64,000 bases of DNA, taken from positions 1 through 64,000 of the forward strand of contig MNCI01002470.1 in NCBI GenBank assembly GCA_015680685.1. The letters are read 5' to 3'. Shown piece after piece: positions 1 to 64,000 of the stretch (positions are counted from its first letter, which is position 1; every line of letters begins with the position of its first letter). A program made the translations under genes and the position numbers. This DNA comes from Gnetum montanum (lineage: Eukaryota; Plantae; Gnetophyta). Under the pieces are notes generated by a model. It saw nothing but the letters and a program-made list of their open reading frames with translations. It did not search any database and was not told where the DNA came from.

Positions 1-189
1 AGAACAGTCCTGGATTATGACTATAAACTGATACCACAGAACAGTACTGGATTATGACTATAAACTGATACCACAGAACAGTCTTGAATTATGACTATAA
101 ACTGATACCACAGAACAGTCCTGGATTATGACTATAAACTGATACCACAGAACAGTCCTGGATTATGACTATAAACTGATACCACAGAA
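1..189. repeat. 37-bp tandem repeat (satellite/minisatellite), 5 full copies, running into the gap
   Basis: Unit AGAACAGTCCTGGATTATGACTATAAACTGATACCAC starts at 1, 38, 75, 112, 149 and 186, with 0-2 substitutions per copy and no spacers. Confidence 0.97.
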
Positions 190-1131
190 NNNNNNNNNNN
201 NNNNNNNNNNNNNNNNNNNNNNNNNNNNNNNNNNNNNNNNNNNNNNNNNNNNNNNNNNNNNNNNNNNNNNNNNNNNNNNNNNNNNNNNNNNNNNNNNNNN
301 NNNNNNNNNNNNNNNNNNNNNNNNNNNNNNNNNNNNNNNNNNNNNNNNNNNNNNNNNNNNNNNNNNNNNNNNNNNNNNNNNNNNNNNNNNNNNNNNNNNN
401 NNNNNNNNNNNNNNNNNNNNNNNNNNNNNNNNNNNNNNNNNNNNNNNNNNNNNNNNNNNNNNNNNNNNNNNNNNNNNNNNNNNNNNNNNNNNNNNNNNNN
501 NNNNNNNNNNNNNNNNNNNNNNNNNNNNNNNNNNNNNNNNNNNNNNNNNNNNNNNNNNNNNNNNNNNNNNNNNNNNNNNNNNNNNNNNNNNNNNNNNNNN
601 NNNNNNNNNNNNNNNNNNNNNNNNNNNNNNNNNNNNNNNNNNNNNNNNNNNNNNNNNNNNNNNNNNNNNNNNNNNNNNNNNNNNNNNNNNNNNNNNNNNN
701 NNNNNNNNNNNNNNNNNNNNNNNNNNNNNNNNNNNNNNNNNNNNNNNNNNNNNNNNNNNNNNNNNNNNNNNNNNNNNNNNNNNNNNNNNNNNNNNNNNNN
801 NNNNNNNNNNNNNNNNNNNNNNNNNNNNNNNNNNNNNNNNNNNNNNNNNNNNNNNNNNNNNNNNNNNNNNNNNNNNNNNNNNNNNNNNNNNNNNNNNNNN
901 NNNNNNNNNNNNNNNNNNNNNNNNNNNNNNNNNNNNNNNNNNNNNNNNNNNNNNNNNNNNNNNNNNNNNNNNNNNNNNNNNNNNNNNNNNNNNNNNNNNN
1001 NNNNNNNNNNNNNNNNNNNNNNNNNNNNNNNNNNNNNNNNNNNNNNNNNNNNNNNNNNNNNNNNNNNNNNNNNNNNNNNNNNNNNNNNNNNNNNNNNNNN
1101 NNNNNNNNNNNNNNNNNNNNNNNNNNNNNNN
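190..1131. other. Assembly gap
   Basis: Run of N. Confidence 1.
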
Positions 1132-2330
1132 ACGCCCAGCGTTCACGCCCGGCGTCTACGCCCAGCGTCTACGCTCGGCTCCTCAGCGTACACGCTCGAC
1201 GACAGGATTTCCAACGGTAGCATGAAGATTACACCAAAGAGCAAGGATTGAAGCAAGTGGGCATCCGTCGGTCTCTGCGCTCGGCGTATACGTCCAGCGT
1301 GAACGCCCAGCGTACACGCCAGCTTGAAAATGTTTACGCCCAACGTGTACGCTCAGCGTACACGCCAGCTTGTAATGTATACGCCCAGCGTATACCGAGT
1401 TTCTAAATTGTAACGCCCGGTCTGTACGCCACGTGTCTCCCCATCCGCTTTTCCCGGTAACCCTACCCCTATAAATAGCCCGATTTTCCGCATTTACCAG
1501 GTCCGCGGAAATTTACCAGAGCCGACCCAGAGCAATTACGCTGCTGAAACCCTCACACGCTCACGCTCACGCTGAAAGCCCTGCACGCTGCACGCTGAGC
1601 ACAGTCCGCGCTTCGCCCACCGAGTCCGTCAGCTGCATCCCTCTGTCCACCGGGGCTTTACGTCCGCCTTGTGTCCCTACACAACTGCGTTAGACCGGTG
1701 CACAACATTTTAACTCTATAATCCATTGTTTACGTTTATTGCAAGTTCTTTTACAGTTTTATGTCAATTTGGCCCACTCCTCGTTCACGCTCGCCTGCAT
1801 TTTCGCTCCGTTTCCGTTTGTATACGCTCGCTGTTCACGCCGTCTCCCTGTTTACGCCCTGCATCCATTCACTGTTTACGCTGCCACGCTTGTACGCTCA
1901 CGCTGTGCTCATTTCTGTTTACGCTGTCACACCTGTACGCTCACGCTGTGCTCATTTCTGTTTACGCTGTCACGCCTGCACGCTCACGCTGCGCTCATTT
2001 TGGTCTATGTTGTCACGCCCGCACGCTCACGCTATGTTCACTTCCGCTTACGCTGTTGACGCCGCGCACGCCTGATTCATTGCTTACGCCCAGTTCACGT
2101 ATAACCCAGCGTATAACGCTTCGGCGGTGCTCGGGGAAGTCCTTGTTTGATCCGCGCACGGACTGTTCAAGGCACTCTGCCTTCGCACACTCCAGCTTGC
2201 CCTCAAGCGGAGGCGGGGTCAACTGTGCCCGCCCGCATCTCTTTCGGTGTTCGTCACGTTCCAGCCTTGCACCGACGATTTCGGTCGGCACAGTTTGGTT
2301 TGTTTTCTTTTTCATCTACCTACTCATCCA
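1132..2330 (+). mobile_element. GC/CpG-rich segment, probably a young LTR truncated by the gap
   Basis: Array of ACGC-NNN-GCGT motifs (1132-1430), then CCTATAAATAG at about 1469-1479, then a pyrimidine-rich tract and internal tandem repeats. It ends ...CTACTCATCCA with an abrupt switch to AT-rich DNA. The layout matches the LTRs elsewhere in the window. No PBS or TSD is visible. Confidence 0.5.
1872..2043. repeat. 43-bp tandem repeat, about 4 copies
   Basis: CTGTTTACGCTGYCACRCYTGYACGCTCACGCTGYGCTCATTT at 1872, 1915 and 1958, with a diverged copy at 2001. Confidence 0.92.
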
Positions 2331-3097
2331 CTGAGATAAGTGTGAAACCTATGCTGCTTATGCTACCATGGAATATCAAAGATGATGCATAGGTTGTTAA
2401 AATTAGCATGAAAATCTCAGACTTCATAGCTTAACACCTTTTAGTCAGTATTGACAAACATTTACATTACTACAACAAACATTTTACGGTGTTTTATAGG
2501 AGTTAATGTCAAGCATGTACTAATTTAATAGTTTTTCCCATGATTGTTGAGAAAGAGTTGATGTTGCAGCCATTATATTCATCACCTTCAGTTAGTTGTC
2601 TCTTGCCATGGTACGAAACAAATTGTAGTTTGAAAAGGTGACCCTTATCAAATGGTTAATTTTGTTTCAGATCCTAGCTATTTTTTATAATACACCATTC
2701 TTTGGTATATTAAGTTATTTTCCATTTTCCAAGGAAATTTTCATTTTCTCAAGTTTATGAATAGTGTGCCTATCCATTATTTCACCACAAGTCTCTGATA
2801 CTTTGAGAAAAGTGGAATTGTGTTGGATATACAAATGAGACATTAATCTAAATTGGGAAATGTAAAAGAAATAAATTGATATTAAATATTTATATATTAC
2901 TAGTATAATCATACTTACTTTACATGAATAGATTTTGGACTTAATTTATTATATTTGGAATTTTATTTTCTTCAATGAATCTAATGTTTCTCTAGTAAGA
3001 ATTTTTTTTTGATGAATCTAATTTCTCTCTTTGATATATATAGAGAATTGTTTCTAGAGGATCCATCAAGATCTACCAATGTTGCTCATGGGATTAA

Positions 3098-3250
3098 GTA
3101 AGAAATGCTTTCATATGTGGCTTGCATCATGTGATTATTCTCAAGATCATGCAGCTAAAGACAACTAAAGAAATATATGATCACTTAGAGGCTATATATG
3201 AAAGAGATGATAATATTAAAAAGTCAAAATTATTGGCCTTAAAAAGCAAG
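3098..3250 (+). pseudogene. gag: Ty1/copia gag fragment
   Basis: Translates VRNAFICGLHHVIILKIMQLKTTKEIYDHLEAIYERDDNIKKSKLLALKSK, matching the copia gag pattern KTAKEIWDxLxxxYEGxxxVKxxKL. It is cut by the RTE fragment at 3252. Confidence 0.7.
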
Positions 3251-3251
3251 G

Positions 3252-3640
3252 CATCATCATTATCATCATCATCCTAGCCTTGTTCCAATAAAATGGGGTC
3301 AGCTACATGAGTTTTTTTGTTTTTGTTCTTGTTTTTATGTTTTGTTTTGTTTTTCTTCTTCTTTTTAATTTTCTTTTTTCTTTCCTTTTGCCTCTATGGA
3401 GAGCAAGATCTTGGTTAATTTGTAATTTCTTCAAATCATCTTTGATAATTTTTTAATGTTTTCTTTGGTCTTATTTTCAATGGCTTTTCTTGAATAGTGA
3501 TGTAGCAACCTTTGCTTATAGGCTTATTGTTTAATCTTCTTTGAACATGTCCAAACCATCTAAGCCACTATTTTTGTAGCTTATCTAAAATAGAAGCCAT
3601 CCCAAGTCTTCCTCTAATCCTTCAACTAGTAACCTCTTAC
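3252..3640 (-). mobile_element. 5'-truncated RTE-clade LINE (3' end only)
   Basis: Minus strand encodes LRWFGHVQRR (about 3536-3565) and ends CATGTAGCTGACCCCATTTTATTGGAACAAGGCTAG followed by a (GAT)n tail. The same 3' end occurs at 6888-6939. Confidence 0.85.
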
Positions 3641-4519
3641 ATAACAAGATAATAAGCTAATCACTTGAGCCACCTATAATTGACAAATGAAATCATTGCA
3701 ATAAAAATGTGATTAGTATATTACTTAAAGAATTGCAAGTAGTATAAGACCCTTATTTTCTTTAAAGAGTATATGTAAGTTGGAATTTATTTTGGCTTGA
3801 AATATCCAAAAGAAACTTTATCATGTCATTGCTCATTCAATTATTCTTTGTGAATGTATTATATGGGATTCTAATATTACAAATAAATATTGAAAATAGA
3901 TAAAACAAATTAGAAACTTTTTGAATTTGATGAATTTAAAATGAATAGATAGACACAATGTGGGATTGTGCTTCTTGAAGGAGACATTATGCTCTTAGAA
4001 GGTAAAATTATTTGTCAATTTATATCCTACACTCATAATCTTTCTAAATTCTCATTGACTATATACTTCAAAAAAGTGATGACAAAAATCAAAGATAAAG
4101 GATGGTCTCATAAGAAAGTTCTATGGCTTATTAAATGGAATATTCAAGAGCAGATTCTTTATTCTCACCTTAAGTAAGTTCAAAAATTAGTGAAATAAAT
4201 AGTATTTTTAAAAATTTGAAAAATATAAAAAGAAAAAATTATATTTATTTGAATAATATTAGGCCTTAACTCAAAAGTAAACTATTTACCTATTCCTATT
4301 CTTACCATTTGTGATTCACAATTACTATAGCATGAATGTATTCTTACCATTTAAGAGTTAAAACTTGTAGATGGATCAATTTTCTTTGTGAAGAATGAAT
4401 ATGTTGAATATACCATACAAATAGCATTGAAGATGAATAACATATTTTCGTACAATATTCTACATTTAAGCACACTAGTTATAAGTATGGTATTACCATT
4501 GCAATTTGGTTTATTTCTT

Positions 4520-7205
4520 TCAAATGTTACCAAGAACACTAAATTTTCTTAATGATGTTTTGAAAACTCATACATATATATTTTTACTATCCATTAAATC
4601 CATAGCCTCTAGAGATGTAAAAAATTTTAGTTGTTTAATAAATCCACCAATGCTAGTCCTAGGCCTATATATGAAAGGAGGGCTAGCGTAAAGTTTGTAA
4701 TGAGTTGTAAATCCTTTCCAAATATCATGGATGAGTTTTTTGATATTTTGTAGATGCTAGATAATTTTCTAGATGTGATGGATAATAGTCATACAGATTG
4801 GTTGCTATGCAAAATGAGCAAGGACTTACTAGGACATCCTCCAAAAACAATGTGCAACATTACCATCTAGATGTTATAAAATGTAGATAAGGGTTTCTGT
4901 ATCAAGGATGAGTATAGATAAAGAAGCAAGTTTAAAAAAAAAAATTTCAAATGATAACTTGGAATATTGACATTCATAATAAAAGAGCTTCTGAAATTAC
5001 CAATACCATGAAGAGATGAAGAATCTACATTACCTAACTTCAAGAAATAAGATGGAAAGAAGAGAAAGTTAAAGATTTAGGCTAGGCTTACAAACTATTC
5101 TACTCATCAAAAAGAAAATCCCTAAAATGAAATGGACATCACCATTAATCAATGTATCAAAAATAAAGTGGTACAAGTATATTGCTATGGTGATTGAATT
5201 CTGTGCATTGTACTTGTACTTGGACATAAGATCATCGACATCATTAGTGTATATGCTCCACAAATTGGCCTAGAAAATTCCATCAAGCATGGATTTTAGA
5301 ATTTTATGAATTAGGTGCTTCAAGAAATTTCCTAGGAAGAAAGAATATTTATTGGAGGTTATTTTAATGATCATGCTAGATCTACGAAAATGGAATATAA
5401 TAGGATTCATGGAGGACATGGATTTGGAGAGTGCAATAATATGGGAGATTCACTACTATAATTTGCATTATGTGTGACCTTACAATCGCACATACTTATT
5501 TCAAGAAGAGGAAAAACATTTAATTATAAATAAAAATGGTATAGATAAAACAAAAATTGATTATTTCTTGATGCACAAAAGAGACTAGGCAGTGTACAAA
5601 GATTGCAATGTCATACTTGGAAAGTACCTTACAACATAGCATTGACTAATGGTCATGGATTTAACTATATAAAGATTTAAAGGTACCAAAAGAAAAGGAA
5701 ATATATGCATAAAATAGTAGAATTTGAAGGACGATAACATCACCTCACCTAGAATTGGAATTGCTCCACAAATAAAATTTTAGGCTAAATGGAAAGTTGC
5801 ATTCATAAAATTGAAAGGAAAAATTTGGTTAAAACAAAAGTCAAAAGATACATCCCAAAGAAGACATGGTAGTGGACTGATGAAGTGTAGCATGCTATTC
5901 AAAATAATGAACAATACTTTAAGAAATGGTAGCAAAGCGGTAGCTAAGAAAACAAGATGATATACAAAATTGCAAAGAATGAGGTAATTATAGTAGTAAT
6001 TAAAGTCAAACATAAGGTCTTAGATAGCATTTATGAAAAATTAAGAATAAAGGAAGAAGAAAAATATATTTATAAGTTAGAAAAAATTAGAAACAAAAAG
6101 TGTAAGGATATTAATTATGTCAAAATGCATTAAGGACCTAGATGAAAGAATTTTGGTAAGAGATGATAAAACTTTGGATATGTGGAAAAGTTATTTTTAA
6201 GAATTATTAAATAAATAATTCCCAAGAGAAGACATCCAAAAAGAAGAACCAAATTTTGGTCTAGTTAATTTTAGTCTTACTTTTACTATTTTTAAGCCTT
6301 ATGATTCTAGGGCATGTTTCTAGCTCTCCATTTTAGAAGCAATAATTTCTCGAGCGGTATCTAGCAATACAATATTATTTGCAAATAACATATAGTAAAG
6401 AATTTCATTTTTTATTTCTTTTGTTAATTAATTTATAATAACGACAAATAAGTATAGGTTAAGTATAGAACCTTGATGTAAACCTACTATGACCAAATAG
6501 GTATAGCCTACTACCTTATATGGTACTAAAAATTGGGTAGTAATAAAGACACATGAACAACAAATCAATGTGGAAAAAATGCAAATGCTCTAATAGCTAT
6601 TGAATGTTATCAAAAGAGGTAAGATACATAATATAAACATTGGTGAAAGACTTGAAGTAGTTTTTATTTTAGATAAGCTACAAGAGTGATAGCTTAAATG
6701 GTTTGGACATGTGCAAAGAAGATCAAACAATCAGCCTCTAAACAAAGGTTGCTACATCATTGTTTTAGAAAATTCACCAAAACAAAGACTAAAGAAGACA
6801 TAGGAAAATATAATCCAAGATTATTTGAAATAGCTACAAATAAATAAATATCTAGCTCTTCATAGAAGTGTATGACAAAAAAAAAACTCATTTAGCTAAC
6901 CTCATTTTGTTGGAACAAGACTATGATCATGATGATGATAACTTTATAGAAATTTAACTAAGTCATAGTTTTACGTTCCAATACATTATAATTTTCATGT
7001 GTGATATTATAGTTGAAAATATGATTGAGTTATTCTAAATTTTACCAAGAATACATAGTAATATTATTAATGATGTTTTCAGAAATCATAGCATGTCCAT
7101 TTCTATTATCCAATAGATCCAGAGACTTTATAGATGTAATAAAATTTTAGTTTCATATGATAACTTTATAGACTTTTAATTAAGTAACAATTTCAAGTTC
7201 CAAAA
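4520..7205. repeat. Diverged ~220-bp tandem duplication interrupted by the RTE
   Basis: 4520-4631 aligns to 7040-7151, and 6937-6985 aligns to 7159-7205. Confidence 0.7.
4632..6939 (+). mobile_element. Degenerate RTE-clade LINE (APE + rearranged RT), (GAT)n tail
   Basis: YAPQIGLE (about 5252), IHGGHGFG, TKIDYFL, CIKDLDERILVRDD, TLYGTKNW and LKWFGHVQRR (about 6693-6722). Many stops and frameshifts. The 5' boundary is approximate. Confidence 0.88.
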
Positions 7206-7849
7206 TCTTCTAATAATCTAGGGGATCTTAAAACTTGAAACTTTTTTTAATAATATTTACACCCAAGACATATAGTTAAATTATCACTTTATAACTCAAC
7301 ATTTTTACCCAAAAATAAACCCATAACTTAGAGCTTCCAAATAGATTTAATATACTTAATAAGTCTAAGAAGACTAATAATTTACTACTAAGATTTTTGA
7401 ATAATTAATTGAAGATTAAGTATCTTGAAAAAACATTAATCTTTAGAATATTCTTCAAATTGGATATCAATGTTTAATATCCATTTACAAATGATTAACA
7501 CTATATGCTTATGTGTAAATGATCCTATATCTAGGGCACATTGCAATATTGAAGTATCACCTTACTCAACAACCAAAATATAATAAGTATAATATATAAG
7601 ATAAATAACTTAAATGTTATATTTTTGCATGACATCATTTAACTACAAGTAAAACTTCAATTACAAGGTAGGTAAAGAAAAATTTAAATTAGTACATATT
7701 GTGATGCTATGACATCCCATTTCCAAATGTCAGATATATGTTTTATTCAATATTATGCATACTAAATATGATAGAAAATATGCAAAAGGAGAAAAAGGAA
7801 ATTTTATTAATAAAAAATTATAATTAAATAAGTGTATCTAGGTAATATT

Positions 7850-10800
7850 CTAGGGATTATTAGGGTTATCTTGTTTTGATATCTGTCCCTTGTTAGAAAT
7901 AGTATGAATGTGTGCTTCCAACTCCTTTATGATCATTTCCCCTTCATGAGGAGTAGAGTAGGACATAGTGATGATCTTTACTGTTCATGTTGATGTCTTA
8001 TTTTGATGTATTAGAAATTATAATTATTAAGTTTTGTTGTAGAAGAATCATAAGATTTAAGAAAATACGTAACAAATTATGTTGACTTAAACTAAAATAA
8101 AGTTGTTGATGTTTTGAACTCATCATAAGTTGACATTTATCATGTTGTTAATGTTATGTATTAAAAGAATATTCAAAAGGAATAACATATAGCTTGAGAT
8201 GTATAAGCCAATCAATAGGTTGATCTCTAATATTTGGAAGAGATAACTATTTGTTAATTGTAATACAATAAATATCACTAGGATGGTGATCACACCATGG
8301 TAGTATTATCATAAACTCATAGTGCTACATAATATACACCTTATATTGAATGTTGAGCTTGATAGAACACATCAAGTCATTAACATTGCACCTTAAGCTT
8401 AAGCTTTGAAATTGTAGCAACCTTTACTATCTAGTTACCATTTCATGACATTTAAAAACTTGATTTATGAATAAGTTATCACTTTTTTAACTTTCTCTAC
8501 CATACACCATAAATCAAAAATTTTATTTACTATCAATGGCTATGGAGTATGAGCTCTAATGGAATTTCTCAAAGAATAAGCATTTCAAATGGGCATTGTA
8601 TGACTAAATATAACATCATCCTTAATTAGTAAAGTAATAATTAAAAGAGTAAAATGAAAATAATCTATTTATTTTTCTAGAACCATGATATAAATTATTT
8701 TATCCTTAAGTTTCTTTTGAAATGCAAGAAAGAATGGCTGTAGCCATTAGGGATATAATCTCCTTTAAAATATATTATAACACAAAGTTATAAACCAATA
8801 AGAAAAAATATGCTTTCCATGCTAAATTAATGAATTTATAACTTCATCATCAAACATATAGGTATCATGTTTAAATTACTTGCAAAAAATTCTTTAAGAC
8901 TAATAACATCAACTAGTAAATGAATCTATATTTGCATTTCTATCAACAACACTAGAAATTAATTATCCTCTTGATTTGAGGGCTTTGTCTTTCACCATGG
9001 ATTTGAAAAGTTGTAAATCACTTAACAATAGTGGTGGAACACTAGAACCATTACTTAAAGACTTTTGATCAAAGGACTTCTTAAAAGATTCTTCTCTAAC
9101 TTCATTATACATTGTTAAAAGTAACAATGGACATATGGTGGGTGTAGATGGTAGTTCATAGTTCATGTTTATAATAGAGGATAACAGATTCTTATAGTCA
9201 GTAGTAAACTCCTCTATTATATCTTGTTATTATAAACTCTACACTATGATGTTCAACCTTTCTTTCTCCTCATTAAAAGGTGTTGTCAAAGTACTTTTCT
9301 ACATAGTTAGATCTACAACTTATTTATGTGAATCCTTCAAATGCTACAAAAGTGGGAAGTTCTTATTTTCTCATGTAGCCTTGTGTATTTCTAACTCCAT
9401 CATCTTTACCGACATCAATTCCTAAACTCTACTTGCTAGTTTAGGATTAGAATTGGAATCTATGACGTTTCTTACTTACTTTAGTTCTTTAAGTCCTATA
9501 GCCTACTTCTTAGCAATTATGAGGGCACCATCTTTCTCTATTTTCAATTTTCTAAATGCTATAGTATAATCTTCATTATCCTTATATTTTTTTCTTAAAT
9601 ATTTATTTAAGGGTACATTTTATGCTAGGGGGTGCTGGAGACCTATGTGTTGTAATGCAACATTGTTTCAAAAGCTCTGGCTTTGAAATAATATTCTATT
9701 AGAATGTAATTCAAAATCATCAAAACATAGAGTAAATCATTACTCACTACAATGAAGAAGAAGTCTTCAAACCAACTAATTTCCTTAGTAATCATGCCTT
9801 GGATAATTGTTGAATAATTATATTCATCAACTTTCTTAATATATTTCCACCGAGCCTCATTATATAATGTTTCATCAACAAGGCTCTTCTACACTAATGT
9901 TTTAAAGAACTTCAATATTGCTTCATAATGAGCAACTTTATTTTCAAATCTTTGATATTGTCATTAAGGATGGGGATAACTAATTACTCTATGACATATT
10001 TCATCCTTCTACCTAAACTTCATTGCACTATGTTAGTGAGGATATCTCCATAACTACTCCTCTTTGGAAAAGGCTTCTAGAAATACTTTGACAATACTTT
10101 CTTATTTCTACCTTTTACCACTGAGATGACCTTTGGCATTTTAAATTACAAAAAACTCTTACAAAGATAGAATGAAGATTGCCATAGGATAATTGTGAGG
10201 ATGACGAATAATAGTAAGCTAATATTTGTTCCTTTTCTTCTTCTTTTTGTACAGAAATCTAATCTACATAGCTACCTTTGTTCACTATGGCATAGTGTAG
10301 ATTTAGTAGAGGCTAAGAAATCATATTCCTTGTATCTTTAATACAAATAAAATAGGAAATAATATATACCAAATCATAATATGACATCTAAAGTTAAGAA
10401 ATTAGTATTTTGGTAGTGGTGGAGACATGGGCTTTACCTTATTCCTATTAGTTGATAAGGCATTCGATAAGTTGATGCCTCAGAAACATGATTTATTTTA
10501 AGGTAAAATCTATTTTAACCATATGAAAATAGAACCACATAAATCTATTTTGTTTTAAGAAAATTGCTAAGTCTTTCTAAACAAAAAGATAAATCAATCT
10601 TTATTATATGTTGTAATAAAATTTTCAAACAATGGTTAATCTTTCAACACTACAAACTTTACAAATAGTATTAGGCTTAATGTTTCCACTTTTATAATAA
10701 AGCCACCTTCCACTAATGGTGTGGTAAGATTAAGATTGGATAATCAAGAATAGAATAATTTGAATAATCAATGTTGATTGAAAATGTTAAAATTTGAATA

Positions 10801-11855
10801 ATCAAGGATGAAATAATTTATTGTGAATAATCTAAAAAGTAGAAATCATCAATTTGACCAAAAAGGAATAGGATTTAGTGAGAGTTTGACTATCTTGTAT
10901 TTTTGTGTTGTTTACTTGGATTTGGAAAAGTAAAAATTAAATTTATGATTTCATCTTATATACTTACAATTTCATTTATTGCACTTACTAACATTTTCAC
11001 TATATCACACTCGCGGTATTGGTAAATTGTGGTAACATAAGCCTACTCTAATATCATGTTAAGTTTTATGATAAAATAATCATAAGATCCAAGGAAAACA
11101 AGTAATAAATTATGTTGACTTAAACTAGGATAAAACTATTGATGGTTATCACAATGTTAAGTATTGAAAGTACATTGTAAAGGTATAAGGCATAGTCTAA
11201 GATGTATAACCTAATTAATAGATTAATTTCTAATTTTTAGAAGAGATAACTATTTGTTAACTATAATACAACAAACATTATTGTAATATCCATGATGATC
11301 ATACCATGGCAATGTTACCATAAATTCATGTTATTGCATAATATAGACTTTATTTTGAATGTTGAGTTTGATAAAATGCACCAAACTCTTAATAATAAGT
11401 ATGTATTTTTTCAAAATAAAAGGATCATAGTAGGGTAGTTTAAGAGAAAATGTTCAAAAAAGGAAATGAGATGTCAAAAACCTTCATGAGAGGATCATGC
11501 ATAAAGAGGAAAGATCCTTCACAAAAATGTATATTTGGGTAATGCTTTGAGGCTTCTTAGGGTTATCTTTGTTTGAAATATATCCCTTATTACAAATATT
11601 GTGAATGTATGCCTCTAACTCTTTCATGATCATTTTCCCTTCATGTTGAGTAGAGTAGGACATAGTGATAGGCTTTACTTTTTATGTTGATGTCTTCTTT
11701 TCATGTAACATAAGTTATAAGTATGTTTTTTTCAAAAAGAAAAGGATCATGGAAGGTTAGGTCAAGAGAAAATATTTATAAAAGAAAAGAAAGGACTAAA
11801 ATATTTCATGATAGGCCTATGCCAAAAGAGGTAAAATCCTTCACAAAAATGTATT
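7850..11855. repeat. Two-copy ~310-bp tandem duplication; first copy split by the Copia element
   Basis: 7850-8024 joined to 11395-11540 aligns to 11545-11855 (shared GAGTAGAGTAGGACATAGTGAT and ATCCTTCACAAAAATGTAT). Confidence 0.8.
8025..11394 (-). mobile_element. Old, internally deleted Ty1/copia LTR element (3.4 kb)
   Basis: LTRs 8025-8385 and 11057-11394 have T(G/A)TTAAG...TTAA(C/T)A ends. TSD ATAAT/ATAAG. Decayed tRNA-iMet PBS TGATATTAGAGT on the minus strand (11045-11056). Decayed PPT near 8386-8400. Weak RT remnant YMFDDE near 8843-8860. Confidence 0.75.
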
Positions 11856-13850
11856 AATAAAGTTGAACACATCTCATTGTAACTTGCACTCTATTATTTA
11901 TATAAAGTTAGTAGAAGCTCTTCCTTTTATTCATTTTCTGTGCTATGTAAGCATTTCAATGCTTGGTTAAAGCTCTCCTAGCTTCATTCCATTTTTCTTT
12001 TGCATTCTTGTAGCATGTTTTTCTTATCTTGAGGAGTGAATCCCTCTCAATGGATTCTTCTCTTAAGTTCTTGGACATCTCTCTTGCATAATTTTTTATA
12101 TTTACATGTACTTTTATATGTTTCTTATATAATATCTTATGTTTTAAGTTCTCTCAAGTTTATGAAGTTATATGAATATTTTTTTATGTTTAATTTTAAG
12201 GAATTCACTCCCAAGTTTTAAGTTCAAGTTAGTTTCTCTCTAACTTTAGGTTCATTTTGAAGGTTGAAGAAGGGTTTTAGCCTCTTTCTCTCAAATTTAA
12301 TGTAAAAGTTCATTTCTCTCTTTACCTAAGCTTGTTCCAAGCTATTCTAGCTTGAGTGAACTATTCTCTCATGTTTCATGTTAATTTCATGATATCTTTG
12401 AAGTTAATTAAGAATGTTTAAAGGGTGTATGCATGTTTTCATGATTTTTAGGCATGGAAAAAAATCTTATTAATTTGAGAAGTGTTTGATATTATTCTTC
12501 TAATCCAAGCCTTCCTCATCATGTTTAGAGGTTGTATGATATGTTTTCATGCTTGTAAGTAAGGTTCGTATTAGCATATTTGCAAAGTTCAAAGTCAAAT
12601 TTCTTGTTTTATCATTCTTTATATTCCAATAATTCCATGATCTTACCATGACCCATGGTAAAAATCACAATCTCATCATGACCTCTAATGAGCTTTTCTT
12701 TTATTTCTATATAGACCACAACTTATGGTCAACTCATAGTGTATAATTTGTAGTCATGATGGCCCATGATCAACCTATGGTTTGAAGTTTAAAGTATAAG
12801 AAATTTAGAATGGCTACCATAACCTAACCATGGCCTGTTGTTTACACAATTTCAATTTTTTCTTTGTTTTGTAGGATCAAAAGCCATGGAGAAATAATAA
12901 AATCATCCTACAATCCAATCATGATATGTGACCATTTACCATAACTTGTGGTATTATGACATGACCAAGCCAAAAATCAAAGTACTATTTGTAGTTAAAA
13001 ATTTTAAAGATTTTGAGGACAAATTTTAGAGACAAATTAAGGCTTGTGACCTTATTCCATTTTGCTACTCTGACATCTCCTAGAGATAATCTAGCACAAC
13101 CATCATAGTTAGTCCTAGACTTGACTAGAAGAGGTGGTCAAGTCTCTTCCTATTTTGATTTACTTGTCTTGGTTACGTATCTTTCATTAGCTTAGCATCT
13201 CCATGTTGGTATGACTGCTATGTTACTAATATAAAAACCTTAGATCAAAACCCCAAAGGTTTCCTCTTGAGACATGCCCTTCCATTAAGGGTCTTATAAT
13301 AATAATTGCAATTCCTAGTTATAGAACGACACCATTTGGGAATAGGTTTATAACAAACTATCTCCCATAACTTTCATTCATCCTTGAATGAGTTTGCATA
13401 AGAGGATTTATTTATACTTCAATCATTTGATTTTTCCTTTGAAATAGAATTCTAATATTCTCTTACTCAATTTGTAATGGAAATATAATTAATAAAGAAA
13501 TATAAGAATAAATAAAACTACCATATTAATAACTTCTATTAATTCTCTTGGGAATAACAAGAGGTGAATTAAAGATCTACCAACTATCAACTAAGTCCTA
13601 GCTAAAGTTTTATCATGTACATCTTATGTTCTCTAGTTATGTAAGTAAAGGTAGGATACATCTTTATTCCTGATTCATATTACCCAAGAATATTTTACTT
13701 ACCTAATTTCAAGAGTATAAATTAAATAATAATAAAAATAAGAAATAGAAATATGGATTAAGGGAATTCCTATTTTTTATCTTCTCCAAATTTGGATTTT
13801 TTTCTAAGAGGTCTTTTACATATTTGGATTTGAAAAATTAATTATATAAC

Positions 13851-16800
13851 TGATGAGCAACAAGTACCCCTATGCCTAACCATACAAATCACAAGGGTTC
13901 ACACACTATTCAGTCTAATTCTATGGATGGGACTAGTTGTGGCATCTAGATCATTATGCCTTAATTGTAGTTCATTATCTTCCCACTTGGACTAGTGGTA
14001 ACTTTGTCATGTATGGTTTAGTCCAAAGTGAGCCATATAATTGTTGATGTTGTTCTAGCCTTATGCTACTCCAAATGATAATAAAGAAATTAATTATTTA
14101 ATCTAATTAGAAATAAAAAGATAAAGTCTAAACTAGCCTATGGGTGATGAGTGTCCATTCCCAGCTTTCCATACACATCTTGAACCCATGTATCCATTAT
14201 TAGAATTACCAAGCACTATGCTACTAGGTGAATCAAGTGATAACACTACTAATATTACCTATCAAATACATGTTTATACTTAAAACTAGTTGCGCTCATT
14301 ATGCCAATTGATTAACTTACATGAAATGTAGATATTAACTAAGTACATGAAAAGTAAATTACATGGAAAGTAAATCTAATCTAAGCGAAATTGCTGCAAT
14401 GAATAAGAATCAATCTTGATCTTATTGCTATTCATGGAATGTATCCAAGTAGAGTGCGACTCGAATAAGATGTCATACATTTGACTCAAATTTAAACTAC
14501 TAGCACTCACTAATTGTTCTCTAAGACTATGGAATAAACTTACAAGGGTTCGACTACTCTAGTAACAAAAGAATAAAACTTCTAAGGATCATGTATCCAA
14601 GTGCTATATTTATAGGTAGGAATTCATCCCATGATATTAGATATTCGATAACATAGCATGTGATCTGATATTAGGGATACAATATTGGGGATCTAATATC
14701 GGGACTTCAATATTAGGGCTTGAGCAAAATATAATTCATGATACCTCCACAATTAAATGAAAACTTATTCTTGAGTGAATAAAGGGAGGAACAAGTTCTT
14801 TACTAAATATTGGAAAGGTATGGGATTATTAACTAATTAACTGATATACAAATTGGCTTTGAGTGCTGCATCACAAAATTTTATTTAAGTGGATGTGGAG
14901 AAAATGATAAAGTGACAAAAAGTCTAGACAAACATTGAATATTACAAAATTTGCAAAGGTCTTCAAAAAGTTGTTGAAAATGATTCTTCTTGTTGCCACT
15001 AGCAATGGTAGTCTTCTCTAGTTATGCAAAAAATTCTTGAAGGATGGACTAAAATTTCTTCTTATCATCCCATGGATCTAGCAAACATGTCATGTTTGAG
15101 CTATAATCCTGTATGTGCTATGATTTTTCCATGGGCATATTGTCCATTGTCCCTCTCTTGGCTAGCAAAAGACCTTCTTCCATAGACATTTCTTTAGCAT
15201 CATCTATAGTCACCAATGAATCAACATTAGTTTTGGTAAATTTTCATTAATAATCAACCCTTTTTGAATCCCTTAGTTTGCATTTAAGCATAAGGTGATG
15301 ATAGTGTACTATGCCTAAGGCCATGAGGTAACTAAAATCATCAAGTTGTTCACCTTATTTTGATTAATTACTATTAGTCACCATAATGTTTGAAAATAGA
15401 ATGTTGGAAAAATTTCAAAAATTTTAAAACAAACATCCTTAGCCCCCATGACTAATAAGAATAACTCCAAAAGTGCACAAGTTTTCAAATAATTAAAACC
15501 AAAGGTCTAATGTAGAAGATGGCCAAGAAAGTTTTTGGAAGTTGAAGGATATTGAGATAAAGTAGGAAAAATTAATTAAAATTGATGAGAAGTAGTTCCA
15601 AAAGCATGCATAAATTTAGAGAAACTGTCATTTATGTTCTAGAAGATGTAAAGTTTAGTTCAAAGCCATGATCAACAAAAGTTATGTAGGTGGGCCCTCC
15701 CCAATGTAGGCTCCTACCATAATGCCCTTTCATAACCACTTTTATAGATGTCTATGAGCATCCTAGAAGTTAAATGTAGATTAGTTCTTTGTTCCAAACA
15801 ACAAACAACTACTATTGATGGGATGTTGCATTATACTACATAAAACCAAAAGGCTTATAATTGTATATAGCAGTGAGGTGAATAATGGGATGAGAATGAA
15901 TTACAAGGATAGGGATGTAAGGTGTTTTATCATGTTCACAATAGGTTCTTATGTTAAGTATGATTAAAATGAATAGCATACCTATCTGTCCAAGTTTCAA
16001 ACCAAGTCCATACCATTAACAGTGACCTTGCATTGATATGTTCCTTCCTACTGACCATCCTAAGTCCACAACCACCACAAAGAACAATCATCACTCCAAA
16101 AAGAGAAGATACGAGAAGAAGGAAGGAACAACCTTAGTTAGAGGGGCACCTTTAGGCATGGGTAACATGTATTTCTAGCCTCATAACTAGTGCTTGTAGC
16201 CCATTATTATGTCTAAGGGATGTGATTTGAATTCCCATTATTGTTTCTCTTTTTTTTTTGGATTTTATATTTTTTTATTTTGGATGGGAACCACACCATG
16301 TAAAAACTTTTAGCTTCCTATTATTGGTTGATAGTGGAGTGATGATATGTTCCATGAGGAGTCATAAACCACACAAAGGAAGTCAAGAAGAGAACCCAAC
16401 AAATCCCCTTAAGGCCACATCCTTATCATTCCCACTTGGTCATTTCCTCTTTCTTCAAGGTACAATGATCATTGGTTGATTTTAGTTTCATGAAAGAAGA
16501 ACCAAATTACTTTCATGACAAAATAATTTTTATTTAGAGGATTGGAGGGATGAATGAGGCGGTCTCACTTCTTTACATAATTACTTACCTAATTATCTTG
16601 ATAACATACCAGAAAAACCCAACACATAGTGTTGAATTATGCATCATGACTTGGAAGTATTATTAATGGAAACATGAAAAAAATGACTCATTTATCTTTG
16701 AAATAGTTTTATATTCTTATTTTCAATCCACTAGATGTCTTCTAGTTTAGTGGCTACTATATAGACTAGTTTTTGCTCACATACTTGTTTTTGAACTTTA

Positions 16801-19800
16801 TGGTTGATCAACATAAAGGTTATGTTAATATTTTCAATATTTAACCCACAACTACATACATTATTATTAGTAGTGATGCACAAATTATTCTATCTCTCCA
16901 TTGTGATAGGTTTATTATTTATATCTTTTGTTGGAGTGATGATGGTTGTTGGATTTTGTGTATGATCAGGAGACATTATTCTGGCAAGGAAGGGTGTTGC
17001 ACTAGATCAGCCTTGTGCTAGTTTTGATGTGCTAGTAAGTCTATGAGTTTTGTGGTTGTGTGTGAAAACTATCCTAAAGAAGGGATGTTCTCAAGGTTGT
17101 GGTGGAGATCTACTAACATTATCATTTTTGTGTATCTTTCCAACACAAGTGACATTCTTTCATTGATGTTGTAGTGCCAAACCTTTTTGTGTTATTGGCA
17201 ATAACATGGTATGGAGGGAAGTATGAAAATAATGAGGATATGATAGAGGGTAAGAGGCATGAGGTGGTGATCCCATAGAAGATTTATGGATTGCTGATAT
17301 TCAAGAGAGTGGTAGCAGTGATTTGAGGTAGAGGAAGTAGAACTAGTTGGGGAAATAGATTATTGAACATAATATCTATATAGGTCTAGCTACCAGTAAG
17401 AGTAGTGCTCATTTGATGATGGCCTCCCCCATGACGATGTGTTTTGCCACTAGTTTTGAGGCTGATAAGAAGACCCACTAGGATAGTACAGTTGGTTGTA
17501 GGACTATCTATAATTACCTTATGAAAAAGGTAATTTTCTAGGCATTTGATTTTATACAAACTTGGGATTCAAAGAAAAATCCCAATATTCATGTAGATGT
17601 AACATGACTTGGTAATAGCCCTTTGGATGGTCATATAGACAGATGTCACATCTATCATCATCTTTTATGGTTGAGTTTATAGCCTTTTCTTCTACAACCA
17701 ATTTCCCTTTTTGTTAATAAGTGTTCCTACCTATTTCTTTGTTCTTTTTCCTCCTCCTATTTTGGACACTCAATTCATTTTGCATTACTCTCTCCTCTAT
17801 GGTTTTCACATAAGTTGTAACTTTGTCATTCATCATCTCCCACGTCTTATCTATCCTTTCTTCAAGCTCATCGATAGACTTTTGTATTGGGAAGGTTTGT
17901 TGTGAAATCACCTCATTGAGAGTTAATTCTTTTTCCTTATCATAGATATGGACCCCCTTATTTTAAAGAGTTTGATCCCAATTATATACCTCTACATTCA
18001 CTCATTTACATAGATCTCCTTCTGATTTTGCCACCTACTCAATTAGCCTTTGTATCTTATGGGCTTTCAGTTCATATAACTGGCCTTGGGCATAAATCCT
18101 AAGGGTTTCCTTCATTTAATTACAAAGTCCATCTATGATGTGAAAACGTTGCTCTTTTTGAGAGAAATCATGGCTTGGACATCTATCTAGTAGAAAATAG
18201 TATCTATCCAAGGTCACATCCAAGGATTCATGTTATTCTTGCTTCCATGCTTGGATTTGTTTTCTTAGGTTGGACACTCTCATATAGGTTTGGTACTTTT
18301 CATTGAAAATTTGCAACATTGTGGACCACTAATGGATTGAATCTAGTTTCAACGATCTATACCAACTTTCAAATTCATCAACTAGTGTCCCAGAAAAGAG
18401 CTTAAGCTTTTGCCACTTATTTTCTATATTTTGCAAGGAATAGGCATCATGAAAGGCTTGTAAATTATGTAATTGATCAAAATAATAGCCTCCTCTAAAT
18501 TTAGGAATGTTATCCATATTAAGCCATTTGATGTAGTTGTCACTTTGATCCCTTTGGGGTATTCAAACAATCTTCCAAATCTATGTCAAGTCCCTAGTAG
18601 CCAATAAGGGTTCATTTGTATCAAACACATCATGGTGATAATCTATATTTCTATTTGTCTGATTATGATGATATTATCTATGCTCATTTTGATGTCTTTT
18701 ATTTTGCCTTTAGGTTTGATTTCTATCTTTATCTTGATCCCATAGTAGATCTCTTTCTCTATACCTATGTTCATCTTCGTCAAAACTAGACGTTGAAGAG
18801 AAAAACACAGAGGAGGAACTAGGAGAATCACCATGGCTCTTATATTGTCCCCAGAGTCCCTTGATCTATCTTTTCTAGGTTTAGAGAAGGTCTTAGGCCT
18901 TGAATTCCTCCTTGTTCTAGGAATTTCTCCATCTCCTCTAGGATTGTCTGTACCAGTTGAACATAGCCATTACATGTACTATGGGTTGAAATGAGCATAT
19001 GAAACCCTTGCATAAGGGTGTTCACTCCAATTCTCTCTAGTATAAATCTTATCATTTTTCCAACAAGAGTTTTCATCATACGATCCATTATTGGTCCTAT
19101 GTGAAGAAGACATGGTTTTAACATATGTGACTTAAAATATTAATAATTTCTAAAAGATAAATTATTAACATTTTTATAGCAATCATGTATAATATAACTA
19201 ATCTAGATAACTAGCACCATTCCCAACACTAGTGCCAATGATGAGTGGCATGTACCCCTATGCCCAACAATATAAATCACAAGTGTTCACACATGATCTA
19301 GTCAAGTTCTATGGATGGGACTAGTTGTGGCATCTAGATCATTATGCCTTGATCGTAGCTTAGTGTCTTCCCACTTGGACTAGTAATAGCTTTGTCATGT
19401 ATGGTTTAGTTTAAAGTGAGGCATATCATTATTGATGTTGTTTTGGCCTTATGCTACATCTAACAATAATAGGGAAAGTAATTATTTAATCTAATTAACA
19501 ATGGGAAGCTAAATTCTAAACCTATGGGCAATGAGTGTTTATTGCCAACTTGCCATACATGTTCTAAACCGATGTATCCACTATTGGGATTAACAAGTGC
19601 TACTAGGATTACCAAGAAAATACATGTTTATGCTTGAAACTAGTCGTGCTTATTCTACCAAGTGATTAACTTGCATGAAATATAGATGTTAACTAAGTAC
19701 ATGAAAAGTAAATTGCATGAAAAGTAAATCTAATCTAAGTCAAAGTGCTGCAATGAATAAGAATCAATCTCGATCTTATTGTCATTCATGAAATATATCC

Positions 19801-20053
19801 AAGTACATTACCACTCAAAGAAGACACTATACAACTAACTCAAATCCACATTATGGGTACTCAATAACTATTCTCTAAGACTATAGAATAAAATTACAAG
19901 GGTTCAACTATTCTATTGACAAAATAATAAAACTACTATGAATTGTACGAATAGATGTTGTATTTATAGGTAGGCATGCATCCCACGATATTAGATTTTC
20001 GATAACGTAGCATGTGATCCAAAATCAAGGCCTAACCAAAATATGATTCATTA
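13851..20053 (-). mobile_element. Athila-like element A, non-autonomous (gag, no pol, env-position ORF mostly deleted)
   Basis: LTRs 13851-14741 and 19239-20053. TSD ATAAC/ACAAC. Decayed tRNA-Asp PBS at 19219-19237. Gag remnant is homologous to B, C and E. Confidence 0.92.
16800..19113 (-). pseudogene. gag: gag of element A
   Basis: MDNIPKFRGG...LQAFHDA...KWQKLKLFSGTL..WYRSL (retrotransposon capsid-like), followed by a Pro/Gln-rich tail. Disrupted; the 3' end is approximate. Confidence 0.8.
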
Positions 20054-23000
20054 ACAACCATCCACGTTGTGGTTCCTACAATACACTAGTCTATATTGTT
20101 TGAATGAGGAACCATCATAAGAACCTTTTTATTTATAAATACTTTCATATCTTGACTTTCTTAGATCAAGTTAGAATTGGTAAAGAAATTTCCATAACAA
20201 GACTTCTTATAGATAAATAGCATTAGCATTCAAGATTTGTAATTTTATTAGGATACATGGGTATCAGTACTTATGCTAGCCTAAGGTCCAAGGTGCACAT
20301 GTAGGGTGTTTCCTTTTACTACTTAGGATCTTTGTAATCACATTGTATGTTCTCGCCTTCATACATATTCTTGAGTTCTCTTTTGACTTATTTTCACTCA
20401 TAGATATCATGCATCTTGTTGTAATAAGATTATGATTCTCCATGATAATTAGGTATTTGTAAAGCAATCATCCTACTTATTGTGTTTAGTATGAACCTTT
20501 GTCCTTTGTTGGTTTGGTAATTGATCTTTTAACTACATGATTCCTTGATAACTATCCAACTTTCATTCTTGGACATTTCTACCCCCCTTGGAACACTAAC
20601 TTTGGTAGTGTAGGAAATTTCAAACTAGGGGTTGGTAACATAGGTTTAGTTGTATGACTTATGGAATCTCTATAGTTCAAGACTAATTAAATAATTTTTA
20701 TTTATAAATTATTCTTCTAAATATGAATAGGATTATCTAATTTCTACATTCTAGATTATTATGTTAATCTAATCACTATTTCTAGAAGGTCAAGATTGTT
20801 AGAAAGTGACTATTTAAATATTGAAAATAAGAACATGAATTCAAAGTTATGATTGTATAGAGTTATAATCTTATTAGTTATAATTATTAAAAATTTTTTA
20901 GGTTTGAGTATAGCCATCTTGACTTTGCCATTATGTTTCAAAGGCCAAAATCAAATAGTAATAACTATATATATACTAAAAATTATTTCTTAGATTGAAA
21001 TTTACAGTAACTTTTAAGTTCCTAAGTTATTGAGGTACATCATAACATAAGGTCTAGCTATATAGTTTTTAGGCTATTGAGTAATGATTCTAACTTTTCC
21101 ATTGTGTATAAAGGCCAAAATTTTCTTTAAAAAACTATTTATGTGCCTTAAATGAACATTTTAAGGTAGAGTCATAACTTTTTTGAATCTTTCTTTTATA
21201 AAAATGGAAGTTAATTCAAAAATTAACCCTTATTGAAGGTTTAATTTTGGAAAAATTTAAATTTCTTTTGCCTAGGGTTTGAACTAAAGACCCTATCTTG
21301 GTTTTTTGGTTAAGTACCTAGATGTTTTAATTTTTTTAAAAAATTAATATTTAAATTTATATTAGTTTTTGAGGAACCTAGACCCAAAGTTTTTTCCTTA
21401 AGAGAAATTTGGAGGTCATCATTGAACATTGTCAGAGATTTCTTGATGGTACTAGCAAGGCCATAGATACCATGGGAACCCAATCAAAGACTATATAGTG
21501 ATGCTCACAAAGCCATGAAAAACATCATGGGTAGCCAATTAAAGACTACATAAAGGTACTCATAAGACCACACACACCACAGGAAGTTTGTTTAACAGTG
21601 TTGATGGTTTTTGTAGAAATTTTATCTATATATAAAATAACTAAATGTTAAGATAGCATGATAGAGATGTGGTAATGAGGGAGATAATGCTAAATATGAT
21701 GATGGCATATTGAGTGATGATGGTCATGTGAATGCAACTAGATGAGCAGGTTCTAAAGGTGAAGATGAAGGCAATGATAGTAGATGAGGTAACCAAGATA
21801 TAATGGTTCTTCTAACATTCTTGTTAATTATGTTGTACAATTTATATTTTAATTCTAACATCAATGATATCATTATTTTAACTTATTGATGAGTTTTTGG
21901 GTATTCCAACACTCAACCATATAAGTCATGAGTGTTCATGTGCAAGCTGATCATAATCTCTAGATGAATAATGTAAGTATAATAGTAGTTGATGTTTACT
22001 TCGAGATCACTGTCTCCTCATGTAGAATTAGTGAAGTTCATATCATATACTTTAAATCTTGGTAAGGTATATAATATGTTGACATTGTTCGACTTGAGTT
22101 ACACTAAGTGCCAATATGTTGAAAATGATGACAAAGTCTATGTCTAAGTGCAATGAAAGTAAAAAGCTATTCTAGCCTATGGGTGATCACCAACTATTCC
22201 TAGCTTGCCATACACATTCTAGGCTAATGTAACCATTATTGGGATTACCAAGTGATTTCACTACTAAGGGAATCAAGTGAAGTCATTATTGGGTTACCAA
22301 ATAGTTACACATTCCACTCAAAACTAGTTGTACTTATACTACCTTACTAAGAGACATCAGAATATAAAAGAACTTACGAAATGTAAATGACTTAATGAAA
22401 TTGAACATGAAGAAAAGTAAAATTAACCTAAGTGAGATGTTACAATGGTAAAAAATAATCTTAGTCTTTATTTCTAATCATGAATTATGTATAGGAACAA
22501 TCCACTTGAATAAAGATTCCATACAATTATTGTTCATCACACTATGAGCGTTCACTCTAGCTTTAATTCTAATTCATAAAAACAAACTACAAGAATTATG
22601 CTAAGTGTTGGTGAAAATTGTTGTTTTGAAGTGACGTTGGATGGGTATTTATAGGCATAACCATGGACAACTACATCACATCTACAATGACATGTAGAGC
22701 TGTAGTAACGTAGCTACATAACATAATGGTTTTATCATACACCTATGATTGATTGAAAACTCGTCCTTGAGTTAAAACAAAAGAAGGATTTAGTTTTTCA
22801 CAAAATTTATGGGGTTATATATGGACTTCAACATTATGACTTATATACATGATTGACTCTACTATCGATGTTACATTATGGTTTGAGTGATGTTTATATA
22901 ATTATCATGCAGTGCATGATTGACACATATGAAAAAACAAAATAAACAAGCTCAATGTAGTTCTTATGTTCCAAGTGGTGGTTTCTCCTCCATCAACTTC

Positions 23001-24114
23001 TTTCCTTTATCTTCAAACTTTTGAAATTGGTATCTATGTACCATCTAGGTGAATTCAACAATGTTTGTGGATCATTAAACTTAGAAGTGGGGATGAATAA
23101 GTTTCCAAATTTTTAATTCTTTGACACAACAGCACACCGATTTTAATGTTCTTTCCCAACATGAGTAGTTCACACTCAGAGGGTAGTTCACAAACACACC
23201 TTCAAACTTTGTTCCTTTCAAATTGTGGTTTCAAGGATCTACATCTTGTAGAATCTTCAAGTCTTGCTCTAGAGTGTTGTGCTACAACACCAACTAGTCA
23301 ATTATGCAAGGTTCTGTTAGGATTAAAATGTGGTTTCCAGGCTTTCAAAACCATTACAATCTTGAGCTTTACTTAGGAGTGTTGTGCTACAATACTAACC
23401 ACTTAATCCCATAGGATCTCGACAAGCTCAATCAAGATGTCTTCCCACAAGAAGCACATCAACCTTGTAGGGCAATAAGGGAGAACAACAATTACAAGGG
23501 ATGAATGCAACTTTTTTTGTTAATCCTTGTACTTTGAGGTACAACACACTTTACAATGAATAAATGATGATACAATGAAGAGAAATAATGATACAATAAT
23601 AGAAAAATGATTAGAAAATGATTGTACAAAAATATTGCACATTTCCCAATGCATATGATGTCTTGTTATAGTTGTCGTGTTTCCAAATCCATCTTGGAAC
23701 TCATGCAACAGCTAACCAATGGTCATTAATGATCATGGAAGACATGTTCTTCATGCTTTAGATGTCTTTCGGTATTTCCCCTCTATTATGGGAAGACCTC
23801 TTTGTTTGGGAAAGACATATTTCTAAAATCTCCATTCTAAAAAGGCATCTTTGTCTGATGCAGATGTCTTTGTGAAACTAGACTACATTCTATGAAGGTG
23901 TCTTTGCTTGATGGAAGATATCTTTACTTGAAGAAAGATGTCTTTGCCTATGCATCCTCCAATTTTCCTAATATGTCTAGTATTTCTCAGAGATGTCTTT
24001 CTTTAACCTTCCTTTCCATAATGAATTCAACATTTCTTGAAGATGTCTTTGCTCATCAAACTTCTACAAATCTTCTTTTCTTGATTCAAGGTTTTTTCCC
24101 ACAAGCATAATAAT

Positions 24115-24136
24115 CACACACACACACACACACACA
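24115..24136. repeat. (CA)n microsatellite inside the SIRE LTR; second copy at 28840-28873
   Basis: Present at the same position in both LTRs with different lengths. Confidence 0.9.
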
Positions 24137-24397
24137 AGCAACCTATGTTCCTCATTTTCCTTAATAATTTGACATACCAAAAGATCAACAATCTCCCTCT
24201 TTTTGGTAATGTCCAAAACTTAAGAAAATGGGTTAGTAATACACAATAATACATAAGCTTCTTCTTTACGTTTTTGGACATAACTAAAAAGGTGAGGCAA
24301 GCTCCCCCTAAAATATGGATAAAAAAATGTTTTTGGTATTTTGTTTTTGTTTTTGTTTTCCCTTGTGTTGAATAAGGATAGAAAGAATGAAAAGACT

Positions 24398-27300
24398 CAC
24401 ATGATTGAACAAGGTCCTATTCCCATATCTTTACATAGAGATGCTAATTAATGTTCATCTAGAGGTTTGGTGAAGGCATCAGCTAGTTGACCACATTGTG
24501 TATGTTCTCATCTAAAGTGATGGAAAATCTCACTATGTTTGGTATGAGAATTTTGGATGGGATTCTTTGTCATGTTAATGGTGCTCTTGTTATTACACTA
24601 AATTGGAGTTGAGTCTATGTTTATTCCTAAATCTTTGAGAGTTTCTTTCATCCAAAGTAATTGAGCACAACAACTACTGGCAGAGATATATATTTAGCTT
24701 TTTTTCTTGAGAGAGTTATAGAGGTTTTCTTCTTTGTTAGCTAAGAGACAAGACTTCTTCCCAAGATGAAATAGTTATCACTTGTGCTATGATGATCATC
24801 AGAAAAACCTCTCAAATCTACATCACAATAATCGACAAGATCAAGGAAGAAATCCTTTGGATACTAAAGGTCCCAGTTAGCAGTACCTTTTAATTAGTGA
24901 AAGATATGTTTAATAGCCTAGTACTGAGAATCTTTTGGGAATGACTAATATCTAGCACACAATCCTACACTTAAAGCTATATCTAGTCTACTGGTAATTA
25001 AATAAAGAAGATTACCAATCATTCCTCTATAAAGCTTGGGATCAACTGGCTTACCTTGATCATCTTTAACAAGTTTAGAATTTGTAGCCATAGGAGTACC
25101 TTTAACTTTAAAACTAGCTAAGATGTATTTGAGTAAAAGATCTTTTCCATATTTGGTTTGATGTATGAAGGTTCCATCAATTATTTGATAGATTTGAAAC
25201 CCAAGAAAGTTCCTGAGTTCTTCCATCATGCTCATTCCAAATTCAGACTGCATGAGATTAGAAAATTTCTTGCAAAGAATTTTGTTAGTGGCACCAAAAA
25301 TAATATCATCAACATAGATTTGAATAATTAGAAGATCTTTACCTTCTCTTTTAAGAAATAATGTAACATTAGCTTTATCTCTTTCAAATCATTTTAATGT
25401 AAGGTGTTGAGAAAGCCTTTCATACCAGGCTCTTGGAGCTTTTTTAAGATCATAGAGAGCTTTCTTCAACTTGTAGACATGATTAGTCTTGATGGAATCA
25501 ACAAATCCTTCACATTGTTCAATGTAAACTACTTCTTGTATGTTTGCATTTAAAAAGGAACTTTTGACATCCATTTGATAGAGCTTGATGTTGTTGATGC
25601 TAGCATAGGTAAGAAGAAGTTTAATAAATTCTAGCCTAGCAACAGGAGTAAACGTTTCATCAAAATCTATTCCTTCTTGTTGGTTGTAAACCTAGCCTTA
25701 TTTTTAATGATGTTTCCATTATCATCAGTATTGTTCCTAAAGATTGATTTTGTTCCAATAATAGATTTATTGGTGGGCCTACGTGTTAATTCCCATACAT
25801 AATTTCTAACAAATTGAATAAGTTCATCTTGCATAGCAAAAATCCATCCTTCCTCTTTTTCATCTTTCGTAAAGGTTTTGGGTTCATGTTGTAAGAGATT
25901 TGCAGAAAATGCATACATTTCTTTGATTTGGTTTCTAGTATGAACACCATCTTGAAATTCCCCAATTACATCATCAGGAGAGTGATTTTTGCTAAGTTTG
26001 GGCATTTTTGATAGAGTGGGGGATATCTCTTGATCATTATCATTTTCTTCCTCTTCATGATCATTACTAGATTACAAATTTTTATCATCTTGCACTAAAT
26101 TTGGGCTAGATAATTTTTGAATGGAAATAGTTTCATCATCAAGTTGAGGGCAAGTAATGTCATAATAATCTATTTTGACTTTTATGATTTCTTCCATCAT
26201 ATTTGTTCTTTTGTTAAACACTCTATATGCCCTACTATTTAGAGAATATCCTAAGAAATTCCTTCATCATTTTTTACATCAAACTTTCTTAAGTTATCTT
26301 TATCATTCAAAATATAGCATTTTGAACCAAAAACATGAAACTAAGCTACTGAATGTTTTTTGCCAATCCATAATTCATAAGGAGTTTTAGAAGTGAATCT
26401 TCTTACTAGAACTCTGTTGGACACATAACAAGCATTGTTGATGGCTTTGACCTAAAAGTAATGAGGAAGGCTTTGATCATTTAATATCATTCTCCCCATC
26501 TCATTTAAGATTTTGTTGTTCCATTCAACTACATCATTTTTTTGAGTTCTTGTAGTAGAGAATTGATGTCAAATGCCATTCATTTGATAGAACTGTTCAA
26601 ATTTTGCATTTTTGAACTCACCTCCATTATCACTTCTAATAAATTTAGTACCATATCCTTTTTATTTTTTGGATCTAATTTCTAATTCTCAACAAATGAT
26701 CAAACACCTTATCTTTGTGATACAAAAAGGCAACCCAAGTAAAGCAAGAAGAATCATCAACAATGGTTAAAAAATATCTTTTCTTTTCTAAGATAAGAGT
26801 TTGAATGGGAGCAACCACATCCATATGAAGTAGATCTAAGGGATGAGTAATAGAAATACAATTTCTATTATCAAATCTTACCCTCATTTGTTTCCCTTTT
26901 TGATAGGCTTCACATGTGTTTAGGTTGAAATATTTAATCTTAGGGAGACCACAAACCATTTCTTTAGATACCAAGGTCTAGAGAATTTCCTATTTATGTG
27001 GCCCAGCTTCCTTTGCCAAATATGTGCATCATCTACACAACTTACTAAACACTTGGATTCAAGGTTAGGAGAATTTCAAAAAATACTGGTATACACATTT
27101 CCTTTTCTAGATCCTTCAATCACAACATTTCCAGTAGATAAATCTTGTATTCTAGAACTTTCTTTTGAAAAGATAATATTAAAATTTGAATTACAAAGTT
27201 GACTTACACTTAGAAAATTAAGTTTTAATCCATTAATAAAAAACACTTTGTTTACAATTGGTAATCCCTTACCTTTACCTCCTACGATACCAATACCTAT

Positions 27301-27990
27301 TATAGGTGCTTCCATGTCATCTCCAAAAGTAAATGTATCACAATTTTGGTTTGTGAAATGGGTGAAGTAGGATTTTTCACCTATCATGTTCCTTGAACAA
27401 AAACTATCAATATACCATGTACTAGCATTATCATTGGAGAAAGTAACTTAAGCCATCAAATTCATTTTATTCTTTCCTTCTTTTTCTCTCCAAACCTGCA
27501 TGGTTTGCTTTCTAGGATGATTTTGTAAATACCAATAGTGGTGATACATTCTAAGATAGCAAAAAACATGAATATGGCCATATTTACCACAAAAGAAGAA
27601 TTGCAAGTTTTTTTGTTTAGGATATTTTCCAAACATGGATAAACTCTATTTTTGGTTTTTGGATTTCTCCATAGAGCTCTTGTTGACCTACTTAAAACAT
27701 TTTTGTCAATTTTTAAATCTTAGCCTAAGGTCTGAGTTTTCCTTTTTGAGATAAGAGTTTTCACCATTAAGAACTTTGATTTTTATTTCCTTGGCATGTA
27801 AAGCATCTTGTATTTCAATGCACAAATTTTGGAAAGAAAGAATGTTATGGCAAAATATTTCATACCCATCTTAAAAGGAAGCATCCTTTTGATAATCATG
27901 TGAATTGTCAACTTTAGAAACATCATTTTCTATCTTTCTAAATGTAAGGAAGGAAACAACATGCTTACCTTGATAACATATTTCACAAAT
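24398..27990 (-). pseudogene. pol: copia gag(C-term)-PR-INT-RT-RNaseH, disrupted
   Basis: Zn-knuckle remnant CGKYGHIHVFC, protease WYIDS..SRNMIG, integrase PLDLLHMD and YFLTIVDDSS, RT MDVKSSFLN, KLKKALYDLK and IYVDDIIFG, and YRGMIGNLLYL, in the copia domain order. Confidence 0.95.
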
Positions 27991-30900
27991 GAATTGAGCA
28001 CACTATTTGATGATGTACATTAACCACTCAACCATACAAGGTTCCATCAGGCTTAGAATGTGGTTTCCAAGCTTCCACAATCTTTACAATCTTGATCTCC
28101 ACTCAGGAGTGTTGTGCCATAATGCCAACCACTTAATCCCATAGGATCTTGATAATCTTAATCAAGATGCCTTCCTATAAGAAGTACATTAGCCCCATAG
28201 GGCAACAAGAAAGAACAACAATTACAAGGGATGAATGCAACTTAGTTTGCTAATCCTTGGACTTTAAGGTACAACACACTTTACAATGAACAAATGATGA
28301 TACAATGAAGAGAAATAGTGATTGAAATAATAGAAAAATGATTAGATAATTCTTATACATAATCTTACACATTTTCCAATGCATATCATGTCTTCTTATA
28401 GCTATCATATTTTCAAATCCATCTTGGAACTTGTGCAATGGCTAGCTAATGATCATTAATAGTCATGGAAGATGTTTTCTTCATGCTTGAGATGTCTTTC
28501 TATATTTTCCCTCTATTCTAGGAAGACTTCTTTGTCTAAGAAAGATGCCCTTTTGAAATGTCCATTTTGGGAAGATGTCTTTGTGAAACTAGCCTACATT
28601 TTGTGAAGACGTCTTTGTCTAATAAAAGGTGTCTTTGCCTAAGGAAACACATCTACTATTTCTTGAAGATGCCTTTGCCTATTCATCCTTCAATTTTTCC
28701 AAGATGTCTACTATTTCTCAAAGATGTCTTTCTTCAACCTTCCTTTGCATGATGAATTCATCATTCCTTATCTATGCTTATCAAACTTCCACAAATCTTC
28801 TTGTCTTGATTCAAGTTTTTGTTTTGCAAACGCAACAATCACACACACACACACACATACACACACACACACAAGAAACCTATGTTCTTCATTTTCCTTA
28901 AGGTTTTGACATACCAAAAGATCAACAATGTCTACTAGAGTCCATACTTTCTATGGGCATGACAACTATGGAAACGTCTTATTAGTTTTCACATATAAAG
29001 TTATAAACTACCTTCTTCCATCTTTAAAAGCTCTAGCTATTTTTCTTAACTCGTAGTAATCAATCATCATCCTAGCTAGGTTTGATATTACATCTTTTGA
29101 TCTTGGTAGATAGCTTTGCCACATGTAGTTTAGATTTTGCAATGTGAAGCCTTTGTTGCACAACCTTCTATCTGCAAACTTCTTTTGTACAATACATATA
29201 CTATGGTCACTTGCTACTACAGCTCTGTTCTAGGCCTACTTGCTATTAAGATGTTTATATTAGCATATCGAAGATTTGCTAATCCCATGTACTCTATCAA
29301 ACCTTCTATCTTTAAATCTTAGTTTTTGATTTTTTCTTGGTGCACATGGGTAAGGCCATCAAAGATTAGCTACCAATCAAATGCCTGTATTATGATGGAA
29401 TTAATCTTAACTTTATCCATCTAGATCTCCTTCTCAATGATCTATTTGTATATGCTCACCTAATCTATAAAGTGCTCCTTCAGTTGCTCATGTTTTTTGG
29501 CCTCATTTTATAATGCATTAATCTCAATGGCTAACTTTTGGCATACAATGTGAACTTCTTCCATGGATAGGATCTTGTTTTCATTGGCCAATTTTCTGAT
29601 ATCAAGGTTGATCAAAGAAAACTACTTTCTTAGCTAATGAATGATTTTTTCTAGCACATTTTCTACTTCTCAGTATTTTTCAACCTCATATTTTCAATAG
29701 TAATTTTTTTATTTTCATCTTCTAATGGAATTAGGACTTTAGTATGGTAATAGATTTTGGACATCTTCCACTACTATGTTCCACACTACCTTCTCTTTTT
29801 CCATCTACAATTGGGCATACTTGTTCATCAATTGGCCCATCTACTTAGTTCTGAATTACTCAAGATGATTAGGTATGATGCACTATGCAAGGTCTTGCCT
29901 TTCTACTCTTAGTGTGACTAATTTTACTTATAGTCTATGCACTTTGTTTTCAGCATGTTTTACTCTTATTTTAGCCATGACCAACTTACCCTCAATTAAA
30001 ATTAATTCTAACTACACTACAAAGATATCACCAGGGATACTAAAGAGATTCTACATTACTTGTCCAATCTGCAATAGTTGGTCCAATATGTCTTCATGCT
30101 TTCCTTGGGTCATGGATGTTCCAACTATGTTTTCTACATCTTTTTATCTTATAAGATTAGCTGGTGCCATAATAGGAACATTAAAAGATTCCTTGATGTG
30201 ATCTATAATAAAGTTTATAGCTCCTACTATATCTTGATGTTGCATAATCATCATTGTGGCTTCTTCTTCCATTTCTAACATCACCTAGAAGGATGTAACA
30301 TTCATAGATATCTATTGTGCCTAGTCTTCATCCTTTTCTAATTATAATGAGATCTAACCATTGGTAGATCCTATTGATACATCAGATCTACTGACATTGT
30401 CTCTTACTTTATACATGATAGAGACCTCTTAGCTTTTTCAAATTATTATTTCAATAATTTGGTCAACATGGCTCATTGAGAATTGACAATCTTGCTATGT
30501 TAAATGAGTGCTTGATATTGGTCTATTGGCTACTAGTGTTGATCCACTGGATCTTTCTTGTTCTTATCCTAAGGCCAAAATATTTTCGAGTAGTGTAGAT
30601 CCAACAGCTCCTTTAGTGCCTACTAGATTCTCTAGTTAATCTTTCTTTGGAGGCACTAGTTTTGAAATTTTGACATATGAGTTATTCTAGCATTTGTAGA
30701 GAATATCATTGGTGTATCCTAGAATTACTACTTGTGAGAACTATCTTTTAATAAGGCAAGGAAATGGTAGAGCGAGTTTCCCTACTTTTTCTCCTTAAAT
30801 CTTCTTTGGATTTTCAAGAACAATAGATGAGTAATGTTAGCTTGGAATTTTCCCATGATAAAGATACATTTGCTAGTAGCATAGGTGGAAATTCTATTTA

Positions 30901-32005
30901 GTGTCTTTCTTTAAAATAAATGATATTTTCTAATTTTAAAATAGATCTTTTCTACTCTAGACAATACACTATATCCTTTTTCACTTATTCCATAGGCCCT
31001 TTGTAACCATAGCTACCTTACCTCTATGTAGGCCCTTATAGAGATTTGTGGAATGTTGGATCTAACATTTCAAATATTAAGTACCTTGGTTATTTCCTCA
31101 AATAATTAGGACACTATGATTCCTTCTATTCTTACAATAGCAACATCTTGCTTGTTCTTCCAAAAATGGTACACTTCTCCTAGGTATCATTTGTTATTGC
31201 ATAGATTGTAAGCCATAGGAACAAGGCTTGGATTTGTTCATGGACATCAATAGGAGCAAACTCCATGAATGATCCAAAATAAAATTTCACTATAATAATG
31301 AACATGATGAACTTCTCTTGGATTTCTTGTAGACATTCATTTGACAATGTGAGGCACTATCCTCACTCTTGAACAGATGGTGCTTTAGCTTCAACCTACA
31401 TGGACTATTCTATCGTAGGTGTTGGTTGCTAGATGCAATAGGATTGGGATTCTCGCTCTATAGGTAAGGTTTGTTCTCTAGCTTATCCTCTTATTCTGGG
31501 TCTCTTTTCCCTTTATTGTGATGGTCCTTCTATTGCGGGTCTTTTAGGAGACATCTACAATCATAAATAATTCTTTTAAGATCACCTTAAGAATTTCATA
31601 GAAGTCCCTAACTATTTATAACCCTTTCTTGATTTCTTGGGTTTAATCAATATCAATCCTTATTATTACTTTTTAATTCTTATTAAGACTAAGAGTCTGA
31701 ATGGTTAATTGGGAAGAATTTTAAGTTTATTAGCCTCTATTAGTTTAAAATTAAATTATTTCTTATCATTATTATCCTTTCTTTGTTCTTCAAGGTGTTA
31801 GAAAAATTTAATGTAAATTCCAAAACTTGTATAGTACTCTCCCCCACAACTAATTTGGACACTTTAGGAGCAAGAGGGAATGAAAATGGCTTAAATTAGA
31901 GTTACGGTGAGGAAGATATGGCTCTTGGAAGTTCAGAGGTTAGAGAAGTAGCATGAACTTCCTAGGTGTTAAATGAGAAAATGAAAAATATTTCTAATTC
32001 ATCAT

Positions 32006-32088
32006 ACATATATATAGTTTTTATAAGTGTGACATCATAGTTGCAACACTGTAGGGGCTAATACATCATATCTGCAATGTCACTGTGA
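32006..32088 (-). promoter_or_regulatory. Candidate internal promoter of the B accessory ORF
   Basis: TACATCATATCTGCAATGTCA matches the B LTR TACATCACATCTACAATGACA (22672-22692). TATATATAT lies on the ORF side. Confidence 0.5.
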
Positions 32089-33789
32089 AACTTTTCAATA
32101 TTTTAAGTGATTTCATATGGAAAAATTAAGAAAAATAAATACTCTAGAAGGTATAGAGATGGTCCAAAGGATTTTTTATCATGGGGGATGCTTAAAATGT
32201 AGGAATTTATCATCAAAAGGTATGTGAAGGAAGGCGTTTTGGAAAAGGAAATTTGATTAAGCTTTATAGAAGATGATTGGTAAAAATTTTCAAATGTATG
32301 ATCAAAGATGAGTCTATAGGAAAGATAACAATGATCATATGAGTGATTCATAGGCACAAAATGATGTGAAATTGATCATCAAGTATGAAGTACAAGAGTT
32401 ATACAAGTGGATCCTTCCCAAAGCCTGCTCCATCCCTTAGTACCCTTGTATAACCACACCCACAAGTGTTCATATAAACTCAAGGAGTTTAATGTAAAAT
32501 ATACCTGTCTTTCCAAGCACACATGCTAGTATTGTCTCAATGAGAAAATAAAACTATATTATATAAAACCAATAAATTGTGATTGTATATAATAGTGAGG
32601 TGGAATGGAAGTAGCAGGAATTGCAAAAAATGGGATGTAAGATGTCTTGCCATAGGCATAATAATAATTAGCCTTTCCGTCTAAGATTTAAACCAAGTCC
32701 ATATGACTTACCAATAACATTGCATTGTATCATCTCAAAACTATCAACCAAAAGACTACCAAAATTGCAAGGAGTATTAATACTTAGCAACAAAGCTCAA
32801 TAAACTAATTTATTAACAACATAGTTGATTTTAAAGGAGGCTTGATCATTTGACCAAAGAGTGCCTTTAGGCATGGGTAATATATCTTTCTAGCACCATA
32901 ACCAATGCAAAGCTAAGAAACCTTAAACGTTTTGAGAAGCCACCTACCTTTAGACATGGGTAACATGTCTTTCCAGTGGAAATCCCAAAAAAATTTATTT
33001 TTTATATTTATTATGTTATTATTGTGTCAACCTTACTAGAGGACTACCTTCAAGTATGGTTAACATGTCTTTTTAGTGACATGGTAAGGTAGAACTTATT
33101 TTATAACATACTTCCATTTTTCATTAGAACTAAAGTGAATAATACAACTTAACAGCAAGATAAGACTTATAATAGTAGCCTTAAAGAATCCACAAATACC
33201 CTTGATGTCACATCGTATTCATTCCCTCTTGATCCTTCACTTTTCTATTTAGGCATAATGATCACAAGTTTATTTTAGTTTTATTGTAAAAATAATGTCA
33301 TTATGTCCATGGTCAAAATATTTTATTATTGGAAATAACTAGATTGATGATGTAGTCTCATTGCATGTACAATCAGTTCTTTAATGACATGATAACAAAG
33401 GGTGAAGTTCTCATTATTTTGACTACATCTTGTTTTATTCCTTTACACTTTATTAGTAAAATCAACAAAAATATGTACATGAAAGAGAGTAAAAGAAATC
33501 ATTAAAAAATGGTAAGAATGAAAAAATGTATAAATAATTTAAAAGATATTAAAGAATGAAAAACATATTAAAGACTATAAAAATTGGTAAGAAGACTTAA
33601 AAAATATAACAAAAAATTGGAAACCAAAAAATTAAAATGCACTTATCAATTCCTGTTCAAGATAGGATACCTCCCCCACAACTGAACTCATGGACGAGTG
33701 TTCAAAAAATGGACCCTAAATCCCCAAGATCATACACTCTATGTTTCTAAACTAGATTCTAGTATTTCCTCTACTGTAGCAACTTTTCC

Positions 33790-35561
33790 ATTGTGCTTGT
33801 AGTTCTCACATCAATTGTCTCTTCTTTTCTTCTTGTCTTTACTTTTGTTTAGGGCTTGTTCAATCTTTTCCTTTACTATCTTTAGTGCTATAGAAAATCT
33901 ATCATCTATGGAATCTCACATTTTCTCTACCTTTGTTGAAATATTATTAACCAATTTTTGGATTATAGTCTTCCATTGGACTATATCCTATAAAGTTTCT
34001 TCTTCTTGTGACTCACAAATTCTTATATCCCTTTTTCATATTACTATATTTCTATTGTATTCTTCTAGTAATTCTCTTTTCCTTAGATATCCTCCTTATT
34101 TTGCCACTTGGTCAATGAGTCTATGTATTCAATGAGCTCTCCTTTCAAATAATCTGCCTTAGGTATATACCCCAAAAATTTCTCTAGTTTTGTTTTATTG
34201 ATGATGTGTCATAGTTACTTCCTTTGAGAAAATTCATGGCCTAGGCACCTATGTAATAATGAATGGTACCTTTCGATTTCCACATCAAAGGATTCATGTG
34301 TCTCTTACTTCTATCCTTGGATTTGTTTTCTCAAATTGAACACTCTATAAAAAGTTTAGTACTTATCATTGAAGAGCTCTAGCATGATACTCCTTCTTTG
34401 AATTGATTCTAGTTCTAAAGATCTGTATCAATTCTCTATTTTCTTTATGAGTGTTCTAATAAATAACTTCAATTTTTTCCAATCATTGTTGATATTTTAT
34501 AGGGCACAAGCATTGTGGAAGGCTTGCATATGGTGTTGTGGATCTACCTTACATATGCCTTCAAATTTTGGAATGTTGTTCATATCTAGTCACTTGATGC
34601 AACTATTCCTTACATGCCTAGTAGGAATGTATAGAGCTTCCCTAATTTTAATCATGCTTTGAGTGGCTAGTAGAATTTCTTCATAGTCTTTAGGATTGTG
34701 AGCTTTTTTGTAGTGATGACCCCTCCAATTCTCATGATGTTCTCTTTCTTCACACCTGATCCTTTCTCATCATTCATCATAGTTACCTTCCTCTTCATCA
34801 TGATGTCTTCTTTGATTTGCATATCTCTCATGATCTTTCCTTCTTTCCCCATCATGAACCCTCAGTCTTTATTCTATCTTGATAGAATCTATAGAGGAAT
34901 GTAAGGAAGAAGTTGAAGGAGGTGGAGAATGGTGTTGACTAGTTCTTCTCTTGTGACTCCTTGATTCATCTCCTTTAGATTTAGTGGAGGTCTTAGGCCT
35001 TGAATTCCTCCTAATTCTAGACTATTTCTTATCTTTTCTAGAGGTTTCTATAAGAGCTAAATGCAATTTTATCTTAACCAAATCTTCAATGCAGGTGATC
35101 AGTGTTTGAGATTGGGACCCATGAGTTTGATAAAACTTCTTAGTTTGGAATTCTAGGATAACGGTTTGAGGTTCTTTCTTTTCCTTGTCATGTTCATGTC
35201 TTATCTTCATGATGGAATTACTTCTTATCTGAGCCTCCATTAGCTAGTATGGCTTGGTCATGTATTTGGTGATGTAGTATCCTTCTTGCACATGGCCAAG
35301 GTTTGACCTTATAAGCACTACTTAAAACATTGATGGTTCTGAAGATTCCAATGGCAAGATAATGTTTCCTTGTAAATCTCTCCATCTGAGTTGTTCATCC
35401 TAGTGAAAATTAAATGTGAAGTTAGGACAATAAGTTTCAATGTAAGCATAACAAGTCCTAGTTTCCATTGGTGTACTCCAATCTTCTTCATTGTAATCCT
35501 TGTCATGACTTTTATTAAATTTAGTAGTAAATGAAGATTTTTCATTAGTTGTAGAAGCCAT
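33790..35561 (-). pseudogene. gag: gag of element B
   Basis: LDMNNIPKFEG..HMQAFHNACA..WKKLKLFIRTLI motif around 34430-34590. A PPT-like AGTTGTGGGGGAGG follows at about 33670-33683 with no pol in between. Confidence 0.8.
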
Positions 35562-38288
35562 GTAAGGATTTAACACTTAAGTGTGTACTTTTGAGAATTT
35601 ATCTAAGTGTGAAAAATACTTTATTATACTTGATATAGCAAACTTTGTAAAATCAACTAACTAGCAAACATAAACACATCCATGGCAACAGTACTAATGA
35701 TGAGCAGTTGTTGATTCAACACTCAACCATACAACTCACGAGTGTTCACATGTGGCATGATCATAGTCCATGGATGGATAATGTAAGTATACTAGTAGTT
35801 GATATTTAGTTAATGATCATTGTCTTCTTACATAAAGTTAGCAAATTTTAAGTTGTAGGTTTAACTCTTATTGAGGTATATGAAATGTTAATGTTGTTCA
35901 ACTTGAGTTACACTAAGTGTCAACATGGTGAAAATGATAATAAAATCTAAGTTTAAGTGCAATGAAAGTAGAAAGCTATTCTAGCTTATGGACAATAAGC
36001 AATTTTTCTTGGTTTGCCATGCACATCCTAGGCTAATGTAACCATTATTGGGATTACCAAGTGATTTCACTACTAATCAAATCAAGTAAAGTTACTATTG
36101 AATTACCAAAAAGTTACATATTCCACTTGAAATTAGTCATACTTATACCACCTTACTAAGAGACATCGGAATATAAAAAAACTTAGAAAATGTAAATGAC
36201 TTAATGAAAGTGAACATGAACATGATGAAAAGTAAAATTAAGCTAAGTGAGATCTTGCAATGGTGAAAAACAATATCAATCTTTATTTTTGATCATGAAT
36301 TACATCTAATAATAATCCACTTGAATAAAGATTACACACCTATTATTTAGCACACTATGGGTATTCACATTAACTCTAACTCTAAGCCATGAAAACAAAC
36401 TACAATAATTCTTCTAAGTGGTGGCAAAAGTTGTTGTTTTGATGTGATGGTGGGTTGGTATTTATAGGCATGACCATGGTCCACTACATCACATTTATGA
36501 TGACATATGCAAAGCCACAATATTGTAGCTACATGACACAATGGTTTTATCACTTGTTCTTAACTTAACAACATGAATTTATTTTATTTAATGAAAAATT
36601 TACTTTTAAAGTATTTTATTTTGTTTTCTTCCTTTATTTAAATTTACATCTTAGTTCAAATGTTTAACTTAAGTTATTATTATTATTATTATTATTATTC
36701 AAATATTTATTATTATGTATATATATTTTTAGGATTATGTTACTTTAATTAATGTTTTAAATTTTAGTTTGTTTTTTCAATTCTATGATTGTATTTTTTA
36801 AAAAATAATCTTTAACATTTGTGTATCTAGATTATTTATTTATGTGTATATATAATAAATTAATGTTTTTTTAAAAAAATAAATTATTTTATTAATGTTT
36901 AGTAAACAATGTTGACTTATTTTATTAGCTAGACAATTGGATTTATTGGCTAGTTAGAGAATGATAAGAATTTCATCTCTTTTAAGTGAAAAGTCAAAGG
37001 TTCAAATCTCAAGATTTTTTTTTAAATTATTAATTTTACCTTTTTTTAACTTTTTCATTATAATTTAATTTTCATGTTTGCCTTAAAACTTGAAACAATG
37101 ATGTCTTCTTAACTATAACTCCAATCATGATGAATTTAGGTGACTTAGCCTTATTTATAATTAATGGAATAGATTTGCTTATGTAATTTAGTATGTTTAG
37201 TTGTTACATTAAGTAAGGTGTGATATTAGCATATTTATTTCCTGTATGATGGCTATAACCTAATGGAGATAAGAAACTAAGGGTAATCAAGCTTTGTCTA
37301 TATAGTCTAATGAGTTGTGATTTGACAGGCCCTGATGTTAGATACACGATGTCAAAGTCTCGATGTCGCGTACCAAACGTCAGGGCTAATAAGCAACATC
37401 AGATACCCAATGTCGCCTCATTTGGACCTCGCTTATAAATACTGCACTTGGGCTTCTAGATGAGATAGTTTTAGCTTAGCTTAGAAAATAATTTTCAAGT
37501 TAGTCTATTATTTCTAGTGCATGCTGTAATGTGATGTTTGTAATCGTACAACACCTTTGTTCGAGTGTGATGTACCAAACACATTACATGACTAGCAATA
37601 AAGATCGAGATTACTTCCATCATTGCAACATCCACTTAGATTAATATTTTTGTTTTAATTATTTAATGCTTTGTTTAGTTAGACATTTCATTTATTGTTA
37701 TTTATTGTTCTTGTTGTTAACAAAAATGTGTATGCCTTAATCATGAACATTTAAGTGTAAATACTTGGTCGCTTAGAGGTGTATTATTTGGCATAACCAG
37801 TGATGTACACTTGGTAAACCCAAAAGCAACTCCATGAAGTCCAAGACATGTATGAACAGTTAAGAGTAGATACCATCACCATAGGCTAATTTAGACTTTA
37901 TTTTTCATTATTTATTAGTTTAATTAATTCACCTCTTTATCACCATCAGTAGTAGTGTAGAATTAGGAACAACATCATATGCCTCACTTGGACTAAACCA
38001 TACCTGACAAAGCTATTGCTAGTCCTAGTGGGAAGACAACGAACTACAATCAAATCATAATGATCTAGATGCCACAACTAGTCCCATCCATAGAATTTGA
38101 CTGGATCATGCGTAATGCTTATGATTCATATGGTTGAGCATAGGGGTACCTTGCCACTCATCATTAGCACAACTACAAGGGATGGTGCTAGTTATCTAGA
38201 TTATTTATATCATACACAATTATTGTAAAAGGTATTAATGATATATTCTTTATAAAATATTAAATCACACACACTATAACCAACAATA

Positions 38289-40585
38289 ATGTCTCTTCCA
38301 CATTGAAATGACAGTGCACTATATAGTGGACACATTCATTGGAGAACTAATAAGGTATATGGTGAAGAAGATTGGAGTGATCAATCTTATGTGGGAATTC
38401 TTATGATCATGACCACCTTAATGATACTCAAAGACTACATTCACCTAAGGTAGACAATCTTAGAGAAGATGGTGTAGGTCCTAGACTAGGAGAGTCCTCA
38501 AGGCCTAAGACCACTTCAAAACCAAGAAATGATAAATTAAGGGACCCTAAGGAATACCATAGAAGCCATGGAAATCCATATAGTTCCTAATCTTCTTCTT
38601 CCTCTTCCACATCTAGTTCTAACAAAGATGAATGTAGGTATAGAGATAGAGCTCCATTAAAGGGTTAGACTAAAAACTAGAATCAAACCTACAAGAAGAG
38701 TGAAAGAGGACACCATGAACATAGGAACTTCCCTCACAATCTATCTGATGATGATGAACCCCTATTGGCCACTAAGAGCCTAATGCATATCACAGAGGCC
38801 ATTAAGATATCTTGCAAGCATCACAAAAAGAGTCAACTACCTAATCTTGACATGAATACTATTCAAAAATTTGCAAGAGGCTATGATTTAGATCCACAAC
38901 AACATTTACAAGCCTTACATGATGCTTGTGCTTACTACAACATTGAAAGTGAATGGCAAAAGCTTATGCTCTTTTGTAGGACACTAATTGATAGAATCAA
39001 AGTCTGGTATCGATCGTTGAGACCAAACTCAATCTAACGATGGTTTATAATGTTAGAAATTTTTAACAAGAGATACCAAACCTATAAAAGAGTGTCCAAT
39101 CTAAGGAGACAAATCCAAGAAAGGAAAAAAGAACAACATGAACCCTTGGACATGGCCTTAGATAGGTCTTATGCCTTACTGAATCATTGCCCAGGCCATG
39201 GTTTCTTTGAGGAAGAGCAACTTTACCACATTATAGATGGGCTTCATAATGAAACAAGGGTGACCCTTGGGATGTATTCCCTAGGGGAACTATATGAGCT
39301 CCAAGCCCATTAGATCAAAGAGATCATAGAGCATATGGCAAAATAAGAAGAAGAAATGTGTAAATGGGAGAATGTCAAAGAACATCAATGAGACCCAACT
39401 CTTCAATTGAAGGAGGTTCAAATTTATGATAAGGGAAGTGAAACTACCTTTGATAAGGTGATACCACAATAGAATTTGTTGAAAAAGAAGTCTTTGGATG
39501 ATTTAGAAGCAAAGTTTAATAAGATGTCCAAATGGGTAAATGACAATGTCACAACTCTTGTTAAGACAATTGTAGAAAAGCTCATGAAATACAAGCCAAA
39601 CAATCATAATCAACATAGGACACATAACCAAGAAACAATTAGGAACACTTTTCGATAGATAAGAAGAGTGGCTAATGAAAGTGAGGCTAAAGACTCCACC
39701 ACAAATGAAGATGATGAATATGAACTATGCATATATGATCATCCAAAGGGCCAATGCCCCATATTGTTGCATCTACAAGAGTATTGGACAAGTGCCTTAA
39801 ATCCAAATTTTGTGCAAAAGAACATGCCCAGGAGACTTCCTCTTCCACAAGGTAATTTTAGATAGTTCCACAACCAACCATACCATCCTAGTGGGACTTA
39901 TTACCAACCTCAACATCCTCAACCGTAGTGGCAACAACCATAGTCGTGGGGGAGGCCACCACCAAATCAACCACATCTACTAAAACCTCATGGATATTAT
40001 GTTCAACATCCTATTTCTCCAACTAGTTTGGCATCCTCCACTTCAAATTGCCACTACCACTCTCCTAAGTACCATTACTACATGACATCTCCTAAAGGAT
40101 CACCACCTCATGCCTCTTACCATCCAACCTACCCTTAATATTCTCATCATCCACCTCCTTATGTGTCACTGCCACCAACTCAAGAAGGTTCAACACCTCA
40201 ATATCAACAAATGAGTGCTACTTGTGCTGCAAATATGCATAGATATGCTGATGCTAGTGGGTCCCAACCACAACAATAGAAACATCCCTTCTGAAGGAAA
40301 GGCCATAAGTCAAGGCAAACTATGCATGGATCCACCACATCATCTAAACTAGCACAAGGCCAATCCAGTGTATCACCTTCCTTGTCTCAACCAATGTCCT
40401 CCAACCATACACAAGGACCACCATTTGTTCAAACTCCAACCCTAAAACCAACCAATGAATCTACAAACATGGGGAGACACATGAATCCATGCATACCATC
40501 TGATACTCAAGGGTGTAACCATGGGTCAGTCATCCATAATATTAACACATCTCATATCCTGACTCACCATACATATAATAATTAG
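38289..40585 (+). pseudogene. gag: gag of element C
   Basis: LDMNTIQKFARG..HLQALHDACAYYNIESEWQKLMLFCRTLI..WYRSL and MLEIFNKRYQTY, followed by a Pro-rich tail. Confidence 0.82.
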
Positions 40586-42072
40586 GTGTGTGACCAATAA
40601 TTTTTCTACCCAACCACCACACCACCAATAGAGACCTAGTGGCTGGGACATGAAGTGTTTCCAACATCTCATACATGCATGGATCCTCTTTATCCACTTA
40701 TTAATCCTAGCTATGACCAAATGTTTAGTTTTAGGGGTTACCCCCCATTCTACTCTTGAGGATTTTGAAGTGCTTTTTATCTTTTTGTTTTACAATTTTT
40801 TATTATTTTCCTATTCTTTCTTCTTTTTCTACTTTTTCTAGTTGTTGTTTTAATTTTCCTTTTATGTAATCTCACTGTTGATCATGTTTCCCATTGAGGT
40901 GAGGTTTTCTTTCTTTGTGTTATCAAGTCATAAGCAACTAATTATTCAGACATTAAGACTATGACATCCATTCATCCATTCCATTAATAAGAGGTTCTTG
41001 CTATGGTCATAATTGTAATCTTTTTTCATCATCTAGAATCTAAATAACTTCATAATCATTATGTCTAGATGGAAGAGTGCATAACTAAGAAGGAATGTAA
41101 AGGGTGTGACATCAAGGGAATTTTTGGATTCTCTTTGACTACTTCTGTATGTTCTATCATGTTGATGAGGTTGTAACCATATCCTTGTATATCTAATGAA
41201 AAATGGGAGCAAGAGTAACTTTAACTAGCACTAAATAAGCTTCTATGGGTTCCACTAGAAACACATGTACCGATGCTTGAAGATTGATGGCTTCGCAAAA
41301 CTAAAACAAAAAAAAATTGTGTCATAATAACACTCCTCCCTTGGACACAATGTCAAGTAATCTTACTCCTTGAAACTTTGATTATCTTATGGTTGTCTAT
41401 TGATGGGATGAAACAATGCAATGTCATTGAAAGGTGGTTTGGACTTGATTTGAATCTTGGAAATAAGGACACATGGTTATTTAACCATTAATAATACAAA
41501 AAGTTTCATTATGCCCAGGGTATGACACCTCATGTCTTGATTTCTACAATCCCTTCTTCAATCCATCCTATTTCATTGTCCGAACGTTCATAACTTGTGG
41601 TTTTGTGTAACTTGGAGTAATTATCCCAATTCAATGGTTTTAACATGTGTGTTTTGTTTCATAGGTATGCATTGCATTCAACTCCTCTAGTACCTACGAA
41701 CATTTTAGGCATGGTTACACAAGGGCATCATAGGCTAGAACCTACTTTGGGGAGGATCCACTTGTGTAAATTTTGTGCTTTGTACTTGTTTCACATGATC
41801 ACATCATTTTTCCTTTGCATGCACTCCAATTGTTATATTTTATTGTTTCCCTTATCATGAACATACTTTGTCCCACAATCAAGCTTTCAATGCCCTTTTT
41901 CTTGCTCATTCTTGTACTTTTACCATTGATGAGTTCACCTTATCCTACTTTTGGTACCTTCAATTAATTTTCCCACTTACCCAAACTACAAAATTTAACT
42001 TTCAACCTTCCAATCAAACCCAAATATTCTATTTGCATATCATTTGGCCTCATAAAAATTGGAATTTTTGAA

Positions 42073-42162
42073 CCTTGATGTCATGTACTCAATGTTAGGT
42101 CCAACCCTACATTGCATACACGACATCATGTACCTAATGTCAGGTCTAATATATATATATAG
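42073..42162 (+). promoter_or_regulatory. Candidate internal promoter of the C accessory ORF
   Basis: Five CGACGTC-like motifs at about 14-bp spacing, as in the C LTR at 37331-37417, followed by TATATATATATAG. Confidence 0.6.
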
Positions 42163-42679
42163 TTGACCACCATGCAACATGAACCTTATTTATCTCATTT
42201 GTTACTAGGGGAGTTATTGCAATTTTTTCTCATGACTTAGAGCTCTACGCCTCCATCTTCCACTTGCACTATCTAGCTTTCTAACACTTTGATTTCTATA
42301 CTATTTAAATCTATCTGAACCCAGAGTGTTCAACTTAGTCATGGGGGGTGCATGTGTGCACACTTTGCACTGATTTGTTAAAATTTGCTATTTCCTAGAA
42401 TGTATTCTAAGGGTAAGAATGTTAAAAACCTTAGGAATTATAATGAAAAATCATTAACAATAGTGCCAAACATCCAATTTCTCTAACCCTCAGGTCTATA
42501 ACCATTATCTTAATCCACATATAATGAAAAAGGAACCAATTGTGATGGGTCATAGAAAAGATAGACATTTTTTGTGAGATTTTTCTTGAAAATTTGCCTA
42601 ACCCTATAATCATATACATTATGAGCTTAATGAACTAAGGTTATGAGTAAGGTATAATTGATTGATAATAATAAACATA

Positions 42680-45409
42680 ACCCTGGTCCCAAAAAGAGTT
42701 ACTAAGGGTGAACCCTCGCAAAGAGCCATTACACATCCACCTGGTGTCCATGGTCAATAAGGAGAACATGCTGAATAGGAGGCCCAATCTTTCAATGTCC
42801 ATCATGAGGCCCCTGCTACTAGGCAATTAGCCCAAGGAGAGGTGGAAGAAGTACTAGCCCCCTAATAGGGACAATGTCTCACATTGCCCCTTGACTACCT
42901 TGCTACCATTTTGAAGAAATCCGCATTGGCTTCAATCATTATGAAAATGGACTTTGGTCCATTTGTGAAATTTTCTTTAAAAGTGGTGCAAATGCAACTC
43001 AAAGGATCCCCATTATGGCTGATCCTATTAAATAGTGGTGAATGGTACTTGGGGGAAGTCTATCAATTCTAGCACAATAAGGACGAAGGTACCATTGTAC
43101 ATATCTATGGGGTGAATGTATCTTATGCAATCAAAGATATAGCTGCAGCTATCAACTTGCCCAATGAAGGGACAAAGGTTGCTCACCTATCCACTAGATC
43201 TGACCTTGAAACAAAGATACTATGGCTAAAGTAGGCATATAGCAAAGAAGATAAATCATACCATGAGATGACCTTGGAAGAGAGAAATTACTTCAAGATC
43301 GGGACATACCACCTATTTTCCATCAACGAGCTAAACTAAATTTCTACCTATATAGCTAAGGGAAGTTCCATTTCAATGGAAAAGTTTTTAGATAACCTTT
43401 CCTAATACTACTTCATGAAAATTTAGTAACAATTCAGAGAAATAAAGTTAAGGAGACCAACACTTCTCTTTCCCTATCTAATCAGAAAGTTGTGCAAGCA
43501 TCCGAGAATTTTAGGATATATTAATGATATCCTTTAGAAGGCTTGACACGCCTCCTTTATAAAAACTCCTCAAAACCACAACACCAAGAAAAGATGGTAG
43601 CAAGGAGAAAAAGCTAAAAAGGAGGTAGAACCAAGAACTGAAACACAACAAGAGCCTAAGCAGCATCCATAAGTACAAGTTTTGCCACCATCACCACAAG
43701 ATTATAGATCATCGATGAGCCACCTACAAAGAATTATTGAGACCATTAGTTGGGAGAGTAGGGATGAGGCCAATCTCTTCCAGGTTATGAACAATGTCGT
43801 ATGGCTCACTGTATTAGCTGATCCAAAAAGGGAAAAGTTCTTAATTCAATCAGGAGAAGTGAAATCCCAATGGTCATGCCAGATCTTTGGGAATGCTACA
43901 TCCTCTCAAGTCACATTAAAAACAGGAGAAGGCACCATAGTCATGGTGCTATAACATAAGGATGAAGCAGGTGTAATAGAGGTGATCATTGATTACATCA
44001 AGGAATCATTCAATGTTCCTGTTGTAACTCTGACCAATCTAGCAAGGACAAAAGATGCACAAATATTGGTTGGGACCTCAATGACTCCTGCAGTGCATGA
44101 AGATGCACTTGATCGCTTGTTGTAGATAGGTCAAGTAATGACCACTTTGTTTGGCATCCCCAACAATGTCACTACAACACAATCAGATCTCATCACTACA
44201 AAAGGAAAGTTGGTCATGGTAGAAGTCATAGTAGAGCATGTGGATGTTTAGGTGCAAAGATTACAAGCAGACTTGGCTACCCTGCAAGTTGAATGACGAG
44301 ATCCTATGTGTTTCATCACACTAGACCAACTGGAGTAGTTTTAGATGGAGGAGCTTAGCAAGCTAGAAAAGGAGAGAGTAGCTATAGAGCAAGAAAAGGA
44401 GATGGTGATCTATAATTCGTCCATTGCAAATGCATGAACCCATGTACATAAAAAGGCACTAACCACTGCCCAAGAAGAAAACAAGAAACTCACTATAGAG
44501 AATGCCCAGTTGACCATAGTGCAAAAGCAAAAGAACATTTTGGAAGAGAGTGTCCACTAATTAAAAGAATAATTGGTGAGGGTCAACTAGGATATGAGTA
44601 GATTGGCCTTAGAAAATAAAACCCTCTTCATGGAAGAGGTACGCACTACTCACTAGAAGATAGTAATCGAAATTAGTGCATAGTAGAATGAGATCAAGAA
44701 ACATGAGAAGTTAAAAGAACACTTTCATGACTAGGTTGGCATGTATTAAGAAATTAATGAGAAGTAAATCAAGATGGCCAAGGTCCACATCAACTCCTTA
44801 GTAACACAAAATTTTGAATAGTAGGCCATTTTGGACAATTATGCCATGGTCTAGCAAGTGAAAGTTAAAAATAAGGACCTCGAAATAAAAGATTTGAAGG
44901 AATACATGGCATTGGCTAACCTCATATATGCTAACCTTGCCATGTTAACAACAGGTCATCCCAGAAGCAAGTTGGAAAAGCAAGTGGCACCCACTTATGC
45001 ATTGTATGAGAATTTTGTAGATTGAAAGGATGCTTTACAAAAGTTACAAGTGAAAAAATTAGAATTAGAGGTGGTTAGAGCTAGCTACTAGGGACAAAAA
45101 GATATAGCCTCAAACCTAGCTTGGAGATTGAAAAATTATCATGAGCTAAGGGATAAAGCTAGGGCTTTCAAGGAGGAACAATGGCAGTTTGCAGCATGGT
45201 ATGTCAAGGTAAATCAAATGTTTTCACAACTACCATGTCCTTGGAATGTACTAATGCCAACACACATCAACACAACAGCCTAGATGATGGATAACCCAAG
45301 GATGGAGGAGGAAAAATTGTAGGCCTTGCTCAACCATTACAAATTTTAGTGGCCTAACGATAAAGGGAAGTAGCTGATGGAAGAGCCACCACCTCTAGGT
45401 ACCACATGA
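42680..45409 (+). pseudogene. env-position accessory ORF of C
   Basis: GEPSQR near the start, then PLWLILLNSGEWYLGEVYQF and FPYLIRKLCK, a long E/K/Q/L-rich segment, and LPCPW; ends DKGK*LMEEPPPLGTT*. The start is approximate. Confidence 0.78.
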
Positions 45410-45598
45410 GCTTCCTAGTTCTATTTCTAATTTTATTCTATAATAATGTGTCTGATTTTTGTACTACACCACTATGGCATGTGACAAATCAATTATTTCA
45501 TCCATTGTTTAAGTCAGTCAATAATCACATACTTGCCCAATATTTTGTAAAGAACTTATTTCTCATTTTGTTTAACTCAAGGATGAGTTTTCATAGTC

Positions 45599-45831
45599 TA
45601 AAGAATGAGGTTAAAAAGGTAGGACATATCATTATTATCTTATGAATGAATAATGTCCCTACAAATCCTTTACTTATGATCAATACTAGTTAAGTAGAAG
45701 GGATTAAATAATGAGAGGTTTACTTAGTGGAAAGAATCTACATTTTAAAGCTTTATATCATGGGTTAAATGTTAATGAATAATTCTAAGCCATAGAGTTA
45801 TAATTAGACTACATATCTTGGGTGTTAGACC

Positions 45832-45862
<31 letters not shown>

Positions 45863-48800
45863 TAAAAATTCAAAGTACAAAAGCAAAGGATTATTATAAA
45901 GAGGAGAAATTCCAAATCAACAAAAAGGAAAGGCCTAACAATTTTGAGGATGTCTTTTCATGATTTTATCCTTAAAAAACTTCTCTTTGGGTTAGGAAAT
46001 TAGACATTTCATGATAAAATTAACATTGGTTAGAGGGGGAGGAGGCCCATGGCCTATTAATAGAACCAACAATATCAAAAGATGTTACCTCTATATCTTG
46101 AGCAATGGCTACAACTAAATTATTAGAAGTTAAAATATCTTGAACATATTATCTATTCTAAAGATTTGACATGTAATCACCAATAAATATATTTTTTAGC
46201 ATTTTCTATTATGAAGAACTATTTGGAAGCCATCTAAATCAACAATAAGTTTTTGTAAGACCTCAAGAACAAATATTTATTTTCCCTTAGTTATTAAAGG
46301 ACTATTTAAAATTTATTTGACTTAAACCTTCCTCAAATTTATATTTGATTGAACATTAGTAAAGGAACATTTGTTTATAGTAGCTTGGTGTTAAGACACT
46401 TGCGTAGCCTTTATCGTAGTATAAAAGAACATGAATCAAACATATGATCTTCTTGATGATACTAGTGACATGACTTTGGAGGATTATAATAAACTAGAAA
46501 TTAGAAATTGGAAATTTTTATTACATCTAGAAAATCACAAAAGATTTGTTGAACGATTACAAATTCACAACATATTTATGAAAAAATTTAAAAATATCAT
46601 TAATGTAATGCCCTAAGTAGGTAGGATCAACTTAATAGAAAGCAATCAACAAATTACAATTAATAGTGTAATTCAATGATTATGAGCCAAAGATGGACAA
46701 AATAAAAAAATGTTCTTCATCTTCTATGCTTTGCTTATATAGTGTACAAATGCACTCTTCTCTTGCCAAATTGATCCAACAAGTTGTCTCAATAAGCAAA
46801 TGATGAGAGCTCATTCTTACTTTAGCAATTTAATTTCTTAAATGAATGGAAATAGCCAAGAATAGATTCTCTTGAGTACTAGATAATAAACCTTCTCTAC
46901 AATAATGTAAATACAAATATTTTTTTCCTTGATGTATTCAACCTCTTTTATAATTTTTCAAAAGAGCCTTTTGTTTAAAGGAAGATCCTCTATGACAATA
47001 TTCTATGATTGAAGCCATAATTTTCCTTAATGCAATTATCCATTTTCTTGTGTAGCCTTCATTATTTCCTTAGCATAATTAACTTCCTTCATGTGACTTA
47101 ACTTTTGAGTAATAACAATAAATTAACAAACAGCTTCAACTTCAAAAGGATGCAAATCTGCTTCTAAAAGTAAGATATCATAACAAGTCTGCATTCTTAC
47201 TTAGAATTCACATACAAAAAACTATTTTTGAACATGCTCTATTTTTTTCTAATTATTTGTGAAAAGAGAAGATCCCTAAGAAACACACCCATAAAATAAT
47301 ACAAGTTGGATAAAACTACAAAAAAGTTTTTTTTTCTAATCTCTAATGCCAAAATTTATTTCCTACTATAATTATTAGTTAGAGAAAATAGAGCTCACAT
47401 GCTACTTAAAACCCTTTGAGTAATAAGAGTATAATAACTATAATTACTAGCAAATTCAACTCCCAAATATTTATAAGATTCACATATATCAACTCTTTTT
47501 TTTAAGGAAAAAATTATAATTTCTATTTCTAATATCACAAACTAGAATTTTAGTCTTATCAATATTAACTTTCATGCCAAAATGGTTGCATTAGTCATGG
47601 ATAATTTATAGTATATAATTTAATCTTATAGCTAATTTTGCAATCAAGTCCACATCATCCACAAAGAGAAGCATGTTCAAAAATGATTCTTTCACTAACA
47701 TACCATAGTGAAAGGAATTTTTCATCCATTCCTATAATTCATCTATAAATATTCCAAAAGGATAGGGGATAAAGGATAGCCTTGTTTAACTCCAACTAAG
47801 CTATTGATAATTATTCCTTCTCTAGTAAGATTATCTTTAATAAGAATGTTAGCCATTTCATAGATTCTTTTAGCACTAATGCACCACCCCATTTAAGAAG
47901 CTCTGCATATAATCCATTAATATCAACATCTTTCCTAGAAGATAATCTTTGAATTCCTATAGAAACATCATCAAGGGATAACTCAAAAATACTAGAGTTA
48001 TCTTGCATAATTAGGGAAGCTTCTTGAATAAAAAGATCATTGAAGAAAGTTTGAATAGTAGATAAGGAAAAGTCCCAACAAGTTTTTTGTCTTGGAATAA
48101 ATTCTAAAAGCTCTTAGGATTTGAGAGGAGCACATAGAACATTCTTTCTTGCTCTTATTTAATGAACATTTGTTTTTTCAAACAAATAAGCTTTCTATAA
48201 TTCTTTAGCATTGAAACATCAAAATATGAAGTTATAACATCTTTACCAATTATCAAATATCCCACATCACACTAAGGTTTTCTACAAGCAAGCCACTTCT
48301 TAATTTGCACCTAAGAAACTGTAGACAAAAGAACATTACTTAGATATACCTCTTTTTCATTGTTAACTAACAAATTAGCTACTCTTATTTGAAAATCCTA
48401 ACAAAAGTCTTCTATGAGATGACAAGTTATGCATTTCTTGTAATGAATATGATGAATTGAAATAAGAATAGTGAATTTTAAGTAATGATGAGGATATTTT
48501 GGGAGTTTTTCTTTGACCTAAACGTTTTTCACTACATCTATATTATCCTGAGTAGACAGGACCAATGCAAGAGTTACCTTCATGCCTAGTAAAGGTGAAA
48601 TGAGAGGAAGAAAGAACTATGTTGATGTCATTAAGGATTAAAAAATCAAAAGAATGATCCCACTCTAAGAAATGAATACCTTTATGATTTATACTATGAT
48701 CAACAAATGAACTTTTGTAAACTCAATAGATTCTTCACAAAGTTTAATTAAGAATTTCAAATAAGTCTTTGAATCTCACTTTATCCAACATGAGCATTAA

Positions 48801-49383
48801 AATCTTCACAAGAAAAAGCTTTACCAAGCTTGAAGAATCCTACACGATCTTGACCTAAGTACTAAAAAGGATGCTCTCATGAATGATTGTAGAATTGTAG
48901 ATAGAAGAATCACTCAGAGCAAAATAAAAAAATGCAATCTAAAGAACCTCTAAAATGCCTTGAATGTGAACCCACGAATATTGGTTATTATCATCAACTT
49001 TCTACACCTTCATGAAATTATCTCTCGACTTTTTAATTAAAGAAGAAATACCACCAAAAGGTCTATCCCTCACCTTAGAATGATTATTTCTAAAAGAAAT
49101 GATATGAAATCCTAGAATAGATATAATTGAAAAATTTTCTTTTTCCTAAGTTTTAGCAAAAATAAATAGATAAAAATGACTGAAGAAATGACTAATATCT
49201 AAAGTAACAACTTTATTAGCTAATGAACATTTAATATTAAGGAAACCATATGTAATAGAAGAAAATTCCTTTATTGGGGGATTTTCTCTCTCTTTAATAC
49301 TACAACATATTTATAATTCAAGTACGAAATTTTAGCTTCACCATGAGCTTGTTTTAATTTTTTTCATTCTTCTTGATTTTTTA
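45599..49383 (-). mobile_element. Old two-ORF LINE (ORF1 end + ORF2 APE-RT), possibly RTE-X-like
   Basis: APE start GFLNIKCSLANK...LFIFAKT* (about 49150-49250). RT motifs GVKQGYPLSPILFGIFIDEL (about 47735-47795) and LLFVDDVDL (about 47644-47673). Probably continues left of C (about 37040-37302). Confidence 0.8.
45832..45856. repeat. (TA)n microsatellite
   Basis: About 12 TA units. Confidence 0.9.
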
Positions 49384-50500
49384 CATACTAATGAGTGGCT
49401 AGGTAACCCTATGCCCAACCATACGAATCAAGGGTGTTCACATGTGACTTAGTCGAATTCCACAGACTGCAAACACTTGCATACATCGAACTCTAGCCAA
49501 CAAAACCTTAGTTAGAATGGTCTTTGTCTTCCCAACCTCACTAGTGATATTCTAAAGTGATGGTTAAGTGAGATTGAGGAAAATGATGTTTATTGGTTTT
49601 CTCTTTTATCTTTTAAAGTCTAATTATTTAATTGTAGGAATTGGAAAGTTGTGTGAATTATAATTATTCTACTCTATTGCTTAACTCTCCTAGGTATAAG
49701 CAACCGATCCCATCTTCTGTGCACGTCTTGAGCATACCCTAACCACTACTACATTACCAAATGTTAAGCGTCACTAGGTTACCAAGTGTTTGATATATGT
49801 TCGAGATGATCATGCCTATGGTTCTCATAAAATATGAAAGGAAAATAATAGTAAAATGATAACAATAAAATCTTTAGGAATTATTAAAGCATTGAAATAT
49901 TAAACTATTAAAATGCTTAAGTGATTAAATCCAAATGCTGCAAGGAATGCTCAAAACCTCATCTTTATTGTTGGTCATGCCAATGGGCTTAGGTACATTA
50001 GCTCTCAAATAAAGAGTCGTACACCTTTCTCACACCTACTACAGGCACTTGGAAAATATTCTAACTCTTATGAGAACAAACTACAAGAGTTTGGATACAA
50101 CTACTCCAAAAGATACCATACATGTTGTGGGTGCACGCATATTTATAGCAAGAGACAGACTCTGCGTTAATGGAGTCACGTTAACACATGAATAGATACA
50201 TCGATGAGGTCACATCAACACAGCCATGTCAATGTGACTCCGTTAACATGGCCTAGTCGACGTATCAACTGAACACTTCATCATACCAATACAACTGAGT
50301 GAAAACTCATCCTCAAGTTTATTACAATTTGGAATGTATGAAGTTATTGACTGTACACACTACGAAACACATTTACACACAGACTAACTCTATTAACATA
50401 CTAAGTGCCCATGTGTATGGAAAAAATAAATTACAAAATTATGGTGTTCAGAGACAAAATTGAACACCTTACCAAAAAATGTTAAATTTGCTGGAGAAGG

Positions 50501-53345
50501 TCACACCATCCCTGGTGGTGATGGTTTTGATGGATCTTCACCGACTTCTGGGGCATGTGGTTGTTGTGACATTGATGATGGTTACCCTACAACAGCTACA
50601 ACTTCTAGAGGTAATCGAAAAGCCTCCAATATTGCCCTCATTTTATCTTCTTTGCTTCTAGGATCATTCACTATCTAGGCAACTTCACCAATGTGTGCTA
50701 GAATAGGAACATCCCAAGGACATGGAAGTTTAGGAAAGAGTTTCAAATTGACAAACCAAGCAATGAAATGTTTTCGTTTGATATTGAATGCTCAGATTGA
50801 TGTCTGCAACTACTAGTAGTTGTTCATTCATCAAGCCAAGTTCTCTGTAACCACACGTTTTCCTTCAAAACAAGTGCAAAGAACTTTGAGTTTCACATTG
50901 GCTATTTCTAACTTTTGCTTTGTCTCTTTATGTGCTTGGAACTCACCCTCGTATAAAGAATATGAGGGGGCCACTTGTTTCTCTAAGTTTGATCAAGGCC
51001 TTTTAGCTATTAGCATTGCTAGGTTTGCATAATGGAAATTGGCTAACTCCATGTATTCTACCATTTCTTCAATTTGTAGCTCTTTGAGGTAGATTTTAAC
51101 CTAGTTGTAGGCATTCAAGCCATCGAAGATGGGCTGTCACACCCTGCCTCCTTCCTAGAGCTACCAGAGTGCTTAGTTCATTTTAGCCTTTGCGACTTGA
51201 ATCTCTTTTTTGTTGACTTCCTTTTGCAATTCCACTTGGTCCCTATAGTGATTTTGAACTCGTTCAAACTTAAGGGCCTCATTTTTCCAAGTGGCAATTT
51301 CAATTGTTGATTTCTGTCATAAGGTTCAAACTTCCTCCATAGATAGATTACGATTTTCAACTGCCAATATTCTCACATTAGTGTTTACCCTAGCTAGCTC
51401 CTCCTATTGTTGATGGATGAAGTCTTTCATGTGTTGATTCTTAACAAAAACATTTCACATACAATGAACTTCTAGGGTCAACCTGACATTCTCTTGGTGA
51501 ACCTCTACCAAGTCCTTATTTAGATGGTAAGCATGAGCATCTATTAAGGACTTGTCAAAGATTGCCAACTCTCGCTCTCCCTCAACCTTCTAAAGTTTGG
51601 TTTGAAGTTGTTAAAAAGCTTCATCCTTGGCGAGTTCATGGTTGATAAGAACTGGATCAGCAAGTTGGACCCTTAATTAAGAAACTTTCATAGCCAAGTG
51701 TTGATGATCTGCTTGTGTTGCTTTAAGTTGCCCCTCCAAGATGAGGCACTTGTCCCTTGCTAAGAGCAGCTTCGACTGGGTTGCAGTAATGTTGTCTAGA
51801 AGATCAAAGACATCTAGAAGCAGTTACCTAGTTCCCACCATTCAATCTAACAACTCTTTATGTGATCCTACTACGTGAAGTTCCTGTGAACATTTGTAGA
51901 TCTTTAAGTCCATGTACATTAGGTACAGGCACTGTAGGTGCATTAAAGATCATAGCAATTGTGTCAGCAACCACTTCAGCTGTAACTTCTTGTCCCTGGT
52001 GTTACATTACCAAGATAGTCACCCCCCCCCTCTATCCTCCAATCACACTAAAAAAGTAGCAGCATTTCCTAAAATTTTAGGAAATAATTATTGAGTGAAC
52101 ATTGTTACTTCTCAAACACTAGGGTCAATTCTAGTAGGTACTTGCATTCGGGTGATAGAAAATATCAGCCCTACTCTCTCTAGTAGACTCATTGATCGAG
52201 CCACTTGCTCAAGATGGCTCATCATAAGGCGATAGAACAAAGTGTCTTCCTCTCCACCAGTTCCTACTAATCGCTCTTATTAGTTCAAGAGTGATTGTTA
52301 GATCTTGAGCATCTATTCTACAATTGTCTACAAGCCCAACCTTGTTGTTCACGTAGGCGGTGGAGGTGGTTGCTACTCTTCCTTGAGTTGTGTTGTGGCC
52401 GGACTCTTGTCCTTCATCATCTCCCACCATGAGGTAATTGGGGCATGAAAAAGTGTGTCATTGGTGTATTGTGCTATCCCTGACCGTTTACACAATTTTC
52501 TAATTAGGTAAGGAAAAGGAAAATCTTGTCTTCCATGTTCATTTTTAGTAAATCTCTTCTCAATCTCCAAGAAAAGTAACTGTGGAAGGTTGATGGGGAA
52601 CTTTCTGCTTAGACTGGCACATGCACGAGTAGAGAAGGCCATGATCTTGCTGGGTCTTACCATTAGATTCAAGTGGTAAGACATGATTTTTGAATAAACC
52701 CTCTCTACAATGGTTAGGGTGCCAAACTCCTTGCATTCTACCCCCATAGCATTGCCTGATCCACTTCCCTTTTACCTTAGGGTCTACTTGTTTAGGAATC
52801 TCTGCCATGTCAGCTCCAGTCTCTAGCAACCCAAGAGCTTATGTAATCACTTTGGCAGAGTAAGAGACATGAATGCCTTTGATTATTACTCTGGAACCTG
52901 GTTGTCGATTTGTTTAGAAGAGGTAAGTTTCTCCCAAGTACCATTCACCACTGGAGGTGATGACTGGCCACATAGGAGAATTTTGCAATTAGGTTTTGAC
53001 TTCCTTTGGTGCATTCTCTAGAAACAGTCAAAAGTTTAACTCCTGAAGGACCATTCTTTGTAACTCCCTCAACTTGATAGCATCAATATAGGCTTGGCTC
53101 AGGGTGACCTCAAGTTGTGGCACTATCACAAGAGTCTCATCCCTTTGCGATTGTCTACTAGGGACATCCACTTTGGGAACCTGACAAACAAATTCCACAT
53201 TAGGTTCTTCGTGGAGGGGGTCAGTTGCATGTGAGCCCTCCACATGCTCTAGAGGTTGTGCACCTCATCCTCTTTCTATTCTCAGTCACTTGTCCCTTAG
53301 TTGGGATGGTCCTTCTACCCTTGGATGCCTCAGTTTGGGTGCCAT
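50501..53345 (-). pseudogene. env-position accessory ORF of E (~950 codons, disrupted)
   Basis: Starts MAPKLRHPRVEGPSQ, then WPVITSSGEWYLGETYLF, FPINLPQLLFLEI and FPFPYLIRKLCK, a long charged segment, and LPCPWDVP. Confidence 0.82.
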
Positions 53346-53788
53346 CTATAGTCACAACATAACCATGAATTAAAATGTTTATATAAATTGTTGAAAATGG
53401 CAATCATACACCTTCTCATTTTGACCAAGCTATGACAATGGCACGTGCATCCTATTAGGTTCCCCAGAGTATAGTTGAGGGGTTAGAAAAAATAATCAGA
53501 CATGAGTTGCAATTTATAGTGTTATTTTTTTTCTTATTTATCCCCTAAGAGGTGTTAAGTCTTTGATAATTATAATAATAATTATAGACCTCACCCCCCC
53601 CCCCCCCCCCCCCCCCCACCCCCCCATGATGAAGAGCATACCTTTGGTTGTGAAAGGGTAGAAAAAATGGTTGGATTGGGACAAGCGGTGGAAATGTTTT
53701 GTGCTTGAAAAGAAGTATTGGCGTAGAGGAATGGAAAAACTCCCTTAGCATTGTGAACAAATGAACAAATTCCAAAGGCGCAATCGGG

Positions 53789-53882
53789 GTATATATAAAA
53801 TTTTTGCCATGCATCAACGGGGCTGCATAGACAAGGCTATGTAAACGTAGGAGGATGTGTATACAGGGCCTAGTTGATGTAG
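53789..53882 (-). promoter_or_regulatory. Candidate internal promoter of the E accessory ORF (palindrome array + TATATATA)
   Basis: Five CGTCGACG-like motifs at about 14-bp spacing. GGCCTAGTTGATGTA here matches GGCCTAGTCGACGTA in the E LTR (50250-50264). The TATA lies on the ORF side. Confidence 0.6.
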
Positions 53883-55449
53883 TTGTGCTTTGAATATTTA
53901 TTTGGGTTGATTGTTAAAGAAAAGGTCCAAATTTGTGAATTGGAGCACAACATGGGGATGAGGGATCGTGCGATGGTAAGCATAGAAACAATTAACCAAC
54001 CAAATCAAGGGGATAGGATATTAACAAACAGAACCAAAGGATATGTAAGTGGGTCCTCCCCATAGCAGGTGGTAGCCTCAGTAACCCTTGCATATCATTA
54101 ACATAGGAGTCTGCGGGCCCCATAGTTAATTAATGGTGACCATGAGTTAATACCCAAATCCATGAGAACCAATCGAAGAATTAGCAATTCTAGAAGAACA
54201 CGATAGACATTCAAGACATACAACTAGCAATGAGGTGAATAATGGGAAGAAAATGATGAAGGGAAGAGGGAGTGAGATGGAATTCCTAATGTTGGTCACA
54301 TAAAATCTCTTGTGAAGTGTGTAATTAAGTGACTTGGTAGGATTCATCCTTAGTCTAGACCCAAAACCAACCATGTTCAGTGACATCGCATCAATATTCA
54401 AAGACTAGTCCATCCCCTCGGGGGTACAAGAATTCTCCCAAAAACAACCACCACTCCAACATGAGTGAGCGAGAGGAAGTGAAAAAGGGGTTAAGTTAGA
54501 GGGGATAAAGAAAGTCCCATAACTAGTTCTTGTAGCCTGTTAGAGATAGTCTAAGGGGTATGCTTTGAATTCCCATGTGTTTGTTGTTTTTTTTTCTAGG
54601 AACCACACCATGCAAAGACCCATGTCTTTTCACATGCATTTGGCCAAGGGGTGTGCTTTGAATCCTTCTCTTTTTTGTTTTTGTTTTTCTTTTTTTTAAT
54701 GAGGACAACACCATGCAAGGACAAATTTCCATGTAACTTACAATTAGGAGAGGATATGGAGTGGTAAGAAGTCTATGAGGACACACTTGCATGCAAGGGA
54801 ATAGAAAAGTACAAAGAATGTTGCATTCCCCTTGAAGTCACATCCTGTTCAAACCATTGGGTCCTTCTCAAGTCTAGAAACTACTCAAGTCATGAATTAA
54901 TTAATTTTTTTTTTTAATTAAAAGGGATTGCATGTTTCCAAAAGAAGGAAAACCATGGAGTGGGTGGATGGGTGGATGATGTGGACTCACTGCCTATTAC
55001 ATGAACTAAGAGTTGAACGTGACTACCAAAACAACAATGCAAAGGTGGGAGCTAGATATAATAGGTGGACCATATCATGCAACCCATCGCAAAGAGAAAC
55101 AACCGCTCCAGTACATCTTGTGACAATAAGATGACTTATTAATAAAAAATATAAAAAAACTAGAAGATAAGCACATACATACATATATATAGAAAAATAA
55201 ACAAATAAATAGATAAGTAAATAAAGAAAGAAAAAGGAAGCAAGAATGGCAAATGTACGAACGATGTTGTAAAACAAAAAGGTGTAAAACAAAAATTTGC
55301 AAAAGCAACTAAGGAGCTAGTAGAATTGATTAGCATAGAAGGTGATCTCCCTCATCACTAAGTTGAGAGGAGGAGATCCAAAAAATGGAACAAGGTTGGC
55401 TTTGTGATGAGAGGGTAGTGGCACTGGTTCATTGGAGTTTGTGGAAAGG

Positions 55450-58400
55450 TTTTAATTATTGTGTATTAACTAACTGTGTTTTTTTGAGATCCTGAGGTTT
55501 GTGTATAAGAAAGGCCCCAAACAAAAAGGTTTTGGAAACAATATAAGGTCCATTCCATAGTGTTTAAAACTTAGTATGTTGCAGTACATGTGTGGGGTTC
55601 TAGTAGAGTACCTTATCTCCATGTCGAAATGTTACCTTCTAAATCCTAAAATCATGACATTTTTAATTATAGGCCTTGTGGATTTCATTTCATGATAGGG
55701 CTACTAATCGATTCTCATCTAGCATAGTCAAGTTGATGAGTCATTCTCATTGTGCTAGTGATAAGTCAAGACCCAAGTCACTGGTAATAGATAGTGTTCA
55801 GAGTTTTGCCTGAACTAAAGGTTTCGGTAGTTTCCCGTACACTAACTCGTAAGGAGAGTAGCCTATAGAAAGTTTTCATGTGGAGCAATAGGCCCAAAGG
55901 GCATCATTAAGTTTTTTGCTTCAATCCCTCCTATATTTGCTAATGGTCCTAGTTAGGATCCTTTTAATCTCCCTATTTGTGACTTCGGCTTGCCTGTTGG
56001 CTTAGGGGTGATAAGGTGTTATAAATTTGTGTTCAACCCCCAAGTGTTCCATAAGTTTATAAAAAGTAGTGCCCATGAAATGAGTTCCATTGTCTAAAAT
56101 GAGTGCATGTAGCACCCCAAGCCATTTCACAATTTGTTGGTGGACAAATCGTGTAGGTGTGTTTAAGGAACAATTAGTAACGACTGCTTCCTCTACCCAC
56201 CTAGTACAGTAGTCTACCATGACGATGATGTATGCCTTCCCATTAGACATGGATGTGATGGAACCCATGATGTTAATGCCCCAAATATCAAAGGGTTCCA
56301 GTGGCTAGATCCACTGTTGGTATCACTCCATTCATGAAGTCATCCCACCATCTCTTTGACATCGTTCACAGAAGCAAGTGAACCATTGCGCATCTCTAAA
56401 GAGTGTCGGCTAGTAATATCTCATGAGCATGATCTTAATGGTCGTGCATCATCCAACATAGTGGCCACCACAAGGGCCCTCATGAGCATCTTGGAAGATG
56501 TGTAGTGTATCCATATCAAGACTGCACCATTAAACCAAGCCATCCACACACACCTTGTAATGGTGTCCATTGATTTCCATGAAATGCTTGGCCTTGTGAA
56601 GAAACTACTACTTCCTTCGATCGTCCCACTCTTTTGGTAATTCTTGTGTTGAGAGATAGGTGAGGATGTCACTGAACCAAGTTGATCCTATGGGCATCTC
56701 CTTATCAATTGCTCCAACAAAGAGGAGTTCGTCTGGAAATTGATCGGAACATGGCTCCTCCTCCTCTAAATTGTCCCATCATAGTCGAGATAAGTGATCA
56801 GCAACCACATTCTTAGTTCCCTTGCTATCTACCATAGTAAGGTCAAATTTGTGAAGGATCACAAGCCACCATATGATATAGGGACTCACCATTGGTTTTT
56901 TCATCAGGAACTAGATGGCACTATAGTCAATATGTACAAACACCTTGTACCCAAGCACATAGTGTCAGAATTTTTCCAAGGTGAACACCACTGCCATTAA
57001 TTCATTTTCAATGGTGGTGTAGTTGAGCTGAGCACCCATAATGCTTTAGCTTGCACAATGGATATAATATGGACATCTCTAGTCATCCAACTATGTAAGC
57101 ATGGCTTCCAATGCATAATTAGACACATCTATCATTATATGAAATGGTCTAGACTAGTCGGGTGCTCATAGAATTGGAGTTTCTATGAGTTTTTGATCGA
57201 GTGTTTGGAATGCAGATTTTCATTCCCTGGTCCAGAAAAATGAAGTGTCTTTCCTTGTGAGTTTCACCAATGGTTTGGCGATCTTCAAAAAATTCTCAAT
57301 GAAGCATTAGTAATAACTAGTGTGGCCAAGGAATGATCAAAAATCTTTTATAGCACTTGGTTGACTGGTGATTCCTTAGATGACCTTGATTTTTTCAGGA
57401 TCTACACTAATCCCTGCTTGTGAAATGCAGTGCCCTAGAACAATGCCCTCTTAGACCATTAAGTGGTTCTTTTGCCAATTGAGCTGTAAATTAGTTTCCA
57501 CACATCTTTTTAGAAATTGCTCAAGGTGGACCAAAGCTTGTTCAAATGTTACTCCGTAGGTAGAGAAGTCATCCATGAAGACTTCTATCCCATTGCCAAT
57601 ATGCTGAAATATGTTGAGGACAAGGCATTAGAAAGTTGCAGGTGCATTGCATAGGCCAAAGCGCATCTTCTTATATGTGAAAGCCCCCTAGGGGCTTATG
57701 AATGTTGTCTTGGCCTGATCTTTGGGAATGATTTGGATTTGGTTATAGCCACTATAACCATCCAAAAAGCTATAGTAACAATGCCCCGTAATGGTATCCA
57801 ACACTTGATCCACAAATGGAAGTGGGAAGTGATCCTTGAAGGTTGTCATGTTTAGTGGTTAAAAATCTATACAGACCCTCCATTTTCCACCCTTATTTGG
57901 CACAATAATAAGTGGGCTATCTACAATGGAATAGATGAACCCCACTTTCAAAAATTTCTCAATTTCCTCCTTGATAACTTGCTTTAGTTTAGGGTTCAAC
58001 CATCATTGTGGTTGTCATCGTGGCTTCATGGAGGAGTCAATATAGATCCAATGTTGGCACACCCTAGGGTTAACTCCCATTAATTCTTGATATGACCATG
58101 CAAAAGAAGCCATCCATTTCTTTACCATTTTTAGCAATTTCTTCTATTGCTCAAGAGCAAGAGTGGCATTCATGATTATCAGCTTGCCATTCTACAAGAA
58201 TGCATATTCTAGATTGGTCGGTAATGTTTTTAGTTAAAAGGGCTCCTTTCTAAAGCTTTTAGGGATCTGTAGCTTCCCCCAATCATCACTTTCATCAATA
58301 TTAGAGACTTGTTGATGAACCTTTTCCAATTCATCCATGCTTTTCATATAGGAACATACAAGGCCCTCAAATGGTTCCATGCATAAAGTGCTACTATCAG

Positions 58401-61400
58401 AGTCAGTGATCAGCCACTAGGTGCCTTCTTAATTCATGGTTGCTGCATATAGGCATCGTTGAACTTGTGATTCTTCGGCACATCGATTACATGCTTAGAT
58501 CTCTGCTTAGTAGATCAAGGTTGCTGCACACAATTGCACCTTGAGTCACTATACATGATGCATGAAACATGATTCTTCTTGATCTTCCACAAAGGATTTT
58601 CTTTTAAAATTTCAAGGGAAAGATATTGGAGTCTCAATCATGCATCCACCATGTTGAGCCAAGCTCTCCCCATTATGATTGGGAAATTCCCCTTGCAATT
58701 GTCAACCCGAATGACCAAGAAGTCAGTAGGATAGGACCACCCACAAACAATGGTCATGATATCTTCTACCAATCCCAAGGGTACAGTTATGGATTGTTCT
58801 ACCAACTCAAGCTGAATGTTGCTTTTCTTCATCGAGGATAGGTTCCAAGTCTTGTACATATCATGTGAAATCAAATTAACACCTGACCCTGAATCCAAAA
58901 GAGCATTACATGGATTTTTTCTTGCCACTTGAAGGTATATGAGGGGACTCCCTAGATCAGTTAATTTTCAAGGGAGATGACCTGCCTTTATCTAATCTAT
59001 CACAACATGTGTGAGCATGATGATTTGTACTATGGAGGCTGTTTGTCTTGAAGGTTGCTCGAAGGGTTGAATAGTGGGGACGATTGGAGGTTCAGAGGCA
59101 CTAGCCACAAGTGAATGTAAGGGTATGTTAGGGATATTAGGCTAGAAGAAAGGGAATTTCCATGGTTTTGATTTCGTCCCACTCGGCTAAGATGCTGGTT
59201 GTAAGTTGACAGCCCTCATGGCATTGCATTGCTATGGCTGTGGTGGTATCTCTCACTACATAGGTGGAGCAAGAGGTAGCTAAGTGGGGGCTTGATGAGT
59301 AGGTATGGTAGGAAAAGGTGATGGAGGATAGTATAGATGTGGGTTCTCCTCCCTAGGTCATGGAGACTCTGTTAAAAAGTATTTTGGGAGGTGGTAATGA
59401 GTTTGAAATGTCATGTGCCTCGAAGAGTCTCGTGGGGAGACTGGTTGTTGAATGTAGTACTCGTAAGGATCTGGCTACCGGTAAGGGTACTGCTGCCTTG
59501 GAGGTGGCATCCCCCATGATTGTGGATGTTGCCATTACTAGTAATACTTGTAGGGTTGTGACAATGCTCCACATGTATAATATTCTTATTGCTAGTGGAA
59601 CTGCTTGGGATTTCCTTGTGGATAAGGCAATCTTTGGGGTGTTTACCTTTTTGCCAAATTATGGTTTAGTGCATACATCTGAGACTCTTGTAGATGTGAC
59701 ACCACTGGGTAACACCCCTTAGGATGTTTGTACTAGCATATGTCACATCCATCATCCTCTGTACCAGAGTCTGTAACCCATTCTACCACAGCAACTTTGC
59801 CCTTACCTTTATGGTAGGCACATTTAGCTTCTCTTCTCCTTTGCTAATCTCACTCATTACTTTGCTCTTTGGATTCCTCCATGATTTTCAAGACACTTTG
59901 GAACCTTTCATCCAAAGAATCCCACATATTGTCAACCTTGGCCACAATTTTAGAAGCAAATTTTTGTATGGGCAAGGTCTTTCAGTTCACCGCTACATCT
60001 AGTGGTGATTCTTCCTCCTCTTCACAAAATTAGACTTCCTTCTTTCAAATGGAAGGGTCCTGATTATACTCTTCTTCGCTCTCTTTTTTACTGAATTCCC
60101 CCTCTTCTTTAGCCACTTGCTTAATTAGGTGCTATAGCTGATGGGCCTTCAATTCAAATAGTTGTCCCTGAGCATAAACGCCTAGGGCCTTTCTTGTTTC
60201 AAAGCGAAGCCCATCTATGATATGGCAGAGTTGTTCCCACTAAGAGTAGTTATGATCAGGGCATCAATGTAACAATGAATAATATCTACCCATGGTTGCA
60301 TCCAATGGTTCATGACCACCTTTTTTCCACCCTTGGATCTACCATCTTAGATTAGCCACTCTAGAGTAGGTTTGGTACTTATCATTGAAAATTTCCAGCA
60401 TCATACTCCATCTCCTGATTGATTCCAACTCCAAAGACCAGTACCAGCTTTCCACTTCCTTAATGAGTGTTCAATGGAATAGCTTGAGTTTTTGTCAATC
60501 ATTGTCTATGTTCTGTAGGTGCAAGCATCATGGAATGCTTGCGAGTCTGTAAATCACAATGGTATCCCCCTTCAAATTTTGGGATATTGTTCGTGTCAAG
60601 GTGCTTGATCCAATTTTATTTCAAGTGCCTTGGCTATGTTAAGCATGCTTCAAGTAGCCAGCAGTGGTTCATCCGAGTCATAGTCCTGATGTTGGCCACG
60701 ACGTCTGTGACGATTTTGGCTGCCTTTTGTTTCTTGATGGTGAGACTCACGTGATTGGTCACACTTTTCCTCACGTCATCCCTATCAGTCCTTGCAATCT
60801 CATCAGTCTTTTCGATCACCATCACCCCAATCCTTCCTACTACAATTACTATCAAAATTAGAACTTGATGAAGACAAGGTGGAATGATAAGATGGAGAAT
60901 AGGGAGGAGAACTACCACCATTCCAGCATCGATCTCCTCCTCTACTTTAATGATAACCCCTATCTTCATGTCCATCTTTCCCTTTCTCATGATCTTTCTT
61001 GAGTGATCCCCCATCATCCTAGTGCTCCTGGTCACTTAATTGTTTACTTTGGATGATGGACTGGATGATCTGATGCATTGTAGGAGGTTCAGCCAAATGG
61101 GAATCATGAAAAATAGGTTCCTCATCATCATGCAGGTATTGCAAGAACAAAGGGTTACTGAACTATTTCTCCTTTAAGTGTTCATGGCGTTCTACCTGTT
61201 GTCGGTCCTGCACATGTTGTGCCTTAGTTGGATGATAATCTCAGTAGTCATGATCCTCCATTATGTATTCCACACCATGGCCTTGAATGCCCAGTTTGCT
61301 AAGATTTTGAACTGGCATTCCAGGAACTGACCAATTAGGAGGTAATATGATGTTACCCTCCATGTCCCACCATCGCAGGTGCTCATCCTGATGTAGGATA

Positions 61401-61501
61401 AAGGTGAAGTTGGGGATATACTCATCTGGATGTGTGTATACCACCCAACACTCCTGTGACACTAGTGGGTTGGATCTATCTAGCCTGTGAGAAGAAGACA
61501 T
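55450..61501 (-). pseudogene. gag-pol: gag-PR-RT-RNaseH-INT of element E
   Basis: Protease ALLDSGSGVNLI. RT WRVCIDF, DHFPLPFVDQVLD, SFLDGYSGYNQI, FGLCNAPATF and IEVFMDDFS. RNase H FHIMIDVSNYA. Integrase VDYCTRWVE, LILDNGTHF and TPYHP. Gypsy domain order; many stops. Confidence 0.95.
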
Positions 61502-62567
61502 TTTTTATGTTAGATAAAAACTCAATAGGTGTGCCTTATTCTTTTACTTAAACTGCCTAGCATGCATAGATGTCACTATCCTGGGTCTGTTCCAATGAAG
61601 TGAATGATGATCTTGCTAAGACTAGATAGTGTATGTAATACTAATAATCCCTGGCAACAGCGCCAATGATGAGCAACTAGGTACCCCTACGCCCAACCAT
61701 ACAAATCATGGGCATCCACGCGCAACTCGGTCGAATTCCACAGACTGTAAGCACTTGCATACATCGAAATCTAGTCAAATAAACCTTAGTTAGAATGGTT
61801 GTTATCTTCCCAACCTCACTAGTGATATTCTAAAGTGATGGTTAAGTGAGATTGAGGCAAACAATTTTTATTGATTTTCTCTTTTATCTTTTAAAGTCTA
61901 ATTCTTTAATTGTAGGAATTGGAAAGTTGTGTAAATTATAATTGTTTTACTCTATTGCTTAACTCTTCCTAGCATAAGCAACCGATCCCATCTTTCATGC
62001 ACATCCTAAGCATACCCTAACAACTACTGGGTTACCAGATGTAAAGCATCACTAGGTTACCAAGTGTTTGATATATGTTCGAGATTGTCATGCCTATGGT
62101 TCTCATAATATATGAAAGGATAATAATAGTAAAGTGATAACAATAAAAGCTTTGGGAATTATTAAAGCGCTGAAATATTAGACTATTAAAATTCTTAAGT
62201 AATTAAATCCAAGTGCTAAAAGGAATGCTCAAAAAGCTTGTCTTTATTGTCAGTCACACCAATGGGCTCAGGTATATCAATGCTCGAATAAAGAGTTGTA
62301 CACCTTTCTCACACCTGTTGCGAGCACTTGGAAAATATTCTAACTCTTACAAGAACAAACTGCAAGAGTTTGGCTACAACTACTCCAAAATATGCCATAA
62401 ATGCTGTAGGTGCACACATATTTATAGTAAGAGATAGACCCTACATTAATGAGGTCGCATTAACGCATGGACGGATATGTCGATGAGGTCACGTCATCAC
62501 ACCCGCATCAACAAGGCTTCGTTAATGTGGCCCAGTCAAAGTATCAACTGAACACTTCATCACATAC

Positions 62568-63300
62568 TTTTTTGGGTTGGTCTTTATTAATCCAAATGTT
62601 CTATCCTTCCAAGATACTTCTCTGTTTCAAACCTTATCTCTGTCATGTCAATCAACAAACTTAACAATAATCTATTGAGGTTTATTACTCTTAGGACCAA
62701 GTCTATTTGCACTAATTATTAAGGTAGAAGAAATGTGTGATTTTTTCTTAAAAAAATATAGCATGACCTTCAAAAGGTCCTCATCATGTTCTTTAGAAAT
62801 TCCCACAATTTGAAGATTCTAAATTTTTTCACGTGTTTTCTTCAACTTCATGTATTTTCTTAGTAACTACATTTAAGCCTAAGTGAGAAGTTATTGTTTT
62901 TGGCTTAAGAGAATTTAACTTTCACTACAAAGTATCCATATTTTTTTGAACTTGAGTTGCTTCAAAATTTGATAATAAATCCTTCAACTCTAGAGTGGTT
63001 ACAATTGTTTATATCTTTTTCATCACAACTTCAACCATGGATTCCAATTGCATCACCCTAGATGCCACAAAGTTCAAAGTTGCAACCATGTTATTTCATT
63101 CCTCTTAAGAAATCGTAAATCTTACCATTAAAACCCTACTTATTGTACTTCTCAAAACTATATCAAATGGAATACATTCCTTTCTTAGCTTTAGTATACA
63201 AAACGATGAATCAAAAATCAATGTAATGCTGAAAGCCCGAATTAGATCTATGATCCACCAAATCACCAAAATTGCTAGCACATAAGAGAATTTCACACTT
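62568..63300 (-). mobile_element. ORF1 portion of the LINE interrupted by element E
   Basis: NLQIVGISKE (about 62791-62820), and NIWINKDQPKK-V-CKKSRR reads straight across the CATAC TSD into 49383. Both resemble LINE ORF1 motifs. The outer boundary is approximate. Confidence 0.72.
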
Positions 63301-64000
63301 AAGTGAATTAAGATCTACCTTAATAATATATTGAATTCTATGAAAACCACAAGTTGTAGCTAGGGTTTCAAAATTCTTGATTGGGCTAATTCAAGAGATA
63401 ATATTCTTTTTAACTTTTTGAAAAATCAATGAAAGATCTAATATTTCAACAAAATAAGGATCCCTTTGAAATTTAGGAGATGATGGATTTTTTTAAAAAA
63501 TTCCATTTTTGAATAATTAATAAAGCATGATGATGATTAAAAACACCAATATCAAGAACCTTAGAAACCATGGCCAAATCACTAAATTCCATGAACAAAA
63601 ATGAGTTTGATAGATAATGTGCATGGATAATATACAATCCTAAACCTTTCCAAACAAAATTTAAATGACTTAAAAAACTTGTGAAACAAGTTAAATAATC
63701 CAAAATTTAAATAAAAGCATACATTTCAAAAATTATCTGAGTCATAGATTCAAATAAATCATCAAGTAACTTGGAGAATGACAAAGAAGCAATGGATTCA
63801 CTTGAAGGATCACCTACTGAATCTAGCAATATTGCAGGTAATACCAAATATATTTTCTAGAGAAATATCAAATCCACTAAAAAATCAAGTTCACTAAAGA
63901 AACATCAAATCCATATGAAAAACATAAGGTCTAAGATTTTCTTTTGGAGTGCTAGAACTCATAGTGAGGACATGTAGCCAACATGATACTACATCTATTA

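Follow-up and report, generated by a model that had tools for sequence, protein, structure and literature searches.

Element-specific site arrays at the LTR and upstream of the accessory ORF in Athila-type retrotransposons of Gnetum montanum

The window, as we call the whole 64,000-nucleotide stretch of Gnetum montanum DNA analyzed here, contains Athila-type LTR retrotransposons in which an array of short sites precedes not only the TATA box of the LTR but also a TATA-like box upstream of the accessory ORF. The sites differ between elements, and the internal arrays track the LTRs of their own elements. Judging from the nucleotide sequences, the internal array probably belongs to a promoter whose sites co-evolve with those of the LTR. 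This supports in part the original prediction of a second promoter with sites changing in step with those of the LTR. We give about an even chance to the fuller model, in which the internal array and TATA box form the promoter of the accessory gene and the product is a VANC-like activator or anti-silencer that binds the arrays of both promoters, the sites co-evolving.

Elements of the window and their LTR arrays

Four old Athila-type LTR elements (A, B, C, and E), all with broken genes, lie in the window, the plant DNA of which is depleted in CpG. The K2P distances between LTR pairs are 0.16–0.22 (0.164 in E and 0.220 in B). Element A (13851–20052, minus strand), which is absent from the original account of the window, has LTRs related to those of C with 14-bp arrays, and its accessory ORF is a short stub near 15200. 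In element B (21888–36552, minus strand), an LTR element with remnants of copia-like coding sequence (23287–28932, minus strand) is nested between the 3′ LTR and the accessory ORF. Element C (37309 to about 45600, plus strand) has lost its 3′ LTR, and element E occupies 49391–62562 on the minus strand. At the start of the window, a short tandem repeat array (1–189) adjoins a 942-base N gap.

Among the four elements, pol is kept only in E. The broken gag-pol region of E (55400–61500, minus strand) encodes gag, RT, one RNase H, and integrase, with the Ty3/gypsy order RT-RNase H-integrase. No pol was found in B, nor after the gag of C (38280–40760, plus strand), which is broken by stops and matches PF03732 (E 2e-7). 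The pol of E is 40–50% identical to its best plant matches in the database, indicating a divergent lineage, and one of the top matches is a protein fused to PF20167. Element E also has a 5-bp target duplication (GTATG), a PBS like that of a relative, L067, and an extra 3′ ORF in sense orientation. The Athila-type PBS is presumably that of tRNA-Asp. Neither an additional archaeal-type (Tat) RNase H nor a chromodomain is detected in the decayed pol of E at E ≤ 0.1; the absence of both is given as a criterion for Athila in the available part of PMC6317226.

The U3 regions are short (about 90–140 bp each) and consist mostly of 8-bp palindromic sites, the last of which lies 17–20 bp before TATAAAT. 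In the 5′ LTR of C (37309–38163, plus strand), most of the U3 of about 125 bp is array, with sites at −101, −87, −73, −59, −40, and −26 (37333–37415) from TATAAAT at 37434, and an Athila-type PBS follows. In the 3′ LTR of E (49391–50283, array at 50165–50262) and in its 5′ LTR (61669–62562, array at 62444–62541, PBS immediately inside), both on the minus strand, the sites are at −115 to −25 from the TATA boxes at 50147 and 62426, respectively. In B, the 3′ LTR (21888–22737) has an array at about 22665–22730 with TATA near 22655, and the 5′ LTR (35695–36552) has an array and TATA at 36466, both on the minus strand. The arrays and TATA-like boxes of B, C, and E lie at the positions given in the original account, each LTR carrying an element-specific motif just upstream of its TATA box. 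The offsets −101, −87, and −73, then −59 or −40/−39, and −25/−26 are common to C, E, and A. The half-sites differ: those of C and A are of the CGA-NN-TCG type, and those of E are of the CGT-NN-ACG type, with C/T and G/A changes tolerated.

Two further observations concern these arrays. In A, the copy number is unequal between the two LTRs (14632–14715 and about 19990–20030), five sites against one or two, and the site centers are AT, those of C being CG-derived bases. Near the start of the window, after an N gap, lies a young, undecayed CG-rich segment (1132–2330, plus strand; GC 0.55, CpG o/e 1.32). Its TATAAAT at 1470 is preceded by 11 sites of the CGT-NN-ACG type, phased at 13 bp, and followed by more short repeats. 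Nine of the 10 exact copies in the window lie at 1140–1364, and the grammar is that of the arrays of E.

Internal arrays and their origin

In C, the internal array and TATA-like box occupy 42076–42160 (plus strand). Five CGA-NN-TCG-type sites (42076–42142) lie at −75, −61, −44, −30, and −16 from TATA at 42151, with spacings of 14, 17, 14, and 14 bp. The putative leader of the accessory gene (42161–42685), homologous to that of B and weakly to that of E, is followed by the accessory ORF (42686–45370), a single frame of 895 codons with 38 stops. In E (53790–53879, minus strand), five sites (53812–53879) lie at −81, −67, −49, −35, and −21 from TATA at 53798, with spacings of 14, 18, 14, and 14 bp, and a donor-like AGGTATG is found 155 bp downstream of the internal array and TATA-like box. 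The accessory ORF of E (50600–53345, minus strand) contains stops and frameshifts, and its ATG at 53345 comes right after a YAG. In B (32006–32092, minus strand, TATA-like box at 32019), the block 32055–32092 aligns to 22665–22701 in the element's own 3′ LTR, and the broken accessory ORF (28940–31554, minus strand), homologous to those of C and E, is interrupted downstream by the nested LTR element. The distance from TATA to ORF is 453 bp in E, 465 bp in B, and about 530 bp in C, close to the 450–520 bp originally given for the second array and TATA-like box. TATA-like matches occur in 1.2% of 25-bp bins.

In a motif-free scan, each of the five LTRs of B, C, and E finds its best match among 2,794 non-LTR windows in the internal array of its own element. 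A motif-free test against shuffles gives z values of 4.2–6.9 for own pairs and at most 1.6 for cross pairs among the three elements. As caveats, the runner-up margins are narrow for E5 (17.0 versus 16.9) and B (17.4 versus 16.5 and 16.7 versus 16.1), and the internal array of C aligns better to the 3′ LTR of A (65.5) than to the LTR of C itself (58.0).

CGA-NN-TCG-type pairs exactly 14 bp apart number 10 in the 64 kb, eight of which are in the U3 regions of A and C or in the internal array of C, against 2.6 expected. Such CGT-NN-ACG-type pairs number 11, eight being in the U3 regions or internal array of E, against 4.6 expected. These motif patterns were picked after inspection of the sequence. 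The pattern with a fixed center matches only once in the internal array of E (p 0.14), where the sites have a free center, and the motif of B is ill-defined. The post-inspection choice, the weakness of B, and the narrow margins of E5 and B would suit a chance likeness of AT-rich, CG-decayed sequence. Such a likeness is nevertheless largely refuted, and highly improbable, judging from the first rank in five of five LTRs over 2,794 windows by a score free of motifs, from the concentration of 14-bp pairs in the arrays, and from the recurrence of the coupling in the intact relatives L050 and L004.

The leaders below the internal TATA boxes are homologous between elements (z 6.9 for C/B, another value of 8.2, and a weak 2.1 for C/E) and show no relation to the LTR R regions; the similarity to the LTR ends at the array. 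The arrays are related to their own LTRs and unrelated between elements, and the flanks in C and E are partly homologous. The internal layout of C and E, five sites spaced by 14, 17–18, 14, and 14 bp, is absent from either LTR, whereas the cores follow the own LTR (0.68–0.80 versus 0.45–0.54). This combination indicates that the module was inherited and that the sites were replaced in register. The internal spacers likewise tend toward the own LTR (0.64–0.67), so the changes may have come in by transfer of short stretches of sequence. Those of E match the LTR of A equally well (0.69 versus 0.65–0.67 for the LTRs of E).

A likeness to the own LTR in the spacers, and not in the cores alone, is what would be expected if U3 sequence overwrote the internal array at times by template switching or gene conversion, the likeness being due to copying with little selection on binding. 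Blocks shared with the own LTR (one contiguous block in B, a 15-bp block in E) and the unequal array copy number between the two LTRs of A fit such copying. It does not readily give C and E a common internal layout unlike the layouts of their own LTRs, an end of the similarity at the array with leaders unlike R, or spacers in E that fit the LTR of A as well as those of E. Elements with no accessory ORF also speak against copying: no internal array was found in A, with its ORF stub, nor were motifs in common found in the ORF-less relative L052, so that both ORF-less elements examined are without an array copy in the linker. We regard copying as an unlikely explanation, and prefer an inherited module with sites kept in step with the LTR.

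An origin of the internal array as the relic of a whole nested LTR was rejected, since the leader is unrelated to R and a purine tract lies downstream of TATA. This purine-tract-like motif is located 170–190 bp below the internal TATA (about 42340 in C, 53628 in E, and 31848 in B). It is also present at the matching place in A (about 15447) and resembles the motif at the 3′ LTR junction of relatives. Extra purine tracts have been reported for Athila4 and Calypso.

Accessory ORF and independent relatives

The accessory ORF of C has a PF20167-like N-terminal domain and a long helical C-terminal region; that of E matches PF20167 weakly (E 2e-4, below the curated cut-off). No transmembrane helix was found in the ORF of C, where the best 19-residue hydropathy is 1.24. 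In four relatives the corresponding values are 0.96–1.56, whereas the PF03078 protein of L058 reaches 2.3. A retroviral-type envelope was rejected as the identity of the accessory ORF, for want of a membrane helix. The PF20167 domain is weakly predicted to resemble VANC21 (PDB 9lnk and 9lnj) in fold, its best structural match; neither model has a Foldseek match at E ≤ 0.001, and no PDB sequence matches the PF20167 profile. A word-based search with the ORF of C returned none of 7,992 candidates, and no match was found in Rfam or in viral contigs. Of three HMMER matches, two are fragments of relatives, and the third, a repeat protein, was discarded as spurious.

A host transcription factor may instead read both arrays, with a real internal promoter and with subfamilies that switch factors, both promoters following. 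The position of the arrays beside both TATA boxes and their co-variation would be accounted for, and the Sirevirus motifs mostly correspond to stress-related host sites in PLACE, according to the available part of PMC2829016, which nevertheless reports no single factor. However, the co-resident elements keep the 14-bp phasing and the TATA offsets −101, −87, and −73 yet swap the half-sites, which is unlikely for different factors, and the best structural match of the accessory ORF, though weakly predicted, is a sequence-specific DNA binder. A host factor is accordingly rated unlikely, to the same degree as copying, and a self-encoded reader is preferred.

In a metagenome scan, 78 loci with Athila-like pol were found, of which 34 are at least 6 kb long, and the LTR and pre-ORF region could be delimited in four. 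GC-rich 9-mer positions common to the two regions number 41 in L050 (0.9 expected) and 70 in L004 (3.4 expected), whereas L067 and L001 have no 9-mer enrichment. The coupling between LTR and pre-ORF motifs, proposed for checking in other copies, is seen in two of these four younger relatives. L030, L077, and L058 have other element-specific arrays before the ORF, on contigs with no LTR. The motif is also found in the putative leader intron or post-pol repeats of L050, L030, and L004, whereas in B, C, and E it is confined to the two promoters. A TATA-like box before the ORF is missing in four of six relatives.

L004 is a nearly intact element with LTRs 99.4% identical. Copies of its short element-specific motif lie in a tandem array after pol, close to the 3′ end of the LTR, immediately upstream of the ATG, and within the accessory ORF of 913 aa (12938–13672, 16816–16906, and 19395–19465), a VANC-like scatter. 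In L055 (3400–3705), a CG-rich palindrome array related to the L050 motif is immediately upstream of a TATA box in an Athila-like LTR.

The ATG directly follows an AG in B, E, L050, and L067. A donor, together with an acceptor at the ATG or shortly upstream of it, is present in L050, L067, and L030, as in E. This pattern suggests a spliced leader but would also fit splicing from LTR RNA. In public RNA (seven of eight runs, at 80% likeness), most reads are less than 90% alike, the depth over the internal promoters is low, and no start or splice joint falls there. The AG before the ATG, the palindromic unit, and the spliced env-like RNA of Bagy2 described in the available part of PMC7264820 would also agree with palindromes acting as RNA or DNA hairpins, for packaging, dimerization, or as small-RNA decoys, the accessory ORF being spliced from the LTR transcript. 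The fixed phasing and fixed TATA offset are, however, better suited to protein–DNA binding, the U3 arrays are upstream of the presumed LTR start, and Athila6A has an annotated internal promoter, making hairpins quite improbable.

In the preferred model, transcription would begin at the internal TATA, and the leader would contain an intron that ends at the ATG. The PF20167-like domain may bind the arrays directly as an oligomer, as the palindromes 14 bp apart and the long helical C terminus suggest. Bound to both arrays, the accessory protein would activate its own gene and the full-length RNA or release them from silencing. When its specificity shifts, selection would keep both arrays in step, short sequence transfers between the LTR and internal arrays being the likely source of new sites. 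With such a positive loop, each subfamily would be able to escape silencing independently of the others, and the pol-less copies (B and C) and the ORF-less copy (A) could be served in trans. More tentatively, and with rather less than even confidence, we propose that the Athila env-like ORF, possibly that of Sireviruses too, is a VANC-like sequence-specific DNA-binding regulator and not an envelope, a self-amplifying, subfamily-specific anti-silencing switch that reads the arrays at its own promoter and at the LTR, protein and arrays co-evolving.

Comparison with known systems

What plant env-like ORFs do has been an open question for more than 25 years, as stated in the available parts of PMC7264820 and PMC6317226. 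A candidate binding site at two places per element, together with a candidate fold, turns this question into a direct binding test. If the model is true, one of the most abundant lineages of plant retrotransposons runs a sequence-specific counter-silencing loop of a kind demonstrated to date only in DNA transposons. Subfamily-specific bursts, the convergent Sirevirus layout, and the clade-specific hypomethylation of LTRs in sunflower Athila (PMC12844716, available part) could then also be explained.

In VANDAL elements, VANC proteins bind co-evolving motifs of their own family (PMC5735166); VANC proteins resemble PMD proteins (PMC13547354), which include MAIN/MAIL (10.1101/2024.09.27.615353), all as given in the accessible text. 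The likeness lies in a transposon-encoded protein with co-evolving, family-specific arrays, and in the weakly predicted fold similarity between PF20167 and VANC21. VANDALs are, however, Mutator-like DNA transposons with non-palindromic motifs across non-coding regions, whereas LTR retrotransposons with phased palindromes at two promoters are seen here. The foamy virus Tas (Bel1) binds internal and LTR promoters (PMC517496, accessible part); it belongs to a vertebrate retrovirus and offers an analogy only.

Among plant elements, Arabidopsis Athila6A has an annotated internal promoter of the ENV ORF, upstream of the 3′ accessory ORF, but no motif array or link to the LTR promoter is described in the accessible text of PMC4977677, and the lineage in the window is divergent. 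In Grande, the 3′ accessory gene has, according to a cited title, a promoter of its own, and family-specific repeats lie nearby; the ORFs of Grande/Retand, however, are antisense TRP28, and the accessible text (PMC11963269) describes neither LTR-matched arrays nor a VANC link. Sunflower Athila 14 has a PF20167 domain, a predicted nuclear signal, and family-specific repeats nearby, but again the accessible text (PMC11728184) describes no LTR-matched arrays or VANC link. A supplement to a 2026 atlas calls the PF20167 domain "Athila-exclusive." No paper on co-variation of LTR and internal motifs in Athila, or on a fold link between PF20167 and VANC, was found in the non-subscription literature, and the accessible parts of PMC7319988 and PMC12859917 contain nothing on array co-variation in Athila.

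The closest precedent is the Sirevirus system (Ty1/copia SIRE; Bousios et al. 2010, PMC2829016, available part), in which element-specific CG-rich palindromes cluster ahead of both the LTR TATA and the env-like ORF, the linker of ENV-less elements has no palindromes, and an internal promoter was proposed. Palindromes before the LTR TATA and the extra ORF, and the missing linker copies where the ORF is missing, are common to both. However, Sireviruses are Ty1/copia with a CGG-CCG core, whereas the elements here are Ty3/gypsy with CGA/TCG and CGT/ACG half-sites, and in that text no internal TATA is identified, no in-register turnover is shown, and host factors are proposed. The elements of the window work like the Sirevirus repeated-motif system and are not members of it. 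What is new is that the Sirevirus layout recurs in Athila, a Ty3/gypsy lineage, where there is evidence that sites turn over in register and where the element itself encodes a candidate reader.
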